Source: an uncultured Eubacteriaceae bacterium (lineage in GTDB: Bacteria > Bacillota > Clostridia > Eubacteriales > Eubacteriaceae). Taken from it: DNA of 64,000 nucleotides. The stretch lies in assembly GCA_937872065.1 (NCBI GenBank), contig CALMRA010000288.1, forward strand, positions 4,817 to 68,816, written 5' to 3'. Positions 1 to 64,000 of this stretch are shown piece after piece; positions within the stretch are counted from its first letter, which is position 1; every line of letters starts with the position of its first letter. Under the pieces are notes generated by a model, which was not told the DNA's origin, searched no databases, and saw nothing but the letters and a program-made list of their open reading frames with translations. The translations under genes were made by a program, and so were the position numbers.

Positions 1-16
1 TAAAATCAGAAAAGTG

Positions 17-508
17 ATGGATAAGATTTCCGAATGGATGGCCATCGGAATCCTCGGGATCATGACGGTCCTCGTCACCTGGCAGGTTATCACACGCTTT
101 ATCTTCCATTCCCCTAGCACGATGACAGAAGCTTCCTCGAAGTACCTGTTCCTGTGGCTCATCATGGTTACCTCGGCCTACGTTATCGGAAAGCGCGAAC
201 ATATGCGCCTCGAATTCTTCGTCCACAAGATGTCGCCGAAGGGACAGAAAATCTGCAATATCGTCACGGAAATCGTCGTGCTGATTTTCTCCGCATGCGT
301 CCTGTTTTACGGCGGCGGCCGCATCGCTCTCAACGCGATGAGCCAGACCGACTCGGCCCTGCCGATTCCTGTCGGAATCATCTACCTTGCGCTCCCGATC
401 GGAGGAGCGATGTCCGTTGTCTACTGCATTATGAACATCATCGACCTGATCAAGAACAGACAGGGAACGCCTGCTTCGGATCCGGAAGAAATGGAGGAAA
501 TTCTCTAA
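17..508 (+). CDS. TRAP transporter small permease (DctQ-type)
   Basis: About 163 aa with four hydrophobic segments, directly upstream of a DctM-type permease (stop 508, next start 510). ATG 17 preferred over GTG 14. The frame is open to the window edge, so the true start could lie upstream. Confidence 0.8.
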   Translation: MDKISEWMAIGILGIMTVLVTWQVITRFIFHSPSTMTEASSKYLFLWLIMVTSAYVIGKREHMRLEFFVHKMSPKGQKICNIVTEIVVLIFSACVLFYGGGRIALNAMSQTDSALPIPVGIIYLALPIGGAMSVVYCIMNIIDLIKNRQGTPASDPEEMEEIL

Positions 509-509
509 T

Positions 510-1814
510 ATGAATACAGCTTTAGTCTGCGGACTGATCCTGCTCGTAACCGTCGTTGTCCTGCTCCTGATCGGAACACCGATCAGCGTATCGCTGGCCG
601 CCGGTTCAACGCTCGCAATGATGGCTGTCCTGACCGGGACCAAGCCCCTTCTGATGTCCGCTCAGAAGATATTCACAGGAATCAACTCCTTTACGCTGCT
701 GGCAATCCCGTTCTTTATCCTCGCGGGGATCATCATGAACAACGGCGGCATCGCAAGGCGCCTTGTCGATCTGGCAAAGCTCCTTGTCGGAAAGCTTCCC
801 GGCTCTCTGGCTGTGACAAACGTCGCTGCAAACATGCTCTTCGGAGCGATCTCAGGTTCAGGTTCGGCTGCTGCGGCTGCTATCGGCGGAATCATGGGAC
901 CGATGGAAGAGGAAGAAGGCTACGATAAGGATTATTCGGCGGCAGTCAACATCGCGTCCGCACCCGCCGGGATCCTGATCCCTCCGAGCAACACGCTCAT
1001 CATTTTCTCGACAGTCGCAGGCGGCGTATCCATCACCTCGCTGTTCCTGGCCGGATACGTACCGGGACTCCTCTGGGGTCTGGGCGTTATGGCAGTCGCC
1101 GTCTTCATGGCGATCCGCAGAGGCTACAAGGGAACTGCCGGCGTATCCGGAAAACAGGCCCTGAAGATCTGCTGGGATGCGATTCCGAGTCTGATGCTTA
1201 TCGTCATCGTCATCGGCGGGATCCTCGGCGGAGCCTTCACACCTACCGAAGGATCTGCGATCGCGGTTGTATACGCGCTTATCCTGTCATTCTGCTACAG
1301 GACCATCAAGGTTTCGGATCTTCCGAGAATCCTGCTGGAATCCGCTAAGCTTACGAGCATCATCCTGTATCTGATCGGCCTTTCATCGGTCATGTCCTGG
1401 ATCATGGCGTTCGTCAATATCCCGTCGCTTATCGCCGAATCGCTGCTGAGTGTCTCCGATAATCCTGTGATCATCCTGCTTATCATCAACGTGATCCTGC
1501 TTGTTCTCGGGACCTTTATGGACCCGACGCCGGCGATCCTGATCTTCACGCCCATCTTCCTTCCGATTGTCGAAAGCTTCGGAATGAGCGTGGTCCAGTT
1601 CGGGATCATGATGACCTTTAACCTGTGCATCGGTTGTATCACGCCTCCGGTCGGTGCTATATTGTTTACAGGCTGCAAGGTTTCAGGTACGACCATCGAG
1701 CAGGTAATCAAGCCGCTGCTGCCGTTCTTCGCGGTAACGATACTGATACTAATGCTCGTCACATTCATACCGTCGCTGAGCCTTGCGATCCCGGGAGCTG
1801 CAGGTCTCCTGTAA
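510..1814 (+). CDS. TRAP transporter large permease (DctM-type)
   Basis: 434-aa polytopic Gly/Ala-rich membrane protein of typical DctM length, tightly coupled to the DctQ-like ORF. Confidence 0.9.
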   Translation: MNTALVCGLILLVTVVVLLLIGTPISVSLAAGSTLAMMAVLTGTKPLLMSAQKIFTGINSFTLLAIPFFILAGIIMNNGGIARRLVDLAKLLVGKLPGSLAVTNVAANMLFGAISGSGSAAAAAIGGIMGPMEEEEGYDKDYSAAVNIASAPAGILIPPSNTLIIFSTVAGGVSITSLFLAGYVPGLLWGLGVMAVAVFMAIRRGYKGTAGVSGKQALKICWDAIPSLMLIVIVIGGILGGAFTPTEGSAIAVVYALILSFCYRTIKVSDLPRILLESAKLTSIILYLIGLSSVMSWIMAFVNIPSLIAESLLSVSDNPVIILLIINVILLVLGTFMDPTPAILIFTPIFLPIVESFGMSVVQFGIMMTFNLCIGCITPPVGAILFTGCKVSGTTIEQVIKPLLPFFAVTILILMLVTFIPSLSLAIPGAAGLL

Positions 1815-1832
1815 ACAGTAAACGAGGGCTTC

Positions 1833-2861
1833 ATGAACATATACGACATCTCCAAAAAAGCGGGCGTCTCCATCGCGACCGTATCGCGTGTGATCAACAA
1901 CAAGGACCGTGTGAGCGAAAAGACACGGAAGAAGATCATGGACGTGATCGAACAGGAGGGCTATACGCCCAACGAATACGCTCGGGGGCTTGCGCTCCAG
2001 TCGACTAAGGTGATCGGCGTGCTGTGTCCGGATTCCTCGGACAGCTATACCGCTGCGGCGATCTACAACGTCGAACGCTGCCTTCGCGACTACGGATACG
2101 ACTGCATCCTGTGCTGCACCGGGCACAGGCAGGAGGACCGTGAAAAGTACATGAAGCTTATCGATTCGAAACAGATAGACGCGCTGGTCCTTGTCGGTTC
2201 GAGCTATGCGGCTCAGGATCCGAAGGACCAGCAGTATATTATCGACGCGGCGAAGGAAAAGCCCGTCATGATCATCAACGGAGAGGTCGACGCGCCCAAC
2301 GTGTACAGTGTTGCGTGCGGAGACGAAGCGGCAGTTGAAGCCGCGACATCCGGACTTATCGAAAGCGGGAGCAGGGATATTCTGTTTCTGTACAATGCAA
2401 GAAGCTACAGCGGGCGCCGCAAGCTTCAGGGATATAAGAACGCGCTTCAGAAGCACGGCATCAGGGAACGCGACGAGCTGATCGCGCTGGTGACCGGCGG
2501 TCTCGACGAGACCATCGATTTTCTGCTTCGCCAGAGGTCGGAGGGACTCCGTTTCGACGCCGTCATGGCCAGTGACGATTATCTTGCTGCCGCGGCAGTC
2601 AAGTATGCGAAGAAGACAGGCCTGAAGATCCCCGAAGACTTTCAGGTGATCGGCTACAACGATCTGATGCTCGCCCGCTGCTGCGAACCGGAGCTGACGA
2701 CGGTCGACAGCCGGGTCGAAGACCTGAGCGTCGCCGCAGTCAATTATCTGATGCAGATTTTAGATGGTGAAACGCCCAGACAGCATTCGCTGCTTGAGGG
2801 ACGTCTGACCTGGCGCGGAACGACACGAACATCCGAGGACGGGAATCCGGCTCCGGAGTAA
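1833..2861 (+). CDS. LacI/GalR-family transcriptional regulator
   Basis: N-terminal HTH MNIYDISKKAGVSIATVSRVINN followed by a sugar-binding-protein-like core. Sits between TRAP and uxaC genes. Confidence 0.9.
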   Translation: MNIYDISKKAGVSIATVSRVINNKDRVSEKTRKKIMDVIEQEGYTPNEYARGLALQSTKVIGVLCPDSSDSYTAAAIYNVERCLRDYGYDCILCCTGHRQEDREKYMKLIDSKQIDALVLVGSSYAAQDPKDQQYIIDAAKEKPVMIINGEVDAPNVYSVACGDEAAVEAATSGLIESGSRDILFLYNARSYSGRRKLQGYKNALQKHGIRERDELIALVTGGLDETIDFLLRQRSEGLRFDAVMASDDYLAAAAVKYAKKTGLKIPEDFQVIGYNDLMLARCCEPELTTVDSRVEDLSVAAVNYLMQILDGETPRQHSLLEGRLTWRGTTRTSEDGNPAPE

Positions 2862-2888
2862 TTACCGAGAAAGATAAAGGAAATATAG

Positions 2889-4295
2889 ATGAAAGAGTTT
2901 ATGGACGCGGATTTCATGCTGTCGACACCGACGGCGCGTCATCTGTATCACGATTATGCGGAGAAGATGCCCATCGTCGACTACCACTGCCACATCAATC
3001 CGAGAGAGATTTATGAAGACCGGAAATTTTCGAATATCGCGGAGGTCTGGCTCGGCGGCGATCATTACAAGTGGCGTCAGATGAGAAGCAACGGGATCGA
3101 CGAAGAGCTCATCACAGGCGGCGCGCCGGACAAGGACAAGTTTGACGCCTACGCCGGGACGCTGGAAAAGGCGATCGGCAATCCGCTGTATCCCTGGAGT
3201 CATCTGGAGCTGCAGCGCTACTTCGATTATCACAAGCCTCTCTCCTCGAAGACAGCGGACGAAGTCTGGCAGCTCACAGAAGAAAAGCTCGCTCAGGACG
3301 ATTTCTCCGTCAGAAATCTGATCCGCAGATCCAATGTCAAGGTGATCTGTACGACCGACGATCCGGCGGATACGCTTGAATGGCATAAGAAGATCGCGGA
3401 GGATCCGACCTTCGACGTACAGGTCCTGCCGGCATGGCGTCCGGATAAGGCGATGAACGTCGAAAAACCCGACTATGCGGACTATATCGCAGAGCTCGGT
3501 GAAGCTGCCGGCATGAAGATCGAAAGCTTCGCGGATCTGAAGAATGCGCTGTCAAAGCGGATGGACTATTTCGAAAGCCTCGGCTGCCGCGTCAGCGACC
3601 ACGCTCATAAATATATCCCCTATGCTCCGGCGTCGGCTGAAGAAGTCGAAGCGATCTTCCGTAAAGGTCTTGCCGGAGAAGAGATTACGGACGAAGAGGA
3701 ACGGATCTTCAAGACAGCGTTCATGCTTTTCGTCGCGAAGGAATACGCGGACAGAGACTGGGTCATGCAGATCCATTACGGCTGCAAGCGCGACAATAAT
3801 TCCTTTATGTATAAGAAGCTCGGACCGGATACCGGCTACGACAGCATCGACAACTACGCGCCCTCCGTACAGACCGCGGATTTCCTCGACGCTGTGAACG
3901 CGGCCGGGAACATGCCGAAGACGGTCCTGTACAGTCTGAACCCGAATGACAACGAGGCGATCACGACACTTATCGGCTGTTTCCAGGGCGATATTCCCGG
4001 AAAGCTCCAGCAGGGCTCCGCGTGGTGGTTCAACGACCACAAGAACGGCATGCTCGAACAGATGAGCACACTGGCGGCTCACGGACTCCTGGGCGACTTT
4101 ATCGGGATGCTCACCGACTCGAGAAGCTTCCTGTCCTACACGAGACACGAATATTTCAGAAGATTATTATGCGAACTGATCGGCGGATGGGTTGAAAACG
4201 GGGAGTTCCCGAACGACGAGGACCAGCTCAAGGCGCTTATCGAAGACATTTCATTTAACAACGCGAACCGTTATTTCAGATTTGATGCCGACTGA
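2889..4295 (+). CDS. uxaC: glucuronate (uronate) isomerase
   Basis: 468 aa. N-terminal FMDADFMLSTPTARHLYHDYAEKMPIVDYHCH is the conserved UxaC signature. AAAGGAAA RBS upstream. Confidence 0.95.
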   Translation: MKEFMDADFMLSTPTARHLYHDYAEKMPIVDYHCHINPREIYEDRKFSNIAEVWLGGDHYKWRQMRSNGIDEELITGGAPDKDKFDAYAGTLEKAIGNPLYPWSHLELQRYFDYHKPLSSKTADEVWQLTEEKLAQDDFSVRNLIRRSNVKVICTTDDPADTLEWHKKIAEDPTFDVQVLPAWRPDKAMNVEKPDYADYIAELGEAAGMKIESFADLKNALSKRMDYFESLGCRVSDHAHKYIPYAPASAEEVEAIFRKGLAGEEITDEEERIFKTAFMLFVAKEYADRDWVMQIHYGCKRDNNSFMYKKLGPDTGYDSIDNYAPSVQTADFLDAVNAAGNMPKTVLYSLNPNDNEAITTLIGCFQGDIPGKLQQGSAWWFNDHKNGMLEQMSTLAAHGLLGDFIGMLTDSRSFLSYTRHEYFRRLLCELIGGWVENGEFPNDEDQLKALIEDISFNNANRYFRFDAD

Positions 4296-4341
4296 ATCAG
4301 CCGGACATGAAGCTGTAGATCGATAATATCAGCCACAAAAA

Positions 4342-4379
4342 ATCGGAGGAAACAGATTACTGTTTCCTCCGATTTTTTT
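4342..4379 (+). terminator. rho-independent terminator after uxaC
   Basis: Perfect 14-bp stem atcggaggaaacag / ctgtttcctccgat with a 4-nt loop, followed by T7. An A-run upstream makes it potentially bidirectional. Confidence 0.9.
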
Positions 4380-4480
4380 ATCATGCAGTACCGCAATTCG
4401 CGAATTTTTGACAATTTTTCCTGCTTTCAAATTTTCTCATTACGAATATCAATGTTATTTTAAAGATTCAGAGAAATCCC

Positions 4481-4509
4481 TTGTCTTATTCGTATATACC
4501 GTATATAGT
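4481..4509 (+). promoter_or_regulatory. sigma-A-type promoter of the GntR-ABC operon (TTGTCT-17-TATAGT)
   Basis: -35 TTGTCT at 4481-4486, 17-nt spacer, -10 TATAGT at 4504-4509. Overlaps tandem GTATATA-containing 9-mers (see findings). Confidence 0.6.
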
Positions 4510-4534
4510 ATATATATACAGTAGTGAGGAAAAC

Positions 4535-4969
4535 ATGAATATCTTTATCGATAACAGAAGCGGCGATCCGATCTATCAGCAGATCTTTACGCAGATCAGG
4601 AGCCAGATCATCGACGGGACTCTCAGACACAACGACGCGCTGCCGTCGATGAGGAGTCTTGCGAAGGATCTGCGGATCAGCGTGATCACGACGAAGCGGG
4701 CCTACGAAGAGCTGGAGCGCGCGGGATTTATTTATACGGTGCCCGGAAAAGGCAGCTTTATCGCGGGAGAGAACGCGGAGCTTCTCAGGGAGGAGAGTCT
4801 GCGTCAGATCGAGGAGCATCTGGAGCAGGTCGCGGTTCTTGCGGCAGCCGCTGGGGTCAGCCGCGCAGAGATTGGCGAGATGTACGCGATGTTTGCTCCG
4901 GACCATACAGGGCAGCCGGTTCACACAGAACCGGCAGGGACAGAGAATAACGGAGGAACAGATGAGTGA
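4535..4969 (+). CDS. GntR-family regulator, short YtrA-like subfamily
   Basis: Winged helix LPSMRSLAKDLRISVITTKRAYEELERAGFIYTVPGKGSF. 144 aa. ATG 4535 preceded by GAGGA. Stop overlaps the ABC ATPase start. Confidence 0.85.
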   Translation: MNIFIDNRSGDPIYQQIFTQIRSQIIDGTLRHNDALPSMRSLAKDLRISVITTKRAYEELERAGFIYTVPGKGSFIAGENAELLREESLRQIEEHLEQVAVLAAAAGVSRAEIGEMYAMFAPDHTGQPVHTEPAGTENNGGTDE

Positions 4970-5834
4970 GTTTACGATAAACGAGACTGATGCGGTCAGA
5001 GTAAGCGGTCTCAGAAAAGAATATCAGGATTTTACGTTAAGGGATATCAGCTTCGAGCTGCCCGGAGGCTGCATTACGGGACTGATCGGACAGAATGGCG
5101 CCGGAAAATCGACGACACTCAAGCTTATCCTCGGGATGATCGAACCGGACGGCGGATCGATCCAGGTGCTCGGAACCGAGATGAACGGCAGTCTGGGAGA
5201 AACCGCGGAGGATGTGGGCGTCGTTCTGGACGAGCCCTGCTTTCCGGTCTATCTGACGGGCATTGAGCTCGATAAAGTATTCGCAAATATTTACACCCGC
5301 TGGGACAGCGAAGCCTTTTTCGGCTGTCTGAAGAAGCTCAATATTCCTGCGGACAAGGATTTCAAGGATCTGTCCAGGGGCAACCGGATGAAGATGTCCA
5401 TCGCCGCGGCGCTCTCTCACAATCCGAAGCTCCTGGTCCTCGACGAAGCGACCAGCGGTCTGGATCCCTACGTGCGGGACGAGATTGTCGATTTGTTTTA
5501 CGAATTTACACGGGAAGAGGATCATTCGATCCTGATAAGCTCTCATATCGTCAGCGATCTCGAGAAGCTGTGCGACTACATTATTTTTCTCGACAACGGC
5601 GAGATCCTTGTCAACGAAGAGAAGGACGTTCTTCTCGACAGTTTCGGGATCCTGCAGCTGCCGAAGAGTGAAATCGCAGCCCTGCCGGCCGGAGCTGTCA
5701 GGGGCGTCAAGGAGACCCCCTACGGCTGCGAAGCGCTCGTTCTGCGGGAAAGTCTGCCGGGGTATGAGATCAGACCGGCGTCGCTGGAAGACGTCTACCT
5801 GCTGAGCAAAAGAGGAATGGAGGATATGAGATGA
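4962..5834 (+). CDS. ABC transporter ATP-binding protein
   Basis: Walker A GQNGAGKST, signature LSRGNRMKM, Walker B LLVLDEATSGLD. ATG 4962 overlaps the GntR stop. Confidence 0.9.
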   Translation: MSEFTINETDAVRVSGLRKEYQDFTLRDISFELPGGCITGLIGQNGAGKSTTLKLILGMIEPDGGSIQVLGTEMNGSLGETAEDVGVVLDEPCFPVYLTGIELDKVFANIYTRWDSEAFFGCLKKLNIPADKDFKDLSRGNRMKMSIAAALSHNPKLLVLDEATSGLDPYVRDEIVDLFYEFTREEDHSILISSHIVSDLEKLCDYIIFLDNGEILVNEEKDVLLDSFGILQLPKSEIAALPAGAVRGVKETPYGCEALVLRESLPGYEIRPASLEDVYLLSKRGMEDMR

Positions 5835-6436
5835 AAGGACTGCTGCTGAAGGACTGGTACTCGTCCTGGAAGGAAAACAAGGTGGTCTTCGTCGTAGTCG
5901 CGGCGTTTCTCGCTGTTCAGACGATAAACGGCAGCTTTATCTTCGCAATGATGGCCCCGATCATGATCACCTCTCTCGGAACCGCCATATTCACACGGGA
6001 CGAATACTCGGGATGGCTCCAGTTTGCGAGGACACTGCCTCTCTCCGGAAGGCAGATCATCGGCGAACGCTACCTGTTTATTCTGCTTCTCGATATTCCG
6101 GTGGTGCTGCTGGAATGGGCGGCGCTTTCTTTCAGCGCCCCCGACTCCTCTCAGGCCGCCTTCGCGGTGATAACGGCGCTGACGATAACCAATACGATGA
6201 CCGCCTTTATGCTGTACTATCTGGAACGGTTCGGGGCCGCGAAACTGCGGATCGTCACGATGATCACGATTATCGTACTTGCTTCCATCGGGATGATCGC
6301 CGTCGATCTGAATGTGGGCGGCTCGCTTCCGACGGATACGGTGACGCTGAGCATGATGTTTATCGCAGGTTCGTTCCTGCTGCTGCTTCTGTCATATGCA
6401 TTGTCTGTCAGACACTACAGTCAGAAACGCGGATAA
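5831..6436 (+). CDS. ABC-2-type membrane component (family uncertain)
   Basis: 201 aa with about six hydrophobic helices. ATGA overlap with the ATPase gene. Confidence 0.6.
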   Translation: MKGLLLKDWYSSWKENKVVFVVVAAFLAVQTINGSFIFAMMAPIMITSLGTAIFTRDEYSGWLQFARTLPLSGRQIIGERYLFILLLDIPVVLLEWAALSFSAPDSSQAAFAVITALTITNTMTAFMLYYLERFGAAKLRIVTMITIIVLASIGMIAVDLNVGGSLPTDTVTLSMMFIAGSFLLLLLSYALSVRHYSQKRG

Positions 6437-6471
6437 TAAAACAGAATAAAGAACGGCAGATCAGAATTTAC

Positions 6472-6499
6472 GCGGCAGTTTGACGGCTGCCGCTTTTCT
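6472..6499 (+). terminator. terminator after the ABC operon
   Basis: 7-bp GC-rich stem gcggcag / ctgccgc with an 8-nt loop, then TTTTCT. Confidence 0.65.
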
Positions 6500-6591
6500 G
6501 CGTTCAACCATTAACAGAATTAATAGAGAGATGAAGAATAAAAATATAATAATAGAATATAATTTAATTTAAAATATACGGAAATAAAAGC

Positions 6592-6620
6592 TTGCGATAC
6601 TTTTTATATCGGTCTATAAT
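6592..6620 (+). promoter_or_regulatory. near-consensus sigma-A promoter (TTGCGA-17-TATAAT) with upstream AT-rich tract
   Basis: TTGCGA at 6592-6597, 17-nt spacer, TATAAT at 6615-6620. About 70 bp of almost pure A/T (6520-6590) immediately upstream. GGAGG RBS before ATG 6647. Confidence 0.7.
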
Positions 6621-6646
6621 CGCAGATACACGAAACGGAGGCGCTT

Positions 6647-8884
6647 ATGAACGATATCGAGATACATGGACTCAGACAGAACAACCTGAAGAATATAGAC
6701 CTGAATATCCGCAAGGAGAAAATCACGGTTTTTACCGGTGTGTCAGGTTCCGGCAAGTCGAGCATCGTCTTCGATACCGTCGCGGCAGAAGCCCAGCGGC
6801 AGATGAACGAGACCTATCCCGCTTTCCTGAGGAGCCGGCTTCCGAAGCATCTGAAGCCGGATGTCGACCTGATCCGGAACCTGACGCCGGCAGTCGTCGT
6901 CGATCAGAGCGCTCTCGGGGGCAACGCTCGTTCCACCGTCGGGACCAGCAGCGAGCTGTACGGACTGCTGCGCCTTTTGTTCTCGAGGATCGGAGAGCCG
7001 TACGGCGGAACGGCATCCGACTTTTCGTTCAACAGCCCCGGCGGGATGTGTCCGGTCTGCTCGGGACTCGGATGGGTAATCAGCATCGATATGGACAGCA
7101 TGCTCGACCGCAGCAAGAGCTGGAACGAAGGCTGTATCAGCGACGGACTGTTCGATCCCGGCAAGTATTTCTGGCGTCAGTTCAGGGATTCGGGACTTTT
7201 CGACCCCGACAAGCCCATCCGGGACATGGAGCCTGCGGAATACAACAGGCTCATGTACGGATCGTCTGTCGTGGGAGGACCGCCGGAGCATCCGAAGGTC
7301 GAGGGCGTCATCACGAAGTACCGCCGGCTGTATCTGAACAGGGATCTGAGTCAGATGAGCAGGGCGATGCAGCGGCGCTCGAAGAAGATCGTAAGCGAAA
7401 CGAGGTGTCCCGCCTGTCACGGACAGCGTCTGAACGAGCGGGCGCTGGCATCAAAGATAGACGGGCTGTCCATCGCGGATATGAGCGGGATGGAGCTGTC
7501 GGAGCTGTACCGGGTGATAAACAGGATATCGGATCCGAGAGCCGTTTCAATTGTCGATTCCCTGAAGCGCGGGATTGACAGACTGATCCGGATCGGGCTC
7601 CCGTACCTGAGCCTGAACAGACAGACGTCGACGCTCTCCGGCGGGGAAGCCCAGCGTCTCAAGCTGGTCCGGTTCATGGGCAGCAGCCTGACCGGACTCA
7701 CGTATATCTTCGATGAGCCCAGTACGGGGCTTCATCCCCGGGATGTATACCGTATGAACGACCTGCTGCTGGAGCTGCGGGATAAGGGGAATACCGTGCT
7801 CGTCGTCGAGCACGATCCCGATGTGATCCGGATCGCAGACGAGGTGGTCGATATCGGACCGGGCGCCGGCGCACAGGGCGGACAGGTCGTCTTTCAGGGA
7901 GCCTGGCAGGATCTTCTGAAGGCGGATACGCTGACGGGTCAGACGATGAAGGGAAGCTTTGGGATTAAAGATAAGCCGGGGAAGCGCTCGGGAAGCCTTC
8001 CGGTCCGGGGGGCGGATACCAACAATCTGAAGCACGTCGATGTGGATTTTCCACTGGGAATCATGACGGTCGTCACCGGCGTCGCAGGCTCCGGGAAAAG
8101 CTCGCTGGTTACCCAGTGCTTTGCCAGGCAGTACGCGGACCAGGTGATCCTCGTGGACCAGGGACCGATCACGGCGACGAGCCGTTCGACGCCCGCGTCT
8201 TTCCTCGGCTTTTACGACAGGATCCGGAAGCTGTTCGCAGATGAGAATCACGTTTCCGTGTCACTCTTTTCGTACAATTCTGACGGCGCGTGTCCGGTGT
8301 GTCACGGGAAAGGGGAGATTCTGACGGAGCTCGCGTACATGGATCCTGTCGTCAGCACCTGCGAAGCCTGCGGCGGAAAGCGGTTCAGCGACGAATCGCT
8401 GTCGTACAGGCTGGGCGGAAAGTCGACACTCGATGTCCTCGGTTTTACCGTAGACGAGGCGCTGGAATTCTTCAGCGACAGAAAGATCCGGACGGCTCTC
8501 GGACATATGAAGGACGCCGGACTGTCCTATATGAAGCTGGGACAGCCCCTTAGCACCCTGTCGGGCGGCGAACGGCAGCGGCTGAAGCTTGCGAAGAATC
8601 TCGGGAAGAAGGGGACCATCTTCGTGCTGGACGAGCCGACGACGGGACTTCACCGGTCGGACGTCGGCAGGCTCATCGGTCTGTTCGACAGGCTCATTGC
8701 ACGGGGAAATACGGTGATCGTCATCGAGCACGACCTCGACGTCGTCAAACGCGCCGACTGGGTTATCGACATCGGTCCCGACGGCGGACACGACGGCGGA
8801 GAGATCGTCTTTGAAGGGACGCCGCAGGAAATGGCAGAGAAGGGACAGACCATCACGGCAGACTGCCTGAGGGTCAGTTTATAA
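6647..8884 (+). CDS. UvrA-like double-ABC ATPase, short paralogue (745 aa)
   Basis: Two ABC modules (GVSGSGKSS ... LSGGEAQRLKL ... YIFDEPSTGLH; GVAGSGKSS ... LSGGERQRLKL ... FVLDEPTTGLH) with CxxC zinc motifs (CPVCSGLG, CPACHGQR, CPVCHGKG...CEACGGKR). About 200 aa shorter than canonical UvrA. Confidence 0.85.
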   Translation: MNDIEIHGLRQNNLKNIDLNIRKEKITVFTGVSGSGKSSIVFDTVAAEAQRQMNETYPAFLRSRLPKHLKPDVDLIRNLTPAVVVDQSALGGNARSTVGTSSELYGLLRLLFSRIGEPYGGTASDFSFNSPGGMCPVCSGLGWVISIDMDSMLDRSKSWNEGCISDGLFDPGKYFWRQFRDSGLFDPDKPIRDMEPAEYNRLMYGSSVVGGPPEHPKVEGVITKYRRLYLNRDLSQMSRAMQRRSKKIVSETRCPACHGQRLNERALASKIDGLSIADMSGMELSELYRVINRISDPRAVSIVDSLKRGIDRLIRIGLPYLSLNRQTSTLSGGEAQRLKLVRFMGSSLTGLTYIFDEPSTGLHPRDVYRMNDLLLELRDKGNTVLVVEHDPDVIRIADEVVDIGPGAGAQGGQVVFQGAWQDLLKADTLTGQTMKGSFGIKDKPGKRSGSLPVRGADTNNLKHVDVDFPLGIMTVVTGVAGSGKSSLVTQCFARQYADQVILVDQGPITATSRSTPASFLGFYDRIRKLFADENHVSVSLFSYNSDGACPVCHGKGEILTELAYMDPVVSTCEACGGKRFSDESLSYRLGGKSTLDVLGFTVDEALEFFSDRKIRTALGHMKDAGLSYMKLGQPLSTLSGGERQRLKLAKNLGKKGTIFVLDEPTTGLHRSDVGRLIGLFDRLIARGNTVIVIEHDLDVVKRADWVIDIGPDGGHDGGEIVFEGTPQEMAEKGQTITADCLRVSL

Positions 8885-8945
8885 AATAAAGCGTATGAAA
8901 AAAGCCGTATACCCGGAGGTATGCGGCAGCAGTATGACCGGAGAC

Positions 8946-9281
8946 CTAACGGCCTCCTTTTTTCTTCTTTTTATTTCTGCCCTTTTTCGGCTTTTCAGTC
9001 AGTATTTTGTACTTGGCCAGGAGAATAACGACCAGTCCGACAACCATCACGGCGACCGAGACGTACAGTACCCACACGTAGGCAGCGCCTGCGCTGCTTG
9101 CCCAGCCCAGCAGCAGGAAGCCTATGCCCACTGCGATATACGAAAGCCCCGAATATTTTGCCCAGTCCTTCAGCGAAAGCTCCGTGTATTTTTCCTTGTA
9201 CGTATCGCTGATACCGACGCCGGTTAAAAAGGCGATGCCGAGTACGACGATGACCGCTCCGAATATGTAGCTTAACAGCAT
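8946..9281 (-). CDS. small integral membrane protein with poly-Lys tail
   Basis: 111 aa, three hydrophobic helices, C-terminal KKGRNKKKKKGGR. AAGGAG RBS upstream on the - strand. Confidence 0.6.
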   Translation of the reverse strand: MLLSYIFGAVIVVLGIAFLTGVGISDTYKEKYTELSLKDWAKYSGLSYIAVGIGFLLLGWASSAGAAYVWVLYVSVAVMVVGLVVILLAKYKILTEKPKKGRNKKKKKGGR

Positions 9282-9335
9282 TTGTTTACTCCTTCAGGTT
9301 CATGACGTTATTATAATGGAAAAACGTCGGGGACA

Positions 9336-10040
9336 CTATTTAAAAGAAGCTTCCGCATACAGATTGTTGCGTTCGCCCAGCATATACGTGATGCCCCAGC
9401 CGACAGGCTTGTCGTGGTTGTCGTACAGAAACTCTTCAACAGCCAGCAGCGGCGTGCCTTCTTCGGCGTTCAGGAGCCTGGCGGTATCCTCTTCCGCTCC
9501 CGCCGCAAAGATCCTGAGCTTCTTCGTGATCGCGAAGATCGAGTTTTTGCGGGCGACCATTTCAGGAAAGGTGCTGTTTTTCAGTTCCTTCTCCAGAAGC
9601 GGGATCCCCCGATGGTACGGTATGTATTTGACATCGCATGCGATCGCTTCTCCGCCTTCTTTGAAGACGCGCCGGATCATGATAACCGGCTGTTCCTTCG
9701 GGATCTCGAGTTTGATCCCCACCATCTGGGTGGGCTTGATGACATCCAGGTCGATCAGATCGATCGAATCCGGACTGCCCGACAGGCTGAAGGTCTCGTC
9801 GTAGATCAGCTCGCATTTTTCAAGGCCCGGTTCGCAGACAAAGTATCCTTTTCCTGCGACCGCGTGAATGTACTCTTCGTTTACCAGCCGGGTCAGGGCC
9901 TTTCGGACCGTCATTCGCGAGACGCCGTAATGCTCTCTGAGCTGGTTTTCAGACTGAACCGGATCCCCCGGATTGAGGACCTGAGACATGATCTGCGATT
10001 TCAGATCATCGGAGATCCTGATATACTCTGGTATTCCCAT
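9336..10040 (-). CDS. GntR-family regulator, HutC-like (UTRA effector domain)
   Basis: wHTH QLREHYGVSRMTVRKALTRLVNEEYIHAVAGKGYFV plus a roughly 150-aa C-terminal effector domain. GGAGGG RBS. Confidence 0.85.
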   Translation of the reverse strand: MGIPEYIRISDDLKSQIMSQVLNPGDPVQSENQLREHYGVSRMTVRKALTRLVNEEYIHAVAGKGYFVCEPGLEKCELIYDETFSLSGSPDSIDLIDLDVIKPTQMVGIKLEIPKEQPVIMIRRVFKEGGEAIACDVKYIPYHRGIPLLEKELKNSTFPEMVARKNSIFAITKKLRIFAAGAEEDTARLLNAEEGTPLLAVEEFLYDNHDKPVGWGITYMLGERNNLYAEASFK

Positions 10041-10051
10041 AGTCCCTCCAT

Positions 10052-10942
10052 TCAGACGACAGGATTGCGCAGGGTGCCGAGGTGTTCGATCGTAACAGCC
10101 ATTTCATCTCCGGGCTTCAGGATCACCTGCGGATCTCTGCCCTTCCCGACGCCTGACGGCGTTCCTGTCAGGATAATATCTCCCGGGAGGAGCGTTTTTC
10201 CCTGTGACAGATCTGAAATGAGTTCGCTGATGCTGTGAATCAGCTTTCCCGTATTCGACTGCTGCATGACGTTTCCGTTGAGCTCCATCCGGATATCGAG
10301 AGCCGGAGGATACGGAAGACTTGAGCGATGAAGAATTGCAGGGCCGGTAGGGCAGAAGGTATCGAGGGATTTTCCGTCGAACCACTGTCCGCGCTCCGCC
10401 TGGATATCCCTTGCCGTCACGTCGTTTGCGCACATATATCCGAAAATATATTTTTCCGCGTCTTCAGGCGCGATGTTCGTACCCTTCCGGCCGATCACCA
10501 CAGCCATTTCTGCTTCGTAATCCGGTTCGTTCGTGATGCCCCGATGGGAGCTGACCGGTGCGTCAGGTCCCGTGACCGAAGTCGAAAGCTTCGTGAACCA
10601 GATGGGACTGTCGGGTACGGGACCGGCGATGGTTTTCAGTTCGTTTACATGATCCGCGTAATTTTTGCCCACGCACAGCACGTTGCGGCGAGGTTCAGGG
10701 ATCGGGGCCAGTACCGGGACGCGTTCAATCGGGATACTGCCGTCCGGTACGCTGTCTTTAAGCGCTTTTCTGAGCAGAGCGATCGTATCGTCGTCCGCGG
10801 CTTCGATAAAGCCGCACAGCGTTTCCGGCAGCTCCCGTCCGATCAGATTTCCCGCCGCTTTAAGCGGAACGACGTGCTTCCCGTCCTGTGTCAGGATCCC
10901 GCCGCACTGTTTTTCATTTGCTTCATAGCTGATAAAATACAT
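10052..10942 (-). CDS. fumarylacetoacetate hydrolase (FAH) family protein
   Basis: FAH-fold motifs GKNYADH, YEAEMAVVIG and GDIILTGTPSGVG. Co-directional with and 11 nt upstream of the GntR gene. Confidence 0.85.
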   Translation of the reverse strand: MYFISYEANEKQCGGILTQDGKHVVPLKAAGNLIGRELPETLCGFIEAADDDTIALLRKALKDSVPDGSIPIERVPVLAPIPEPRRNVLCVGKNYADHVNELKTIAGPVPDSPIWFTKLSTSVTGPDAPVSSHRGITNEPDYEAEMAVVIGRKGTNIAPEDAEKYIFGYMCANDVTARDIQAERGQWFDGKSLDTFCPTGPAILHRSSLPYPPALDIRMELNGNVMQQSNTGKLIHSISELISDLSQGKTLLPGDIILTGTPSGVGKGRDPQVILKPGDEMAVTIEHLGTLRNPVV

Positions 10943-11118
10943 TTTTTTGTCAGAAACAGACCGTCCGGCCGCCCCTGTTATCTTCTTTCTAATTTACTCT
11001 GTTTAAGCATAGTATACCGAATTATAGGGTAAACGGAGGTGACTTAAATCCGTGCGCATCCGTTTAACCGTATTTATATTTTAGCACAACAGCCGACCGC
11101 TCACCCGACAAGTCATTA

Positions 11119-11147
11119 TTGACGCTGTCTGTTGTGAATAATATAAT
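11119..11147 (+). promoter_or_regulatory. sigma-A promoter of the pyr operon (TTGACG-17-TATAAT)
   Basis: TTGACG at 11119-11124, 17-nt spacer, TATAAT at 11142-11147, about 140 nt upstream of pyrB. Confidence 0.7.
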
Positions 11148-11205
11148 AAATAAAATACAGATTTTCAAAAACGGGGCGCAGAAACACGCCGTTAAGAATC
11201 TGACT

Positions 11206-11232
11206 GACGCCCTGATAAAGGCGTTTTTTTTT
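11206..11232 (+). terminator. leader terminator / attenuator upstream of pyrB
   Basis: Short stem (g)acgcc / ggcgt(t) with an 8-nt loop, followed by T9, inside the 5' leader between promoter and pyrB. Confidence 0.55.
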
Positions 11233-11288
11233 GAAAAAAATCCGCCGGCGTCAGTCGGAATTATGGAACTATAGATTACGGAGGAAAC

Positions 11289-12230
11289 ATGCTTAAAGGA
11301 AGACACCTGACCGAGCCCGGTGATTTTACGCTCGAAGAGCTCGATGAAGTCTTCGATCTCGCGGACGATATAATCGAACACGAAGAGGACTATCTCGATG
11401 CAGCTCACGGGAAACTTCTCGCTACGCTTTTTTACGAACCCTCGACACGCACGCGCTTCAGCTTCGAAGCCGCGATGCTGCGGCTCGGAGGCCAGGTAAT
11501 CGGGTTTTCCGATCCGAAGGCATCTTCGGCTGCAAAAGGCGAGTCCCTGACGGACACGGTCCGTACGGTAAGCTGCTACGCGGATGCGGCGGTGCTCCGC
11601 CACCCGCGCGAAGGTACGGCGCATCTTGTCGCGAAGACCATTACGGATATGCCCATTATCAATGCCGGCGACGGCGGCCACGAACATCCGACTCAGACGC
11701 TCACAGATCTGCTGACCATCCGTCATGAGCTGGGCAGCTGCGACAACAAGGTTGTCGGCGTCTGCGGAGACCTGCTGTTCGGCCGGACCATCCATTCGCT
11801 GGTCAAGACGCTTAACCGCTACAGCGGCAATAAATTTGTCTTTATCTCACCGAAGGAACTCTGCATGCCGGAACACATCAAAGCGCATCTCGCTCCCGAT
11901 TCGTATGTCGAAACGGACAGCCTCGACGACGTTATCGGCGATCTGGATATCCTGTATATGTCCAGAGTCCAGCGCGAACGTTTCGTTTCTGAAGAAGAGT
12001 ATATCCGACTGAAGGATTATTATATTCTGGATCACAACAAGATGAAGCATGCCAGACCGGACATGATCGTCATGCATCCGCTCCCGCGCGTCAACGAGAT
12101 CGCGGTTGAGGTCGACAAAGACCCGAGAGCTAAATATTTCGATCAGGCGAAATACGGAATGTACGTACGTATGGCGCTTTTGAGCAAACTCATGGGAGTA
12201 GAAAACAATGTTAAACGTAGCGAAGCTTAA
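11289..12230 (+). CDS. pyrB: aspartate carbamoyltransferase catalytic subunit
   Basis: Motifs [15 protein letters not shown] and HPLPRVNEI. 313 aa. GGAGGAAA RBS. Confidence 0.95.
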
Positions 12231-12639
12231 GAAAGGGATCGTCATCGATCACATCAACGCGGGCAAGGGCTTCGATATCTACAAAGAGCTGCATCTGAAC
12301 GATATCGACGATGCTGTCGTGCTGATGAAAGGACTTCCGAGCAAAAAGCTCGGCAAGAAGGATATGATCAAGATCGAAACGGATGTCGAGCTCGATATGG
12401 ATGTGCTGGGCCTCATCGACCCCGACGTCACGATCAATTACGTAGCGGACGGCGAACTGATTTCGAAGGTCAAGCTCACTCTTCCGAAAAAGGTGACAGG
12501 TATCCTGGAATGCAAGAATCCGCGCTGTATTTCCCAGTATGAGCATACCGGTCCGATCACCTTCTATCTTGTCGATCCGAAAACGAAGACCTACCGCTGC
12601 GAATACTGCGATTCATATACGACGTTCAGAAGCAGATAA
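12208..12639 (+). CDS. pyrI: aspartate carbamoyltransferase regulatory subunit
   Basis: 143 aa. C-terminal zinc Cys pairs CKNPRC ... CEYC. Overlaps the pyrB end. Confidence 0.9.
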
Positions 12640-12643
12640 TAAT

Positions 12644-13870
12644 ATGAAAACACTGATTACAAACGCGGTCCTGACCGATGCCGGCGGGACCAGAGACGGA
12701 AAGGTCCTGATCAGGGACGGCAGGATCGAGAAAGTATACAAGCCCGGCAGCCGTATCAGAGCGAAATATGATAGCGAGATCGATGCGGGCGGACTTACGC
12801 TGATGCCGGGGTTTATCGATACCCACAGTCATCTGCGCGATCCGGGGCTGACGTACAAGGAAGACCTGACTACGGGCCTTCGAGCCGCGGTCAAGGGCGG
12901 CTTCACGACAGTCACCGCGATGGCGAACACGAAGCCTGTGACGGATACGGCGGAAAAGGTCGCCGATATCAAGGCCCGCGCGAAAGAAGTCGGACTTGCG
13001 GACGTCAATCAGGTCTGTGCGCTGACGAAGGATTTCGGCAGCCGGGAATGTGTGGATTTTCCATCGGTCGTTGCGGAGACGAGAAGCATCTCCAACGACG
13101 GACACAATGTCGACGATGCGGAAGCGATGGCCGAAGGGCTTCGCGCGTCTCAGGAATACGACTTTATCCTGATGTGCCACGAAGAGCCTGAAACAGAAAC
13201 GGTTGTCCGCGATATCGGGCTGCTGCGCGAAAACGGCGGTCATCTGCATATCTGCCACATCAGCAAGAAAGCGACGCTGGACGCGATCGCCGAAGCGAAG
13301 AAGGAAGGACTCGACATTACCTGCGAGGTCACCCCGCATCATCTGTACGCGTCGGGGCTCGAATATCGTGTTCATCCGCCGTTCCGGACCTGGAATGACC
13401 GCAGAGCGCTTATCGCGGGCTGCGCCGCCGGTACGATCGATACCCTCGGCACTGACCACGCGCCCCATTCCGAAGAGGATAAGGCGGCCGGGTCTCCGGG
13501 GATCAACAATTACGAGACGGCCTTCGGGATGTATCATACGGTATTCAGCAAGGCGGGAATTCCGCTTTCGCGTCTGTCTGAAATGGCCAGTGCGAAGCCG
13601 GCGCAGCGTCTCGGCATGAAAGCCGGACTCATTAAGGAAGGATATCCTGCGGATCTCGTTCTCGTCGATCCGTCTGAAGAATGGCAGATCAGACCGAAGG
13701 CTTTCGTCAGCAAATCCCATAACACGCCCTTCGGCGGCGACTGGATTCTCGGAAGGGTCCACAAGACCATCAAGTCAGGGCAGGTCGTATACGATGCGGA
13801 CGCAGAAGAGCCGTTTAATCCGATTAAAGCTGAAAAATCAGAAGAAACAGAACAGGAGACACAAGCATGA
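12644..13870 (+). CDS. pyrC: dihydroorotase
   Basis: Amidohydrolase metal motif GFIDTHSHLRDPG. ATG 12644 chosen (N-terminus MKTLITNAVL); the longer ORF from 12539 overlaps pyrI. Confidence 0.9.
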   Translation: MKTLITNAVLTDAGGTRDGKVLIRDGRIEKVYKPGSRIRAKYDSEIDAGGLTLMPGFIDTHSHLRDPGLTYKEDLTTGLRAAVKGGFTTVTAMANTKPVTDTAEKVADIKARAKEVGLADVNQVCALTKDFGSRECVDFPSVVAETRSISNDGHNVDDAEAMAEGLRASQEYDFILMCHEEPETETVVRDIGLLRENGGHLHICHISKKATLDAIAEAKKEGLDITCEVTPHHLYASGLEYRVHPPFRTWNDRRALIAGCAAGTIDTLGTDHAPHSEEDKAAGSPGINNYETAFGMYHTVFSKAGIPLSRLSEMASAKPAQRLGMKAGLIKEGYPADLVLVDPSEEWQIRPKAFVSKSHNTPFGGDWILGRVHKTIKSGQVVYDADAEEPFNPIKAEKSEETEQETQA

Positions 13871-14724
13871 TCATAGACAGACTGCATGAAGCCGCCTGTG
13901 ATTCGCCGGTCTGCGTCGGTCTCGACACGAGAATCGAATACCTGCCGGAATATCTCGCCTCGAATGCGGAATTGACGCCTGGTGAGAAAATCACGGAATT
14001 CAATAAGCGGATTATCGATGCGACGGCGGATCTGGCAGCGTGCTACAAGATTCAGATCGCCTGCTACGAAGCGCTTGGACTCGACGGAATGAAGGCCTAT
14101 GCGGATACCTCGAAGTACGCGAGAGAAGCCGGCAGAATCGTCATCGGCGACGCGAAGCGCGGGGACATCATGTCTACCGCCGGCGAATACGCCAAGGGCC
14201 ACTTTACCGGAGATTTTGAAACGGACTTTCTGACCGTCAATCCGTATATGGGCGAGGACGCGATCTCTCCGTACTATCCGTATGTCAAAGATCATGACAA
14301 GGGACTTTTTGTCCTGCTCCATACGAGCAATCCCTCCGCGCAGGATTTTCAGGAGGACAAGCTGCATACCGGCCAGGCTCTCTATGAAAAGGTCGCGGAC
14401 AGCATCGAAAAATGGGGGCGCCCCTTTGTCGGTGATTCCGGTTTCTCGTCGATCGGAGCCGTTGTCGGACTGACGTATCCGGAGGCCTTCGAAAGCCTGC
14501 AGACCGCCCATCCGAACATGTTTTTCCTCGTGCCGGGCTACGGCGCTCAGGGCGGAAGCGGAAAGGACGTCGCAGAGATTTACGGACGCGGACGGTGTGC
14601 TGTCGTCAACAATTCGCGCGGGATCATCACGGCCCATAAGGGAAAGGCGGAGGATGCATCCTTCGTCGATCCGATCCGTCAGAAGACCCTTGAGATGAAA
14701 GAGGATATATTCCAGTGGCTGTAA
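13867..14724 (+). CDS. pyrF: orotidine-5'-phosphate decarboxylase (type 2)
   Basis: 285 aa. DAKRGDI motif. ATGA overlap with pyrC. Confidence 0.9.
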   Translation: MIIDRLHEAACDSPVCVGLDTRIEYLPEYLASNAELTPGEKITEFNKRIIDATADLAACYKIQIACYEALGLDGMKAYADTSKYAREAGRIVIGDAKRGDIMSTAGEYAKGHFTGDFETDFLTVNPYMGEDAISPYYPYVKDHDKGLFVLLHTSNPSAQDFQEDKLHTGQALYEKVADSIEKWGRPFVGDSGFSSIGAVVGLTYPEAFESLQTAHPNMFFLVPGYGAQGGSGKDVAEIYGRGRCAVVNNSRGIITAHKGKAEDASFVDPIRQKTLEMKEDIFQWL

Positions 14725-15521
14725 TACATAAAAACGACGAGATCGCCGACGGCATCTTCCTGATGGAAGTGGAGCTTGACGACGAGGATACGGGGAAACC
14801 GGAACCCGGCCAGTTTTACATGGTCAGGGGCTGGGACCGATATCCGCTGCTTTCGCGTCCGATCTCGGTTTTCGATTATGAAGAGCTTCCGTGCGTGTCG
14901 CCGGACGGAAGCACCGAAGGCGCGCCGGTCACCCGGGTGCTTTCGTTCCTGTATCAGGTTGTCGGGGAAGGAACCGAGCTGCTTGCGGAGCTGTCCGAGG
15001 GTTCGGACGTAACGGTCGAGGGACCCTTCGGCAATACGTTTCCCGAGGTCGAAAACAGGCTTACCCTCGTAGGAGGCGGGATCGGAATCGCTCCGCTGTA
15101 TTACCTTGCGAAAAGCTATCGCAGAGATCACCGTGACCGCAGCCTGAAAATCTATCTCGGTTTCGCGGAGGAATCCTACGCGGTCGCGCTGTTTGAGGAA
15201 GTGGCGAACTCCGTGACTGTCGATGTCGGAGGCTTTATCACCGACCGGATGGATGTTTCCGGTTATTCGGATCAGGATACGGTCGTAACCTGCGGGCCCG
15301 CGCCGATGATGAACGCCGTCATGGCGAAAATTCCGGCGCAGACAAAGACCTTCGTCTCGCTCGAAGCGAGGATGGCCTGCGGCGTCGGCGCCTGCCTCGG
15401 CTGCGTCAAGGAAGCGCCTCTGCGCTGGAAAATGACGGACGAGGGTCTTGTCACGGACGGGAGCGTTCACGTCAAGGTCTGCTCGGACGGACCGGTCTTC
15501 GAACGGGAGGTGGTCGAATGA
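14715..15521 (+). CDS. pyrK: dihydroorotate dehydrogenase electron-transfer subunit
   Basis: Ferredoxin-reductase-like fold plus C-terminal 2Fe-2S cysteines CGVGACLGC ... C. GTG start overlapping the pyrF end. Confidence 0.85.
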   Translation: MAVIHKNDEIADGIFLMEVELDDEDTGKPEPGQFYMVRGWDRYPLLSRPISVFDYEELPCVSPDGSTEGAPVTRVLSFLYQVVGEGTELLAELSEGSDVTVEGPFGNTFPEVENRLTLVGGGIGIAPLYYLAKSYRRDHRDRSLKIYLGFAEESYAVALFEEVANSVTVDVGGFITDRMDVSGYSDQDTVVTCGPAPMMNAVMAKIPAQTKTFVSLEARMACGVGACLGCVKEAPLRWKMTDEGLVTDGSVHVKVCSDGPVFEREVVE

Positions 15522-16423
15522 ACAGGCTTGCGGTCGATTTCCTCGGAAATCATCTGAAAAATCCCGTCGTTATGGCGTCCGGAACCTACGGCTTCGGCAC
15601 CGAATATGCCAGATTCTACGATCCGGCAGAGCTCGGCGGTTTTTCGACAAAGGGACTTACGTTAGAACCCCGGCCGGGCAACAGCGGAATCCGACTGTGG
15701 GAGACGCCGTCGGGGCTTCTCAACAGCATCGGACTCGAAAATCCCGGAATCGACGATTTTGTCGGCAGGATCTGGCCGGAGATCAAAGATCTCGATACGC
15801 TGATTCTTGCGAACGTCGGGGGAAAAGATGAAGAAAGCTATCTCGAAGCGGTCAGAAGGCTCAACGATATCGATATTCCGATAATCGAGCTCAATATCTC
15901 GTGTCCGAACGTCAAGGCGGGCGGAATGGCCTACGGCATGGAGCCTGACAAAGCTGGCGAGATCACGGAAAAGGTCAAAAACGTGAGCCGTCATCCGGTG
16001 ATGGTCAAGCTGTCTCCCAACGCGGGGGATCTTGTCGGAGTCGCGAAGGCCTGCGAACAGGCGGGAGCCGACGCGCTGTCCCTGATCAACACGCTTCAGG
16101 GCATGGCGATCGACTGGCGCACGAAGAAGATCGTGTTTGACAATACGTATGCCGGATTCTCCGGTCCCGCGGTCAAGCCGGTGGCGCTGCGCATGGTTCA
16201 CCAGGTCTGCGGGGCAGTCGATATTCCGGTCATGGGACTCGGCGGGATCACGACATGGCAGGATGCGCTGGAATTTATGCTGGCGGGCGCCTCCTGCATT
16301 CAGATCGGCACAGCCGGCTTCGCGGATCCGTACGCGCCTCTGGCGGTGATAGACGGCCTCGAACGCTACTGCGAAGACGAGGATGTCATGCTGGCTGATC
16401 TGATCGGGAAAGCCGTGAAATAA
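15518..16423 (+). CDS. pyrD: dihydroorotate dehydrogenase 1B catalytic subunit
   Basis: NPVVMASGTYGFG and IELNISCPNV (catalytic Cys). ATGA overlap with pyrK. Confidence 0.95.
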   Translation: MNRLAVDFLGNHLKNPVVMASGTYGFGTEYARFYDPAELGGFSTKGLTLEPRPGNSGIRLWETPSGLLNSIGLENPGIDDFVGRIWPEIKDLDTLILANVGGKDEESYLEAVRRLNDIDIPIIELNISCPNVKAGGMAYGMEPDKAGEITEKVKNVSRHPVMVKLSPNAGDLVGVAKACEQAGADALSLINTLQGMAIDWRTKKIVFDNTYAGFSGPAVKPVALRMVHQVCGAVDIPVMGLGGITTWQDALEFMLAGASCIQIGTAGFADPYAPLAVIDGLERYCEDEDVMLADLIGKAVK

Positions 16424-17193
16424 TGAGCTCCGCTTCGTTCGCAGTTTTCTCGCTGTACGCGATTTTAGTTTTGATCGGTCTGTACGCCGGAAGTCTGACG
16501 ACGAGAGTTATTTTCCGTCTGTCTCTGCCTAAAGGAAGCAGACGGGGACCGTCGTTCTGTCCGAACTGCGGAAAACATCTGCGGGCGACCGACCAGATCC
16601 CGATCATAAGCTATATTCTGCTCAGAGGACGATGCCGGAGATGCGGCCAGAGGATCTCGCCGATGTATCCTGCCACCGAGCTTTTCGGCGCGTTTATGGT
16701 CACGTTTGTCTCCTGGTATTTCGGATTCTCGCTTCACGGCTATATCGTCTGCCTCGCGTCGCTCTTACTGTACGCGCTGGCTGTGATAGACCTGAAGTGC
16801 ATGAGGCTGCCGGACGTGCTTACGGGAAGCCTGGCCGTGCTGGGGGTGCTGGATATATTCGTGATCAGCACGCCGGATCCTCTGTCGAGAGCGGCGGGAG
16901 CCGCATGCGCGCTGATCCTCCTGGGTGTCAGATTTCTGACTCGCGGAGGGATCGGCATCGGGGACGTCAAGCTCACGGCGGCAGCCGGTATCCTTCTCGG
17001 ATACGACAACACGCTGGCCGCGCTGGGCTTCGCCGTTCTTACAGGCGCTGTCGCGGCGGCAGTCTATAAATTTAACGGAGTCAAAAAGATGCCCTTCGGA
17101 CCGTGGCTGTGCGCGGGAATTTTCGCAGCCGCGCTGTACGGCGAGGAGCTGACCAGTCTCTATCTGAACTTTATCCGCTTTGTGGCCTACTGA
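16423..17193 (+). CDS. A24-family prepilin peptidase
   Basis: N-terminal CPNCGKHL ... CRRCGQRI zinc motif, Asp-containing LPDVLT and GIGDVKL, multi-TM. TAATG overlap with the pyrD stop. Confidence 0.8.
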   Translation: MSSASFAVFSLYAILVLIGLYAGSLTTRVIFRLSLPKGSRRGPSFCPNCGKHLRATDQIPIISYILLRGRCRRCGQRISPMYPATELFGAFMVTFVSWYFGFSLHGYIVCLASLLLYALAVIDLKCMRLPDVLTGSLAVLGVLDIFVISTPDPLSRAAGAACALILLGVRFLTRGGIGIGDVKLTAAAGILLGYDNTLAALGFAVLTGAVAAAVYKFNGVKKMPFGPWLCAGIFAAALYGEELTSLYLNFIRFVAY

Positions 17194-17291
17194 TCACAGC
17201 GCGGATCACGATAACGATATCGGAAATAACCGGTATAAAAGACAAAGCGGCGGCAGGACAGCCGGCCCCGCGATTTAAGGAAAGAAAACCG

Positions 17292-18737
17292 ATGCATTTT
17301 AAAAGAAAGCTCGAACTGGCGACAGACCTGTATCAGATGAGTATGGGCAACGTCTATTTCGAGGAGGGAAAGCAGAATCAGACTGCCGTGTTCGATATGT
17401 TTATCCGCAACAATCCGTTTAACGGCGGATATACGGTTGCGGCCGGACTTGAACAGGTCATCGAATACATCCAGGGACTCGCGTTCACGGATGAGGAGGT
17501 GGCCCTGATCGGCAGAAATCATCCGGAATTTACGGAAGGCTTTCTCAATTACCTGAGGGATTTCAGATTTACCGGCGAGCTGTACGCGCTGCCGGAAGGG
17601 ACGATCTTTTTCCCCTTCGAACCGATAATCCGGGTAAAGGCTCCGCTCATCGAAGCGCAGCTCGTGGAAACGACGATGCTGTCGATTATCAACCATCAGA
17701 CGCTTATCGCAACGAAGGCGTCGAGGATTATGGATGAAGCGGGTGACGATGTCGTCATGGAATTCGGACTCAGACGGGCCCACGGCACGGAAGCCGGCTT
17801 TTTCGGAGCTCGGGCCGCCGTGATCGGCGGGTTTACAGGAACATCCGTCGTTGAAACGGAGGAAATGCTGGACCGTCCGTCAATGGGAACGATGGCTCAC
17901 AGCTTCGTTCTGTCCTACGATTCTGAGGAAGAAGCCTTCGAAGCCTTCGCGAAGTACAATCCGCAGAATGCGCTCGTGCTCGTCGACACCTTCGATACGC
18001 TCAATTCCGGCATGCCCAACGCGATCCGATGCTTCAAGAAGCTCAAGGATGAAGGGACGATCACAGGAAGCTACGGAGTCCGCATCGATTCGGGGGACCT
18101 TGCGTATCTGACGCGTGAAGCCAGACGCATGCTCGACGACGCGGGCTTTACCGACGCGAAGATCTGCGCCTCCTCGGACCTCGATGAATATCTGATCAAG
18201 GACCTGAAGGCTCAGGGCGCGAAGATCGACAGCTGGGGAATCGGAACGAAGCTGATCACCGCCTACGACTGTCCGGCTCTCGGCGGGGTATACAAGCTGG
18301 CGCAGATCGACGACAAGCCGAAGCTCAAGGTGTCCAACGACCCCTGGAAAATCACGAATCCCGGGTATAAGAAGATTAACCGCATTTACGGAGAAAACGG
18401 AAAGGCGCTGGCCGATCTGATCACCTTTGCCGATGAAGAGATCGATGAAACAAAGCCGCTGACCATTTTCCATCCGATGCATCCGTGGAAGCGCAGACGT
18501 CTGTCGGGCTTTCATATCGAAGAGCTGTTAAAGCCGATCTTTATCGACGGAAAGCTCGTCTATGAAAAGCCGTCGATCCGCGATATCCAGAACCGTCTGA
18601 AGGAACAGAAGGAATCGGTCTGGCCGGAATACAAGCGTATCGTCAATCCTGACGTCTATCATGTGGACCTTTCCCAGCCTTTGTGGGATACACGCCAGGG
18701 ACTGCTCAACGAATACTCAGTGATACAGGATGAATAG
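17292..18737 (+). CDS. pncB: nicotinate phosphoribosyltransferase
   Basis: N-terminus MHFKRKLELATDLYQMSMGNVYF is typical of NAPRTase. About 481 aa from ATG 17292; the longer ORF from 17103 overlaps the peptidase gene. Confidence 0.9.
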   Translation: MHFKRKLELATDLYQMSMGNVYFEEGKQNQTAVFDMFIRNNPFNGGYTVAAGLEQVIEYIQGLAFTDEEVALIGRNHPEFTEGFLNYLRDFRFTGELYALPEGTIFFPFEPIIRVKAPLIEAQLVETTMLSIINHQTLIATKASRIMDEAGDDVVMEFGLRRAHGTEAGFFGARAAVIGGFTGTSVVETEEMLDRPSMGTMAHSFVLSYDSEEEAFEAFAKYNPQNALVLVDTFDTLNSGMPNAIRCFKKLKDEGTITGSYGVRIDSGDLAYLTREARRMLDDAGFTDAKICASSDLDEYLIKDLKAQGAKIDSWGIGTKLITAYDCPALGGVYKLAQIDDKPKLKVSNDPWKITNPGYKKINRIYGENGKALADLITFADEEIDETKPLTIFHPMHPWKRRRLSGFHIEELLKPIFIDGKLVYEKPSIRDIQNRLKEQKESVWPEYKRIVNPDVYHVDLSQPLWDTRQGLLNEYSVIQDE

Positions 18738-19812
18738 ACGGGAAATGCCGCCTGCGGGTGCGGCGGATAAAAAAACGGAGATCCTCGAGATCGATGCCCG
18801 GAATCTGCAGACAGATCTGGTCGAACGGGCCGGGCAGGTCATCCGGGACGGCGGGACCTGCGCGTTTCCGACCGAGACCGTATACGGACTCGGTGCGGAC
18901 GGGCTTAATCCCGATGCTGTCAGAAAAATATTCGAAGCGAAGGGCAGGCCCGGAGACAATCCGCTTATCCTGCATATCGCATATCCGGAGCAGATCGCCC
19001 TTCTGACAACTGAACTGACCGAAAACGCGCGCGCGATGGCGGAGGCCTTCTGGCCGGGACCGCTTACGCTGGTGGTCCGCAGGAGCGGGATCGTTCCGGA
19101 TACCGTTTCTGCCGGTCTCGAAACCGTCGCGGTACGCTGCCCGTCCCATCCTGTGGCCCATGCGCTGATCCTTCAGGCAGATACGCCCATCGCGGCGCCG
19201 AGCGCGAATCTGTCCGGAAGTCCCTCACCGACATCGGGCGAACACGTTGTCCGGGACCTGGACGGCCGGGTCGACATGATCCTGGTCTCCGATGATTCTC
19301 AGATCGGCGTCGAGTCTACGGTCGTCGATACGACGAAGGTACCGCCGGTGATCCTGCGGCCCGGACGCATCACGAAGGAAGATCTGGAAGCAGTCGTCGG
19401 CGAGGTCAGGCTATCAGAGGGTATTACAAGCGGAGCGGAACCGGAGCATCCGGCGTCGCCCGGCATGAAGTATACCCATTATTCACCGAGGGCGGAGGTA
19501 TATCTGACCGACGGAACCGATGAAGAAACGGAACGTGCGATCAGGAAGGCCTGTGAGGATGCGGACGGAACGATCGCGATTCTGACGACGGGTCCCGTGA
19601 CTGAAAAGCTGCGTGACGATATGATCGTATTGTCTCTCGGGGACGATCCCGAGCAGTACGAGCATAATCTGTTCTCCGAGCTGCGCAGGCTTGACGATCT
19701 CGGCGCAGACAGGATCTTTGTCAGAATGCCCGCGGCAGGAGACAGAACGCTTGCCGTCAGAGACAGACTGATGCACGCGGCCGGCTATCGCTTCCTGCCG
19801 AAGGACGAATAA
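18730..19812 (+). CDS. tsaC: L-threonylcarbamoyladenylate synthase (YrdC + Sua5 domains)
   Basis: AFPTETVYGLGADG YrdC motif plus a C-terminal Sua5-type extension. 360 aa. Confidence 0.9.
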   Translation: MNRREMPPAGAADKKTEILEIDARNLQTDLVERAGQVIRDGGTCAFPTETVYGLGADGLNPDAVRKIFEAKGRPGDNPLILHIAYPEQIALLTTELTENARAMAEAFWPGPLTLVVRRSGIVPDTVSAGLETVAVRCPSHPVAHALILQADTPIAAPSANLSGSPSPTSGEHVVRDLDGRVDMILVSDDSQIGVESTVVDTTKVPPVILRPGRITKEDLEAVVGEVRLSEGITSGAEPEHPASPGMKYTHYSPRAEVYLTDGTDEETERAIRKACEDADGTIAILTTGPVTEKLRDDMIVLSLGDDPEQYEHNLFSELRRLDDLGADRIFVRMPAAGDRTLAVRDRLMHAAGYRFLPKDE

Positions 19813-19835
19813 GAACCCGTATTTCTGGAGTGACT

Positions 19836-21134
19836 ATGAAAATCGGAATTATCGGAATGACGACTACAGGGCTTGCGGCGGGCGCCGCGCTCGCTAATGC
19901 CGGCTTCGAGACACTGCTGTACTGTCCGGATGACGAGGAAGCGGCGGAGTTTCTCGACGGGAACCTGCCGGTATACGAACAGGGGCTGCAGGCGATGACT
20001 GCGTCAGCTGCGCGAAGCGGAAATATGCGCTTCGTACAGAGAATGGAGCCTGCGCTGGATACGGAGCTCGTCCTGTTCGCACAGCGGCTGCTTCCCGAAA
20101 AAGAGACTGAAGCTGCCCTCAGATTTATACTGCGCGATATCGAAACGGCCGCACGGAAGATCGGGCGGGATACGAATGCCGCCGTTCTGACCTGTCTGCC
20201 GCCGGGCTCCTACCGGATTCTTTCCGGCAGGGCTGAAGAGACGTCCGTCGGAGCTGACGATCAGAACAATACGGAAGAAGCTGTCGAAAATAAACCTGCA
20301 CGGCTCGGTCTCTCGCTGATGCCCTGCGCCGCGGCTCCCGGACAGACGGCAGCCTGGTTCAGAGCTCCGTCACCGGCGCTGATCGGAACGGAGAATCCGG
20401 ATACGGCGGGGATTATGCGCGAGGTCCTGAGACGCCTCGGCGCTTCCCGAAAAAAGATCCGGACAGCCTCTCCCGAACAGGTCGAAGAAGCAGTCTGGCT
20501 CAAGCGCGGGCTTGACCTGACACTGAGTCTGTTCGCAGGCGAGGCGAAGACAAAAGGGATCTCGCCGCTGTTTTCAGGGATCTGCGAGAACCTGCGTCTG
20601 CCGGAAGCCGGGCTTCTTCACGAGCGGGAAAATCTGGAGGTCTTTGCTGATCTGCTCGAACAGCCTATGCTTGATTCTGCGCTGGAACAGGCGCGATTCC
20701 AGAACGAAAGCTATATAGACGGGATTGTCGAGGCTGTCGAAAGGGCCGCGGAGAAGGCTGAGATCAAGCTTTCTGACGAGACCGCCGCGGTGACCGGACT
20801 CGCTCAGTATCCGGGTTCCGGCGAAATGCGCGGAGCCGCTCAGGTACAGCTGCTCGAATCGCTTGTACACAGCGGGCTTAAGCTTCGCATATTCGTTTCG
20901 GAAGGGACCGCGGATCTGAAATGGCGTCTGCGCGCCGTATCTGACAGGATCACCTTCTGCCAGAGTCTTCCTGAAGCCTGTGACGACGCGAAATTTCTGA
21001 TTCTTGCCGGAAAAACGAAGGCGGGACTCAATCTTTCCAGGCTTTCTGGTAAAATGCAGAAAGTACCTATTCTGATCGATCCCTTCGATACCGCATGCGG
21101 ACGAAAGGGAGCCGATCTGTTTATCAGGAGTTAG
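19836..21134 (+). CDS. divergent UDP-glucose/GDP-mannose dehydrogenase-like protein (possibly non-catalytic)
   Basis: N-terminal MKIGIIGMTTTGLAAGAALANAG resembles the UGDH Rossmann start. C-terminal AAVTGLAQYPGSGEMRGAAQVQLLESLVHSGLKLRIFV resembles the UDP-binding-domain start. No GGSC-type catalytic Cys motif seen. ATG 19836 follows GGAG. Confidence 0.5.
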   Translation: MKIGIIGMTTTGLAAGAALANAGFETLLYCPDDEEAAEFLDGNLPVYEQGLQAMTASAARSGNMRFVQRMEPALDTELVLFAQRLLPEKETEAALRFILRDIETAARKIGRDTNAAVLTCLPPGSYRILSGRAEETSVGADDQNNTEEAVENKPARLGLSLMPCAAAPGQTAAWFRAPSPALIGTENPDTAGIMREVLRRLGASRKKIRTASPEQVEEAVWLKRGLDLTLSLFAGEAKTKGISPLFSGICENLRLPEAGLLHERENLEVFADLLEQPMLDSALEQARFQNESYIDGIVEAVERAAEKAEIKLSDETAAVTGLAQYPGSGEMRGAAQVQLLESLVHSGLKLRIFVSEGTADLKWRLRAVSDRITFCQSLPEACDDAKFLILAGKTKAGLNLSRLSGKMQKVPILIDPFDTACGRKGADLFIRS

Positions 21135-21135
21135 A

Positions 21136-22017
21136 ATGAAAAAAGTAACCAAAGCGGTAATTCCGGCTGCGGGACTCGGAACACGTTTCCTGCCGTTTAC
21201 AAAATCGATTCCGAAAGAAATGCTGCCTATCGTCGACAAGCCGACGATTCAGTATATTATCGAAGAAATCGTCGATTCGGGTATCAAGGATATTCTGATC
21301 ATCAACGGGCGCAACAAGGTCGTCATGGTCAATCATTTCGACAACGTTCCGGAGCTCGAATTCCACCTGAAGCAGACGGGAAAAGAAGAAGAGCTGCGCA
21401 TTATTGAAGATATTTCGAATATGGCCAATATCTTCACGATCCGCCAGAAAGAAGCCAAGGGTCTCGGGCACGCGGTTCTGTGTGCGAAGGAATTTGTCGG
21501 AGACGAACCCTTCGCCGTCGTTCTCGGCGACGATGTCGTCTATAATGCGGACAAGCCGGCGCTGCGCCAGATGCTCGACGTCTACGACCGTTTCGGGAAG
21601 TCGGTGATCGGCGTACAGCAGGTCCCGCGTCAGGAAACGGACAAGTACGGGATCATCAGCAAGACCGATGTCGAAGGCAATATCTATAAAATTACGGATA
21701 TGGTCGAAAAGCCGCCGGTAGACGAAGCTCCGTCTAATCTGGCCGTTCTCGGACGCTATATCATTACGCCGGAGATCTTCGGGATCCTCGAGCATACCGG
21801 AAAGGGAGCGGGAGGCGAAATCCAGCTTACCGACGCCCTGAAGGAACTGTGCGGTAACGACGATGTCTATGCCTGTGATTTTGAAGGACGCCGTTACGAT
21901 ATCGGCAATAAGGAAGGCTTCCTCGAAGCCACCGTCGAATACGGCCTGAGAAGACCGGAGCTTAGCGAAGCCTTCAGAGAATATCTGAAGAGTCTCGACG
22001 CCGATTCTATCAAATAG
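21136..22017 (+). CDS. galU: UTP--glucose-1-phosphate uridylyltransferase
   Basis: AVIPAAGLGTRFLPFTKSIPKEMLPIVDKP signature. 293 aa. Confidence 0.95.
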   Translation: MKKVTKAVIPAAGLGTRFLPFTKSIPKEMLPIVDKPTIQYIIEEIVDSGIKDILIINGRNKVVMVNHFDNVPELEFHLKQTGKEEELRIIEDISNMANIFTIRQKEAKGLGHAVLCAKEFVGDEPFAVVLGDDVVYNADKPALRQMLDVYDRFGKSVIGVQQVPRQETDKYGIISKTDVEGNIYKITDMVEKPPVDEAPSNLAVLGRYIITPEIFGILEHTGKGAGGEIQLTDALKELCGNDDVYACDFEGRRYDIGNKEGFLEATVEYGLRRPELSEAFREYLKSLDADSIK

Positions 22018-22121
22018 AGATCGACCGGATCTCAGCCATCCTGACACTGGAGTAGATCGTCAGTGTGCAGCGGAGCGGTATCGTAGAAGCACGGTAGAAA
22101 ACGAAGCTTAATGACGGCAAT

Positions 22122-22151
22122 AAAAAAAGACTGCTTCAGCAGTCTTTTTTT
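22122..22151. terminator. bidirectional terminator between galU (+) and the Rrf2 gene (-)
   Basis: A7, then stem aagactgc / gcagtctt with a 4-nt loop, then T7. Confidence 0.85.
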
Positions 22152-22153
22152 GT

Positions 22154-22606
22154 TCAGATAATCTGAGCGTATTCCTCGGATGTATCGGGAAAGGTCGGAT
22201 TCTGATTTTCGTTAATCAGATCCTCCAGTGTCACAGACTGCAGGAAATGATCCTGAAGCTGCTGCCATTTCTGGTAGGTCTTTCTGACGGGGCAACCGCC
22301 GGTTGCCAGTCTGCTGCAGTAATGGTCTTCTTCGAGACACCGGTTTACCCGTGTGGTCTGTTCTACGGTATCGATGATGTCGAACAGACTGATGTCCTTC
22401 GGCTCCATCGCCAGCTCGTAGCCGCCGTTCACTCCGTTGTAGGATTTCATGAAACCGCTGCTTTTAAGCTTTTTGATCAGTTTGAGTAAATAGGCTTCCG
22501 TGACTGCCGAGGCTTTGCTGAGTTCGGACAGGCTCGTCAACCGCCCGTTCCCCGCAAGAATCAGCAGAACCCGGATCGAATAGTCTGTCGAAATTGTAAG
22601 CTGCAC
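22154..22606 (-). CDS. Rrf2-family transcriptional regulator
   Basis: 150 aa. N-terminal wHTH (TDYSIRVLLILA...) and a three-Cys cluster CLEEDHYCSRLATGGC. GTG start after AGGAGGTGA. Confidence 0.85.
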   Translation of the reverse strand: MQLTISTDYSIRVLLILAGNGRLTSLSELSKASAVTEAYLLKLIKKLKSSGFMKSYNGVNGGYELAMEPKDISLFDIIDTVEQTTRVNRCLEEDHYCSRLATGGCPVRKTYQKWQQLQDHFLQSVTLEDLINENQNPTFPDTSEEYAQII

Positions 22607-22688
22607 CGCGTCACCTCCTGTTCTGTCTGTTTTTATTATATCGCGTTAAACGTCGATTGAAAACTATTACCGTATTACATTAATACAG

Positions 22689-23747
22689 CTAGTTTACAAC
22701 TGACATGTCAGTTGTAAACAGCTTTTTCAGGTTCTGATCGAATGGCGGGTAGACGACTCCTTTTTCGGTAATGATCGCGGTGATCAGTTCGTGGGGCGTC
22801 ACATCGAAGGCCGGATTTTCCGCGTCGATGTCTTCGGGCGCCGTTCTGACACCTCCGAAGCCGAAGACCTCGCTGTGGTCCCGTTCTTCGATCGTGATAT
22901 CGTCACCGGCTGCGGTTGACAGATCGACGGTGGAGCCCGGAGCGGCGATATACATCGGGAGCCCGTGGTGGCGGGCGAGTACGGCGACGCTGTAGGTTCC
23001 GATTTTGTTCGCAGTATCACCGTTGGCGGCGATTCGGTCGGCGCCGACGACAACGCAGTCGATTCTTTTCTGTTTCATCATCCAGCCGGCCATATTGTCG
23101 GTGATCAGCGTAACGGGAATCCCGTCTTCATGGAGCTCATAGGCGGTGAGACGGGCGCCCTGTAGCAGGGGACGCGTTTCGTCTGCGTAGACGCGCTTCA
23201 CCTTGCCCTGTTCGTATGCAGCCCTGACGACGCCCAGCGCTGTTCCGTAGTCCGCCGTCGCGAGAGCGCCCGCGTTGCAGTGGGTCAGGATCGTGCTGTC
23301 CGGTTCGATGAGCTCCGCACCGTTTCTGCCGATGGCCCGGCACATTTTGATATCCTCGTCGCAGACGTCATCCGCTTCGAGCTTGAGCATCGCGGTGATC
23401 TCTTCCGGGGTCATATCGCTATGGGAGCGCGCTGCGGCCGTCATCCGGTCCGCCGCCCACATCAGATTGACCGCGGTGGGTCGGGCTGCTTTGATTTCTT
23501 CCGCCGCCTGATCCAGCGCGTCGAGGAAGAGCCCTGGATCTTCGATCCGGCCGGCAAGCTCTTTCGCCGCGAAGCAGACGGCGTAGGCTGCTGAGACACC
23601 GATTGCCGGAGCGCCCCGGACGATCATCGTTTTAATCGCGTCGATGATATCGCGGTAATCGTCATACTCCCGAAGGATCTTTTCTCCCGGCAGGAGCGTC
23701 TGGTCGATCATCACGAGCTTTCCGTTTTCATAATAGACTGGTTTCAT
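22689..23747 (-). CDS. mtnA: S-methyl-5-thioribose-1-phosphate isomerase (eIF-2B-like family)
   Basis: 352 aa. GADRIAANGDTANKIGTY motif and MtnA-like N-terminus. Confidence 0.88.
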   Translation of the reverse strand: MKPVYYENGKLVMIDQTLLPGEKILREYDDYRDIIDAIKTMIVRGAPAIGVSAAYAVCFAAKELAGRIEDPGLFLDALDQAAEEIKAARPTAVNLMWAADRMTAAARSHSDMTPEEITAMLKLEADDVCDEDIKMCRAIGRNGAELIEPDSTILTHCNAGALATADYGTALGVVRAAYEQGKVKRVYADETRPLLQGARLTAYELHEDGIPVTLITDNMAGWMMKQKRIDCVVVGADRIAANGDTANKIGTYSVAVLARHHGLPMYIAAPGSTVDLSTAAGDDITIEERDHSEVFGFGGVRTAPEDIDAENPAFDVTPHELITAIITEKGVVYPPFDQNLKKLFTTDMSVVN

Positions 23748-24030
23748 ATATTCCTCGATTTCTGTTTTCGGATCATAAGTATTTTTTTCATTACTCTATT
23801 GTAACAGCCTCAAAAACAGAACACAGCAGGAAGATTAAGAACGGGATAAGAAATCTTTTTCAGTAATCTGTAAAAATGCAGTTAATTTATTTTCTTGCAG
23901 GATAGAATTACAAAATAGTATCAGATTCCAACGGGAAGTTATCCCAGGAATATTTTTTCGGTTATAATGATATTGATTACAACAGCAGTCCGGGAGGCCG
24001 GATCTGAAACTAATAATACCGGAGGAAGCC

Positions 24031-25737
24031 ATGGGATATAAGGAAACGTACGAAGAGTGGAAAAGACAGGACAATCTGGATGACGATCTGAAGGTCGAAC
24101 TCGACAGTCTTACAGATGAAGGAGATATCGAAGACCGTTTTTACGAATTCCTGAGTTTCGGAACCGCCGGCATGCGCGGCAAGCTCGGCGTCGGCACCAA
24201 TCGGATGAACAACGTCATGGTAGCCCGCGCGACCTACGGTTTTGCAAAGCAGATGCTTGACGAATCGACAGCAAATGCGGACAAGGGTGTCGCGATCTCC
24301 TACGACTCGCGTATCAAGTCCGACGAATTTGCAAAAACTGCAGCCTGCGTTCTCGCTGCGCAGGGAATCCACAGCTACCTGTATGAAAGTCTCAGACCGA
24401 CTCCGATGCTTTCATTTGCAGTCCGTTATCTCGGATGCGCCGGCGGTATCATGATCACCGCCTCACATAACCCGGCGGAATACAACGGATATAAGGTTTA
24501 CGGAAATGACGGCGCACAGCTGGCAAACGAAGCGGCAGACGCCGTAGTCGACGTTATCGACAATATCGACAATTACTTTGATATTCCGAAGATGGATTAC
24601 AAAGAAGCGCTTGCGAAGGGCCTGATCGAAATTATCGGCAAAGACGTCGATGAAGCCTACATTAAAGAAGTAGAAAATGTCGTTCATATGGATCAGAAGT
24701 CCGATCTCGTGATCGTATACACACCTCTACACGGTACGGGCAACATTCCGGTCAGACGCGTTCTGGCGGACATGGGCTTTGATAAAGTATACGTCGTACC
24801 GGAACAGGAAAAGCCGGACGGCAACTTCCCGACAGTCGAATTCCCGAATCCGGAATATAAGGAAGTCTTCAACCTCGCGATTCCGCTGGCGGAAAAAGTC
24901 GGCGCGGACCTGATCCTCGGAACCGACCCCGACGGCGACCGCGTAGGCGTTGTCAACAAGAACTCCGACGGCGAATACGTCGTGTTCACAGGCAACCAGA
25001 CAGGCGCCCTGCTGGTAGACTACATGCTCAAGACGAGACCTGAATTCCCGGCGAACAAAGCGGTCATCAAGACTATCGTTACATCTGAACTCGGCGCGGT
25101 CATCGCCCGTGCCCATGGTGCGGAACCGATTGACGTCCTGACCGGCTTCAAATATATCGGCGAACATATTACGAACTGGCAGAAGACTCACGAACATACC
25201 TTCGTGATGGGCTATGAAGAAAGCTACGGCTATCTGGCCGGCGAATATGCCAGAGACAAGGATGCAGTCGTCGCTTCCGCTCTGGTCTGCGAAATGGCAG
25301 CTTACTACAAGGATCTCGGAAAGACCCTGTATGATGCGCTGCAGGATCTGTACAAGGAATACGGCTTCTTCCAGGAAGGTATCCAGTCTTACGCGTTTGA
25401 AGGCGTAGACGGCAAGGATAAGATGGCTAAGCTGATGGATGTGTTCAGAGATCATCAGATCAAATCCTTCGGCGATGAAAAGCTCATCACAGTCAACGAC
25501 TATAAGGACAGCGAAAGCCTCGACGTCGCGACAGACAAGGAAACGAAGATCGATCTGCCAAGCTCGAACGTTCTCAAATTCATCTACGACAAAAACAGCT
25601 GGTTCGCGCTGCGTCCGTCAGGAACAGAACCGAAGCTGAAGATCTACTTCTCTACCACCGGTGCAACAAAGGCCGATGCGGAAAAGAAAATGGACGAGCT
25701 GGTAAGTGTCGTCGATAAAGTCAAAGAAGAAAATTGA
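24031..25737 (+). CDS. pgcA: phosphoglucomutase / phospho-sugar mutase
   Basis: Phosphoserine loop TASHNP and Mg loop GTDPDGDR. 568 aa. GGAGG RBS. Confidence 0.9.
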   Translation: MGYKETYEEWKRQDNLDDDLKVELDSLTDEGDIEDRFYEFLSFGTAGMRGKLGVGTNRMNNVMVARATYGFAKQMLDESTANADKGVAISYDSRIKSDEFAKTAACVLAAQGIHSYLYESLRPTPMLSFAVRYLGCAGGIMITASHNPAEYNGYKVYGNDGAQLANEAADAVVDVIDNIDNYFDIPKMDYKEALAKGLIEIIGKDVDEAYIKEVENVVHMDQKSDLVIVYTPLHGTGNIPVRRVLADMGFDKVYVVPEQEKPDGNFPTVEFPNPEYKEVFNLAIPLAEKVGADLILGTDPDGDRVGVVNKNSDGEYVVFTGNQTGALLVDYMLKTRPEFPANKAVIKTIVTSELGAVIARAHGAEPIDVLTGFKYIGEHITNWQKTHEHTFVMGYEESYGYLAGEYARDKDAVVASALVCEMAAYYKDLGKTLYDALQDLYKEYGFFQEGIQSYAFEGVDGKDKMAKLMDVFRDHQIKSFGDEKLITVNDYKDSESLDVATDKETKIDLPSSNVLKFIYDKNSWFALRPSGTEPKLKIYFSTTGATKADAEKKMDELVSVVDKVKEEN

Positions 25738-26207
25738 CCTTCTCTAAATCAGACACGGCGGACGAAGCCTCCGAACCGAAGATCCTCGTTTCCGCCTGTC
25801 TGGCAGGGATTCCGTGCCGCTATGACGGGAAGTCGACTCCGGTTCCCGAAATCGTCCGTCTGGTAGAAGAAGGACTGGCGGTTCCGTTCTGTCCCGAGTG
25901 CGCAGGCGGACTCGAAACACCCCGGACGCCTGCCGAGATATCCGGCGGCAGAGTCCTCACACGTGACGGCAGAGATGTAACCGAAGCCTTTGAGGCCGGA
26001 GCGGTTCTCGCCGCTGCTGCTGCGAAAGAGCACGGCATTGTGACGGCTGTACTCAAATCGAAAAGTCCGTCCTGCGGCTCCGGAGAGATCTATGACGGCA
26101 GCTTTACCGGGCGGCTCGTACCCGGAGAGGGCGTGACTGCCCGGGCGCTTCGCGAAGCCGGCATAAACGTCATCACAGAAAAAGATTTCGTAAACGAATA
26201 TGAATGA
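25734..26207 (+). CDS. DUF523-family protein (TudS-like Cys-rich)
   Basis: ILVSACLAGIPCRYDG ... FCPECAGG ... KSPSCGS pattern typical of DUF523. TTG start overlapping the pgcA stop, so the start is uncertain. Confidence 0.7.
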   Translation: MTFSKSDTADEASEPKILVSACLAGIPCRYDGKSTPVPEIVRLVEEGLAVPFCPECAGGLETPRTPAEISGGRVLTRDGRDVTEAFEAGAVLAAAAAKEHGIVTAVLKSKSPSCGSGEIYDGSFTGRLVPGEGVTARALREAGINVITEKDFVNEYE

Positions 26208-26325
26208 TCGAAAGGGCAGGGCGCCGGCGCGTTCTGCCCTTTCGTAATTTATGAAGCTCTGCAGAAGAAAAATCCCGTATGTTACAATAGAACAGAGATT
26301 CGGATAACGAATAAAAGAGGTAAAA

Positions 26326-27375
26326 ATGAGCAAGAAAAAAATAGGTCTGGTTTTCGGAGGGCAGTCGGGAGAACATGAAGTATCGTGCGTCTCAGCCGCC
26401 AATGTTTTCCGCGCACTTGATCAGAATAAATACGATATCGTACCGATCGGGATCAAAAAGGACGGAAGCTGGAATATTTACACAGGCGGGCCCGATAAAA
26501 TCGAGACCGGAGAATGGAAGACAGACACTGAGAATCTGAAGGAAAACATCGAAGTATTCACAGAGCTTAAAGATCTGGATCTGATTTTCCCGGTTCTTCA
26601 CGGACCGATGGGCGAAGACGGAACGATTCAGGGCGTTTTCGAAATGCTAGGCGTCCCGTATGTCGGATGCGGCGTCACTGCGAGCGCGGCCGGCATGGAC
26701 AAGATCTTCAGCAAGGTCGTCTTCGAAGCCGCAGATATTCCGAGCTGCCGATGGCTTCCTGTCACTCGTTACGACTGGAAGCACGAACGGGATCGTATTG
26801 AGGATGAAATCGTCGCAAAGCTCGGTCTTCCGGTTTTTGTCAAGCCCGCCAATATGGGATCCTCTGTCGGCATCACGAAAGCCCACGACGAGGACGAGCT
26901 GTATGCCGCTATCGACAAGGCGTTTGAGTATGACCGCAGGATCATCGTCGAAGCCTTTGTCAACGCACATGAAGTCGAAACAGCCGTGCTGGAAGAAAAC
27001 GGCAATATTCAGCTGGCGGTCCCGGGTGAAATTATTCCGGCCAAGGAATTCTACGACTACGAAGCGAAATATCAGAGCGGCGACAAATCCGTAATCGTGA
27101 TTCCGCCCCATCTGGAACAGGATATTCTCGATCAGCTGCTGGTCTATTCGAAGAAAGCGTTCCAGGCTCTCGACTGTACGGGACTGGCGCGAATCGACTT
27201 TTTTGTCGACAAGGACACGGAAGAAATCTTTATCAACGAAATCAATACGCTGCCGGGCTTTACAGACATCAGCATGTATTCTAAAATGTGGGAAACTGCG
27301 GGCGTTCCGTATAAGGAGCTTGTCGAACGACTTGTTCATACGGCGGCGACGAAAAAGAATCCGACTACGAAATAA
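26326..27375 (+). CDS. ddl: D-alanine--D-alanine ligase
   Basis: ATP-grasp motifs VFVKPANMGSSVGI and EINTLPGFT. 349 aa. Confidence 0.95.
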   Translation: MSKKKIGLVFGGQSGEHEVSCVSAANVFRALDQNKYDIVPIGIKKDGSWNIYTGGPDKIETGEWKTDTENLKENIEVFTELKDLDLIFPVLHGPMGEDGTIQGVFEMLGVPYVGCGVTASAAGMDKIFSKVVFEAADIPSCRWLPVTRYDWKHERDRIEDEIVAKLGLPVFVKPANMGSSVGITKAHDEDELYAAIDKAFEYDRRIIVEAFVNAHEVETAVLEENGNIQLAVPGEIIPAKEFYDYEAKYQSGDKSVIVIPPHLEQDILDQLLVYSKKAFQALDCTGLARIDFFVDKDTEEIFINEINTLPGFTDISMYSKMWETAGVPYKELVERLVHTAATKKNPTTK

Positions 27376-27439
27376 TCGAAAACAGGCGGAGATTTTGGGT
27401 ATACCCGTGAGTAGAGTTCCGCAGCGGAGGAATTGGACA

Positions 27440-27889
27440 ATGACAGAACAAGTAATACCGGAAAAGGTCTGGCTCTCGATAAAGGGGACAGTCGCTCACG
27501 ACGGAGAAGAATCTGACGTCATGGAACTGCTGACGGAAGGCATACGCTCGGGAAAAGCGGACAGCTGTTCGCTTGCCTACGATGAGTCCGAGATTTCAGG
27601 CATGGAGGGTACCAGGACCACTGTTCAGGTGAACGGACAGAAGGTTTCGATTATCAGGCTCGGCTCGGTCAATTCTCTGATGGAATTCGAATCGGGAAAA
27701 CGGAGCGTGACGATGTATTCGACGCCTGAAGGCGATATTTCGATGGGGATTACGACACGCGGCATCGACATCGATTATGACGAATCCAGACGCCCTTCCA
27801 GAGTCAAGGTAGACTACAACATCGAGATGAAGGGAATCGGCGAAACGGACAACACAATAGACATTCAGGTCAAAGATCTTAAGAATTAA
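27440..27889 (+). CDS. DUF1934 (YwiB-like) protein
   Basis: 149-aa beta-rich protein at the position directly upstream of argS that is conserved in many Firmicutes. ATG 27440 after GGAGG. Confidence 0.6.
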   Translation: MTEQVIPEKVWLSIKGTVAHDGEESDVMELLTEGIRSGKADSCSLAYDESEISGMEGTRTTVQVNGQKVSIIRLGSVNSLMEFESGKRSVTMYSTPEGDISMGITTRGIDIDYDESRRPSRVKVDYNIEMKGIGETDNTIDIQVKDLKN

Positions 27890-27894
27890 TCCAA

Positions 27895-27921
27895 GGCTCC
27901 TGCGCTGCAGGGGCCTTTTTT
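27895..27921 (+). terminator. terminator after the DUF1934 gene
   Basis: 9-bp stem ggctcctgc / gcaggggcc (one G-U pair) followed by T6. Confidence 0.75.
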
Positions 27922-28007
27922 GAAAAAGGCCTATAAAAAAAGTATAATAAATAGATTAATCGGATTTATTTTCAATTCGAAAGACCAGTATTAAATCAGG
28001 AGTGAAA

Positions 28008-29690
28008 ATGTACGCACGCGAGAATATAGAACAAAAGCTCAGAGAAGGGCTCCGGCAGGCTGCCGAAAAGGCCTGTGAAGCGGGGGATTTTTCTCTGAAC
28101 GGACAGGAGCTGCCGGAAATCGAGCTCGAGGTCCCGAGGGAACGTGAGTTCGGAGACTACTCGACCAATCTGGCCATGCAGCTTCCGAAGATTGCGAGAA
28201 AGGCTCCCCGTCAGATCGCCGAAGCCCTTGCCGGTCGTTTTGAACCGATTCCGGGCGTCGTTGAAACCGTGGAGATTGCAGGCCCCGGCTTTATCAATTT
28301 CAGGCTTGATCCGTCCTGGCTCACCCAGATCGTGGCTCAGGTTAACGAAATGGGCGGCGATTACGGCAAAACTGCGCGGCACGCGGGAAAAACGTATAAT
28401 CTCGAGTTTATTTCGGCAAACCCGACCGGGCCGATGCACATGGGCAACGCACGCGGAGGCGCGATCGGGGATGTCCTGGCGGAGCTTGCGGAATGGACCG
28501 GCTACGACGTCACACGCGAATTTTACGTCAACGACGCGGGCAATCAGATCGAAAAATTCGGTGATTCCCTCGACGCGCGTTTCAGGCAGCTCACCGGCGA
28601 AGATTTTCCGTTCCCGGAGGACGGCTACCAGGGTGAAGATATCACAGAACATGTGAAGGAATACCTTGCGGAGCATCCGGGAAGCGAGGAAGAGCTGAAA
28701 GCTCAGCCGCCGGAGCAGCGCAGAAAGATTTTTATCGATTACGCGCTTAAGAAGAATCTTGAACGCATGCACAGCGATCTGGCGGACTACGGGATCCAAT
28801 ACGACGTCTGGTTCTCGGAGCAGAGCCTGTATGAAACGGGCGCAATAGACAAGGCGCTGGACATGCTTAAAAAATCGGGCTCGGTTTACGAAGAAGACGG
28901 CGCAGTCTGGTTCAGAACCACCGATTACGGCTGCGAAAAGGATGACGTTCTGATCCGTCAGAACGGGATCCCGACGTATTATATGGGCGATATCGCCTAC
29001 CACCTGAACAAGTTCGAGACCCGCGGGTTCGACAGGGGCGTCAACGTCTGGGGAGCGGATCATCACGGTCATATCGCCAGACTCCAGGCTGCGCTCGATG
29101 CCGCGGGAGCGGGCGGAAAGCTCGACGTCGTGATCATGCAGCTGGTCAAGCTCGTTCAGGACGGCGAAATCGTCAAGATGAGCAAACGGACCGGGAAGAT
29201 GATCACACTCACCGACCTGATCCAGATGATCGGAAAGGACGCGGCGCGCTTCTTCTTCAATCTCCGCTCGCCAGATTCCCACTTCGAATTCGATCTGGAT
29301 CTCGCGATCAGAGAATCGAACGAAAACCCGGTTTTCTACGTACAGTACGCGCATGCGAGAATCTGCAGCATCCTGCGTCAGGCGGAAGGCTTCGACTGGT
29401 CGGACGCAGACCTGTCGCTGCTGGGCGAACCGGAAGAGATCGCGCTGATGGAAGTACTGTCGCGTTTCTATGAAGAGATCCAGGCGGGCGAAGAAAAGAT
29501 GGATCCCAGCAGGATCACCCGCTACGCGGTGGATCTCGCGTCCGCGTTCCATACGTTTTATAACGCGGTCCGGGTCAATACCGACGAGATCGAGCTCAAG
29601 AAAGCGCGCTTTGCGCTGATATCGGCTGTCCGTCAGGTGCTTCGCAATGCTTCCGAGATTCTCGGAATCAACGCGCCGGAACGGATGTAG
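28008..29690 (+). CDS. argS: arginine--tRNA ligase
   Basis: Class-I motifs SANPTGPMHMGNARG and MSKRTGK. ATG 28008 follows AGGAG; the ORF-track start at 28002 is a GTG inside the RBS. Confidence 0.95.
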   Translation: MYARENIEQKLREGLRQAAEKACEAGDFSLNGQELPEIELEVPREREFGDYSTNLAMQLPKIARKAPRQIAEALAGRFEPIPGVVETVEIAGPGFINFRLDPSWLTQIVAQVNEMGGDYGKTARHAGKTYNLEFISANPTGPMHMGNARGGAIGDVLAELAEWTGYDVTREFYVNDAGNQIEKFGDSLDARFRQLTGEDFPFPEDGYQGEDITEHVKEYLAEHPGSEEELKAQPPEQRRKIFIDYALKKNLERMHSDLADYGIQYDVWFSEQSLYETGAIDKALDMLKKSGSVYEEDGAVWFRTTDYGCEKDDVLIRQNGIPTYYMGDIAYHLNKFETRGFDRGVNVWGADHHGHIARLQAALDAAGAGGKLDVVIMQLVKLVQDGEIVKMSKRTGKMITLTDLIQMIGKDAARFFFNLRSPDSHFEFDLDLAIRESNENPVFYVQYAHARICSILRQAEGFDWSDADLSLLGEPEEIALMEVLSRFYEEIQAGEEKMDPSRITRYAVDLASAFHTFYNAVRVNTDEIELKKARFALISAVRQVLRNASEILGINAPERM

Positions 29691-29721
29691 CTGACAATTA
29701 AATCTGAAAAGCGTATTTGAA

Positions 29722-30420
29722 ATGGATGAGAAACGAAGCTGCCGGACACGGCGCATGATCGGCGACGAGGCGGCGGACAGACTTGGCGCATCCCGCGTTC
29801 TGCTCTTCGGAGTCGGGGGCGTCGGATCGTATGCGGCCGAAGCTCTGGTCCGTTCGGGGATCGGGAGTCTGACTGTCGTCGACAAGGACGAGGTGGACGA
29901 AAGCAACATCAACAGACAGCTGATCGCTCTCGGTTCGACCGTCGGTCTTCCGAAAACGGAAGCGGCCAGGAGCAGGCTGCTCGATATCAATCCCGAAGCC
30001 GAGATCCGCGTGTTTCGTGAATGCTTCACGCCGGAAAACGGCGGCTTCGTCGATTTTTCAGAATACGATTATGTGATCGACGCGGTGGATATGGTCACCG
30101 CGAAGATCGAGATTATCAGACGGGCGAAGGAAGCGGGTGTTCCGGTGATCTCCGTGATGGGGACCGGCAACAAGCTCCATCCCGAACGTCTGAGAATTAC
30201 CGATATTTCAAAAACAAGCGTCTGTCCGCTGGCGAAAGTCATGCGCAGAGAACTGAAGGACAGACGGATATCGAAGGTCAACGCGGTCTGGTCGGACGAG
30301 GTTCCGGCAGTCCGCTGTACACCGCCGGGCAGCTTCGCACCGGTTCCCGGTACCGCGGGACTTATCGCGGCATCCCGGGTCGTCTGCGATCTGCTCGAAA
30401 CAGAAAGGACGGGGCACTGA
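29722..30420 (+). CDS. tcdA: tRNA threonylcarbamoyladenosine dehydratase (ThiF/HesA family)
   Basis: Rossmann VLLFGVGGVGSYAAEAL. 232 aa. Confidence 0.8.
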   Translation: MDEKRSCRTRRMIGDEAADRLGASRVLLFGVGGVGSYAAEALVRSGIGSLTVVDKDEVDESNINRQLIALGSTVGLPKTEAARSRLLDINPEAEIRVFRECFTPENGGFVDFSEYDYVIDAVDMVTAKIEIIRRAKEAGVPVISVMGTGNKLHPERLRITDISKTSVCPLAKVMRRELKDRRISKVNAVWSDEVPAVRCTPPGSFAPVPGTAGLIAASRVVCDLLETERTGH

Positions 30421-30421
30421 T

Positions 30422-30952
30422 ATGTATAACAATTCGAAACCTCCCGTTCGTATCGGAACGGGATATGATGTTCACCGGCTGGTGCCGGGACGCAGGCTGA
30501 TTTTAGGCGGAGTCGACATTCCGTACGAAAAGGGTCTCGAAGGTCACTCCGACGCGGATGTTCTCGTTCACGCCGTGATCGACGCGATATTCGGTTCGCT
30601 TGCCCTCGGCGATCTGGGACAGCATTTTCCGGATGACGACGATTCGTACAAAGGGATCTCGAGCATCGAGCTGCTCAGACGCGCCGGAGGTCTTGTCCGT
30701 ATGGAAGGCTACAGGATCATGAACATCGATTCTCAGGTTGTCTGTCAGAGTCCGAAGCTGGCGCCGCACATCTACAGGATGCGCACGAATATCGCGGATG
30801 CGCTGATGCTGTCTGTCAGCCAGGTAAGCGTCAAGGCGACGACTGAGGAAGGACTCGGTTTTACCGGAAGCGGCGAAGGGATCGCCGCACATGCGGCTGT
30901 CTGTGTAATGACCGGAGATATGGCACAGTTTTCAAGCCCGACCATAGTTTAA
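30422..30952 (+). CDS. ispF: 2-C-methyl-D-erythritol 2,4-cyclodiphosphate synthase
   Basis: Motifs GTGYDVHRL and GHSDADVLVHA. Confidence 0.95.
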   Translation: MYNNSKPPVRIGTGYDVHRLVPGRRLILGGVDIPYEKGLEGHSDADVLVHAVIDAIFGSLALGDLGQHFPDDDDSYKGISSIELLRRAGGLVRMEGYRIMNIDSQVVCQSPKLAPHIYRMRTNIADALMLSVSQVSVKATTEEGLGFTGSGEGIAAHAAVCVMTGDMAQFSSPTIV

Positions 30953-30971
30953 GGCCGGCAGGAGCTTACGA

Positions 30972-31658
30972 ATGATTGGAATTATAGCGGCGCTTGACAT
31001 CGAAGCGCGCAGCCTGAAAGAAAAAATGGAAGAGACCTCGGTAGCCTCTTATGCAAAGATGCAGTTTTACCGGGGCAAGCTGTACCGCAAAGATGTCGTC
31101 GTTGTCCAGAGCGGCGTCGGCAAGGTAAACGCGGCCGTCTGCACCCAGATCCTCGCGGATAAGTACCGTGTCGATAAGGTTATCAATGTGGGCGTCGCGG
31201 GAGGTCTTGCGCCCGGACTTCACATCGGGGATATCGTCGTTTCGGACGACGCGGTTCAGTACGATATGGACGCGTCCGCCTTCGGTCATCCGAAGGGCGA
31301 AATTCCGAATATGGATATGACGTATTTCCCGGCGGACCGCCACATGCTCAGAAAGGCTCAGGCTGCCGCCGAACGTCTCGGAACGAAGATCCTCGTCGGA
31401 CGCATCATGACGGCGGACCTCGGTCTCGGAGACACTCAGCTCAAGGCGGAGCTTGTCGAAACCTTTAAGGGCGCCTGCTGCGAAATGGAAGGAGCCGCCG
31501 TCGCCCAGACCTGCTGGCTCAACGACATTCCGTATCTGATTATCCGTTCGATCTCCGACAATGCGGATGATTCCGCGAACGATACGTATTACGAGTCGAT
31601 CGACGAATCTGTAAAGCCGTCGACCGACTTTCTGATGGAACTGCTCCAGGAATTATAA
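30972..31658 (+). CDS. mtnN: 5'-methylthioadenosine/S-adenosylhomocysteine nucleosidase
   Basis: MIGIIAALDIEA start and CEMEGAAVAQ motif. 228 aa. Confidence 0.9.
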   Translation: MIGIIAALDIEARSLKEKMEETSVASYAKMQFYRGKLYRKDVVVVQSGVGKVNAAVCTQILADKYRVDKVINVGVAGGLAPGLHIGDIVVSDDAVQYDMDASAFGHPKGEIPNMDMTYFPADRHMLRKAQAAAERLGTKILVGRIMTADLGLGDTQLKAELVETFKGACCEMEGAAVAQTCWLNDIPYLIIRSISDNADDSANDTYYESIDESVKPSTDFLMELLQEL

Positions 31659-32917
31659 TGAACGATTCAAAAGAGAGAGAAGAATTTGATTTCGGCGGCG
31701 GACCGGACCGTTATGAAGCGGATTTTCATCCGGATCTTCAGCCCGACAATCCGCCTTACAGACCGACCCGCGCGATAATCGATCTCGACTGTTTTCTTGA
31801 AAACTATCACCAGATCGTCAGCCGGGCCGGGGAGGGCACGAAGATTGTCGGCGTGGTCAAGGCTGACGCCTACGGACACGGATTTGACGCGATCGAGCTT
31901 CTTCAGGAGGAAGGCGTCGACTGTCTCGCAGTCGCGATGATCGATGAAGGGATCGAGCTTCGCCAGAAGGGGATCGACCGTGTGCCGATCCTGATTCTCG
32001 GACCGACGCCCGAAGACCGGATACCGGAGCTTATCGAATGGGATATTATTCCCGCCGTTTTCACGGAAAGCTTCGCTCAGACCCTCTCCGATTACTGCGT
32101 CGCGCAGGACATGCGCGCGGACGTGCATGCGAAGATCGAAACCGGCATGGGCCGGATCGGCTTTGACTGGCGGACCGCCGCGGATTCTGTCGAGGCGCTG
32201 ACGAAGATGGACGGCATTCGCGTCGCCGGGATGTTCACCCATTTCGCGACGGCGGACTGTGAGGATAAGACCTTTACTCACGAACAGCTTGCCCGCTACG
32301 CGGGCGTCGTCAAGCAGCTCAACGACCGCGGGATTGAGATCCCGTTCAAGCATGTCGAAAATTCCGCGGCGCTTATCGACTTTGACCGGACTATTTTTGA
32401 CGGAATCAGACCGGGGATTATTCTGTACGGTCTGTATCCGTCGGACGAAGTGAAAAAGCAGAATCTGCCGTTAAAGCCGGTCATGCGCTTCATGACGAAG
32501 ATCGCCTATATCAAGACGCTTCACGACGGGGAATCTGTCGGATACGGCCGCGCATGGAAAGCCGAAGGCGACCGCCGTATCGCGACGCTGCCCGTAGGCT
32601 ATGCGGACGGCTGGTCCAGGATTCTTTCCGGAAAGGGAACGGAAGTCCTGATTCGCGGGAAACGGGCGCCTGTTGTCGGAAATATCTGCATGGACCAGTG
32701 TATGGTCGATATCACGGATATTCCCGAAGCACAGGAAGGGGACGATGTCGAACTGTTCGGCGAAAATATTTCGGCGGACGAGGTGGCGGCCCGTCTCGGT
32801 ACCATCAATTACGAAGTGGTCTGCATGGTCAACAAGCGGGTTCCGCGGGTCTATCGTTTTCTCGGAGATGAACGAGTCGAAAACGAGATCCTCAACGACG
32901 GCTGGTGCGGCGTCTGA
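31658..32917 (+). CDS. alr: alanine racemase with an N-terminal extension of roughly 37 aa
   Basis: PLP-lysine motif VVKADAYGHG. TAATG overlap with the mtnN stop supports the long start. Confidence 0.88.
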   Translation: MNDSKEREEFDFGGGPDRYEADFHPDLQPDNPPYRPTRAIIDLDCFLENYHQIVSRAGEGTKIVGVVKADAYGHGFDAIELLQEEGVDCLAVAMIDEGIELRQKGIDRVPILILGPTPEDRIPELIEWDIIPAVFTESFAQTLSDYCVAQDMRADVHAKIETGMGRIGFDWRTAADSVEALTKMDGIRVAGMFTHFATADCEDKTFTHEQLARYAGVVKQLNDRGIEIPFKHVENSAALIDFDRTIFDGIRPGIILYGLYPSDEVKKQNLPLKPVMRFMTKIAYIKTLHDGESVGYGRAWKAEGDRRIATLPVGYADGWSRILSGKGTEVLIRGKRAPVVGNICMDQCMVDITDIPEAQEGDDVELFGENISADEVAARLGTINYEVVCMVNKRVPRVYRFLGDERVENEILNDGWCGV

Positions 32918-32920
32918 CGC

Positions 32921-32949
32921 TGGATATAGCGGCCGTTTCGTGTTATAAT
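32921..32949 (+). promoter_or_regulatory. candidate pyrG promoter (TGGATA-17-TATAAT with TG extension)
   Basis: TGGATA at 32921-32926, TGtTATAAT at 32941-32949, about 50 nt upstream of ATG 33003. Confidence 0.5.
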
Positions 32950-32990
32950 ATTTTCTTTGATTAAAACTGCACATCATCACGAATACATGA

Positions 32991-34634
<1,644 letters not shown>

Positions 34635-34662
34635 ACGATTACAGGGGTCTGTTCTTAAGCAG

Positions 34663-34688
34663 AAAGCCGGCAGAAGTGCCGGCTTTTT
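34663..34688 (+). terminator. terminator after pyrG
   Basis: 10-bp stem aaagccggca / tgccggcttt with a 4-nt loop and a T-run. Confidence 0.85.
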
Positions 34689-34752
34689 CAAAATCTGTGT
34701 TTATTTTTAATAAAATTCAAAAAAAGATTGCGGCAGACAAGTGTTTTTGGTA

Positions 34753-34919
34753 TGTGGATAACTGGTATTAAAGGAAGAAATGACGGCGAAATCTGTGGAT
34801 AAGCTTCATTTCAGCTGTGGATAGTGTGGATAACTGTGCATGAAACGCGCAAAGCGCGTAAAACAGGCATTTCACCTGTGGATGAAAAAAGCCCCAGTTA
34901 TTCACAGCGGTGTGGATTC
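34753..34919. promoter_or_regulatory. cluster of seven DnaA-box 9-mers
   Basis: Perfect TGTGGATAA at 34753-34761, 34794-34802 and 34825-34833. One mismatch: TGTGGATAG 34816-34824 (abuts the next box), TGTGGATGA 34877-34885, and TTATTCACA 34898-34906 (opposite orientation). Two mismatches: TGTGGATTC 34911-34919. Confidence 0.8.
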
Positions 34920-34979
34920 TGTTCAAAGCGGATAAAACGCAGTTTTTCCGTATAACAAGTGATTACGAAACGGGTGTTT

Positions 34980-36938
34980 ATGTCTGAATTTACAAAAAAC
35001 GTTAAGTACGTGAGCTGCGGATGTGCGCTGCCTGAAGTCAAGCCCGCGGACACGACTGCCAATACTGACTCGATTATCGAGCTGATCGGGCGGGCTTCGC
35101 ATGAAAAAATCGGGATCCTGCTGTTTCCGGAACTGGCGGTCACCGGCTATACCTGCGGCGATCTGTTCTTCCAGCGCGAACTGCAGGAGGATACCCACGC
35201 GGCGCTGTCACGTATTGCCGGGGCGACAGCCGGCACGGATATGCTGGTCTGCATCGGAGCTCCCCTTGAAGACCGCGGCCGTCTGTACAACTGCGCTGTG
35301 ATTATCCAGGACGGCAGCATTATCGGTGTCGTGCCGAAACGCTATCTCCCGGACAATCGGGAATATTATGAAAAACGATGGTTTACCGAAGGCGGAACGG
35401 GACCTGACATCACCGTCGCGGGTGTTTCCGTTCCCTTCGGAACCGATCTGCTGTTCAGGGACGGCGCCGATCCGTCTATCATCGTCGGTTCGGAAATCTG
35501 CGAGGATCTGTGGGCTCCGGCGCCGCCGAGCCAGGATATGGCGGCCGCAGGCGCGGTGATTATCCTGAATCCTTCGGCAAGCAACGAGACTATCGGAAAG
35601 GCGTCCTACCGCAGAGATCTGATCACACAGCAGAGCGCGCGGCTCGACTGCGCCTATCTGTATGCCTCCAGCGGCTTCGGAGAATCGACGACAGATCTGG
35701 TATTCGGAGGAGACGCGATCATTGCGGAGAACGGCAGGATACTCGCACGCTCGCAGCGGTTCTCGATGGAACCGGGGATTACGAAAGCGCAGATCGATCC
35801 CCAGCTGCTCCTTCACGACAGACAGATGCAGTCTTCATATCGGGATTACGAGGCGGCTCGGGCCTTCCGCTTTATCCCGTGTTCGATTACGGTTTCCGAT
35901 ACCATCGAACGCAGCATCGATCCGGCGCCCTTCGTTCCGGCGGATTCCGCAGAACGCAGCGAACGCTGTCTGGAGATCACCAGCATCCAGGCGACAGGTC
36001 TCGCCTCGAGGCTGCGTCATATCGGAAATGCTCCGATGGTGATCGGTGTCTCCGGCGGGCTTGATTCGACACTGGCGCTGCTGGTCTGCGCACAGGCTGC
36101 GCAGATGCTCGGTATGGAGCCGGAAAAGATCTATGCGGTGACGATGCCGGGCTTCGGCACGACCGACCGGACCTATACGAATGCGGTAAGCCTGATTCAT
36201 AAGCTGGGCGCGACGTTCCATGAGATTCCGATCGGTCCCGCGGCTTCTTCGCATCTGAAGGATATAGGCCATGATATCGAGATCCGCAACGAAGTCTATG
36301 AGAACGCTCAGGCCAGGGAACGGACTCAGGTTCTGATGGATCTGGCGAACGAAACGGGCGGAATTGTCGTCGGAACAGGCGACCTGTCCGAGCTCGCGCT
36401 GGGCTGGGCGACCTACAACGGCGACCATATGTCGATGTACGGCGTCAACTCGGGCGTACCGAAGACGCTGGTGCGTTATCTCGTCGACTGGTATGCGGAC
36501 CGCGGAGACGAGGAGCTGGCGGAGCTGCTTCACGATATTCTCGATACGCCGGTATCGCCGGAACTGCTGCCGCCTGAAAACGGAGAAATCGCGCAGAAGA
36601 CGGAGGATCTTGTCGGACCGTATGATCTTCACGATTTCTATCTGTTTCATTTCCTCAGGAGCGGATTTTCTCCGGAAAAGATCTTTGCGCTGGCAGTCCG
36701 GGCGTTCGAAGGAACCTATGACGATAAGACGATCGCCCGCTGGCTCGAAACGTTTTACAGACGTTTTTTCTCGCAGCAGTTCAAGCGCTCCTGTCTGCCG
36801 GACGGCCCCAAGGTGGGGTCCGTCACGCTCTCGCCGAGAGGCGACTGGCGGATGCCCAGCGATGCGTCGTCCCGCGATTATATGGCCAGGGCTGCGAAGA
36901 TACGCAGAAGCGTGGAAGAGGGCGCCGAATGCATCTGA
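34980..36938 (+). CDS. nadE: glutamine-dependent NAD+ synthetase
   Basis: N-terminal CN-hydrolase (glutaminase) domain plus a C-terminal PP-loop GVSGGLDST. ATG 34980 preferred over GTG 34959. Confidence 0.9.
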   Translation: MSEFTKNVKYVSCGCALPEVKPADTTANTDSIIELIGRASHEKIGILLFPELAVTGYTCGDLFFQRELQEDTHAALSRIAGATAGTDMLVCIGAPLEDRGRLYNCAVIIQDGSIIGVVPKRYLPDNREYYEKRWFTEGGTGPDITVAGVSVPFGTDLLFRDGADPSIIVGSEICEDLWAPAPPSQDMAAAGAVIILNPSASNETIGKASYRRDLITQQSARLDCAYLYASSGFGESTTDLVFGGDAIIAENGRILARSQRFSMEPGITKAQIDPQLLLHDRQMQSSYRDYEAARAFRFIPCSITVSDTIERSIDPAPFVPADSAERSERCLEITSIQATGLASRLRHIGNAPMVIGVSGGLDSTLALLVCAQAAQMLGMEPEKIYAVTMPGFGTTDRTYTNAVSLIHKLGATFHEIPIGPAASSHLKDIGHDIEIRNEVYENAQARERTQVLMDLANETGGIVVGTGDLSELALGWATYNGDHMSMYGVNSGVPKTLVRYLVDWYADRGDEELAELLHDILDTPVSPELLPPENGEIAQKTEDLVGPYDLHDFYLFHFLRSGFSPEKIFALAVRAFEGTYDDKTIARWLETFYRRFFSQQFKRSCLPDGPKVGSVTLSPRGDWRMPSDASSRDYMARAAKIRRSVEEGAECI

Positions 36939-37573
36939 GGCGGGCTTCCTGGATGCGTGAGGAGCTCGAGGCGAGTCCGCTGTTCGTGACCGAACCTCCG
37001 GAGCACAGAGGCGCCTGGCGCTCGTTTTTCGATAATCCCGATGCGCCGCTGTATCTGGAGCTGGGCTGCGGAAAGGGAGGCTTTATCTCTGAGGCCGCCC
37101 TTCGCAGTCCGGAGGTCAATTTTCTCGGGATCGATATGACGGACGTCGTTCTCGCAAGAGCCAGACGCCGGATCGACGCGGCAGGTGTCGGCAACGTCAG
37201 GATCACAGCCTGGGATATCGAGCGGATCAGAGATATGCTCGCTCCTGAAGACCGTATCGACCGTATCTATATCAATTTCTGCAATCCCTGGCCCAGGCGC
37301 CGCCATCATAAGAAACGGCTGGTCCATTCGAGGCGGCTTGAGGATTATCAGACCTTTGTGACACCCGGAGCGGAGCTGCGGTTCAAGACGGATGATGACG
37401 AGCTGTACGAGGCGGCGCTGTCGTATATTCAGGAGTCCGGATTCAGGATCACCGCGCAGACGGAAGATCTGTACGGGAGCCTTCCGGAGGACAATATCCG
37501 AACCGAACACGAGGCGATGTATCTGGAGGCAGGAAAAACAATTAAAGAAATCCGCGCAGTTTTCAGGGACTGA
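36929..37573 (+). CDS. trmB: tRNA (guanine-N7)-methyltransferase
   Basis: SAM motif LELGCGKG and INFCNPWP. Overlaps the nadE end. Confidence 0.9.
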   Translation: MHLRRASWMREELEASPLFVTEPPEHRGAWRSFFDNPDAPLYLELGCGKGGFISEAALRSPEVNFLGIDMTDVVLARARRRIDAAGVGNVRITAWDIERIRDMLAPEDRIDRIYINFCNPWPRRRHHKKRLVHSRRLEDYQTFVTPGAELRFKTDDDELYEAALSYIQESGFRITAQTEDLYGSLPEDNIRTEHEAMYLEAGKTIKEIRAVFRD

Positions 37574-37585
37574 ACTGCAGCGCAT

Positions 37586-37611
37586 AAGCCGGAGTGATCC
37601 GGCTTTTTTTT
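37586..37611 (+). terminator. terminator after trmB
   Basis: Stem aagccgga / tccggctt with a 4-nt loop, followed by T8. Confidence 0.85.
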
Positions 37612-37691
37612 ACCCTAATTTCAGAAATTTGTGTAAAAATACACGGACGTCGGCTCAAAAGGGTAAAATTATGTACTTTTCAACAGGTCAT

Positions 37692-37700
37692 TGTTATAAT
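37692..37700 (+). promoter_or_regulatory. candidate extended -10 element (TGtTATAAT) upstream of the kinase gene
   Basis: TGTTATAAT at 37692-37700. No good -35 at 17-nt spacing. Confidence 0.4.
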
Positions 37701-37735
37701 AATGTGAATTGAACGGACAATTCAGGGGAGCAGGG

Positions 37736-38983
37736 ATGGAGAAACGTATTGAACTCAAGGATGTCCTGGACCTGAAGGTACTTCAGAAGATCCAGGACTC
37801 TTTTGCCGAATCGACGGGAATCGCCGCGATCATCGTAGACCGTGACGGAAGCCCGCTTCTGGAATACAGCAATTTTACAGAATACTGCCTGACTGTCAGA
37901 AAAACGAAAGCCTGCAAGGACTGCTTTCATTCGGATGCGCAGGGAGGCTTCCAGGCCTCTGAAACGATGAGTCCCCAGGTCTATCTGTGTCATGCCGGTC
38001 TCGTGGATCTGGCTGTGCCGATCTTCGTTGCGGACCAGTATGTCGGGGCTATTCTTGCCGGCCAGGTCAGGGTGGAACCCGAGATCATGGAGATCCTTCA
38101 GAACGATCCGGAGATAAACCTGAGCGACAGAGACCTTCTGCTCAGAAACCGGCATCTGCGAGAGCTGTATGACGAAACGCACGTATCCACCTTTAACCGG
38201 GTGAAGGAAGCGGCGACACTTCTGTACACACTGGCGAATTATCTGACGGAAATGGCCCATGTCAATATCATGCAGCAGGATCTGCACGAAAAGGATCTGC
38301 GGCTTTCCGAAGAGACCCGGCTGCGGACAGAGGTCGAATCGGCTCTGAAGGAAGCGGATCTGAAAGCCCTTCAGGCACAGATCAATCCGCATTTTCTGTT
38401 TAACGTGCTCAATACCATCGGGCGGCTTGCGCTGCTGGAAGGAGCGGACAGAACCCAGGAGATGATCTACCAGTTCTCGGACCTTATGCGGTACAATCTG
38501 AGACGGGATAACGCCGTTGCCGAAACGCTGTCGAGTCTGATTAATTACGTCAGCAATTATCTTTCAATTCAGAAAATGCGTCTCGGGAACCGGCTTCGCT
38601 ACTCGATCGATATGGATCCGGATGTGGCGGATTTTATCTGCCCCGTCATGACGGTGCAGCCTTTTATTGAAAATGCGATAAATTATGTCGTCGAACCGCG
38701 TTCGGCCGGCGGAACGATCGAACTCTCAGCCAAACGGGAAAACGATCACGCGGTCGTGACGATACGGGACGACGGTCCGGGCATGCCGGAAACACTCGTC
38801 AGATCCCTGCTTGACGGAACCTACCGTCCGGAAGGCAGAAAAAACACGGGGATCGGAATCAACAATGTCAACAAACGTCTGAAGTACTATTTCGGACAGG
38901 AATACGGAGTACAGATCAACAGTACGGAAGGCGTCGGAACGGAGATCGTGATCAGGATCCCCGAAACTGGAACAAGCGAGTAA
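37736..38983 (+). CDS. soluble sensor histidine kinase with N-terminal PocR-type sensory domain (LytS/YesM-type kinase core)
   Basis: The PocR-like segment LQKIQDSFAESTGIAAIIVDRDG ... CHAGLVDLAVPIF ... GAILAGQV is followed by QINPHFLFNVLNTI (His_kinase motif) and an HATPase region (IRDDGPGMP, GIGINNV). No TM segments seen. ATG 37736 after GGGGAG. Confidence 0.85.
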   Translation: MEKRIELKDVLDLKVLQKIQDSFAESTGIAAIIVDRDGSPLLEYSNFTEYCLTVRKTKACKDCFHSDAQGGFQASETMSPQVYLCHAGLVDLAVPIFVADQYVGAILAGQVRVEPEIMEILQNDPEINLSDRDLLLRNRHLRELYDETHVSTFNRVKEAATLLYTLANYLTEMAHVNIMQQDLHEKDLRLSEETRLRTEVESALKEADLKALQAQINPHFLFNVLNTIGRLALLEGADRTQEMIYQFSDLMRYNLRRDNAVAETLSSLINYVSNYLSIQKMRLGNRLRYSIDMDPDVADFICPVMTVQPFIENAINYVVEPRSAGGTIELSAKRENDHAVVTIRDDGPGMPETLVRSLLDGTYRPEGRKNTGIGINNVNKRLKYYFGQEYGVQINSTEGVGTEIVIRIPETGTSE

Positions 38984-38993
38984 AGGCGGAAGC

Positions 38994-40037
38994 ATGTATA
39001 AGATTTTCGTGGTTGAAGATGAACATCTGGAATCGGAAGCGATCCAGATGATCATCCGGCAGGAAGGCAAGAATCTTGAGATCGCGGGTACTGCAGCTTC
39101 GGGAACGGAAGCTGTGGAAAAGATACACAGACTGCGTCCTGATATTATCCTGCTCGATATCAATATTCCCGAAATCAACGGGATAGACGTTTTAAAAATC
39201 GTCAAAAAAGAGGATCCGGATATCCGTGTCATCATCATCACCGCATTCAACGAATTTGATTTTGCTCATCAGGCGATCAAGGCGCATGTGGACGATTTCC
39301 TGCTCAAGCCGATCCGGCCTCAGCAGCTGATGGAATCGATAGCCGGAGTTATCGACCAGCTTAAGGATAATACGCTGGAGCAGTTCGATGAAAAAATGCA
39401 GGAGGTTCTGTACAATGTCCTGCATAAACGCTACTCGGCGACGAGACGGACGCTTACGGAATATATCGACGTGATCTATACGGGCTGCGGCTACGATCTG
39501 GTCGCGATTCAGGACGAGATACAGCGTTTCCTCGGAGAGCTGACAAAGACCGCGGCGGATATGTGTCCGGAACCGATGCCCGATGCGAAAAAGATGTTCC
39601 GGTGCAATTCGAGCGTGTTTAAGAACCGCTACGAACTGAAAATCGAGATTATGCGGATCATCGACCGGATCTTTGACGTTCTGATGAACAGTGAAGACGG
39701 CCATCGGAACACGATGGAAGATATCCTGAACTACATAGACAGAAACTGCCATAAGGACATCTCGCTTACCCAGGTGGGCGAATATGCAAATATGTCCAGC
39801 TACTACCTTTCCAAGATTTTCAAGAAGGAAACGGGCGTCAATTTCGTCACCTATCTGACGGAACGCAAGATCGATATCGCGAAGGATATGCTCCTGAATA
39901 CCGACGTACCGATTATCAATATCGCCCTGGAGCTGTCCTATCACGAGCCGAACTATTTTTCGAAGGTGTTCAAGAAGTCCACGGGACTCACGCCGACCGA
40001 ATACAGAAAACAGTATAAAACAGCTTCGGAATTCTGA
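38994..40037 (+). CDS. response regulator with AraC-type DNA-binding output (YesN-like)
   Basis: Receiver domain (IFVVEDE ... LLDINIPEINGI) plus two AraC HTH repeats (YYLSKIFKKETG, NYFSKVFKKSTG). Confidence 0.9.
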   Translation: MYKIFVVEDEHLESEAIQMIIRQEGKNLEIAGTAASGTEAVEKIHRLRPDIILLDINIPEINGIDVLKIVKKEDPDIRVIIITAFNEFDFAHQAIKAHVDDFLLKPIRPQQLMESIAGVIDQLKDNTLEQFDEKMQEVLYNVLHKRYSATRRTLTEYIDVIYTGCGYDLVAIQDEIQRFLGELTKTAADMCPEPMPDAKKMFRCNSSVFKNRYELKIEIMRIIDRIFDVLMNSEDGHRNTMEDILNYIDRNCHKDISLTQVGEYANMSSYYLSKIFKKETGVNFVTYLTERKIDIAKDMLLNTDVPIINIALELSYHEPNYFSKVFKKSTGLTPTEYRKQYKTASEF

Positions 40038-40077
40038 GTGTTTCCCGTAAATGAAACACCGGTTATCCGAAGACCGG

Positions 40078-40109
40078 GCCCGCCGTTCGTTATCGAACGG
40101 CGGGCTTTT
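40078..40109 (+). terminator. terminator after the two-component genes
   Basis: Perfect 12-bp stem gcccgccgttcg / cgaacggcgggc with a 4-nt loop, then TTTT. Confidence 0.85.
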
Positions 40110-40343
40110 CTGCGTTATTAAGCACGCTTTACCGCCGCATCTGCGCAATTTTTGAAGCTTTAAAACTGAAGCAGAAAGGAGGGGATAAAATCTTGCCAAA
40201 CGTTGATATTCATTAATCGAACGCTGTTAAAAAGACGAATTTTTACTGCGATATTTATAAGCGTCGGGCAATTAATTCTCCCCTGTGACGGATTACAATT
40301 ATTTTTAGAAACGAATCATAGTTTTCAGAGGAGGATTTAGCTC

Positions 40344-40619
40344 ATGACGAATGAAGCATTAGGCATGATTGAAACCAAAGGTCTTGTCGGCTCGATTGAA
40401 GCCGCAGATGCTATGGTTAAATCAGCCAATGTCGTACTGACAGGCTACGAAAAAATAGGTTCGGGGCTTGTCACGGTTTTCGTCCGCGGCGATGTCGGTG
40501 CCGTAAAAGCGGCAGTTGACGCAGGCGCGGCGGCAGCCGACAAAGTCGGCCAGGTTGTTTCAGTTCACGTTATTCCCAGACCGCATCAGGACGTTGAAAG
40601 TATGTTACCGAGCTTCTAA
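40344..40619 (+). CDS. pduA: BMC-H shell protein (PduA/PduJ-type)
   Basis: 91 aa. [26 protein letters not shown] is the canonical BMC (Pfam00936-type) start. GGAGGA RBS. Confidence 0.9.
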
Positions 40620-40643
40620 AGCTTAAATAAACGGAGGTGTAAG

Positions 40644-41429
40644 ATGAAAGACGATTTAATGCAGAAACTGATGGAAGAAGTTATGGCAAAAATGGATGAA
40701 GCCGAATCAACAGGGACTGTAGCTCCGGCGACAGGCGTCTGCGGACTGACCGAATACATCGGTACGGCAGTCGGCGACTCGATCGGTTTTGTTATCGCAA
40801 ATGTAGACAGCCAGCTTCACGAAGCCATGAAGATCGACCCGAAATACCGTTCGATCGGCATCCTGTCCGCACGTACAGGCGCAGGCCCGCAGGTCTTCGC
40901 AGCTGATGAAGCGGTTAAAGCCACCAACACGGAAGTCGTTTCTGTAGAATTCGCACGTGATACAAAAGGCGGAGCCGGCCACGGTTCTCTGATCATTTTC
41001 GGCGCGGAAGACGTTTCCGATGCGAAGCGCGCTGTCGAAGTCGCTCTGAACGACCTGAACAGAACGTTCGGCGATGTTTACGGCAACGATGCAGGCCATC
41101 TTGAATTCCAGTACACAGCAAGAGCTTCTTTCGCATGCAACACAGTATTCGGCGCTCCGATCGGCCGTGCTTTCGCAATCGTCGTAGGCGCTCCGGCCGG
41201 TATCGGCGTTCTGATGTCAGATACGGCTCTTAAAGCTGCAAACGTGGATCTCATCGGCTACATGTCACCGGACAACGGCGGCACAAAGTATTCAAACGAA
41301 GCAATTATCTCTGTCTCCGGCGACGCAGGTGCCGTACGCCAGGCTGTTTACGCTGCCAGAGAAGTCGGCAAACAGGCGCTCGAAGCTCTTGGCGGACCCT
41401 GCCCGTCTACCACGACTCCTTATATCTAA
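40644..41429 (+). CDS. pduB: tandem-domain BMC-T shell protein (PduB-type)
   Basis: 261 aa with two permuted BMC repeats and an N-terminal amphipathic extension. Sits between pduA and pduC as in known pdu operons. Confidence 0.9.
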   Translation: MKDDLMQKLMEEVMAKMDEAESTGTVAPATGVCGLTEYIGTAVGDSIGFVIANVDSQLHEAMKIDPKYRSIGILSARTGAGPQVFAADEAVKATNTEVVSVEFARDTKGGAGHGSLIIFGAEDVSDAKRAVEVALNDLNRTFGDVYGNDAGHLEFQYTARASFACNTVFGAPIGRAFAIVVGAPAGIGVLMSDTALKAANVDLIGYMSPDNGGTKYSNEAIISVSGDAGAVRQAVYAAREVGKQALEALGGPCPSTTTPYI

Positions 41430-41473
41430 GCAATAGAGTAATCAGACTGTTCGTGTAAACAAGAGGAGAAAAT

Positions 41474-43135
41474 ATGAGATCCAAAAGATTTGAAGCACTG
41501 GACGCCCGTCCGATAAAAAAAGACGGTTTCGTTAAAGAATGGCCTGAAGTCGGTCTGATTGCGATGAACAATCCCGGAGATCCGACTCCGAGTCTGACAA
41601 TTGAAAACGGCGTTATCGTAGAACTCGACGGCAAGAAGCGCGAAGACTTCGATATGCTCGACCAGTTCATCGCGGATCACGGCATCCGTCTCGAAAGAGC
41701 TGAAGAAGCGATGGCGATGTCCTCGCTCGATATCGCAAATATGCTCGTAGACTTCAACGTTCCGCGTTCAGAAGTCGTCGATATTACAACGTCCATCACA
41801 CCGGCTAAGATCACCGAAGTCATGGGCCTGATGACAGTACTTGAAATGATGATGGCCCAGACAAAGATGCGTTCGCGTCTGATGCCGTCAAACCAGTGCC
41901 ACGTTACCAACGTCAAGGACAACATGGTACAGATCGCCGCAGATGCGGCGGAAGCTGCGATCCGCGGATTCGACGAAATGGAAACGACAGTCGGTGTCGC
42001 CCGTTACGCACCGTTCAACGCTCTGGCTATCATGGTTGGCGCGAACGTAGGCCGTCCGGGTATCCTGACTCAGTGCGCAGTCGAAGAAGCGACAGAACTT
42101 GACCTCGGTATGAGAGGCTATACGGCTTATGCGGAAACCATTTCTGTATACGGCACAGAACCTGTCTTCATGGACGGCGATGATACTCCGTATTCGAAGG
42201 CGTTCCTCGCAAGCTGCTACGCTTCCCGCGGCCTGAAGATGCGTTTCACATCCGGTACCGGTTCCGAAGTCCAGATGGGCTATGCGGAAGGCAAGTCGAT
42301 GCTGTATCTCGAAGCGAGATGCCTGTACATCACGAAGGGTGCCGGCGTTCAGGGAACACAGAACGGTTCCGTCTCCTGCATCGGCGTACCGGCCGGCGTA
42401 CCCGGCGGTATCCGTGCGGTCCTCGCAGAAAACCTCATCGCAGCCTGCCTCGACCTCGAATGCGCATCTTCGAATGACCAGACGTTCACTCACTCCGACC
42501 TCAGAAGAGTCGCCCGTTCGATGATGCAGATGGTTCCGGGCACAGACTATATCTGCTCCGGTTACTCATCCACTCCGAACTACGACAACATGTTCGCGGG
42601 CTCCAACTGGGATGCAGAAGACTACGACGACTGGAACGTTATCCAGCGTGACCTTAAGATCGACGGCGGCCTGCAGCCTGCCGATGAAGAAACTGTCGTT
42701 GCGGCGCGTGCGAAAGCAGCCCGTACGATGCAGACCATCTTCAGAGAACTCGGTCTTCCTGAAATCAAAGATGAAGAAGTCGAAGCGGCTACGTACGCTA
42801 ACGGCTCTAAAGATATGCCGGACCGCGATGTCGTCGCCGACCTGAAAGCCGCCGATGAACTGCTCGCGAGAGGCGCTACGGCTGTCGACTTTGTCAAGGC
42901 TCTCGACCGCGGCGGAATCCCGGACGTTGCGCATTCACTGTACAACATCCTTATTACCAAAGCGGCAGGCGACTACCTCCACACAGCTTCCATGCTTTCT
43001 TCCGACTGGGAAGTTATCTCTGCGGTCAACTATCCGAATACGTATCACGGCCCGCAGACCGGTTACCAGATCAGCGATGAAAGATGGCAGGAAATGCAGG
43101 ATATTCCGTGGGCAATCGACCCGGAAAGCGTATAA
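41474..43135 (+). CDS. pduC: B12-dependent diol dehydratase large subunit
   Basis: N-terminus MRSKRFEALDARPIKKDGFVKEW is almost identical to the characteristic PduC/DhaB1 start. 553 aa. Confidence 0.97.
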   Translation: MRSKRFEALDARPIKKDGFVKEWPEVGLIAMNNPGDPTPSLTIENGVIVELDGKKREDFDMLDQFIADHGIRLERAEEAMAMSSLDIANMLVDFNVPRSEVVDITTSITPAKITEVMGLMTVLEMMMAQTKMRSRLMPSNQCHVTNVKDNMVQIAADAAEAAIRGFDEMETTVGVARYAPFNALAIMVGANVGRPGILTQCAVEEATELDLGMRGYTAYAETISVYGTEPVFMDGDDTPYSKAFLASCYASRGLKMRFTSGTGSEVQMGYAEGKSMLYLEARCLYITKGAGVQGTQNGSVSCIGVPAGVPGGIRAVLAENLIAACLDLECASSNDQTFTHSDLRRVARSMMQMVPGTDYICSGYSSTPNYDNMFAGSNWDAEDYDDWNVIQRDLKIDGGLQPADEETVVAARAKAARTMQTIFRELGLPEIKDEEVEAATYANGSKDMPDRDVVADLKAADELLARGATAVDFVKALDRGGIPDVAHSLYNILITKAAGDYLHTASMLSSDWEVISAVNYPNTYHGPQTGYQISDERWQEMQDIPWAIDPESV

Positions 43136-43147
43136 GGGGGAGTCAAG

Positions 43148-43819
43148 ATGGCTATCAATGAACAGATGCTCCAGAGCATTATTGAAGAAGTTTTAAGAGA
43201 AATGGGGACCTCCCAGCCCGCTGCCGATGCTCCGGCAGCAGCGCCGGCTGAATCGGCAGCGGCAGCGGCCGAATCTGTAGAACTTAAGCCGGAAGGCGAA
43301 GTGAAGCAGGGAACCGCTTCAGATGAAGTACTGATCGGACTCGCGCCGGCTTTCGCCGAATTCCAGACTGAAACGATTATCGGTATTCCGCACTCAAAGG
43401 TTCTCAAGGAACTCATCGCCGGTATCGAAGAAGAAGGACTCAAAGCCAGAGTCATCAAGGTATACAGAAGCTCCGACGTCGCCGTCTGCGGACACGATGC
43501 AGCCGAACTTTCCGGTTCGGGCGTCGCGATCGGGATCCAGTCCAAGGGCACCGCGCTGATCCATCAGAAGGATCTGCCGCAGCTGTCAAACCTCGAACTG
43601 TTCTCACAGGCACCGCTCATCGACCTCGACACCTACCGTGCGATCGGCAAAAATGCCGCTAAATACGCCAAGGGCGAATCACCGAGCCCTGTTCCGGTCA
43701 AAAACGACCAGATGGCGCGTCCGGCATATCAGGCGAAGGCTGCTCTGCTTCATATCAAGGAAACAGAACACGTCGTACCTGGCAAGAAGCCGGTCGAAAT
43801 GGAAGTAATTTTCAAATAG
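43148..43819 (+). CDS. pduD: diol dehydratase medium subunit
   Basis: 223 aa. Follows pduC. N-terminal amphipathic helix plus Ala/Pro linker, then the conserved beta-subunit core. Confidence 0.93.
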
Positions 43820-43825
43820 GAGACG

Positions 43826-44344
43826 ATGAACATGACTCAGGAACAGATGCTTGAACAGATCGTCAAACAGGTAATGGCCGCAATGGGCAGCGAACAGCCT
43901 GCACAGACCTGCGCTCCGTCAACGGGAGACAAGGTCACGGCTGCCGACTATCCGATTGCAGACAAACGCCCGGATCTGATCAAAACCGCTACAGGCAAAA
44001 ATTTCACTGATTTATCATATGAAAAAGTTATTAATGGCGAACTGAAACCGGAAGACCTGCGTATCCGTCCGGAAACGCTCGAACTTCAGGCGGAAGTCGC
44101 GGAATCCGTACAGCGCGGAGCCTTCGCAGGCAATCTGAGAAGAGCTGCGGAACTGATCGCAGTCCCGGATGCCCGTCTTCTCGAAATCTACAACGCGCTG
44201 CGTCCGTATAAATCCACAAAGGAAGAATACGAAGCGATCGCCGTTGAACTCGAAACACAGTACAATGCGCCGATCTCGGCAGGCCTTGTCAGGGAAGCTG
44301 CCGCAATCGGCTATAAGAGAAAGAGAACGAAGGAATTCAAGTAG
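43826..44344 (+). CDS. pduE: diol dehydratase small subunit
   Basis: 172 aa, at the third position of the dehydratase triplet, with an N-terminal amphipathic extension. Confidence 0.9.
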   Translation: MNMTQEQMLEQIVKQVMAAMGSEQPAQTCAPSTGDKVTAADYPIADKRPDLIKTATGKNFTDLSYEKVINGELKPEDLRIRPETLELQAEVAESVQRGAFAGNLRRAAELIAVPDARLLEIYNALRPYKSTKEEYEAIAVELETQYNAPISAGLVREAAAIGYKRKRTKEFK

Positions 44345-44399
44345 TCTGATTTAATCTGATTAATCAGAACGGCTGAATATAATGATTCGGGAGGAAAAA

Positions 44400-46223
44400 A
44401 TGATTGTAGCAGGTATAGACATCGGCAATGCGAGCACTGAAACGGCGCTTGCTCGATGCGAAAACGGGACCACAGATTTCCTCGCCAGCGGCATCGTCGC
44501 TACGACAGGGATGAAGGGGACCCGCCAGAATATACACGGCGTATTTGCCTCCCTCAAACAAGCTCTTGAAAAGGCCGGCATGACAGAAAAGGATGTCGAC
44601 CTGATCCGGATTAACGAAGCTGCGCCGGTCATCGGGGACGTGGCGATGGAGACGATCACAGAAACCATCATCACCGAATCCACGATGATCGGGCACAATC
44701 CGTCCACACCGGGCGGACTGGGCACCGGCACCGGGATTACGATCGATATCCGCAATATCGGTCAGTCGAAGCCCGGAGATGCCGTTATCGTAATCATACC
44801 CAGAGAGGTCGATTTCGAAAGCTCTTCACAGATGATAAACGAAGCGATGAGCCGGGGGATTCATGTCAACGGAGCCATCGTCCAGAGAGACGACGGCGTG
44901 CTGATCAACAACCGGATCAAGAAGGTCATCCCGATCGTCGACGAAGTCAAGCTGATTGAAAAGGTTCCGAGAGGAATGAAGGCTGCCGTAGAGGTCGCGT
45001 CTCAGGGACGGGTCGTCGAGCAGCTGTCGAATCCATACGGAATCGCGACGGTATTCGATTTGAGTTCCGACGAAACGAAGCAGGTCGTACCGATATCAAG
45101 AGCGCTGATTGGAAACAGGTCCGCGGTCATAATCAAGACTCCCGCGGGAGACGTTAAAGAACGCAAGATTCCCGCCGGGAAGATTATTATTCAGGGCGAA
45201 AACAAGAAAGCGGAAGTCAATGTCGACGACGGAGCGCAGACCATTATGGATGCGATCCGCAGTGTCGCTCCGATCGAAGACATTTCAGGAGAACCGGGAA
45301 CCAATGCCGGCGGAATGCTCGAACGTGTCCGTCAGGTCATGGCGAATCTGACAAACCAGAATCCGAGCCATATTCAGATCCAGGATCTGCTGGCGGTCGA
45401 TACCTTCGTACCGCAGACAGTCACCGGAGGCATGGCGGAAGAATTTTCGATGGAAAACGCTGTCGGAATCGCCGCGATGGTTAAGGCTGACAAGCTGCAG
45501 ATGAACATGATCGCCCGCGAGCTCGAAAAAGAGCTCGGCGTGAAGGTGGAAGTCGGCGGCGTTGAAGCGGATATGGCGATTCGGGGCGCCCTTACGACAC
45601 CCGGAAGCGCGAAACCGCTGGCGATTATCGATATGGGCGCAGGCTCAACCGACGCGGCGATTATCAACAAGGCCGGTCAGATTCATTCGATTCATCTGGC
45701 CGGAGCCGGAAACATGGTCACGATGCTTATCGGATCCGAACTCGGATTCGAGGACAGCGGGATTCCGGAGGACATCAAGAAGTATCCGCTTGCAAAGGTT
45801 GAAAGTCTGTTCCACATCCGTCATGAAGACGGAACGGTCCAGTTTTTCGATTCGCCGCTGAGTCCGGACGTTTTCGCAAAGGTCGTTATTCTGACGCCGA
45901 ACGGCATGGTTCCGATTCCCGGACAGAATTCGCTCGAAAAAATCAGAACAGTCCGCCGTGAAGCAAAAGAAAAAGTATTTGTGATGAACGCGATTCGTTC
46001 GCTGGAAAAGGTTTCTCCGACCGGAAATATACGCGATATGGAATTTGTAACGCTTGTCGGCGGTTCCGCGCTGGATTTTGAAATCCCGCAGCTCGTAACC
46101 GACGCGCTTTCAAAATTCAGCATCGTCGCAGGACGAGCCAACATACGCGGAGTCGAAGGACCGAGAAACGCCGTTGCCACAGGTCTTGTTCTGGCCTACT
46201 GTGCGGAAGGTGACGAAAAATGA
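44400..46223 (+). CDS. pduG: diol dehydratase reactivase large subunit
   Basis: MIVAGIDIGNASTETALA actin-fold start typical of PduG/DdrA. ATG 44400 lies 5 nt after GGGAGG. Confidence 0.93.
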   Translation: MIVAGIDIGNASTETALARCENGTTDFLASGIVATTGMKGTRQNIHGVFASLKQALEKAGMTEKDVDLIRINEAAPVIGDVAMETITETIITESTMIGHNPSTPGGLGTGTGITIDIRNIGQSKPGDAVIVIIPREVDFESSSQMINEAMSRGIHVNGAIVQRDDGVLINNRIKKVIPIVDEVKLIEKVPRGMKAAVEVASQGRVVEQLSNPYGIATVFDLSSDETKQVVPISRALIGNRSAVIIKTPAGDVKERKIPAGKIIIQGENKKAEVNVDDGAQTIMDAIRSVAPIEDISGEPGTNAGGMLERVRQVMANLTNQNPSHIQIQDLLAVDTFVPQTVTGGMAEEFSMENAVGIAAMVKADKLQMNMIARELEKELGVKVEVGGVEADMAIRGALTTPGSAKPLAIIDMGAGSTDAAIINKAGQIHSIHLAGAGNMVTMLIGSELGFEDSGIPEDIKKYPLAKVESLFHIRHEDGTVQFFDSPLSPDVFAKVVILTPNGMVPIPGQNSLEKIRTVRREAKEKVFVMNAIRSLEKVSPTGNIRDMEFVTLVGGSALDFEIPQLVTDALSKFSIVAGRANIRGVEGPRNAVATGLVLAYCAEGDEK

Positions 46224-46576
46224 ACGTCAGCTTCGAATCGCCCAGGCCTGAGATCAAGATATACTGGGAAACCGGAACGGATATGCGCGCCGTAAGCGAG
46301 ATCCTCAGAGGAATCGAAGAAGAAGGCGTTCCCGCGACGACCGAAGAACGAGAAAACGTAGAAAACGCGGTGGTACTCGCGTATAAAGCGGCAGAAGCTT
46401 CACATCTCGGAGTCGGAATCGGCATCGCCGATACGATCGCACTTCACTTTATCAAGCTTCAGGAAGACGCACCGCTTTTCCAGATCGGTCTTACAGCGGA
46501 TTCGGACAGGCTTCGCGCCATCGGATCCAACGCAGCCAGGCTGGTCAAGCACATGCCCTTCAAGAGCATTGACTGA
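46220..46576 (+). CDS. pduH: diol dehydratase reactivase small subunit
   Basis: 118 aa. ATGA overlap with pduG. Position and size match PduH/DdrB. Confidence 0.85.
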   Translation: MNVSFESPRPEIKIYWETGTDMRAVSEILRGIEEEGVPATTEERENVENAVVLAYKAAEASHLGVGIGIADTIALHFIKLQEDAPLFQIGLTADSDRLRAIGSNAARLVKHMPFKSID

Positions 46577-46592
46577 ATTCAGGAGAAACGCA

Positions 46593-46958
46593 TTGAAAGA
46601 TGCACTGGGACTTATTGAAGCAATAGGTCTTGCCACTGCATATGAAGCAGCCGATGCTGCCATGAAAGCCGCTAACGTCAAGCTGCTGGGCTTCGAGCCC
46701 TGCAGAGGAGACGGGATGCATACAATTAAGGTGACTGGAGGCGTCGAAGCTGTCAAAGCCGCGGTAGCGGCAGCGCAGGCTGCAGGCTCCAGAGGCAGAG
46801 GCGTTTTTTCAGCAGTGGTCATTGCAAGACCTTCTGAGGGAATAATGCCTCTTGTCAGTAACAGCGCAACCTTCGGATGCAGAAAGCAGGATCAAGAGCA
46901 GATCTCTGAAACCGACGAGACAGCCCCGGGAACTGCCGAAGAGAAACCTGAAGCATAA
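46593..46958 (+). CDS. pduK: BMC-H shell protein with acidic C-terminal extension (PduK-like)
   Basis: The BMC domain starts at LKDALGLIEAIGLATAYEAADAAMKAANV. TTG 46593 lies 7 nt after AGGAG; the ORF-track start TTG 46569 would overlap pduH. About 35-aa tail after the BMC fold. Confidence 0.75.
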   Translation: MKDALGLIEAIGLATAYEAADAAMKAANVKLLGFEPCRGDGMHTIKVTGGVEAVKAAVAAAQAAGSRGRGVFSAVVIARPSEGIMPLVSNSATFGCRKQDQEQISETDETAPGTAEEKPEA

Positions 46959-46987
46959 CGGACTGTTTGAGGAAAGGAGTTCTGCAG

Positions 46988-47647
46988 ATGACAGAGAATG
47001 AACGTGCGGTAATTGAGCAGATTGTGATGAACACAGTCAAAAAGCTCCTTGCAGAACGCGACGCACCGACAAGGATCCCGCTCGGGGTCTCGAATAAGCA
47101 CATCCATCTGACACAGGAGGACGTAGAGATCCTGTTCGGGGAAGGCCATACGCTTACTCCGATCAAGGATCTGGGTCAGCCCGGTCAGTTTGCATGTGAA
47201 GAATGTATCGATCTGGAAGGACCGAAAGCCGTGATGAAACATGTTCGCGTGCTCGGACCTGCCAGAGCGGAGACACAGATTGAAATTTCCATGACGGATG
47301 CCAGGACCCTCGGGATCAAGGCGCCTGTCAGAGAATCGGGCTGTCTGGCGGATACGCCCGGGATTACGCTCGTCGGACCCGAAGGATCCATCGAGCTTAC
47401 CCACGGCGTGATCGTCGCGCTCAGGCATATTCATATGCCGCCCGATATTGCGGAACAGCTCGAACTGAACGACGGAGACAGCGTCTTTGTCGAAACGAGC
47501 GGTATCCGCCCGACGCTGTTCAGGAACGTGCTCGTCAGAGTTTCACCCAATTATTCGTATGAAATGCATATCGATACGGACGAAGCCAACGCAGCCGGAC
47601 TGAAAAACGGAGATATATTAAAACTCATTAAGCAGGTTGAATTGTAA
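46988..47647 (+). CDS. pduL: phosphate propanoyltransferase
   Basis: PduL repeats IPLGVSNKHIHLTQEDVEILFG and VIVALRHIHMPPDIAEQL. ATG 46988 after AAAGGAG. Confidence 0.9.
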   Translation: MTENERAVIEQIVMNTVKKLLAERDAPTRIPLGVSNKHIHLTQEDVEILFGEGHTLTPIKDLGQPGQFACEECIDLEGPKAVMKHVRVLGPARAETQIEISMTDARTLGIKAPVRESGCLADTPGITLVGPEGSIELTHGVIVALRHIHMPPDIAEQLELNDGDSVFVETSGIRPTLFRNVLVRVSPNYSYEMHIDTDEANAAGLKNGDILKLIKQVEL

Positions 47648-48468
47648 TGGACTGGAAAAGCGGCAACGACGTTATCCTGGAGTTTGACGAACTGATTAAA
47701 AGCGGAAAAGCCCGGCCTCATACCGGTCCGCTCAAAATAGGCGTCGACCTCGGGACAGCAAATATCGTTCTGGCAGCCGTCGATCAGGAGAACAGACCTG
47801 TCGCCGGCGTTACGCGACGCGCATCTGTCGTCCGCGACGGAATCGTTGTGGACTATATGGGCGCTGTCAGCATTGTCAGACAGCTCAAGGCGGAGCTCGA
47901 AGACATCCTCGGTGAAAGCCTTGATTTCGCCAATGCCGCGACAGCGATTCCGCCGGGAATTCTCGAAGGCAACGCGAAGATCATCGCGAACGTCGTCGAC
48001 TCGGCAGATTTTAACGTTACCAACGTCGTGGACGAACCGACGGCGGCAGCGACTGTTCTCGGAATCAGGAACGGCGCGGTTGTCGATGTCGGCGGCGGTA
48101 CGACGGGCATTTCGATCCTGAAGGATGGAGAAGTTGTCTTTACGGCGGACGAACCGACAGGGGGGACTCATATGAGTCTGGTGATCGCCGGAAACAAAAA
48201 GATCAGCTTCGACGAAGCGGAAGAGATTAAAATTCACGACGATCAGCGGGTCGTTTTCCCGATTATCAAGCCGGTCGTCGAAAAGATGGCTTCGATCGTT
48301 CACCGTTTTATACAGGGCTACGATGTGGATACGATATACGTCGTAGGCGGCGCCTGTGAATTCGACAGATTCGAACAGGTTTTCGAACGCGAAACGGGGA
48401 TCAAGACGATCAAGCCGGTGGAACCGCTTCTGGTAACGCCGCTCGGCATCGCATTCAACTGCAGATAG
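47647..48468 (+). CDS. eutJ: EutJ-like actin/Hsp70-fold chaperone
   Basis: Actin-fold phosphate loops IGVDLGTANIV and VVDVGGGTTGISI. 273 aa. TAATG overlap with pduL. Confidence 0.85.
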   Translation: MDWKSGNDVILEFDELIKSGKARPHTGPLKIGVDLGTANIVLAAVDQENRPVAGVTRRASVVRDGIVVDYMGAVSIVRQLKAELEDILGESLDFANAATAIPPGILEGNAKIIANVVDSADFNVTNVVDEPTAAATVLGIRNGAVVDVGGGTTGISILKDGEVVFTADEPTGGTHMSLVIAGNKKISFDEAEEIKIHDDQRVVFPIIKPVVEKMASIVHRFIQGYDVDTIYVVGGACEFDRFEQVFERETGIKTIKPVEPLLVTPLGIAFNCR

Positions 48469-48477
48469 GAGTGCCGA

Positions 48478-49356
48478 TTGGATATACAGGCAATTTTAGA
48501 TAATAAACAGCTGATGGACGCCTTTATCCGGCAGATCGCCGACGAGGTGATCCGACGGCTCGCGAACAAGCCGAAGACGGCACTCGTGGTGTTCTCGGGA
48601 GCGGCGATCGGCTTCTCTCAGGAACTGAAGGCGCTCACGCAGCTTGCCGACGAAGGCTGGCAGTTCAAGGTCTTTCTGTCGGACGCCGCGATGTCGATCT
48701 TTACACCGGATATGATCCAGGAAAAGCTCGGTGCGGATCAGATTTTCCACGCCGGGATTCGCTACAATCAGAAGGATCTGTACGCAGGCGTAGACAAGAT
48801 TATCATCGCGTCGACGACTGTGAACACGGCTGCGAAGATTGCAAACGGGATCTGCGACAACGATCTGCTCACTCTCGTGAATCACGGGCTGATGGCGGGA
48901 ACGGAAACGATCTGCTCTGTCAACGGCGCGTGCCCGGATGATCCGGAACGTGCGAAGCTCGGCATGGGCGTCTCGCCTCCGGGTTACAGGCAGATGCTCA
49001 GGGACAACCTGGCGAAGATGCAGAGCTTCGGGATCAGATTGTGTACGGCGGACAGGCTCTACGATACGTGCAGAGACGAGGATGCTCAGGATCAGGCGCA
49101 GCAGTGCGCGGCTCCGGTGCAGACAGAATCCGCACCGGTCGTTCAGGCTGCTCCGGAACCGAAACCGGAACCCGTCAAAGCTGAAATCGCAGCGGATCAG
49201 GGGGCGACGGTCAGACTGGATAAACATGTGATCAGCAACCGGGATATTCGGGCGAACCGGATAAGCCGGGTGATCGAAGTACCTTCCGACGCCCTGGTAA
49301 CTCAGAGCGCGGCGGATACGATGCGGGAACTGGGCATTGCGCTCAGAAGGATCTAG
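48478..49356 (+). CDS. PduM-position protein with an embedded flavoprotein-like domain
   Basis: 292 aa. N-terminal amphipathic helix, then IIASTTVNTAAKIANGICDNDLLT, which resembles the Dfp/HFCD flavoprotein motif. A Pro/Ala/Gln linker follows, then a C-terminal VISNRDIR...VTQSAADTMRELGIAL segment. TTG start after AGGAG. The PduM assignment rests on gene order and terminal segments only. Confidence 0.5.
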   Translation: MDIQAILDNKQLMDAFIRQIADEVIRRLANKPKTALVVFSGAAIGFSQELKALTQLADEGWQFKVFLSDAAMSIFTPDMIQEKLGADQIFHAGIRYNQKDLYAGVDKIIIASTTVNTAAKIANGICDNDLLTLVNHGLMAGTETICSVNGACPDDPERAKLGMGVSPPGYRQMLRDNLAKMQSFGIRLCTADRLYDTCRDEDAQDQAQQCAAPVQTESAPVVQAAPEPKPEPVKAEIAADQGATVRLDKHVISNRDIRANRISRVIEVPSDALVTQSAADTMRELGIALRRI

Positions 49357-49365
49357 GAGGCGGAT

Positions 49366-49644
49366 ATGCATTTAGCAAAAGTTGTCGGAAATGTCGTCTC
49401 TACGCAGAAGGATCCGAATCTCGTAGGCTGCAAGCTTCTGATCATAAAAAAGATTAACGAAAACGGCGAGTTTGAAAAATACTCGAGTCAGTCTACTGCG
49501 ATCGCGGTAGACAGCGTAGGCGCGGGCATCGGAGAAACAGTTATCGTCACGACGGGCTCAACAGCCCGTTATGTATACGGCGACAAGCTTGCTCCGCTCG
49601 ATATGACAATTGTCGGCATTGTCGATGAAATACAGATTGTGTAG
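49366..49644 (+). CDS. pduN: BMC-P pentameric vertex protein (PduN/EutN/CcmL family)
   Basis: 92 aa. MHLAKVVGNVVSTQKDPNLVGCKLLII is the typical EutN/CcmL start. Confidence 0.9.
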   Translation: MHLAKVVGNVVSTQKDPNLVGCKLLIIKKINENGEFEKYSSQSTAIAVDSVGAGIGETVIVTTGSTARYVYGDKLAPLDMTIVGIVDEIQIV

Positions 49645-49651
49645 GTAAGCT

Positions 49652-50662
49652 ATGCCGAATGTCTATACGAGAACCGGAGATAAAGGCACGACAGGCCTTT
49701 TCGGAGGAGCAAGAACACCGAAAAACGATATCCGGGTCGAAGCCTACGGCACAATGGATGAAGCGAACGCCTCTATCGGCTGGGCAAAATCCATTATCGA
49801 AGACGAAGCGATCCGGGATATCCTGAACGGGATTCAGAAACGGATATTCGTCCTCGCGGCGGAACTGGCAAGCGATGCAAAGGGCAAGGAAATGCTCGCT
49901 GACAAAATCAGTCAGAAGGATGTCGACGAACTGGAACATCAGCTCGACAAATATCTGGCTGTAGTCGGAAAGCAGAAAGATTTCGTCGTACCCGGAGCAA
50001 ATCCGTCATCCGCAGCTCTGCATCAGGCACGGACTGTGGTCAGACGGGCGGAACGAAGGATCATCGATTATTCGGATCAGGAAACGGTCAGACCGGAACT
50101 GATCAAATATGCCAACAGACTTTCGGATCTGCTGTTCGTTCTCGCCAGAATGGAAGAATATAACGACACCGTAAGACAAGTCACCAGAAAAGTCGAAGAA
50201 GTACTGAAAAAACAGGGGATACAGACACCGACGGAAGACATTATAGACAAACCCCGGATCAATATCCTGACCCTTGCGAAACGGATGGCGCACGCTTCCA
50301 GACTGCGCGCGGCAGAACTCGGCATTCCGATCGTGTTCTCCGCAGTGGATAAGCATGGAAATCTCGTCTATCTCGAACGTGAGGAGGATTCACTTCTTGC
50401 GAGCATCGATATCGCCCGTAAAAAAGCTTATACGGCGGCAGCGCTTAAGACGCCCACCGACAAGCTTGCGGAGCTTTCCAAAGAAGACGGCGCACTGTTC
50501 GGTCTGCCCTTTACGAGCGACGGAGAGTACGTAATTTTCGGCGGCGGCTATCCGATCGTCATAAACGGAGAGATCATCGGCGCGATTGGTGTATCGGGGG
50601 GGACGGCAGAAGAAGATATGCAGATTGCTTCTGCCGGTCTTACGGTACTGGACAGGATATAG
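49652..50662 (+). CDS. pduO: PduO-type ATP:cob(I)alamin adenosyltransferase fused to a DUF336/GlcG-like domain
   Basis: N-terminus VYTRTGDKGTTGLFGG is the PduO-type ATR signature. The C-terminal roughly 140 aa (IVFSAVDKHGNLVY ... GGGYPI ... IGAIGVSGG) match the heme-binding DUF336 module. Confidence 0.9.
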   Translation: MPNVYTRTGDKGTTGLFGGARTPKNDIRVEAYGTMDEANASIGWAKSIIEDEAIRDILNGIQKRIFVLAAELASDAKGKEMLADKISQKDVDELEHQLDKYLAVVGKQKDFVVPGANPSSAALHQARTVVRRAERRIIDYSDQETVRPELIKYANRLSDLLFVLARMEEYNDTVRQVTRKVEEVLKKQGIQTPTEDIIDKPRINILTLAKRMAHASRLRAAELGIPIVFSAVDKHGNLVYLEREEDSLLASIDIARKKAYTAAALKTPTDKLAELSKEDGALFGLPFTSDGEYVIFGGGYPIVINGEIIGAIGVSGGTAEEDMQIASAGLTVLDRI

Positions 50663-50671
50663 GAGAAAAAT

Positions 50672-52078
50672 ATGACTATCGATACTCAGGGTCTTGAGGC
50701 GATTATCAAAAAAGTCATGGACACCATCGATTTTGCAGAAGAAACCGGCCGTCCGCTGACAGACGGAAAAGACGGTATCTTCGAAGATATCGATGACGCG
50801 ATTGCAGCTGCCGCCAAAGCCCAGAAAGAGTACATGAAGCTGCCGATGGCGACGCGCACAAAGATTATCGACGCGATCCGCAAGGAGCTCGGCAAAAAAG
50901 AAAACATCGAAACGATCTGCAGCAAGGTCGTTGAAGAAACCGGTATGGGAGACTATGACTGCAAGCTGATCAAGCAGAAGCTCGTCGTAGATAAAACTCC
51001 CGGCGTCGAAGATCTCGTTACGGAAGCCTTCACAGGCGACGACGGACTGACGCTGGTGGAACTCTCACCATTCGGCGTAATCGGAGCGATCACACCGACG
51101 ACAAATCCGAACGAAACGATTATCTGCAATTCCATCGGCATGCTCGCGGCAGGCAATACGGTTGTATTCTCGCCGCATCCGCGCTCGATCGAATCCTCGC
51201 TGATAACGGTAAGACTTATTAATAAGGCCATCGCGGCAGCCGGCGGACCGGAACATCTGGTCAACACGACATCGAAGCCGTCGCTTGAAGCCAGCCAGAA
51301 GCTGATGAAGAATCCGGCGATCCGGATGCTCGTCGCTACAGGCGGTCCCGGCGTTGTTCACGCGGTTCTGTCAAGCGGCAAGAAAGCCATCGGAGCGGGG
51401 GCAGGCAATCCGCCTGTACTCGTAGATGAAACCGCCAATATTGAAAAAGCGGCGAAGGATATCATCGACGGCTGCAGCTTTGACAACAACCTGCCGTGCA
51501 TCGCGGAAAAGGAAGTCGTCGCGGTAGACCAGATTGCGGATTACCTGATCTTCAATATGAAGAAAAACGGCGCGTTCCAGATCACCGACAGAAAAGCGAT
51601 CGACAAGATTGCTGAAATGGTCTATCCGGGAAGTCTGAACCGCGATTTCGTCGGAAAGCCCGCGACCTATATCGCTGAAAAAGCCGGAATCGAAGTTCCG
51701 AAGGACACACGCGTTCTGATCATGGAAACGTCTAAGGATCATACCCTCGCAGTCGAAGAGCTGATGATGCCGATCCTTCCGATTGTCCGGGTCAGCGACG
51801 TCGACGAAGGAATCGATGTTTCCGTTGAGCTCGAACACGGCAACCGCCATACCGCGATGATGCATTCGCGCAACGTTGAAAAGCTCAACGAAATGGCAAA
51901 ACGCATTCAGACGACTATTTTTGTTAAGAACGGTCCGTCCTATGCCGGCATCGGCGTGGGCGGAGAAGGATACACGACGTTTACGATCGCCGGCCCCACA
52001 GGGGAAGGTCTCACCTCGGCGAAGGCGTTCGCACGCAAGAGAAGATGCGTCCTCGTAGGCGCGTTCAACGTTCGCTGA
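50672..52078 (+). CDS. pduP: CoA-acylating propionaldehyde dehydrogenase
   Basis: 468-aa aldehyde dehydrogenase fold with a catalytic-Cys context FDNNLPCIAEKE and an N-terminal amphipathic targeting-like helix. Confidence 0.9.
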   Translation: MTIDTQGLEAIIKKVMDTIDFAEETGRPLTDGKDGIFEDIDDAIAAAAKAQKEYMKLPMATRTKIIDAIRKELGKKENIETICSKVVEETGMGDYDCKLIKQKLVVDKTPGVEDLVTEAFTGDDGLTLVELSPFGVIGAITPTTNPNETIICNSIGMLAAGNTVVFSPHPRSIESSLITVRLINKAIAAAGGPEHLVNTTSKPSLEASQKLMKNPAIRMLVATGGPGVVHAVLSSGKKAIGAGAGNPPVLVDETANIEKAAKDIIDGCSFDNNLPCIAEKEVVAVDQIADYLIFNMKKNGAFQITDRKAIDKIAEMVYPGSLNRDFVGKPATYIAEKAGIEVPKDTRVLIMETSKDHTLAVEELMMPILPIVRVSDVDEGIDVSVELEHGNRHTAMMHSRNVEKLNEMAKRIQTTIFVKNGPSYAGIGVGGEGYTTFTIAGPTGEGLTSAKAFARKRRCVLVGAFNVR

Positions 52079-52099
52079 AACGCCGGTTAGGAGAGAGTC

Positions 52100-53428
52100 A
52101 TGGGACAGAATCTCGTAGAACTGGCCCGCAGCGGTGGAATTGTCGGCGCCGGAGGCGCCGGCTTCCCCACGGCGGTCAAGCTTGATGCGACATGCGATAC
52201 CGTTATCGTAAACGGCGCGGAATGCGAACCTCTGCTTCGTGTGGACCAGCAGCTGATGGTTGACAAAGCGGAAGAAATGCTTGAAACGCTGGCGGCAGTC
52301 GTCGAACAGACGGGTGCGAAGGAAGGCGTGGTCGGACTGAAGAAGAAGTACGTTCCGGCGATCAATAAGCTTAATACGCTCCTTCCGAAATATCCGAAGC
52401 TGCGTCTTTTTATTCTGGAAAATTTCTATCCGGCCGGAGACGAACAGACACTGGTTTACGAAGTGACAGGAAAGAGCGTTCCGGAAGGCGGGATCCCGCT
52501 TAATGTGGGCGCGCTCGTCATCAACGTCGAAACACTGCTTAACCTGTACAACATGGCAGAGTATGATAAGCCGGTTATCGATTCGTATATTACGGTGACG
52601 GGAGCAGTCAGAAATCCGGTCACGGTGCTTGTTCCGATTGGCATCACGGTTCGCGAAGCCCTCGAGCTTGCCGGCGGACCGACCATCGACGATTACGCCG
52701 TGATAAACGGCGGCCCGATGATGGGAAAGATCGTCAGTCCGGATTCTCAGATTACAAAGACGACAAAGGGGCTGATCGTACTGCCGAAGGATGCCCGTGT
52801 GATCGAATCAAAGACGAGACCGGTCTCCCGGTCGATTCGTGATGCGGCGTCCGCGTGCATGCAGTGCTCGCTGTGCTCGGAGGTCTGTCCGCGCCACAGG
52901 CTCGGTCATAATCTCGAACCGCACAAGCTGATGAGAATAGCGGCTTACGGGAATACGCTTGACAGACAGGCCCTCGCGACGACGGCGTTTTTGTGCTGCG
53001 ACTGCGGACTTTGCCAGTATGCCTGCGTCATGGATCTGCAGCCCTGGAAGTTCAATCAGGAGTTGAAGCGCCAGTTCGGAGCTGCCGGAGTCAGAAATCC
53101 TCACCACAGCAGCGACGTACATGCGATTCGTTTCGCGGATACCCACCGTTTTGATGTGCACAGACTGATCTCACGTCTCGGGCTCGCCCGCTACGACGTG
53201 CCGGCTCCGATGATTCCGGACCGTCTTGATTACACCACCGTTTCGATCCCGCTGTCTCAGCATATCGGTGCTCCGTCGACGCCTGTCGTAAGTGTCGGCG
53301 ATACTGTCACGCGCGGTCAGCTTATCGGAGACATTCCGGAAGGAAAGCTCGGAGCGAAAATATTCGCCAGTATTGACGGAACGGTCACGGACATCAGCGG
53401 TAACAAGATAACGATCAGCGCAGCATAG
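52100..53428 (+). CDS. pduS: cobalamin reductase, RnfC-like Fe-S flavoprotein
   Basis: GGAGFPTAVKL nucleotide motif and two 4Fe-4S motifs, CMQCSLCSEVCP and CCDCGLCQYAC. 442 aa. Confidence 0.85.
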   Translation: MGQNLVELARSGGIVGAGGAGFPTAVKLDATCDTVIVNGAECEPLLRVDQQLMVDKAEEMLETLAAVVEQTGAKEGVVGLKKKYVPAINKLNTLLPKYPKLRLFILENFYPAGDEQTLVYEVTGKSVPEGGIPLNVGALVINVETLLNLYNMAEYDKPVIDSYITVTGAVRNPVTVLVPIGITVREALELAGGPTIDDYAVINGGPMMGKIVSPDSQITKTTKGLIVLPKDARVIESKTRPVSRSIRDAASACMQCSLCSEVCPRHRLGHNLEPHKLMRIAAYGNTLDRQALATTAFLCCDCGLCQYACVMDLQPWKFNQELKRQFGAAGVRNPHHSSDVHAIRFADTHRFDVHRLISRLGLARYDVPAPMIPDRLDYTTVSIPLSQHIGAPSTPVVSVGDTVTRGQLIGDIPEGKLGAKIFASIDGTVTDISGNKITISAA

Positions 53429-53444
53429 GGCAGGAGATTTTATT

Positions 53445-53993
53445 GTGAAAAAAGCATTAGGATTTATCGAATTCAAAACAATTCCGGTAGGTATCGAAGC
53501 GACTGACGAAATGCTAAAATCCGGAAACGTTGAGCTCGTCACATCGACTCCGATCTGCCCCGGCAAATTTATGACGATTATTTCCGGCGATGTCGGAGCC
53601 GTACAGTCTTCGATCAAAACCGGAGAACGGATCGGAGATTCATACGTGATCGATGCGTACATGATCTCCAATATCAATGAAAAAGTCATGCCGGCGCTGA
53701 CAGGAACGATGCCGATGCCGGAGATCGAATCTCTCGGAATGGTCGAAACGATCGACGGGATCTCTTCGATTCTTGCGGCGGATGCGGCGGCGAAGGCTTC
53801 GAACATCGAACTGATCGAGATCAGGATCGCACGCGGTCTCGGCGGGAAAGCGTATTTTATCGTGACCGGGGAAGTATCGTCGGTCAAACGGGCGATTCAG
53901 GCGGCGATCGATGTGCTCAAGGAAACCAGCAGCATTACGAGCCACACTGTTATCGCGCGTCCGCATAAGGATCTGAAAAATATACTCGCATGA
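53445..53993 (+). CDS. pduT: tandem-domain BMC-T shell protein with pore cysteine (PduT-type)
   Basis: 182 aa with two BMC repeats. Cys38 in TSTPICPGKF is at the position that ligates the pore 4Fe-4S cluster in characterised PduT. GTG start after AGGAG. Confidence 0.85.
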   Translation: MKKALGFIEFKTIPVGIEATDEMLKSGNVELVTSTPICPGKFMTIISGDVGAVQSSIKTGERIGDSYVIDAYMISNINEKVMPALTGTMPMPEIESLGMVETIDGISSILAADAAAKASNIELIEIRIARGLGGKAYFIVTGEVSSVKRAIQAAIDVLKETSSITSHTVIARPHKDLKNILA

Positions 53994-54000
53994 ACATTTC

Positions 54001-54022
54001 GGCTCAGGCTTCCACCTGAGCC
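54001..54022 (+). terminator. hairpin after pduT without a proper U-tract (leaky terminator or processing site)
   Basis: 8-bp stem ggctcagg / cctgagcc with a 6-nt loop, followed by gttctgctt rather than a T-run. Confidence 0.4.
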
Positions 54023-54093
54023 GTTCTGCTTATCAGCCGCTTCACGAATGATGACGGACATCGGTGAAACTGCTGACGCAGAAAGGAAACTCG

Positions 54094-54864
54094 ATGAAAA
54101 CCATTAGCTTTTTCAATTTAAAAGGCGGATGCGGAAAGACCACGTCTCTGATCAATCTGGGATGGCTTCTTGCGCAGCGGGAGGCGAAAACAGGCGGACG
54201 GGTGCTTCTGATCGACGCGGACATGCAGAGCAATCTGACAAATTCGATTCTCGACTACGATACGAAAAGACACAGTATTTACGATGTCATGACGGGCAGA
54301 CGCGCCGCGCAGGAGGTGATCCTGCCGGTGCGGGATAATGTCGATCTGATCCCGTCGAGTCTGATGATGGCAGCGATCGAGCCGAAGCTTGACAGCGCCA
54401 GAAATAAGGCGTGGATACTTGAAGAGGCGCTGATACCGCTGCAGGACCGTTATTCCTACTGCCTGATAGACTGCTCGCCGTCGTTCAGCACGATGACGAT
54501 AAACGCGATCCTGGCATCTGAACTGATTTTTATACCTGTTCAGACTGAATATTATGCCGTAGACGGTGTACATTTACTAGAGGAAACCCTCTCCTATATT
54601 AATCAGCAATATGGATTGAATAAACAGATTGACTGTATATTCGCATCGATTCACGATAAGCGGAACAACATCAACAAGCTGCAGTACGAAAGCCTGACGG
54701 AAAACTTTCCGGATAAGTTTATGAAGACGGCGGTTAGAAAAAATGTTGCGCTCGTTGAGTCACCGGTTTTCAGAGAATCCATATTCGAATATAAACCATC
54801 TTCAACGGGAGCAGAGGACTACCGAAACCTGTTTAAAGAAATTGAAGAAAAGGGAGAATTCTAA
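54094..54864 (+). CDS. ParA/Soj-family deviant Walker-A ATPase (orphan, no ParB partner)
   Basis: FFNLKGGCGKTT (includes the signature Lys), LLIDADMQSNLT, YCLIDCSPS and IPVQTEYYAVDG align along their whole length with Soj as I remember it. ATG 54094 after GAAAGGA; the ORF-track start 54064 is a GTG. Confidence 0.9.
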   Translation: MKTISFFNLKGGCGKTTSLINLGWLLAQREAKTGGRVLLIDADMQSNLTNSILDYDTKRHSIYDVMTGRRAAQEVILPVRDNVDLIPSSLMMAAIEPKLDSARNKAWILEEALIPLQDRYSYCLIDCSPSFSTMTINAILASELIFIPVQTEYYAVDGVHLLEETLSYINQQYGLNKQIDCIFASIHDKRNNINKLQYESLTENFPDKFMKTAVRKNVALVESPVFRESIFEYKPSSTGAEDYRNLFKEIEEKGEF

Positions 54865-55586
54865 TGGCTGCGAAGAAAAATCTTAAAAACAAACTGGACC
54901 AGCATAACAAGGAAATCAAGAGCAGCAGCGAACTCAACGATCGTCTGGCTGCCGATATTCCAGAAACCGGTCAGGAAGCGCAGGAAGGTCTGTATACGGA
55001 TTCTGTCGAAGCTGCGGATACGCTGGAATCTACGGGAGATACGACACAGTGGCAGCGGCAGAATTCGGCTGAATCTGAAACCGATGCTGCCGTAGAAGAC
55101 GATATGGTCGCGCATCCGGAAGCGGCGGATACTGACAGACCGACCATTCAGTCGCCGGATTCGAAACAGACGCTCAAAGAAGCGGAAGAAGGACTTGGCT
55201 CAGCTCAGGCCGCGGCTTCCGATATTCTTGAATCCACTGGTGACACGACACAGTGGCAGCGCCAGAATTCTGCGGAATCGGTCACGGACGAAGCGGTCGA
55301 AGTGACGATGGATGAAGAAACGCTCAAACGCAGGGCAGTCGAACAGGCGAAATCCATACCTGAAACCGACAGACTGCATTCGGATATTCCGGAAACCCGC
55401 AGGGAAGCTGAAGAAGCCGTGCGGGTGGACAATGTCGAAGCGGATATCGATATCGAAGCGACCGGAGACGTGACGGAATGGCAGGATGCCGGCGCAGAAG
55501 AAGCGGAAACCGACGCGGCAGTCGAAGTGACGGAAACGAAGCCTAAAAGACATGTCAAGGACGACCTGCCGGATTACCTGCTCTGA
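54864..55586 (+). CDS. acidic, Trp-repeat, low-complexity protein; candidate ParA adaptor
   Basis: 240 aa. TAATG overlap with the ParA gene. Lys-rich N-terminus MAAKKNLKNKLDQHNKEIK, three Asp/Glu/Thr-rich repeats, basic C-terminus KPKRHVKDDLPDYLL. Synonymous-only divergence between repeats argues it is translated. No recognisable domain. Confidence 0.75.
   Translation: MAAKKNLKNKLDQHNKEIKSSSELNDRLAADIPETGQEAQEGLYTDSVEAADTLESTGDTTQWQRQNSAESETDAAVEDDMVAHPEAADTDRPTIQSPDSKQTLKEAEEGLGSAQAAASDILESTGDTTQWQRQNSAESVTDEAVEVTMDEETLKRRAVEQAKSIPETDRLHSDIPETRREAEEAVRVDNVEADIDIEATGDVTEWQDAGAEEAETDAAVEVTETKPKRHVKDDLPDYLL
54939..55526 (+). repeat. three intragenic peptide repeats (about 42-53 aa) with a [ST]GD-x-T-x-WQ core
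   Basis: Repeat A 54939-55097, B 55176-55301, C 55368-55526. LESTGDTTQWQRQNSAES is identical in A and B, and IEATGDVTEWQDAGAEEA is the C version. DRLxxDIPET leads A and C. Confidence 0.85.
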
Positions 55587-55602
55587 TTTTTATTGAAGAC
55601 TG

Positions 55603-55636
55603 CAGCTTCCCGGATAACCGGGAGGCTGTTTTTTTT
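55603..55636 (+). terminator. strong terminator closing the ParA-adaptor unit
   Basis: 11-bp stem cagcttcccgg / ccgggaggctg (one G-U pair) with a 4-nt loop, followed by T8. Confidence 0.9.
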
Positions 55637-55674
55637 ATGCTTCTCTTTGTTATACTAAGAGCACAGGAGGAAGC

Positions 55675-57555
55675 ATGAGCTATCTAGCGCTTTACAGAAA
55701 ATACAGACCGTCACGGTTTGAAGATGTTTCCGGTCAGGATACGACCGTCAGAATTCTCAGAAATCAGATCGTTACGGGAAGAATCGGGCATGCTTATCTT
55801 TTCTCCGGCATTCGCGGAACAGGAAAGACGACCCTGGCCAAAATATTCGCGAGAGCTGTCAGCTGTGAGAATCCGCAGGACGGAAGCCCCTGCGGCGTGT
55901 GTCCGACATGCGTAGAGCTCGGAAGAGCCGGCGCGATGGATATCGTTGAAATCGATGCTGCTTCCAACCGCGGTGTCGACGAGATCCGCGATCTCAGAGA
56001 AAAGGTAAAATATCCGCCCACCACAGGCAGTTTCAAAGTCTACATCATCGACGAAGTGCATATGCTCACGAAAGAAGCATTTAACGCCCTCCTCAAAACG
56101 CTGGAGGAGCCGCCTGAACATGCGATCTTTCTGCTGGCGACAACGGAGCCGGCAAAGCTTCCGGCGACGATCCAGTCACGCTGTCAGTGCTTTGAGATCC
56201 ATCCGATCGGAGAGCCGGTAATCGAACGGCGCATGAGGGAGATCAGCGGTCTGGAAGGACTCGTCTTCGACGACGAGGCTTACAGAGTCATGGCTCAGCG
56301 GGCGCATCATTCGATGCGCGACGGACTGAGCCTTCTCGATCAGGCGTCGGACCTGGAGCTGCCCGGAACGATGATCACGGGGACCGAGGTCAGGGAGCTG
56401 CTTGGAACCGCCCGGGAAGACTCTCTGCGGCAGATCGCCGATGCACACAGCAGGCGGGATCCCGGAGCGCTTATAGAGGCGCTGGGCAGACTCAGAGAAG
56501 CGGGCGTATCCGAAAATCTGCTTCTTGAGGATCTGATCAGACACTACAGAGATCTGATTCTGATTCGGGCCGGCGGGGGCGGCGACGCGGAAAACACGGC
56601 TCAGGCGGAAGAATTTGAGCTGTCAGAATTGTACAGGGCGGTTAACGTACTTATAGACGCCCATGCGAAGCTGCGATTCAACAGTCTCAGCGATGTGATC
56701 ACGGATACAGCGCTGCTCAGGCTGTGCGCGGGCCCGGAAGAACCCCGCAGAGCTGCAGCGCCTGCGGGACAGACCGCAGCGACAGGATATGCAGCACCGG
56801 ATAGACAGGCCGCACCAGTTAGACAGACCGCACCGGATAGACAATCCGCAGCGGCAGACCGGACGGCAGAGACGGTACGGCCGGCTGCGGAACCGGCGGT
56901 CAGGTCCGAAGCGGAACAGGCTCCGGCAGGGTATCCGGAAACAGCACAGCGGGTGAGAGCAGAAGCCGAATCGCCGGCTGCTGCGGCTCCGGCAGAACGG
57001 CCGTCCCGTACGCAGAAGCAGAGCGCGGCACCGCGTCAGGCATCCTCAGGGCAGAAGGTCAAGTCCGCCGAGATCAGGAACACCGCGCTTAACAGACTTC
57101 ACGGCAAGATGTCGGAGGAAGTCCTCAAAAGCGCGGAGCTTGTGCGTTCGGGCGGAGCCTTTTATCTGCTGCTCTCTGAGACGGAGTGGGATCTTGAAAG
57201 CCGGCGGGTCAGCTACGCAGTCAGAGAGATTGAAAAGACGCTGGTTGAGATTACCGGACGTAAGGAAGGCCTTAAGGCTGTCGGAAGAGCCGCTTTTGAG
57301 CAGAAGATGCGGCAGTCTCAAAGCAAAGTACATGTTGAAGTACAAAATAAAGAACAGAAAACAGAACGGACCGGTCAGCCTCAGATAAACACGTCCGCGT
57401 CTCCCGCGCAGGCAGCGCCTGTTCAGAAGCAGGAGCCCTCCGTCGGCAGCGCGGACACGCCCGAACAGGCCCCGGCGCCCTCCGGAGCGCCGCCGGATAT
57501 GGAGCGGCTCTTCCGTGAAATCGTGCCCGGCGACTACCCGTATATAAAAAAGTGA
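55675..57555 (+). CDS. dnaX: DNA polymerase III subunit gamma/tau
   Basis: GHAYLFSGIRGTGKTT, zinc module CENPQDGSPCGVCPTC, and IQSRCQ. 626 aa with a low-complexity Ala/Pro/Gln tau linker. Confidence 0.95.
   Translation: MSYLALYRKYRPSRFEDVSGQDTTVRILRNQIVTGRIGHAYLFSGIRGTGKTTLAKIFARAVSCENPQDGSPCGVCPTCVELGRAGAMDIVEIDAASNRGVDEIRDLREKVKYPPTTGSFKVYIIDEVHMLTKEAFNALLKTLEEPPEHAIFLLATTEPAKLPATIQSRCQCFEIHPIGEPVIERRMREISGLEGLVFDDEAYRVMAQRAHHSMRDGLSLLDQASDLELPGTMITGTEVRELLGTAREDSLRQIADAHSRRDPGALIEALGRLREAGVSENLLLEDLIRHYRDLILIRAGGGGDAENTAQAEEFELSELYRAVNVLIDAHAKLRFNSLSDVITDTALLRLCAGPEEPRRAAAPAGQTAATGYAAPDRQAAPVRQTAPDRQSAAADRTAETVRPAAEPAVRSEAEQAPAGYPETAQRVRAEAESPAAAAPAERPSRTQKQSAAPRQASSGQKVKSAEIRNTALNRLHGKMSEEVLKSAELVRSGGAFYLLLSETEWDLESRRVSYAVREIEKTLVEITGRKEGLKAVGRAAFEQKMRQSQSKVHVEVQNKEQKTERTGQPQINTSASPAQAAPVQKQEPSVGSADTPEQAPAPSGAPPDMERLFREIVPGDYPYIKK
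56794..56843 (+). repeat. 36-bp-period repeat in the dnaX linker
   Basis: gcaccggatagaca occurs at 56794-56807 and 56830-56843, encoding APDRQ.. twice within the Ala/Pro-rich linker. Confidence 0.7.
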
Positions 57556-57691
57556 CGGGTCTGAAACACTGGCGCGATTTAGTTTTTCTGTAAAAGATTA
57601 ATGGTATAATGAAATGAAATCGATACAACTATCGAATTCATTCTGTGTTCATCAGGAATGAACGAATTAAAGACAGCAGTGAGAGGTACGG

Positions 57692-58069
57692 ATGGCGAAA
57701 CGAAAAATGCCGATTCCCAGTAGAAAAGGCGGAAAGCCGGCTGGGAACAAAAACGATATGATGAAGCAGATCCAGAAGATGCAGGAGGAGATGCTTAAGA
57801 ATCAGGAAGAACTGGAAGACAAGAGCTATGAAGGCAGCTCCGGCGGCGGAGCAGTCACGGTAACGGCAAGCGGCGCCAAGCGCATCACTGCCGTAAATAT
57901 CGATCCGGATGTTGTCGATGAAGACGATATTGAAATGCTCGAGGATCTGGTGATGACCGCAGTCAACGAAGCGCTCGCCAAGGCTGACGACGAGAGCGCA
58001 AGCCAGATGGAAAAGCTGACAGGCGGCATGGGCGGTCTGGGCGGAATGAATATTCCCGGACTGAGCTAG
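57692..58069 (+). CDS. ybaB: YbaB/EbfC nucleoid-associated protein
   Basis: 125 aa in the conserved dnaX-ybaB-recR order. Coiled N-terminus [12 protein letters not shown]. Confidence 0.9.
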
Positions 58070-58669
58070 TTGAACGCATATCCCAAGGCTCTTTCAACGT
58101 TAATCGAGGAGCTGGCGAAGCTGCCCGGTGTCGGTGAAAAATCCGCATCGAGGCTCGCTTTTCATCTGATTGACGTTCCGAAGGAAGATATCGACGGACT
58201 GATCAGCGCGCTGAACGGCGCGCAGCAGAATATCGGGCTCTGTCCGGAATGTTTTTCGGTGACCGATCAGGAGCTCTGCTCAATCTGCTCGGACCCGAAA
58301 CGAGATCGTTCTCAGATCTGCGTCGTGGAAAACACGCGCGATATTTATGCGATCGAACGGACGCTCGAATATAAGGGGCTTTACCACGTACTGCACGGCG
58401 CGATCTCTCCTCTTGAAGGGATCGGACCGGGCGATATCCGCGCGGCGGAGCTCGTGAAGCGCGTCTCGGGCGGGAATGTCAAAGAAGTGATTATGGCTAC
58501 CAACCCGTCGCCCGAAGGCGAGGCAACCGCGATGTATCTGAAGAATCTTCTGACTCCGCTGGGCGCAGTCGTCACCCGGCTCGCGAAGGGGATTCCGGTC
58601 GGCGCGGATGTAGAATATATTGATGAAATAACACTGATCAAAGCTTTTGAAGGACGGTACAAGATCTGA
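58070..58669 (+). CDS. recR: recombination protein RecR
   Basis: LIEELAKLPGVGEKSA HhH, zinc finger CPECFSVTDQELCSIC and a Toprim domain. TTG start abutting the ybaB stop. Confidence 0.95.
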   Translation: MNAYPKALSTLIEELAKLPGVGEKSASRLAFHLIDVPKEDIDGLISALNGAQQNIGLCPECFSVTDQELCSICSDPKRDRSQICVVENTRDIYAIERTLEYKGLYHVLHGAISPLEGIGPGDIRAAELVKRVSGGNVKEVIMATNPSPEGEATAMYLKNLLTPLGAVVTRLAKGIPVGADVEYIDEITLIKAFEGRYKI

Positions 58670-58705
58670 ACCGCCTTAAAATATAACAAAACAAGGGTGA
58701 GGAAC

Positions 58706-60439
58706 ATGTTAAAAAAAGGAATCGGAGCATCACCGGGAATCGCGATCGCAAAAGCGTTTGTTTATGAAAAAGTAGAAGCTGAAATTCCGCAGTATACGGT
58801 CGAAGACCGCGACGCGGAAATCGAACGTCTGCAGCGGGCGCTTGACGAAAGCAAGACGCAGCTTCTTCAGATCAAAGATAAGGCGGCGGAAGCTCTGGGC
58901 GCGGAAGAAGCGGAAGTCTTTGAAGCGCACGCGATGATCCTCGAAGACCCGGAATTTGCGGATGCAATCAAAAATGAAATCAGCAGCAGCGGAACCAACG
59001 CGGTTCAGGCTGCAAAGGGCGTCGTCGACATGTTTTACGCGATGTTCGACGCGATGGACGATCCGTATTTCCGCGGCAGGGCGGCGGATATCAGAGACGT
59101 CGGAACCCGTGTCATCAACAATCTGCTCGGCATCGAAAACATCGACCTGTCCAGCATGCCTGAAGATACGATCCTGATCGCGGAAGACCTTGCACCGTCA
59201 GATACGGCACAGATGGATAAAGTCCATGTCAAAGGCTTTGCGACGGATATCGGCAGCCGTACGAGCCATACGGCCATTATGGCGCGCAGCCTGGAAATCC
59301 CGGCGGTCCTCGGACTCGGCGATATCACGACGGCAGCAAAAACAGGCGATCTGGTCATTGTAGACGGATCGACTGGCGAAGTAATCGTACTGCCGACAGC
59401 CGAAGAACTCGAAAAATACAAGGCTCTTCAGGCGAAATTTATCGCATATCAGAAAGAACTGGCGGAACTGAAGGACGCGGAAGCGATCACGACAGACGGC
59501 CACAGAGTCGAACTCGTCGGCAATATAGGTTCTCCGAACGATATCGAAGGCGTACTGAAGAACGGCGGAGAAGGCGTAGGCCTCTATCGTACGGAATTCC
59601 TGTACATGGACTCCGACACGATGCCTGACGAAGAAGTTCAGTTCACAGCATATAAGAAGGTTATTCAGGCTTTCGGCGACAGACCGGTCATTATCCGCAC
59701 GCTCGACATCGGCGGCGACAAGAAGCTGCCGTATCTGCCGCTTGAAGAAGAAATGAATCCGTTCCTCGGACTGCGCGCGATCCGTCTGTGCTTCCAGAAT
59801 GAAGAACTGTTCAAGACGCAGCTGCGCGCGATTCTTCGCGCAAGCGCCTTCGGAAATGCGAAAATCATGTTCCCGATGATCTCCGTCGTATCGGAAGTTA
59901 TCCAGGGCAAGAAGCTTCTTGCTGAATGCATGAAGGAACTCGACGACGAAAAGATCGCCTACAATAAGGACATCTCTGTCGGGATCATGGTAGAAATACC
60001 TGCCGCGGCAGTGACTGCCGATATCATCGTTCCGGAAGTATCGTTCTTCTCGATCGGTACGAACGACCTGTGCCAGTACACACTGGCGGTAGACAGGATG
60101 AATCAGAACGTTTCGTATCTGTACGATCCCTTCCATCCTGCGATTATCCGTCTCGTCAAGAACGTAATCCAGGCTTCACACTCAGAAGTCGGAAAATTCA
60201 CGGGTATGTGCGGCGAATTCGCCGGCGATCCCTATGCGACACTGCTGCTGATGGGCCTCGGACTGGACGAATTCTCGATGAGCGCATCAAGCATTCCGCA
60301 GGTCAAGAAGATCATACGCAGCGTTTCGTATCAGCAGGCTCAGGATATCGCCAACAAGGCGCTGACGCTGTCAACAGGAAAAGAAGTGCTCGATTATATT
60401 AAGGGCGAATTAGATAAACTCGGCATCACCGTCATGTGA
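58706..60439 (+). CDS. ptsI: phosphoenolpyruvate--protein phosphotransferase (PTS enzyme I)
   Basis: Phospho-His context GSRTSHTAIMARS and C-terminal GTNDLCQY. ATG 58706 after GTGAGGA. Confidence 0.95.
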   Translation: MLKKGIGASPGIAIAKAFVYEKVEAEIPQYTVEDRDAEIERLQRALDESKTQLLQIKDKAAEALGAEEAEVFEAHAMILEDPEFADAIKNEISSSGTNAVQAAKGVVDMFYAMFDAMDDPYFRGRAADIRDVGTRVINNLLGIENIDLSSMPEDTILIAEDLAPSDTAQMDKVHVKGFATDIGSRTSHTAIMARSLEIPAVLGLGDITTAAKTGDLVIVDGSTGEVIVLPTAEELEKYKALQAKFIAYQKELAELKDAEAITTDGHRVELVGNIGSPNDIEGVLKNGGEGVGLYRTEFLYMDSDTMPDEEVQFTAYKKVIQAFGDRPVIIRTLDIGGDKKLPYLPLEEEMNPFLGLRAIRLCFQNEELFKTQLRAILRASAFGNAKIMFPMISVVSEVIQGKKLLAECMKELDDEKIAYNKDISVGIMVEIPAAAVTADIIVPEVSFFSIGTNDLCQYTLAVDRMNQNVSYLYDPFHPAIIRLVKNVIQASHSEVGKFTGMCGEFAGDPYATLLLMGLGLDEFSMSASSIPQVKKIIRSVSYQQAQDIANKALTLSTGKEVLDYIKGELDKLGITVM

Positions 60440-60457
60440 TCGCCGACGGGGGTGAAG

Positions 60458-60739
60458 ATGAGTACAAGTGAAAAAGCCTCGCGGGAGGTAACTGTCACGA
60501 ATGAAACCGGCCTGCATGCAAGACCGGCTTCGCAGTTCGTCCAGAAGGCCGCGCACCATAAAGCGGATATTCATGTTATCAAGGATAACAGGCATATCAA
60601 CGCGAAAAGCATTATGGGAATCTTATCCGGCGGGATCGCTCAGGGTTCGAAGATCACGATCGAAGCGGAAGGCCCGGATGCTCAGGAAGCGGTTGACGAG
60701 CTGGTGGATCTGATTGAAAACGGCTTTGACGACGAATAA
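60458..60739 (+). CDS. ptsH: phosphocarrier protein HPr
   Basis: His15 context GLHARPA and Ser46 context NAKSIMGIL. ATG 60458 preferred over GTG 60452. Confidence 0.9.
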   Translation: MSTSEKASREVTVTNETGLHARPASQFVQKAAHHKADIHVIKDNRHINAKSIMGILSGGIAQGSKITIEAEGPDAQEAVDELVDLIENGFDDE

Positions 60740-60828
60740 TGTCGCTGCTGCCGCTTAAGAGGGTATATGCTGTTTAACAGGCATAACCTGAAAATATGCG
60801 GGTAAATCCCGTAATAACGGAGGAAATT

Positions 60829-61233
60829 ATGAGCTGCGAAAAAGGTAATTTTATCTGCGGTCTTTTTATCGGCGCGCTTATCGGGACGGCGGCAGGAATG
60901 CTGACGGCACCGGAATCCGGCAAGGATACGAGAAACAGGATCAAGAAGGATACGGAAGACGCTTTCGGATCTGTCTATGATCAGGCTGCCGAATACGGCG
61001 ATTCGATGAAGAAACAGTTCGACGAATTCGCTGACGGCATCAACGAAAAGATCAATCAGTACAAAATGCAGATTGAAAACAAGATCCAGGAAATCCAGGA
61101 TGAAGTAAACCAGGATATCGCGGATCTTAACGAAGAACTCGAAAAGCTTCAGGACGAAGAAGAAGCACAGGCTCAGAACGCGGCTGTCGGAGCGGAAGAA
61201 TCCGCTGCAGGAGCGGGAGCTGACGCTAAATAA
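60829..61233 (+). CDS. YtxH-domain general-stress-type protein
   Basis: N-terminal TM plus LTAPESGKDTRNRIKKD, the YtxH signature. Coiled acidic tail. ATG 60829 after GGAGGAAA. Confidence 0.8.
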   Translation: MSCEKGNFICGLFIGALIGTAAGMLTAPESGKDTRNRIKKDTEDAFGSVYDQAAEYGDSMKKQFDEFADGINEKINQYKMQIENKIQEIQDEVNQDIADLNEELEKLQDEEEAQAQNAAVGAEESAAGAGADAK

Positions 61234-61571
61234 TGATTACTTTTTCGATGAGCTGGTGGGAACTCGCTCTGATGATCATCGCAATCGCGGTAATCTTCGG
61301 AACGGTGGCTCTCGTCAGGCTTTTGAAATCTGTTTCCGCAACGGTTGAAACTGCGGAAAACATGATGAAGGAAAACAGGAAGCAGATCGACGCGATCGTT
61401 GAAAATATCGACGGAATTACGAACAATACGAACGATATAACCGCGAAAGCGAACGTGATGACGGATAATCTCGAACAGACGATGCGTCACATGGAAGAAG
61501 ATGTCCTGAATCCTGCAATTGCGGTAATGAGCAAGATCTCTAAGATACTCGGGATCCTGAAAAAGAAATGA
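61233..61571 (+). CDS. DUF948 (YtxG-like) membrane-anchored protein
   Basis: 112 aa with an N-terminal TM followed by coiled repeats. TAATG overlap with the YtxH gene. Confidence 0.7.
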   Translation: MITFSMSWWELALMIIAIAVIFGTVALVRLLKSVSATVETAENMMKENRKQIDAIVENIDGITNNTNDITAKANVMTDNLEQTMRHMEEDVLNPAIAVMSKISKILGILKKK

Positions 61572-61578
61572 TTTAAAC

Positions 61579-61608
61579 AAAAACCGGGCTCCCCGGTTTT
61601 TGTTTTTT
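61579..61608 (+). terminator. terminator after the DUF948 gene
   Basis: Stem aaaccggg / cccggttt followed by a T-rich run. Confidence 0.75.
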
Positions 61609-61620
61609 GAAAAAGGGTAT
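61596..61620 (+). promoter_or_regulatory. sigma-B-type promoter candidate (GTTTTT-13-GGGTAT)
   Basis: GTTTTT at 61596-61601, 13-nt spacer, GGGTAT at 61615-61620. Compare the Bacillus sigma-B consensus GTTTAA-N12-15-GGGWAW. About 90 nt upstream of the rsbV-like gene. Confidence 0.5.
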
Positions 61621-61707
61621 AAACAATAACCGGATAACTTGCTTTCGTGATTTAAAACATTTGCAAAAAGAGCAGAACAAATCTTTAAAAGCTTAGGAGA
61701 AAAGCGT

Positions 61708-62016
61708 ATGTTAACAATAGATTTATTAAATGACGGACGTAAAGGCTGCAAGATTACTGGAGAAGTCGACGTAGCAGTGGCCGCACCGTTTAGGGAAGCG
61801 CTTCAGAAAGCTGTTGATTCGGGAACTGAAGAGATTTATCTGGATCTTTCAGATATGGATTATATTGACAGTACGGGTATCGGCATTCTTATCGATATGA
61901 AAAAGAACGTAATGAAGCCGGGGCAGCAGTTTATCCTGATTCATCCGAAGCGCAGCATCGCGAAGCTGTTTCAGCTTACGGGCGTAGATCAGATATTCCA
62001 GATCGCGGAGGCGTGA
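61708..62016 (+). CDS. rsbV: STAS-domain anti-sigma-factor antagonist (RsbV/SpoIIAA family)
   Basis: 102 aa. Phosphorylatable Ser context DYIDSTGIGILI. Confidence 0.85.
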   Translation: MLTIDLLNDGRKGCKITGEVDVAVAAPFREALQKAVDSGTEEIYLDLSDMDYIDSTGIGILIDMKKNVMKPGQQFILIHPKRSIAKLFQLTGVDQIFQIAEA

Positions 62017-62017
62017 C

Positions 62018-62476
62018 ATGAGCACACAGGAACAGGATCTTTCCAGGCAGCTTCTAAACGGTGAACAGGTCATGCTTGAGCTACCGGGGATGCCGGAGTT
62101 TATTTCTCTGGCCCGTCTGTCGGCTGCATCCGTCGGAAACATCATCGGATTTCCGATCGATGATATCGAAGATCTGAAGGTCGCGCTCTCTGAAGCGTGC
62201 ACGAATGCGATGCAGTACGGATGCGATGAATATATGACCTATACAGTCACTTTCACACTGTATTCCGATCGTCTTATCGTCGATGTAGCGGATAAAGGAC
62301 AGGGGTGTGATTTTGAAGCCCTGCAGGAGCCCGCTCTCAACGGTACCCAGGTCGGGGGCTTCGGCCTGTACATAATCCGTACTCTGATGGACGAGATGAA
62401 TATTGACTGCAGCGAGGGAGCAGGGACTGTACTGACCATGACGAAACTTCTGAGGCCGCAGCATGGAATACAATAA
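62018..62476 (+). CDS. rsbW: anti-sigma factor serine kinase (RsbW/SpoIIAB family)
   Basis: IEDLKVALSEACTNAMQYG is closer to the RsbW N-box (IEDLKIAVSEACTNAVQH) than to SpoIIAB. G-box GGFGLYIIRTLMDE. Confidence 0.85.
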   Translation: MSTQEQDLSRQLLNGEQVMLELPGMPEFISLARLSAASVGNIIGFPIDDIEDLKVALSEACTNAMQYGCDEYMTYTVTFTLYSDRLIVDVADKGQGCDFEALQEPALNGTQVGGFGLYIIRTLMDEMNIDCSEGAGTVLTMTKLLRPQHGIQ

Positions 62477-63215
62477 CCAGTTCTCCAAGGAAGAGGCCAA
62501 GGAGATGTTTCGGGAGCTGAAGAAGACGGGAGACCGGGAGATTCGAAAGCAGCTTATCGAAAATTATATGTATATTCCGAAGCTTCTCGTAAAAAAATAC
62601 GCCTACCGGAGCGGAGATGTCGAGGATATTTACCAGGTAGCCTGTCTGGGACTCATGTATGCGGTAGACCGGTATGATCCGGAACGCGGCTATGAATTCG
62701 ACACCTTCGCCTCTCCGACGATTATCGGCGAGATCAAAAAGTATTACAGAGACAAGCAGTTTATCATCCGGGTTCCGAGACGGATTCAGGAGCTGAACAG
62801 GGAGATCAACAGGGCGCGCACAACCCTCGAGCACAAGCTGATGCGCACGCCTACCATCAAGGAGATCGCCCAGTACCTGGAGGTCACGGAAGAACAGGTG
62901 ATCGAAGCGCTCGAAGGCAACAACGTGTTTTATCCGAAATCGCTGTCGATGGAATTCGACAACAATTCGGACGGGCAGGAAACGACGCTGATGGATCTGA
63001 TCGGCGAAGAAGACGAACAGATCGATAATATCGCGAACGTCGAAGATCTTCGTCAGCGGCTCGCGACGCTCAATCCGGTGGAACGGATGATTATCGAAGA
63101 ACGTTACTATAAAGGAAAGACGCAGAAAGAGGTAGCCGCGATTATCGGGAAATCTCAGATGACGGTTTCAAGACTCGAAAAGAAGGTCATGGAGAAACTG
63201 CGTTCCGACAAATAA
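62463..63215 (+). CDS. sigB: group-3 sigma factor, SigB-like (SigB/SigF family)
   Basis: FASPTIIGEIKKYYRDKQFIIRVPRRIQEL and GKSQMTVSRLEKK match the SigB-type VPRRIKEL / SQMHVSRLQRK contexts better than SigF (VSRSLKEM), judged from memory. 250 aa. Confidence 0.75.
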   Translation: MEYNNQFSKEEAKEMFRELKKTGDREIRKQLIENYMYIPKLLVKKYAYRSGDVEDIYQVACLGLMYAVDRYDPERGYEFDTFASPTIIGEIKKYYRDKQFIIRVPRRIQELNREINRARTTLEHKLMRTPTIKEIAQYLEVTEEQVIEALEGNNVFYPKSLSMEFDNNSDGQETTLMDLIGEEDEQIDNIANVEDLRQRLATLNPVERMIIEERYYKGKTQKEVAAIIGKSQMTVSRLEKKVMEKLRSDK

Positions 63216-63242
63216 AAAGGACTCCGGACGGAGTCCTTTTTT
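63215..63242 (+). terminator. terminator after the sigma factor gene
   Basis: Stem aggactcc / ggagtcct with a 4-nt loop, followed by T6. Confidence 0.85.
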
Positions 63243-63385
63243 AGTGGACAAAAGGCGCTCCGGGACCGGCTTTCGATAAAAAGGATATGGAAATGCAAAC
63301 GGTTGTGTTATAGAATGGACAATGCAGATGAAAACCTGTACAATTATGAAAAAAGAATGCTACGGACCCAAAGAAGGAGAGCGAA

Positions 63386-64000
63386 ATGAAAACATATCCA
63401 ACAAAAAACATCAGAAACATTCTTCTGCTCGGACACGGCGGATGCGGAAAGACTACGCTGACTGAAGCGCTGGCGTTTAATGCCGGAGCGATTGACAGGA
63501 TGGGACGCATCGACGAAGGAAATACGCTGTCCGATTTCGACGCGGAAGAAAAGAGACGGATGTTCTCAATCTCCTCCTCGGTCATTCCCGTTGAATACGG
63601 CGGACATAAAATTAATATTATCGATGTCCCCGGCTATTTTGACTTTATCGGAGACGCCTATGCCGCTCTCCGGGTGGCGGATGCCGCCGTGATTGTCGTC
63701 GACGCCCTTTCGGGGGTTCAGGTCGGCACCGAAAAAGCGCTGGAACTGCTTGAAAAAGCGGATATCCCTGCTTTTATTGTCGTCAATAAGGGAGACCGCG
63801 ACAACGCGGACTTCGGCAAGGTTCTCGACAGCCTCAAGGACCTGCTGGGCAACAAGGTTATCCCGTTCGAACTTCCGATGGGCGAAGGCGAACAGATGCG
63901 CGGGGTCGTTAATATTGTCGATATGACAGGCAGCGAACGAAGAGACAACCGCTGTTTCGATACGACTGTTCCCGATGAAATGAAGGAAGATCTTGCGCCC
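63386..64000 (+). CDS. EF-G-family translational GTPase paralogue, 5' fragment (continues beyond the window)
   Basis: My own translation from ATG 63386 (after AAGGAGA) gives MKTYPTKNIRNILLLGHGGCGKTTLTEAL ... IIDVPGYFDF ... VNKGDR, with no stop before 64000. Absent from the ORF track because it is open-ended. Confidence 0.85.
   Translation, partial: MKTYPTKNIRNILLLGHGGCGKTTLTEALAFNAGAIDRMGRIDEGNTLSDFDAEEKRRMFSISSSVIPVEYGGHKINIIDVPGYFDFIGDAYAALRVADAAVIVVDALSGVQVGTEKALELLEKADIPAFIVVNKGDRDNADFGKVLDSLKDLLGNKVIPFELPMGEGEQMRGVVNIVDMTGSERRDNRCFDTTVPDEMKEDLAP

Follow-up and report, generated by a model that had tools for sequence, protein, structure and literature searches.

Why does a dense group of DnaA boxes lie between pyrG and nadE in an uncultured Eubacteriaceae bacterium, and what would it do there? 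Box clusters of Bacillus subtilis are arrays stably occupied by DnaA, some of which regulate the adjacent gene (PMC2533591, PMC3245932). Deletion of all six clusters leads to early initiation, and a single reintroduced copy gives a partial, dosage-dependent rescue (PMC3245932). The locus considered here lies in the window, by which we mean the whole 64,000-nucleotide stretch of DNA that was analysed (C288:4817-68816), taken from a genome of 2,549,488 bp in 315 contigs with 52% G+C. A first-pass annotation had proposed a DnaA-titrating or regulatory cluster, possibly one that places nadE under DnaA control, and had thought an origin-type element less likely.

Rescanning the spacer recovered three perfect TGTGGATAA boxes, three one-mismatch boxes and one two-mismatch box at 34753-34920, which confirms the array as first annotated, along with its run of five consecutive boxes in one orientation and the head-to-tail abutment of two of them. 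Boxes 1 (34753-34761) and 2 (34794-34802) are perfect forward-strand matches found by motif scan; box 1 keeps its position in G001, the sole congener having the locus, and in the alignment the two are spaced by 41 bp in both genomes. They are followed on the same strand by the abutting pair at 34816-34833, which is composed of TGTGGATAG (one mismatch, 34816-34824) and a perfect TGTGGATAA (34825-34833) and is the cluster's most conserved core. A search with the fifth base of the box left free (TTATNCACA) revealed an extra weak forward box that the annotation had lacked, TGTGCATGA at 34835-34843, with one mismatch to that relaxed word. Closer to the promoter lie the one-mismatch box TGTGGATGA (34877-34885, forward strand), the inverted box TTATTCACA (34898-34906, reverse strand; one mismatch to TGTGGATAA but perfect to TTATNCACA) and the weak two-mismatch box TGTGGATTC (34912-34920, forward strand), the latter read from the sequence. 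The nadE start (ATG at 34980) follows 60 nt after the last box, as had been stated. Box order and spacing are the same in the window and in G001, which has TGTGGACGA within a conserved block AAACAGGCATTT..CCTGTGGA at the position aligned to 34877-34885 and an inverted TTATGCACA at that aligned to 34898-34906. The sequence shared with the congener at 34860-34885, AAACAGGCATTT..CCTGTGGA(T/C)GA, extends beyond the box itself and includes a short CAGG/CCTG inverted repeat.

Two further features of the first-pass annotation, the palindrome ACGCGC-AAA-GCGCGT (34845-34859) and the A/T-rich tract (34689-34728), are both present in the window. Neither is conserved even in the congener, and hence they are probably not parts of the element: the palindrome is probably incidental, and the tract is probably the tail of a terminator plus spacer and not an unwinding element.

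In the 2,549,488 bp scanned there are 23 perfect boxes in the whole genome, with concentrations around dnaA (5), on C155 (4), in the pyrG-nadE spacer (3) and on C71 (2). The Poisson probability of at least three perfect boxes in an 81-bp span is 6.5e-11, or approximately 1.7e-4 when summed across all genome positions, and the box cluster is therefore far beyond chance. As a measure of predicted binding we used the A value of Ishikawa, an affinity-weighted box density for which the cut-off A > 0.3 singled out the eight regions bound by DnaA in B. subtilis and no others (PMC2533591). Five regions of the present genome exceed this threshold, which was calibrated on B. subtilis and not on the present clade: the pyrG-nadE spacer (34794-34843, A 1.76, to which the weak box at 34835-34843 contributes), a site beside eno on C155 (0.66), the two halves of oriC, namely the dnaA-dnaN spacer (0.51) and the region upstream of dnaA (0.40), and a site upstream of a pyridoxamine kinase gene on C71 (0.37). 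With the highest A of the five, the pyrG-nadE spacer is predicted to be the strongest DnaA site in this genome, stronger than oriC, and it combines A > 0.3 with at least four closely spaced boxes, as expected of a DnaA-box cluster (DBC). Its box density is thus exceptional and not common across the genome. Only two abutting same-orientation box pairs occur in the whole genome, one at oriC beside the unwinding element and the other at 34816-34833. When the DnaA of this organism is compared with 1J1V, the structure of E. coli domain IV with DNA, residues R399, P423, D433, H434 and H439 are identical and T435 is replaced by Ser; the residues that contact the bases are conserved.

The cluster at C155:32664-32955, with four perfect boxes the second-strongest outside the origin, is flanked by eno, on the side of its 3' end, and by a convergently oriented ORF of 336 aa, an arrangement that is also kept in G007 (L137). 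The C71 cluster (C71:113-226) has two perfect boxes, and a weaker box group is found between a radical-SAM gene and thiC (C298:19685-19730).

To describe the relatives we refer to the window's family as f1, to its genus as g1 and to sister families in the same order as f3 and f4. The pyrG-nadE synteny holds across f1, and the spacer carries the box cluster in 20 of the 23 assessable f1 genomes, in seven genera and with A values from 0.40 to 4.29, so that relatives sharing this gene order have retained the cluster; it is also found in all four f3 and all three f4 genomes. Conservation in related genomes is a further property of a DBC. Mean pair identity, which we used as the measure of selection, is 0.87 in box columns versus 0.47 in non-box columns within g1, 0.90 versus 0.61 within g3, 0.85 versus 0.49 within g4 and 0.74 versus 0.23 across genera, a pattern that indicates purifying selection on the boxes. 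Boxes are mostly co-oriented with the genes (139 versus 20 inverted in f1, 42 versus 20 in f3 and f4), and the abutting pair is present in 22 of the 27 spacers of the three families, always in the same orientation; on this comparison it serves as the module's signature. The distance from the cluster to dnaA in five closed f1 genomes is 291-645 kb, corresponding to 12.8-15.8% of the chromosome, and the genes of the locus are co-directional with replication. The whole spacer has been lost in genus g7, which has small genomes and in which nadE abuts pyrG, and the cluster is hence dispensable in at least one lineage.

The pyrG gene of g7 has a peculiarity of its own, an ORF-less group II intron of approximately 640 bp inserted after about residue 469 (L127:1739-2382, from G008:C44; Rfam RF02004, 116 bits, and RF00029, 61 bits), with the same pattern in G016. 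Such a host gene is unusual for group II introns of bacteria, and the genus is the same one that is without the DnaA-box spacer. A separate observation concerns a 15-mer, CTTGACACAAGATAT, at the upstream edge of the cluster in spacers of g3, g5, g6 and g9 (L114-L121, L125, L126 and L128). It is confined to this spacer in each of those genomes, occurs twice in G006, has no consistent -10 partner and is absent from g1. A role as a regulon site, for example of an NAD regulator, was rejected given that the word occurs only in this spacer and is missing from g1.

The array is flanked upstream by pyrG (CTP synthase; 33003-34634, forward strand; NCBIfam NF003792/TIGR00337, E 3e-263) and downstream by nadE (glutamine-dependent NAD+ synthase; 34980-36938, forward strand; NF002730, E 7.5e-255), with trmB downstream of nadE. 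The nadE ORF can also be read from GTG 34959, and the start MSEFTKN is taken to be that from ATG 34980. Whereas pyrG is directly upstream of the cluster in f1, f3 and two of the three f4 genomes, the gene on the other side differs between families. In the sister families nadE is elsewhere, yet the cluster directly follows pyrG (four of four f3 and two of three f4 genomes), and the gene beyond it is rho, with a small ORF ahead of rho in one instance. The remaining f4 genome, G035, has pyrG and rho 13 kb apart, and there the cluster (six perfect boxes, A 2.05) is found with rho only, upstream of a small ORF and rho, and not after pyrG. The rho gene of f1 is located hundreds of kb from this locus and lacks upstream boxes. 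No cluster was found upstream of nadE at 79 other nadE loci of other Bacillota and Bacteroidota, after pyrG in 40 genomes sampled across the class, or at either pyrG or rho in families f5 and f2. These gene orders indicate that an ancestral module, pyrG-cluster-rho, arose in the common ancestor of the three families, survived rearrangements on either side and came to face nadE in f1. By the same comparison, the cluster tracks the downstream side of pyrG and not nadE, and is older than the pyrG-nadE junction. This corrects the first-pass annotation, and we reject a nadE-specific regulatory feature, given its absence from all 79 other nadE loci and its place after pyrG or before rho in the sister families. 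The small ORF between the cluster and rho in two f4 genomes (L161:542-1186 and L167 from ~997 onward) is Cys-rich; in G039 it encodes 214 aa and starts with M-x-TQFTIA.

Transcription signals were sought on both sides of the array. A likely intrinsic terminator of pyrG, GCCGGC-agaagt-GCCGGC followed by TTTTT (34663-34688, forward strand), was read from the sequence and is not listed by the automated scan; relatives have a comparable hairpin and T-run 3' of pyrG. Given this terminator, a separate promoter within the spacer would be required for nadE. One weak promoter-like sequence, TTCAAA-18-TAAAAT, is found at 34687-34716, within or at the A/T-rich tract, and a candidate nadE -10 hexamer, TATAAC, can be read at 34951-34956 (forward strand) with no convincing -35 before it; G001 retains this hexamer as TAATAC in the aligned block. 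Promoter scans of g1 gave no recognisable sigma-70 promoter adjoining the boxes. Four other genera (g2, g4, g6 and g9) have a TTGnnn-17-TATAAT promoter whose start is at -9 to +22 nt relative to the last box, and in g6 an inverted perfect box overlaps the -35 element TTGTTC by one base, the last base of the box being the first of the hexamer. Four of the six f3 and f4 spacers have a TTGACA-type promoter in the same place, before rho. A strict promoter scan gave almost nothing, and it was with the scan relaxed to TTG-type -35 elements that 23 matches were found versus 6 expected from shuffles. As no promoter is recognisable in g1, gating of a promoter in the window is argued by analogy with the other genera. 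A riboswitch or known RNA in the spacer was rejected, the Rfam matches being only sub-threshold. In the spacer of G007 (L115:~2180-2560), the promoter and nadE are separated by approximately 300 bp of additional sequence, made up of two direct repeats of roughly 150 bp each that are absent from the sister species.

We consider it probable, with some reserve, that the locus is a non-origin DnaA-box cluster with a dual role, holding DnaA and gating the adjacent promoter, here that of nadE. The array combines high- and low-affinity boxes, most of them in one orientation, with an abutting pair as its core, and DnaA-ATP would assemble on it cooperatively into an oligomer. Its position at 13-16% of the chromosome from oriC in closed relatives implies that the locus would be duplicated early in each replication round, and the core conserved activity would be the holding of DnaA, which would buffer the free initiator pool and restrain initiation as in the B. 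subtilis clusters. Because the array ends at the promoter, occupancy of the weaker promoter-proximal boxes at 34877-34920 should also modulate transcription of the downstream gene, which would be nadE, with trmB behind it, in the window's family and rho in the sister families. We infer the binding of DnaA to the cluster, its ATP dependence and the titration effect, and likewise both the existence and the sign of an effect on nadE, for which we lean to repression at high DnaA-ATP because the promoters of relatives are near-consensus. Two observations favour the dual role: the cluster outlived a change of its downstream gene, which speaks for the holding of DnaA as the selected activity, and its location right next to the promoter is constant, which speaks for gating of that promoter as well. 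Titration in B. subtilis needed several clusters and was dosage-dependent, so one cluster may contribute little. A bolder version, which is possible but doubtful, would have the array and promoter form a portable DnaA-gated expression cassette (ancestrally coupling Rho synthesis to the state of the initiator, and in f1 re-used to couple NAD+ synthesis to initiation), or the array serve as the main, datA-equivalent initiator sink with an affinity above that of oriC.

The array could instead be purely a transcriptional operator, with DnaA as a transcription factor only and no meaningful effect on initiation control. Such regulation is well documented at other promoters, but the 7-14 boxes and the top A value in the genome far exceed the known simple DnaA operators. 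The array is always located just 5' of a co-oriented gene and never between convergent genes; in many genera, although not recognisably in the window's own, a near-consensus promoter starts no more than about 20 nt away from the last box. Its family-wide persistence after the change from rho to nadE fits a target-independent function better, and an operator and nothing else is in our judgement unlikely.

The opposite simplification, in which the locus is purely a DnaA sink or inactivation site of the datA or gcp-ydiF type, promoter adjacency is incidental and nadE is unaffected, does agree with the independence from the identity of the downstream gene. A conserved cluster without a known transcriptional role also exists in B. 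subtilis, where a titration phenotype has been demonstrated (PMC3245932). The conserved relative distance from oriC in the five closed f1 genomes points in the same direction but may simply reflect conserved synteny, and the tight, repeated adjacency of the last box and the -35 element, including the overlap in g6, means that RNA polymerase could hardly remain unaffected. We therefore regard a sink alone as quite unlikely. That the repeats are functionless or bound by a protein other than DnaA is very improbable: although a locus-specific 15-mer in other genera points to a possible role of further factors, the word that recurs here is identical to the high-affinity box of the genome's own oriC, the base-contact residues of DnaA are conserved, the box columns are under selection and chance is excluded.

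With regard to replication initiation, the cluster is located outside the origin, as is typical of a DBC, and the earlier statement that it lies away from any dnaA gene was correct: dnaA and oriC are on contig C203 and the cluster is on C288, so that it does not adjoin dnaA/dnaN as is typical for origins of Bacillota. The genome's own oriC is of the two-part type, with boxes 5' of dnaA and, 3' of it, the abutting pair TTATCCACAGTATCCACA, GGCC, a run of TTA triplets and an AT-rich block, followed by dnaN. The pair at 34816-34833 is followed by GCTGAAATGAAGC and another box, with no GC block, trio repeat or AT-rich unwinding element, and unlike at oriC no DnaA-trio-like TTA/CTA periodicity was found beside the window boxes. 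GC skew is positive throughout positions 1-64000 with no turn at 34.7-34.9 kb, and pyrG, nadE and trmB are all on the forward strand, so the genes on both sides of the cluster are co-oriented and neither a sign change of the skew nor a divergence of gene orientation is seen. A secondary, cryptic or relic origin is thus exceedingly improbable and we reject an origin-type element, even though the pair resembles that of oriC, the box density is above that of oriC and an AT-rich tract, not conserved in G001, occupies the side on which one would look for an unwinding element. Taken with the density and the conservation, the skew and the location of oriC elsewhere support the original proposal of a titrating or regulatory cluster as opposed to an origin.

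The dual-role cluster that we favour resembles the B. subtilis clusters gcp-ydiF, yqeG-sda, ywlC-ywlB, ywcI-vpr, yydA-yycS and thdF-jag (PMC2533591, PMC3245932) in being intergenic, with at least four close-packed boxes and A > 0.3, in the origin-proximal part of the chromosome, usually beside a promoter, conserved among relatives and one of a handful per genome. It differs in its neighbours, as descriptions of the B. subtilis sites do not mention pyrG, nadE or rho, in a predicted affinity that exceeds that of its own oriC, in a location further out (the 13-16% given above) and in its occurrence in Clostridia-class anaerobes. E. coli datA likewise has non-origin high-affinity boxes away from oriC, and its early duplication is thought to restrain re-initiation; conservation of its position is described in PMC4585315 and PMC5010248. 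However, datA acts through IHF-dependent hydrolysis of DnaA-ATP and is not known as a promoter operator. Among DnaA-controlled promoters, which include B. subtilis dnaA, sda, ywlC and yydA, E. coli nrdAB and Pseudomonas aeruginosa gidAB-parAB at oriCII (PMC13438810), boxes touch or directly precede a sigma-70 promoter, as seen in the spacers of relatives, but most of these operators have far fewer boxes than the present array, and NAD-synthesis and rho genes are not reported as DnaA targets. The directly abutting same-orientation boxes are also like the oriC pair of the basal unwinding system, which unlike here is followed by a GC block, a trio repeat and an AT-rich unwinding element. A literature search gave no link of DnaA boxes with nadE, pyrG or rho, and no DnaA sites in these organisms, and the review PMC8203912 makes no mention of NAD.

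The pyrG-nadE cluster is a well-delimited, previously undescribed example of the known DnaA-box clusters and not a new mechanism. DnaA control outside model organisms is poorly known. To our knowledge, no DnaA regulon has been described in Clostridia-class anaerobes, and neither a DnaA regulon nor a titration site in the acetogen family of Eubacterium limosum and Acetobacterium woodii, organisms that are genetically tractable and of industrial interest. The locus offers a sharply defined and strongly conserved candidate, with the top predicted site of the genome, an oriC-like pair and natural loss in one genus. It also amounts to an evolutionary experiment set up by nature, with one array looking onto rho in some families but onto nadE in others, so that it can be tested directly whether such clusters are retained for holding DnaA or for regulating the neighbour. 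The replicative DNA ligase uses NAD+ as its substrate, and there are interactions between Rho and replication, both of which could, speculatively, provide a functional rationale. Gating of nadE or rho by DnaA, if it occurs, would bring NAD supply or global termination of transcription into the set of processes that are coupled to initiation.

Follow-up and report, generated by a model that had tools for sequence, protein, structure and literature searches.

A ParA-type ATPase and a McdB-like partner encoded beside the pdu loci of Eubacteriaceae: a candidate system for positioning Pdu microcompartments

Introduction

Does a ParA-type ATPase gene, followed by the gene of a small partner protein and located behind the pdu locus of an uncultured Eubacteriaceae bacterium, serve the positioning of the microcompartments (BMCs) which that locus encodes? 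According to reviews published from 2021 to 2025, the spacing and inheritance of metabolosomes (Pdu, Eut and GRM) are an open question. The experimentally characterised McdAB systems have the carboxysome as their cargo, and in both α-McdAB of Halothiobacillus neapolitanus and β-McdAB of Synechococcus elongatus a ParA protein and a disordered adaptor are encoded beside shell genes. In Salmonella, the Ras-like GTPase PduV of enteric pdu loci and PduK have been implicated in the distribution of Pdu BMCs (PMC8262871; PMC9132943, cited through PMC13052382), and Pdu positioning there is independent of HnMcdAB, ParA and MinD (PMC12866334), a transplanted McdAB being without effect. From this precedent it follows that metabolosomes are not universally in need of such a system.

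McdAB-like pairs have nevertheless been reported bioinformatically near PDU, GRM and EUT loci (MacCready et al., 2021, PMC8359340, section 2.9 and Fig. 8f; MacCready & Vecchiarelli, 2021, PMC8262871; Basalla et al., 2024, PMC11321042, Fig. 4). Such a pair consists of a ParA-family gene and, behind it, the gene of a small disordered protein, located inside a BMC operon or beside it. McdB and McdB-like proteins are recognised by their position after mcdA, by charges at the N-terminus, by disorder and by the presence of an aromatic residue among the last 4-5 residues, close to acidic ones (PMC8359340, PMC11321042); the aromatic residue is W in carboxysome McdBs, and Y or F in PDU and GRM McdB-like proteins (PMC11321042). 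No organism names or sequences of the PDU examples were found in the available text or supplement of the same papers, and Sutter 2021 and Ravcheev 2019 contain nothing on ParA in PDU loci.

Results

The window, i.e. the whole stretch of 64,000 nt that was analysed (contig CALMRA010000288.1), contains a complete, B12-dependent pdu locus, which presumably encodes the cargo of the system (Table 1). The regulators PocR-HK and RR-AraC and the genes pduA, B, CDE and GH are joined by a BMC-H gene, L, a EutJ-like gene, a flavoprotein gene, and N, O, P, S and T. The gene pair stands behind pduT, and dnaX, ybaB and recR lie downstream of it. Several features reported in the initial annotation were found again: the distance of 100 nt between the end of pduT and the ParA gene on the same strand, the partner start overlapping the ParA stop (TAATG), with which the ORF coordinates agree, and the strong terminator after the pair, located at 55602-55629 with a T8 run behind it. 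Likewise, no PduV-type match was present among the locus ORFs scanned. The TAATG overlap indicates translational coupling of ParA and partner, and in every clade locus with sufficient downstream sequence an adaptor ORF with these terminal motifs (Table 1) abuts the ParA stop.

The hairpin right behind the pduT stop had been described as an 8-bp structure without a U-tract. This description had to be revised, as the stem actually has 9 bp and 7 GC pairs, is followed by the tail given in Table 1, and was flagged as terminator-like by the scan. A hairpin after pduT was present in 14/14 relatives examined, several of them with a true U-tract; in several relatives a clear intrinsic terminator after pduT is followed by a second hairpin. 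The second hairpin of the window is shared with relatives in its position, while its sequence is not conserved. An Rfam scan of the pduT-parA leader gave no credible match, and a sub-threshold snoRNA match was dismissed as chance. The earlier suggestion that the pair is co-transcribed with pdu is left uncertain by these data: nothing promoter-like was found in the pduT-parA gap, as had been stated, but in view of the terminators after pduT in the relatives, to conclude on co-transcription from the lack of a terminator is not secure.

Table 1. Features of the pdu locus and of the adjoining gene pair, with positions in the window
Feature	Position	Strand	Basis or remark
Complete pdu locus, B12-dependent, presumed cargo genes	37709..53993	+	Pfam scans
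pduT, tandem BMC-domain shell protein	53445..53993	+	Pfam BMC 7e-45, two domains
Hairpin 1, weak, terminator-like, right behind the pduT stop	54000..54023	+	9-bp stem, 7 GC pairs, tail TTCTGCTTAT
Hairpin 2, inverted repeat in the parA leader	54033..54076	+	ViennaRNA fold of the gap
Deviant Walker-A ATPase of the ParA/Soj type (256 aa, McdA-like)	54094..54864	+	Pfam and PDB relatives; ATG 54094, stop 54862-54864
Partner/adaptor, 240 aa, McdB-like, predicted non-globular	54864..55586	+	Start overlaps ParA stop (TAATG); ATG 54864, stop 55586
Lys-rich N-terminal helix MAAKKNLKNKLDQHNKEIK, putative ParA-ATPase-stimulating peptide	54864..54920	+	Conservation, AF2
Trp repeat 1 TLESTGDTTQWQRQNSAESETDAAVE	55020..55097	+	Repeat structure
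Trp repeat 2 ILESTGDTTQWQRQNSAESVTDEAVE	55224..55301	+	Repeat structure
Trp repeat 3 IEATGDVTEWQDAGAEEAETDAAVEV	55449..55526	+	Repeat structure
C-terminal motif DLPDYLL ([DE][LM]Px[YWF]L[LM]), putative shell-docking peptide	55563..55583	+	24 partners
Strong intrinsic terminator separating the pair from dnaX	55602..55637	+	12-bp stem, 8 GC pairs, T8

The start of the ParA gene was placed at ATG 54094 and not at GTG 54064, because its homologues are all about 256 aa long and begin with MK.I. The protein matched Pfam AAA_31 (7e-45, 153.5 bits, cutoff 27) and, as a second match, CbiA (49.2 bits, cutoff 25.4). Its best PDB relatives are ParA 8RAY (3.8e-34) and Soj 1WCV (5e-31); Soj/ParA structures match it over the full length at 1e-29 to 4e-34, whereas the β-McdA-like structures compared, 6NOO/6NON, gave just 8e-14 over residues 1-169. 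In sequence, the protein is nearer to Soj than to cyanobacterial McdA and is not a β-McdA orthologue, and this comparison with β-McdA-like structures gave no orthology to a characterised McdA. None of the NCBIfam subfamilies tested (ParA_partition, PrgP, RepA, SopA, MinD and BcsQ) reached its equivalog cutoff, the best, ParA_partition, scoring 79 bits where 180 are required and the rest falling far under their cutoffs.

The motifs KGGCGKTT, LLIDADMQ, YCLIDCSPS and DKRNN, which the initial annotation had listed for the ParA protein, were all recovered from the sequence. The deviant Walker A box with its signature Lys, NLKGGCGKTT, agrees with KGGxxK[ST], and the signature Lys is as in α-McdA and β type 2 McdA. 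The clade alignment (A2) shows no variation at K10 and K15, at the Walker A' and Walker B aspartates D41, D43 and D126, or at R190. The last of these lies in the DKRNN stretch and falls opposite the D-x-R Arg of the Soj/ParA structures 8RAY and 1WCV, in agreement with the initial annotation, which had placed DKRNN where Soj carries its non-specific DNA-binding Arg. The catalytic and putative DNA-binding residues are thus retained, and in its general features, i.e. a single domain, the signature-Lys deviant Walker A box and the presumed DNA-binding Arg, the protein resembles the Soj/ParA proteins of about 250 aa (Thermus thermophilus Soj 1WCV and Helicobacter pylori Soj 6IUB). Nonetheless, 27 clade-specific positions separate it from generic Soj.

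The ParA protein falls in a discrete Eubacteriaceae clade, whose members are 48-99% identical, while all other ParAs are at most 41% identical. BMC genes adjoin the pair in 21/23 clade loci, and three layouts were found. In 19 loci the pair directly follows the PduT orthologue; in one (L032) it is placed at the opposite edge of the pdu locus, in the order parA-partner-HK-RR-pduA; in another, it belongs to a BMC locus of the glycyl-radical-enzyme type, whose shell block is the same. The other two clade loci (L030/L031 and L035) have no BMC genes inside 8-10 kb. The initial annotation had asked whether the pair might be found just as often next to dnaX in genomes lacking BMC loci. Although dnaX, ybaB and recR adjoin the pair in about nine loci, eight clade loci contain no dnaX over some 8-10 kb downstream, and three unrelated genes stand between the pair and dnaX in L001. 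In two relatives (L010 and L008), the pdu operon is missing between the pdu regulator and dnaX, and ParA is missing too. The pair thus remains with the BMC genes where dnaX is not a neighbour.

A metagenome scan with the clade alignment added two clade loci, and the other 78 loci retrieved contained generic ParAs, which were used as a negative control; a BMC shell gene was found near none of these 78 ParAs, with at least 3 kb of flanking sequence available for 42 of them. The nearest outgroup ParAs are encoded one in a mobile element and one in a chemotaxis operon. A search among 72,556 plasmids revealed no clade member (best match 39.8% identical), and there were no integrase or mobile-element genes beside the pair in the loci examined. 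It should be noted that the clade loci are not independent of each other, and that much of the linkage is synteny inside one family, so that the p-value of a Fisher test exaggerates the evidence; independent support of linkage rests on the few rearrangements, the swap of the signature enzyme and the co-loss events. Among culturable genera, the pair was found in Eubacterium callanderi, E. barkeri, E. aggregans and Pseudoramibacter alactolyticus.

The second protein of the pair has a pI of 4.2 in the window. Scanning of Pfam and NCBIfam gave no match, and a PDB sequence search nothing significant, apart from a lone lysozyme chain with E = 0.09. The AF2 model of the partner (pLDDT 55, pTM 0.15) has no tertiary fold, and with this model Foldseek found no match with E < 4.8. 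A HTH or ParB-like fold, which had not been recognised in the initial annotation either, was returned by none of these analyses. The partner is therefore predicted to be non-globular, and both the low AF2 confidence and the empty Foldseek result fit disorder. Sequence homology is not detectable beyond its own small family, comprising seven relatives in a word-indexed search and nine representatives when 1.84 billion protein representatives were scanned exhaustively with an HMM. As the wider partner family was recovered just through gene position and terminal motifs, its full distribution is probably underestimated.

Across this wider family, the termini only are conserved, and the spacer between them varies freely. 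Total length ranges from 48 to 650 aa, and the net charge of the spacer from -90 to +31; polar residues plus Ala make up 59-98% of the spacers, with a single one below 72%. The smallest partner (48 aa) has a linker of 16 aa and otherwise nothing but its terminal peptides. Such an architecture would be expected of a tether. The partner had been defined at first by its acidity and its Trp residues, and this is true of one sub-lineage; most partners, however, are basic and devoid of Trp. Its defining elements are instead a Lys-rich helix at the N-terminus and, at the extreme C-terminus, a motif that had gone unflagged.

The partner of the window begins with MAAKKNLKNKL, and the conserved form of the N-terminus is MA(R/K)K.KLK..L..H, with at least four K/R within the first 15 residues in 21/24 partners. 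Two clear exceptions (L001/P0005 and P0130) lack the Lys-rich N-terminus, and ParA is intact beside the partner of L001. In the AF2 model, the N-terminal helix is the sole region with a decent score (pLDDT 75-81). A putative role in stimulating the ATPase is suggested by analogy with the N-termini of ParB and McdB (PMC8359340). The N-terminus was also considered as an encapsulation peptide, and this was rejected because it is too basic and has no amphipathic hydrophobic pattern.

At the other end, Pro at position -5, Leu at -2 and an aromatic residue at -3 (22 Y, 1 W and 1 F) were found in all of 24 distinct partners, and 22 of them have an acidic residue (Asp or Glu) at -7. Across the six frames of the window, a motif of the DLPDYLL type at a C-terminal end has a single occurrence. 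The motif matches the C-terminal aromatic signature given for McdB-like proteins in PMC8359340 and PMC11321042. The alternative of a β-clamp-binding motif, considered in view of the nearby dnaX, was discarded, as there is no Gln-based consensus and the adjacency to dnaX is not conserved.

The spacer of the window partner contains three Trp repeats, with W63, W131 and W206; in the HMM scan, this repeat family had just nine representatives. Repeats 1 and 2 are identical in 23/26 residues and in just 59/78 nucleotides; the conservation of the peptide while the nucleotides diverge points to purifying selection on the peptide. Because of this divergence at synonymous sites, a tandem-repeat finder gave nothing useful on the partner gene. 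In the lineage of the window, the number of copies varies from 2 to 6, even among strains, and strain variants of the partner of 160-162 aa are without repeat 2. In L008 and L010, Trp-repeat proteins also occur alone: ParA and both terminal motifs are missing, and the genes have a promoter-like element of their own.

Discussion

Probably, the pair acts as a McdAB-like system of two components by which the Pdu microcompartment is positioned. This was the core proposal of the initial annotation, and it survived every computational refutation test that had been proposed. The published McdAB-like pairs and the pair described here share their gene order and their location inside a BMC operon or beside it. 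Predicted disorder, an N-terminus rich in charges and a C-terminal Y or F near acidic residues, as described for McdB-like proteins, are all present here. The resemblance extends to the carboxysome systems, where likewise a ParA ATPase is paired with a disordered adaptor that is encoded beside shell genes, is charged at its N-terminus and ends in an aromatic-acidic motif. However, the presumed cargo is a catabolic metabolosome in place of the carboxysome, and the aromatic residue is Tyr, unlike the invariant Trp of carboxysome McdBs.

By analogy with carboxysome McdAB, from which we infer binding to the nucleoid, docking on the shell, stimulation of the ATPase and positioning, the ParA-type ATPase would dimerise with ATP and cover the nucleoid via non-specific DNA binding. 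The partner would be a flexible adaptor, docking to the BMC shell through its extreme C-terminal [DE]LPx[YWF]LL peptide, and the selected Trp repeats may supply additional binding sites in the lineage of the window. The Lys-rich N-terminal helix of the partner would trigger ATP hydrolysis by ParA, so that each BMC would strip ParA off the DNA below and climb the resulting ParA gradient (Brownian ratchet). In this way, BMCs would repel each other, spread over the nucleoid, escape polar clumping and reach both daughter cells. Against this reading stand the two clade loci without BMC genes nearby, the two partners without the Lys-rich N-terminus, the greater similarity of the ParA to Soj than to cyanobacterial McdA, the synteny behind much of the linkage, the Trp-repeat proteins that occur alone, and the Salmonella precedent.

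It is rather unlikely that the pair is linked to BMCs without operating a nucleoid ratchet. In this case the ParA ATPase would be a switch, and the function could be the control of assembly, number or size, a static tether to the nucleoid or the pole, or the regulation of cargo or shell condensates. The linkage to BMC loci applies equally to such functions, the low-complexity spacers (KAEAEA, AKP-rich or acidic Trp repeats) are typical of condensate-formers, and McdB proteins make condensates in vitro (PMC8359340, PMC11321042); the two partners without the putative ATPase-stimulating N-terminus would also be accommodated. Nevertheless, ParA appears to have kept the full Soj-type ATPase core together with the DNA-binding Arg, and the characterised systems in which ParA and an adaptor act on protein cargos all use dynamic gradients (PMC8262871 and established knowledge). 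Moreover, a 48-aa partner consisting of its terminal peptides and a short linker suits a pure adaptor better than a scaffold.

Far less probably, the two genes form a common module for DNA partition (type Ib ParA with a small centromere-binding protein), which would serve the chromosome or an integrated element and owe its place beside pdu to inherited synteny. The ParA is most like chromosomal Soj/ParA structures, its homologues are labelled 'chromosome partitioning protein' by JGI and NCBI, and dnaX, ybaB and recR are neighbours in part of the loci; in addition, the histone-H1-like AKP repeats of the L033 partner could bind DNA. The partner shares an N-terminal basic peptide with Spo0J/ParB; it has, however, no ParB N-terminal domain, HTH or CTP-binding domain, nor a RHH domain or any predicted fold, and a middle region whose charge swings so widely is incompatible with a conserved DNA-binding domain. 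No parS is present, and the genomic neighbour is a BMC operon, whose genes the pair keeps through rearrangements and together with which it disappears. The lack of clade members on plasmids and of mobile genes beside the pair in the loci examined also speaks against this explanation. Finally, it is hardly credible that the ParA-like protein is a P-loop ATPase of the Mrp/NBP35/ApbC type delivering Fe-S clusters or another cofactor to PduS and PduT, as its position directly behind the genes of these two Fe-S proteins and a weak match to Pfam PF10609 (NUBPL iron-transfer P-loop NTPase, E = 0.007) might suggest, considering that this match has 16.2 bits against a gathering cutoff of 27.1 and the Soj/ParA matches are far stronger, that the L032 pair stands apart from pduS/pduT at the other end of the locus, and that the obligatory adaptor-like partner would be left unexplained.

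As regards the novelty of a McdAB-like positioning system in this place, the initial annotation knew of no experimentally described ParA-based system for a catabolic BMC. This holds with respect to experiments, none being described in PMC13052382 or PMC12866334; McdAB-like pairs beside PDU and GRM loci, on the other hand, had already been predicted. The pair is therefore a new and well-delimited member of a kind predicted in the literature, with an inferred function. To the published reports, the present analysis adds a ParA clade with clear limits, the motif [DE][LM]Px[YWF]L[LM] in explicit form, partner sizes from 48 to 650 aa, the three locus arrangements, the co-loss with pdu and the Trp-repeat sub-lineage. 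The pair would address the same problem as PduV and PduK, namely the spatial distribution of Pdu BMCs, with unrelated protein families, and would differ from the Salmonella mechanism, which depends on neither ParA nor MinD, in being of the ParA type.

We are slightly inclined to see in the pair the first ParA-driven system for a catabolic microcompartment, with a modular adaptor that would need just two short peptides, joined by a freely evolving spacer that may shrink to 16 residues, in which the Trp repeats of the spacer would possibly be extra shell-binding or condensate elements, and the C-terminal heptapeptide a portable outer-shell tag. If this heptapeptide docks on PDU-type shells, it would become a practical tag to decorate or position engineered microcompartments. 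For the spacing and inheritance of metabolosomes, the Eubacteriaceae family offers a sharply defined candidate, with a clear ParA clade, a simple adaptor motif, and natural variants that include a 48-aa minimal partner, a Y, W or F as the aromatic residue, partners without the N-terminus and differing numbers of repeats.

Results

The gene pair and its pdu locus

Both ORFs of the pair (Table) lie where the initial annotation had placed them, including the TAATG shared by the ParA stop and the partner ATG, and every ParA motif quoted there was found in the window ParA. The ATG listed in the Table, and not an upstream GTG, is the ParA start, because all the homologues are about 256 aa long and begin with MK.I. 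Pfam scans revealed a complete B12-dependent pdu locus upstream of the pair, in the order PocR-domain histidine kinase, AraC-type response regulator, pduA, pduB, pduCDE, pduGH, a BMC-H gene, pduL, an EutJ/actin-like ATPase gene, a flavoprotein gene, pduN, pduO, pduP, pduS and pduT. As previously annotated, no PduV-type protein was found among the scanned ORFs of the locus, and a strong terminator separates the pair from dnaX, which is followed by ybaB, recR and ptsI.

Actin-like genes of the EutJ type have been listed as possible BMC positioning factors (Axen 2014, PMC4207490), and since the locus encodes one besides ParA, it may hold two candidate cytomotive or chaperone NTPases. In some relatives, an extra 304-aa DUF7973 gene, missing from the window, lies between pduS and pduT; the pduS-pduT gap is about 1 kb in L014, L017, L021 and L022, four of the homologous loci from other genomes and metagenomes (L numbers).

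Coordinates of features in the window and in homologous loci
Sequence	Feature	Position	Strand	Remarks
Window	BMC-H gene of the pdu locus	46569-46958		
Window	EutJ/actin-like ATPase	47647-48468		Inside the pdu operon; weak PilM_2, HSP70, MreB and FtsA matches; kept in all relatives
Window	PduO-type adenosyltransferase	49652-50662		C-terminal fusion to HbpS-like/GlcG haem-degrading-like domain; same fusion in all relatives
Window	pduT-parA gap	53994-54093		Two tandem hairpins
Window	ParA-like gene	ATG 54094, stop 54862-54864	+	256 aa; Pfam AAA_31 7e-45, CbiA 6e-13
Window	ParA codons	54094-54861		Clade-invariant C-terminal G-x-F at residues 254-256
Window	Partner ORF	54864-55586	+	240 aa
Window	Strong terminator	55602-55629 + T8		Terminator scan
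L001	Partner	10001-10777		Starts MADERFVETEG...
L008	Response regulator to dnaX	1-780		Stand-alone Trp-repeat gene
L010	Response regulator to dnaX	1-1000		Stand-alone Trp-repeat gene
L013	Partner	10773-11207		KAEAEAKAKAEA runs
L033	DUF7973 gene	8366-9280		
L033	Partner	10760-12013		KKAAPKKTPAKKAEP repeats
L038	GRE BMC locus	1-9900		Includes the shell/core block pduA, B, flavoprotein, N, P, S, T
L038	Partner	10772-11647		KAEAEAKAKAEA runs

A discrete clade of ParA proteins

A search of 5.8 billion proteins showed a sharp break in ParA similarity: one group is 48-99% identical (E <=1e-71) to the window ParA and, wherever named, comes from Eubacteriaceae or Eubacterium, while all other proteins are at most 41% identical. 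The closest solved structures over the full length are ParA 8RAY (3.8e-34) and Soj 1WCV, 2BEK and 6IUB (about 1e-29 to 1e-31), whereas the cyanobacterial McdA-like structures 6NON and 6NOO match residues 1-169 only (about 8e-14). The residues K10 (signature Lys), K15 (Walker A), D41 and D43 (Walker A'), D126 (Walker B) and R190, the aligned counterpart of the D-x-R Arg in the Soj structures, are invariant in an alignment of 16 clade sequences; among 38 clade sequences, each is kept in 90% or more. ParA scored below every curated NCBIfam equivalog cutoff. The protein looks like a working Soj-type ATPase, predicted to bind the nucleoid; judging from these comparisons, we take it to be a ParA of Soj type that a BMC locus has recruited and not an orthologue of β-McdA.

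There are 27 clade-specific positions, the C-terminal G-x-F among them. In addition, relative to B. subtilis Soj, four extra residues (30-33) follow the Walker A helix in the clade proteins. The insertion and the G-x-F are candidate determinants of partner specificity.

Linkage of the pair to BMC genes

Scanning a single genome for each species yielded 12 clade members, in Eubacterium barkeri, E. callanderi, E. aggregans, four Pseudoramibacter species and several MAGs, and in all 12 parA lies directly downstream of pduT in a syntenic pdu operon. The same picture was seen in the metagenome or assembly loci L001, L005, L033, L036 and L039, and in the truncated L037, which retains a PduT fragment.

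More weight is carried by the rearranged loci. In L032 (ParA 48% identical), the pair occupies the opposite edge of the pdu locus, in the order parA, partner, PocR kinase, response regulator, pduA. In L038, where the BMC locus is of the glycyl-radical-enzyme type (GRE, activase, aldehyde dehydrogenase, SAM synthetase), the pair comes after the same pduA/B/N/P/S/T block as in the window, and thus goes with the shell and core genes and not with the diol dehydratase. Conversely, in L010 and L008 a pdu response regulator (84% identical to that of the window) borders the dnaX region, and the whole block from pduA to parA is missing. As for dnaX, eight loci lack it although their sequence extends about 8-10 kb downstream, and in L001 three unrelated genes separate it from the pair. 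All this shows that the pair is linked to pdu and not to dnaX.

The shell/core block of L038 is 62-90% identical to the window PDU block, so that in L038 the shell cassette has been conserved and the signature enzyme exchanged, for which PDU1 and GRM4 provide a precedent (Sutter 2021).

In L030/L031 and L035 no BMC gene was found within 8-10 kb of the pair, a situation resembling that of cyanobacterial mcdAB, which is often distant from the carboxysome genes. Among 78 control loci of generic ParA proteins (42 with at least 3 kb of flank), none had a BMC shell gene nearby, and the nearest outgroup ParAs lie one in an integrase/primase element and one in a chemotaxis operon. A search of 72,556 plasmids returned no clade ParA (best match 39.8% identical) and no match to the partner. 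It should be noted that the Fisher p value for BMC linkage, 4e-15, does not count independent events, because the clade loci are related by descent; the independent evidence consists of a few rearrangements, together with the exchange of the signature enzyme and the joint loss. The window ParA belongs to a discrete, BMC-linked clade.

The partner protein

Relatives of the partner found by sequence were few, namely seven by word-indexed search and nine when 1.84 billion representatives were scanned exhaustively with an HMM, and an ORF abuts the ParA stop in every clade locus with enough downstream sequence. The 24 distinct proteins considered range from 48 to 650 aa, and the net charge of their middle region from -90 to +31. 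Their extreme C-terminus follows the pattern [DE][LM]Px[YWF]L[LM], with Pro at -5 and Leu at -2 in 24/24, an aromatic residue at -3 in all (22 Y, 1 W, 1 F) and Asp/Glu at -7 in 22/24. The N-terminus, of pattern MA(R/K)K.KLK..L..H, has at least four K/R in the first 15 residues in 21/24. The window partner ends ...KRHVKDDLPDYLL, its motif Tyr being Y238, and a search of the window in six frames finds the C-terminal motif only once, at this very end. The smallest partner (L030, 48 aa) is essentially the two terminal peptides and a 16-residue linker; KAEAEA, AKP-rich and acidic Trp repeats are among the sequences seen in the middles of other partners.

The AF2 model of the partner (mean pLDDT 55, pTM 0.15) has reasonable confidence only in the N-terminal helix (75-81), and Foldseek, a PDB sequence search, Pfam and NCBIfam gave nothing significant. 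The lack of any ParB-like or HTH segment noted initially is thus borne out, and with no sign of a folded domain, ParB and RHH proteins were rejected as identities. The architecture is that predicted for a flexible tether joining two binding peptides.

The spacers, made of repeats of extremely low complexity, differ widely in chemistry: histone-H1-like KKAAPKKTPAKKAEP repeats in L033, and long KAEAEAKAKAEA runs resembling single alpha-helix spacers in L013 and L038. The motif Tyr is replaced by Trp in L015 and by Phe in L033. Two Trp-repeat partners start acidic, without the Lys-rich peptide (that of L001, and P0130, which begins MSENDERMIESEG...); in L001 an intact ParA lies upstream, and no alternative upstream start of the partner exists.

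Trp repeats

The Lys-rich N-terminus noted in the initial annotation proved to be family-wide, but acidity and Trp repeats, stressed there, are limited to a sub-lineage (window, L005, L019, L001, L036, L037 and the partner-type proteins P0004 and P0130), where the repeat number varies from 2 to 6. The proposed shell contact through these repeats is therefore possible as a lineage-specific addition, not as a general mechanism. Repeats 1 and 2 of the window share 23/26 residues and only 59/78 nucleotides, which points to purifying selection on the peptide, and so the repeat probably binds something. Within the 90% cluster of the window partner (P0002, P0134-P0144), lengths are 160, 162, 213, 219, 234 and 240 aa; the 162-aa form has exactly one repeat unit fewer, as would fit in-frame recombination between repeats.

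Both pdu-less relatives carry a stand-alone Trp-repeat gene with its own promoter-like element and RBS. In L010 and L008, the response regulator is followed by a terminator, the promoter-like TTGTTATAAT, the RBS, a 188-190-aa Trp-repeat protein with neither the Lys-rich N-terminus nor the LPxYLL C-terminus, and dnaX. Either this gene is what remains of an adaptor and now serves another function, or it is the ancestor from which the Trp-repeat module came.

The pduT-parA gap

A hairpin downstream of pduT had been described as 8-bp and without a U-tract; the hairpin is there, but its stem is 9 bp with 7 GC and a tail TTCTGCTTAT, and the scan flagged it as terminator-like. A post-pduT hairpin was found in 14/14 relatives examined, in several with a proper U-tract, and then a second hairpin. 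Co-transcription of the pair with pdu is accordingly not established, and the pair may depend for its expression on attenuated read-through or on signals of its own.

Two tandem hairpins are always present in this gap (window, L001, L011-L022, L033). The first, which is GC-rich, directly follows the pduT stop and, in the several relatives where a U-tract comes next, amounts to a genuine intrinsic terminator. The second is longer and forms an imperfect inverted repeat, e.g. TTTTTTATAAG...CTTATAAAAAA in L011, L014, L017 and L021. Structure and position are conserved, sequence is not. Together the hairpins might act as a partial terminator and as a leader or operator that keeps expression of the pair low.

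Discussion

The reading of the pair as an McdAB-like system positioning the Pdu microcompartment, corrected as to partner features, transcription and novelty, is supported as a candidate, and we regard it as fairly likely. Each functional step is inferred by analogy with carboxysome McdAB (PMC8359340, PMC8262871, PMC11321042). ATP-bound ParA dimers would coat the nucleoid; the partner would dock on the BMC shell through its C-terminal aromatic-acidic peptide, the assignment of [DE]LPxYLL as a putative docking peptide being plausible, and its Lys-rich N-terminal helix would stimulate ATP hydrolysis by ParA. The resulting local depletion of ParA would let each BMC climb the gradient, so that BMCs would be evenly spaced and passed to both daughter cells.

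The same BMC linkage would be expected if the pair acted on BMCs without a ratchet, through assembly control, static tethering or condensate regulation; the low-complexity spacers of the partner also fit such a role, to which we assign a rather small probability. That the pair is a DNA partition module is very improbable, being contradicted by both the partner architecture and the linkage pattern, and Fe-S cluster delivery by the ParA-like protein is hardly credible in view of its weak PF10609 score and the arrangement of L032.

ParA genes in BMC loci were already noted by Axen et al. (2014, PMC4207490). McdA/B-like sequences beside other BMC operons, with a C-terminal Tyr in the last four residues, are described in section 2.9 and Fig. 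8f of MacCready et al. (2021, PMC8359340), and PDU- and GRM-associated McdB-like proteins whose last five residues hold a conserved Y or F next to acidic ones, in Fig. 4 of Basalla et al. (2024, PMC11321042). A 2025 review restated this observation and called for directed studies (PMC13052382), and a 2026 study found Salmonella Pdu BMCs unaffected by HnMcdAB, ParA and MinD (PMC12866334). Pairs of this kind have therefore been predicted and no member experimentally characterized; the initial statement that no ParA system has been experimentally described for a catabolic BMC holds, but the implied newness of the idea does not (PMC8359340, PMC11321042). The accessible text of these papers gives no organism names or sequences for the PDU/GRM examples, and the Eubacteriaceae pair is an instance of the predicted kind, set beside them by description only. 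What is added here is the delimitation of a ParA clade, an adaptor motif in explicit form, a minimal partner of 48 aa, three arrangements of the locus, joint loss with pdu and a Trp-repeat sub-lineage. The pair makes the question of metabolosome positioning directly testable, in culturable organisms and with sharp predictions at the peptide level.

Follow-up and report, generated by a model that had tools for sequence, protein, structure and literature searches.

What is the role of a small acidic protein whose gene, directly behind that of a ParA-type ATPase, closes a complete pdu operon? This question is raised by a 64,000-nucleotide stretch of DNA from an uncultured Eubacteriaceae bacterium (the window; GC content, 53.8%). 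The spacing and inheritance of catabolic microcompartments (BMCs; Pdu, Eut, and GRM) are essentially a blank so far. The ParA-based McdAB system has been experimentally shown for carboxysomes only, PDU loci have drawn passing bioinformatic remarks, and the literature (reviews to 2025) offers no experimental support for a McdAB-like system of the PDU type. With a probability of about 0.6, the protein is the McdB-like adaptor of the upstream ParA, and the two would form a positioning module for the Pdu BMC. The features of the locus are as follows.

37709-40037, upstream of the pdu operon: PocR-domain histidine kinase and AraC-type response regulator (Pfam scans)
40344-53993, + strand: complete pdu operon (Pfam scans)
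54000-54023, + strand: GC-rich hairpin with a weak T tail, directly 3′ of the pduT stop codon
54094-54864, + strand: ParA/Soj-like (McdA-like) ATPase, 256 aa
54864-55586, + strand: ORF of the putative McdB-like adaptor, 723 nt, 240 aa, pI 4.2, with predicted disorder
55602-55639, + strand: strong intrinsic terminator (12-bp stem with 8 GC pairs, T7 run)

The pdu operon encodes a PduA-like BMC-H protein, a PduB-like protein, the diol dehydratase PduCDE, the reactivase PduGH, a further BMC-H protein, PduL, an EutJ-like actin-fold protein, a flavoprotein, PduN, a PduO-GlcG-like fusion, PduP, PduS, and PduT; pduV and pduU are absent from it in the Pfam scans. The hairpin behind pduT, whose position is conserved at loci L007 and L011, may serve in attenuation or in RNA stability ahead of the positioning gene pair, and the terminator closes the parA-adaptor unit before dnaX. 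Rfam gave no matches across the whole window. The ATPase (Pfam AAA_31, 8e-45) carries the deviant Walker A motif KGGCGKT with its signature lysine, together with LLIDAD and CLIDCSP for the Walker A′ and Walker B motifs. Against PDB sequences it matches ParA/Soj proteins at 4e-34 to 3e-29, with a full-length alignment to Soj structures at 5e-31, and McdA (6NOO) at 8e-14; chromosomal Soj is its closer match, ahead of the McdA of known structure. In the alignment, HDKRNN falls on the D-x-R segment of Soj, the arginine of which has a role in DNA binding, and this hints at ATP-dependent, non-specific binding to nucleoid DNA. Most copies of this ATPase in public data are likewise called at 256 aa.

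The start codon of the adaptor gene overlaps the stop codon of parA as TAATG, an arrangement of translational coupling. The first-pass annotation had described the product as a basic N-terminus, three acidic tryptophan repeats, and a basic, aromatic C-terminus, and every feature that it listed is present exactly as described, including the terminal peptides MAAKKNLKNKLDQHNKEIK and KPKRHVKDDLPDYLL. The protein contains 61 Asp and Glu against 24 Lys and Arg residues, giving a net charge of -37 with 35% charged residues. Its AlphaFold2 model has a mean pLDDT of 50.9 and a pTM of 0.15 (the adaptor and one orphan relative together span pTM 0.12–0.15 at a pLDDT of ~50), and its mean hydropathy of 0.389 lies under the Uversky boundary of 0.469. 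The suggestion that disorder and charge be predicted has thus yielded a protein that is predicted to be disordered, with low complexity and a biased composition. Neither the adaptor nor its long relatives match a Pfam or NCBIfam family at E ≤ 0.01, and no helix-turn-helix (HTH), RHH, or ParB domain was found in the adaptor at that threshold. The N-terminus has no hydrophobic signal core, which rules out a secreted or cell-wall protein. The elements of the adaptor discussed below are the following.

54864-54956, + strand: N-terminal basic tip, MAAKKNLKNKLDQHNKEIK..., a predicted helix of about aa 1-31 (pLDDT 74-80)
54939-55115, + strand: repeat unit A, aa 26-84; W-core aa 54-78 at 55023-55097
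55141-55374, + strand: segment lost in the 162-aa P0002 allele, an in-frame 234-nt deletion that removes unit B
55176-55301, + strand: repeat unit B, aa 105-146; W-core aa 122-146 at 55227-55301; without the DIPET leader
55368-55526, + strand: repeat unit C, aa 169-221; W-core aa 197-221 at 55452-55526
55539-55583, + strand: C-terminal tail KPKRHVKDDLPDYLL, in which a basic patch precedes the invariant [DE][LM]Px[YF]LL-COOH; putative shell anchor

That the protein is the partner of the upstream ATPase, as proposed in the first-pass annotation, is borne out by the stop/start overlap and by gene order. The order PduT-ParA-partner is observed at all six loci of the W-repeat family for which upstream DNA is visible, ParA lies directly upstream of the partner at all seven W-type loci with a visible ParA, and in all the order is kept on the same strand at eight independent loci. 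A pair with no connection to BMCs, consisting of a chromosomal ParA and a small partner that serve DNA segregation or nucleoid or replisome organization and merely lie between pdu and dnaX, would explain the Soj-like character of the ATPase and the occurrence of related pairs away from BMC genes. It would also suit the position of every W-repeat family member, orphans included, immediately upstream of dnaX-ybaB-recR; because all members adjoin dnaX, the conserved synteny is partly not BMC-specific. Against such a pair stand its repeated placement directly after pduT, locus L024, where pduT-parA-partner is kept without dnaX downstream, and the absence of ParA where the pdu operon is absent. The partner is, moreover, acidic and devoid of HTH, RHH, and ParB domains: its pI of 4.2 renders DNA binding, and with it a parS-type function, implausible, and a ParB-like centromere binder is ruled out for this acidic protein without a DNA-binding domain. 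We consider a BMC-unrelated pair very improbable.

The W-repeat family is truly small. A profile search among 1.84 billion representative proteins recovered eight clusters, all from Eubacteriaceae; a scan of a genome collection found two loci, a metagenome scan nothing new, and a second, word-indexed search only added fragments. Relatives of the ParA-partner pair extend beyond this family, and their partners have unrelated middles, which consist of W-acidic repeats (2–5 units), KE-rich repeats, or basic AKP repeats, or are missing altogether. The sister partners of L024 and L026, also encoded after PduT and ParA, lack Trp repeats; their middles are KE-rich or consist of basic AKP repeats that give a net charge of +34. 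PduN is up to 98% identical between loci despite these wholly different partner middles. The partner of L027 has a helical middle of ~90 aa, and that of L025, with 48 aa, consists of tip and tail only, which is the minimum for an adaptor with two binding sites. Across these relatives, what stays constant in the partners is the pair of short end motifs, while the middle varies. Since tip and tail are constant in relatives whose middles are unrelated, the adaptor assignment and the docking of the tip on ParA are both supported.

The N-terminal tip is a conserved motif, beyond mere composition. K-x-x-L-K-x-x-L is common to 10 of the 11 ParA-linked partners, with K4 and L11 invariant and L7 and K8 nearly so. 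In the adaptor, the first 20 aa carry a net charge of +4, and the AlphaFold2 model predicts a helix with the greatest confidence at aa 2-31 (pLDDT 74-80). At L011, an in-frame ATG overlapping the ParA stop codon gives a partner with a basic tip; in the L001/P0005 lineage, ParA and tail are kept and the tip is lost; in the orphans, the tip is missing, as is ParA. A positively charged N-terminal peptide is the general route by which ParB/Spo0J, ParG, MinE, and SopB contact and stimulate a ParA/MinD ATPase. The adaptor resembles these proteins in its positive N-terminal peptide and in the adjacent ATPase gene; it differs from them in having no ParB or HTH/RHH domain and in a cargo that would be proteinaceous. 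A closer counterpart is α-McdB of Halothiobacillus neapolitanus, an almost fully disordered protein encoded directly downstream of a ParA-type ATPase, whose N-terminal Lys-containing helix binds McdA, the first 20 residues being necessary and sufficient (PMC12139897). The earlier proposal that the N-terminus engages the ATPase is therefore strengthened by the conserved motif, the modeled helix, and the match to the McdA-binding helix of α-McdB. By this analogy, the docking site of the Lys-rich amphipathic helix (~aa 2-31) is probably the ParA dimer in its ATP- and nucleoid-bound state, where the helix would stimulate the ParA ATPase or its release.

The C-terminal tail is the element shared most widely. 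The sequence [DE][LM]Px[YF]LL-COOH is present in all 11 ParA-linked partners, each with Tyr or Phe at the aromatic position; the adaptor ends in ...KDDLPDYLL, with Y238 at position -3. This tail had not been singled out in the first-pass annotation. McdA/McdB-like pairs beside PDU loci, in which a C-terminal Tyr or Phe replaces the carboxysomal Trp, were reported by MacCready 2021 (PMC8359340 section 2.9, Fig. 8f), and pairs at PDU/GRM microcompartment operons likewise by Basalla 2024 (PMC11321042 Fig. 4). In these McdB-like proteins, Tyr or Phe occurs in the last 4–5 residues beside acidic residues (PMC8359340, PMC11321042), a rule that the adaptor tail fits. Published work on McdB suggests that anchoring to the shell probably runs through this C-terminal element: in α-McdB, the final 10 aa suffice for carboxysome binding, and W-to-Y substitutions keep function in S. 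elongatus (PMC11321042). By analogy with the aromatic-acidic motif of carboxysomal McdB, the basic patch and DLPDYLL-COOH may together anchor the adaptor to the BMC shell. This is the likeliest role of the tail, at somewhat less than even odds, and the tail is a better shell-anchor candidate than the Trp repeats.

The main alternative for the tail is the binding of ParA or of another general partner. The ParA-partner pairs of L025 and L027 have the same tip and tail with no BMC genes within 6–10 kb, so what the tail contacts could be ParA, or a general partner in the cell, instead of the shell. Extended to the whole protein, this reasoning would make both tip and tail contacts for ParA or a general partner, leave the choice of cargo to the variable middle, and make the W-repeats its Pdu-specific part. 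The conservation of the tail with or without adjacent BMC genes would then be expected, as would the loss of both tip and tail in the orphans exactly where ParA is missing, the persistence of ParA and tail without a tip in the L001 lineage, and the ~90-aa helical middle of L027, which could be a folded cargo-binding domain. The tail also resembles the FtsZ C-terminal tail (E. coli DYLDIPAFLRKQAD; PMC4117426), a known docking peptide with the core D-I-P-x-F-L: the pattern D-[IL]-P-x-[FY]-L is common to it and the adaptor tail, D-L-P-x-Y/F-L-L, and both tails end a disordered linker. In FtsZ, however, basic residues follow the core, whereas the adaptor tail runs to the carboxyl terminus, docking by the adaptor tail is our proposal, and the resemblance may be due to chance. 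Several observations speak against a cargo-setting middle. The 48-aa L025 partner would have no cargo-binding part, and the BMC-linked partners have chemically opposite middles although their shell proteins are nearly identical. L025 and L027 may also serve BMC loci elsewhere, as S. elongatus mcdAB does. Furthermore, we know of no ParA/MinD partner that binds its ATPase through a C-terminal aromatic peptide. A middle that sets the cargo thus appears improbable, and we retain the tail as the preferred anchor.

The Trp repeats, to which the first-pass annotation had assigned cargo binding, show the clearest selection in the protein. The three [ST]GD-T-WQ cores were found as described, with W63 and W131 in TGDTTQWQ (aa 57 and 125) and W206 in TGDVTEWQ (aa 200); the DRLxxDIPET leaders stand at aa 26 and aa 169, and unit B has none, as had been implied. 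Two copies of the 18-aa block LESTGDTTQWQRQNSAES are present (aa 54-71 and aa 122-139); they show exactly the nine codon differences listed, all synonymous. The conserved core is larger than this block and comprises ~25 aa, LE-TGD-T-WQ-----AE-ETDAAVE. By the Nei-Gojobori method, 12.7 synonymous sites carry 9 differences between the two copies (pS 0.71, saturated), and none falls on the 41.3 non-synonymous sites; nine random changes would all be synonymous with a chance of 1.5e-6, which a transition bias of 4 raises to 1.3e-5. With synonymous sites saturated and no non-synonymous change, the duplication must be old and the peptide under strong purifying selection, which rules out a recent DNA duplication or gene conversion. 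The same pattern identifies the + frame as the translated one, and ORFs on the opposite strand at 55200-55558 are ruled out because the synonymous changes fit the + frame only. Both deductions of the first-pass annotation, selection on the peptide and translation of the frame, therefore hold. When the L007 orthologue is compared, pN is lowest in the W-cores (0.045–0.054, against 0.125 for ParA). The homologue alignment that had been proposed shows a copy number varying from 2 to 5 units with W core and basic tip conserved; Trp is kept in 28 of 29 aligned repeat units, and unit B of the window, which is absent from that alignment, also has it. The refuting outcomes named in the first-pass annotation did not materialize in this comparison. 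A profile of the repeat unit produced one chance match among PDB sequences (E = 1.6).

Under such strong purifying selection, the ~25-aa core has the behavior of a genuine short linear binding motif. A model in which the three Trp-acidic repeats provide a multivalent grip on the Pdu shell, with the tip binding ParA and the tail secondary, draws on several observations. The chemistry of the cores, Trp flanked by acidic residues, is that of the validated McdB shell-binding motif (PMC11321042), the cores resemble short linear motifs under extreme purifying selection in an otherwise fast-evolving disordered protein, and 2–5 copies suit avidity for a polyvalent surface. Orphan W-repeat proteins, which have no tip, tail, or ParA, remain under purifying selection. 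They adjoin a Pdu-type regulator gene, on contigs of 4 kb or shorter, at a place that has neither the pdu operon nor ParA, which suggests a function of the repeats that is independent of the ParA module. Such orphans could be ParA-independent shell coats, comparable to the type 2 α-McdB orphans without a charged N-terminus; their occurrence at a locus without a pdu operon, however, also counts against a grip on the Pdu shell. The remaining comparative data weaken the cargo-binding reading: L024 and L026 have partners without Trp repeats, one of them strongly basic, beside PduN that is up to 98% identical, the clade-wide invariant is the tail rather than the repeats, and the L025 partner has no middle in which repeats could lie. 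In addition, the natural allele P0002 (162 aa) lacks unit B. Its deletion lies between two copies of GACAGAC, a 7-nt microhomology, and an assembly artefact is ruled out, the clean deletion being present in three samples and two assembly pipelines. On balance, we regard shell binding mainly through the repeats as rather unlikely. The repeats are better described as a lineage-specific yet strongly selected insert, apparently dispensable for the generic adaptor job. As candidate roles, the acidic Trp units may supply additional multivalent binding to the shell or to a protein associated with BMCs, or may act as a polyanionic brush by which BMCs are held apart from one another and away from DNA. 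More speculatively, and with still lower probability, the core could be an undescribed autonomous binding module that attaches proteins multivalently to the exterior of Pdu-type BMCs or to a conserved BMC-associated partner, providing avidity in the adaptor and serving as a ParA-independent coat or anti-aggregation factor in the orphans.

Taken together with the adjacent ParA and BMC operon, the positive N-terminus, predicted disorder, and C-terminal aromatic residue characterize the protein as McdB-like, and we infer that the products of the two genes, the ParA/McdA-like ATPase and the adaptor, work as one module that positions and partitions the Pdu microcompartment. A McdA/McdB-like pair beside a PDU locus is an arrangement already known and uncharacterized. 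The reported PDU/GRM pairs share with this one a ParA-type gene followed by a small domain-less gene in or beside a BMC operon, and a C-terminal Tyr or Phe near acidic residues, here the third residue from the end within DLPDYLL. In contrast, only the C-terminal 10–20 residues of those proteins were described, and they are said to lack an invariant Trp; internal Trp-acidic repeats, a layout of constant tip, variable middle, and constant tail, orphans, and a 48-aa form do not appear in those reports. What seems to be new here is the constant tip and tail around unrelated middles, which emerges from the relatives in the ParA clade. α-McdB likewise combines an N-terminal McdA-binding helix with a short C-terminal aromatic organelle-binding motif (PMC12139897, PMC11321042). 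The two proteins have no detectable homology, the profile search for the adaptor having found its eight clusters all in its own clade; since McdBs share only ~7% identity with one another, missing homology does not decide membership among McdB-like proteins. They further differ in the C-terminal motif (R(V/I)WPD in α-McdB, DLPxYLL in the adaptor), in the repeat array, which the ~10 kDa α-McdB does not have, and in cargo, which is the carboxysome for α-McdB and would be a catabolic Pdu metabolosome of a Gram-positive anaerobe for the adaptor. An analogy between Trp-acidic cargo motifs and those bound by kinesin-1 light chain has been raised (PMC11321042). These are likewise short, acidic, Trp-centered motifs that occur in disordered regions, in more than one copy, in adaptors linking cargo to transport; the systems are eukaryotic and unrelated, and the analogy is one of chemistry only.

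The factors so far implicated in positioning Pdu BMCs are PduV, a Ras-like GTPase, and PduK, both of Salmonella. They address the same problem, the spacing and inheritance of Pdu BMCs, with unrelated proteins, and the present operon has the ParA pair at its 3′ end instead of pduV and pduU. The clade described here offers a set of natural experiments, in which the same tip and tail are combined with swapped, deleted, or minimal middles, alongside a tip-less lineage, repeat-only orphans, and a deletion allele within a species. These variants would allow the ATPase-binding and the shell-binding peptide to be told apart with few constructs. If its proposed role is true, the Trp-acidic core would be the first defined metabolosome shell-docking motif, portable for engineering. 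Both this core and the DLPxYLL tail are candidate portable tags for the exterior of the Pdu shell, and such tags would help to engineer BMCs in gut and acetogenic Firmicutes.

By its sequence, the window protein is a member of an already predicted class of adaptors, the McdB-like proteins of propanediol microcompartments (PDU). McdA and McdB form the ATPase/adaptor pair that positions carboxysomes, and McdA/McdB-like gene pairs adjoin PDU and GRM operons (MacCready et al. 2021, PMC8359340, section 2.9; Basalla et al. 2024, PMC11321042, Fig. 4). In the PDU/GRM McdB-like proteins, the last 4–5 residues include Tyr or Phe in place of the invariant carboxysomal Trp (PMC8359340, PMC11321042), and these systems are still called uncharacterised in reviews up to 2025. 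Every sequence-testable feature of the PDU class is present in the window adaptor; thus, the first-pass annotation was right in reading it as an adaptor, but the kind itself was already known.

The adaptor gene is the last gene of a chromosomal island, which comprises the following features.

37709-40037, PocR-type histidine kinase and AraC-type response regulator
40344-53993, complete pdu operon of the microcompartment (BMC): shell proteins, diol dehydratase and reactivase, PduL, EutJ-like protein, PduN, PduO, PduP, PduS and PduT
54000-54023, GC-rich hairpin GGCTCAGG...CCTGAGCC with a weak T tail, directly 3' of the pduT stop codon
54094-54864, ParA/Soj-like ATPase, 256 aa, deviant Walker A box KGGCGKT
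54864-55586, + strand, adaptor, 240 aa
55602-55639, strong terminator downstream of the adaptor

The ParA stop codon and the adaptor start codon overlap as TAATG, and dnaX-ybaB-recR come after the terminator. The order PduT-ParA-adaptor-dnaX is found in all six loci with a Trp-repeat partner (W-type) whose upstream DNA is visible. The position of the hairpin is conserved in two of the related loci (L007 and L011), and it may act as an attenuator lowering parA-adaptor expression below that of the shell and enzyme genes. PduV, a GTPase, has been linked to the positioning of Pdu microcompartments in Salmonella; neither pduU nor pduV was found in the pdu operon of the window. The operon also encodes a PduO adenosyltransferase fused to a GlcG/HbpS-like domain (49652-50662), and its EutJ-like actin-fold protein (47647-48468) has FtsA, MreB and PilM Pfam matches.

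The adaptor reading frame lies exactly where it had been annotated. The protein begins with MAAKKNLKNKLDQHNKEIK and ends with KPKRHVKDDLPDYLL, and its only Trp residues (63, 131 and 206) each lie within [ST]GD-x-T-x-WQ, one in each of the acidic repeat units A, B and C; DRLxxDIPET leads units A and C, as described. The 18-residue block LESTGDTTQWQRQNSAES occurs at aa 54–71 and again at aa 122–139, with 9 of 18 codons differing and all nine differences synonymous. By the Nei-Gojobori method, 9 of 12.7 synonymous sites differ, which is saturated, against 0 of 41.3 non-synonymous sites. The probability that nine random changes would all be silent is 1.5e-6, or 1.3e-5 with transition bias. The duplication is therefore old and purifying selection acts strongly on the peptide, which bears out the proposal of selection on the peptide rather than a recent DNA duplication; the silent differences likewise establish the + frame as the translated one, as had been claimed. 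The protein is very acidic (61 Asp and Glu versus 24 Lys and Arg, pI 4.2) and a charge-hydropathy plot places it among disordered proteins. AlphaFold2 confidence is low (pLDDT 50.9, and 49.3 for an orphan, a repeat protein lacking the terminal motifs); in these low-confidence models each unit forms a helix, a break at TGD and a second helix. Searches of Pfam, NCBIfam, PDB sequences and Rfam gave no match bearing on the adaptor.

The window ParA belongs to a tight clade of about 45 clusters at 48–79% identity, followed by an abrupt drop to 40% for generic Soj proteins. The downstream gene was inspected for four clade members whose partners lack the Trp repeats.

L024: PduT-ParA-partner; partner a KE/A-rich repeat protein
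L025: BMC genes absent within 6 kb; partner 48 aa
L026 (6760-8013): PduT-ParA-partner-dnaX; partner of 417 aa and net charge +34, with basic, AKP-rich repeats resembling H1
L027: BMC genes absent within 10 kb upstream; partner 141 aa with a helical middle

All four partners retain the basic N-terminal tip with K-x-x-L-K-x-x-L spacing (K4 and L11 invariant, L7 and K8 nearly so), in line with the expected conservation, and all four end in the tail [DE][LM]Px[YF]LL-COOH, in which Pro and both terminal Leu are invariant. The 48-residue partner consists of tip and tail and nothing more. In this architecture a constant tip and a constant tail flank a variable middle. The vertex protein PduN is 97–98% identical between the window (49366-49644) and L001, L011 and L024, and the adaptor middles of the window and L024 are unrelated. 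Across lineages with this PduN identity, PduT is only 60–77% identical, reflecting unusually strong conservation of the pentamer gene or possibly recent exchange. The L026 partner contains about eight histone-H1-like AKP-rich repeats with a weak Pfam HC2 match and could bind the nucleoid directly. Single additional G residues within the repeat (AAAGGCTGAA versus AAAGCTGAA) break the L024 partner gene (6772-7571) into two ORFs; they are probably long-read assembly errors, with real frameshifts as the alternative. In L024 (4289-5242) and L026 (4366-5280), pduS and pduT are separated by a DUF7973 gene, which all the W-type loci lack (window, L001, L007, L009 and L011); in this small sample, its presence may co-vary with adaptor type.

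Word-indexed searches, an exhaustive profile search against 1.84 billion representative proteins, and genome and metagenome contig scans yielded only about ten distinct relatives with Trp repeats, all from Eubacteriaceae. Repeat number varies among them (2, 3, 4 or 5; proteins of 162–650 aa) and the core is conserved, as anticipated, with Trp in 28 of 29 aligned units, an alignment that omits window unit B, which has the same core. Across these 29 units, an AE-x-ET[DN]AAV segment hardly varies. Relative to the L007 orthologue, the cores are the part of the gene least diverged at non-synonymous sites (pN 0.045–0.054, versus 0.094 in the tip; ParA has 0.125). A natural 162-residue allele (P0002), present in at least three metagenome samples (L021, L022 and L023), lacks unit B through an in-frame 234-nt deletion (window 55141-55374) between two GACAGAC heptamers, the rest of the nucleotide sequence being identical. 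The L011 protein (P0039, 7336-7962) was deposited with a start 24 codons late, and an in-frame ATG overlapping the ParA stop adds the basic tip MGRNRKKKRSLKKSLAVARKR; tip loss in L011 was thus rejected as a mis-called start codon.

Three orphans (P0006, P0007 and that of L008) have low GC (31–34%) and only two repeat units, and lack tip and tail. Their genes (L004 169-735, L006 385-957 and L008 1-492) all lie upstream of dnaX. No ParA is encoded upstream of P0006 and P0007 (L004, L006), the two with visible upstream DNA, on which its absence rests since the L008 contig begins within the gene; each is preceded by a terminator and a promoter of its own. The L006 orphan lies directly 3' of an AraC-type regulator 84% identical to the Pdu regulator of the window over the visible C-terminal 73 aa; this position therefore lacks both the pdu operon and parA. 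With dN/dS at about 0.15, the orphans are evolving under purifying selection, and hence the repeat module has a function needing neither ParA, tip nor tail.

The tip is very probably a ParA-contacting helix, because its motif is conserved, it is the best-predicted helix of the adaptor (aa 2–31, pLDDT 74–80, AlphaFold2), it is missing where there is no ParA, and it has a parallel in the first 20 residues of carboxysomal alpha-McdB, a Lys-bearing helix experimentally necessary and sufficient for McdA binding (PMC12139897). By McdB precedent, the tail is the best candidate for a shell anchor; the last 10 residues of alpha-McdB suffice for organelle binding in experiments (PMC11321042). The minimal L025 form supports an adaptor with one site per end. 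The persistence of the tail in the two pairs without nearby BMC genes (L025 and L027), and in the L001/P0005 lineage, where the tip is truly lost and ParA is kept, leaves room for a tail that serves ParA or another general partner instead. The tail D-L-P-x-Y/F-L-L (DLPDYLL, window 55566-55583) is also similar to the D-I-P-x-F-L docking tail of FtsZ, DYLDIPAFLRKQAD (PMC4117426), a lead only, as the likeness may be chance.

The Trp repeats are dispensable for the generic adaptor role, since they are missing from sister systems whose shell proteins are nearly identical; the first-pass proposal that they provide extra multivalent shell contacts appears unlikely. They are clearly no passive spacer, because they are under selection and orphans exist. 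Their behaviour is that of a lineage-specific short linear motif, and a polyelectrolyte brush with an embedded specific binding site agrees equally well with the data. The modular adaptor architecture of this ParA clade, with defined tip and tail motifs, is apparently unreported, as is an autonomous Trp-acidic repeat module with orphans and natural deletion and minimal variants. This comparative set makes the grasping and positioning of non-carboxysome BMCs directly testable.
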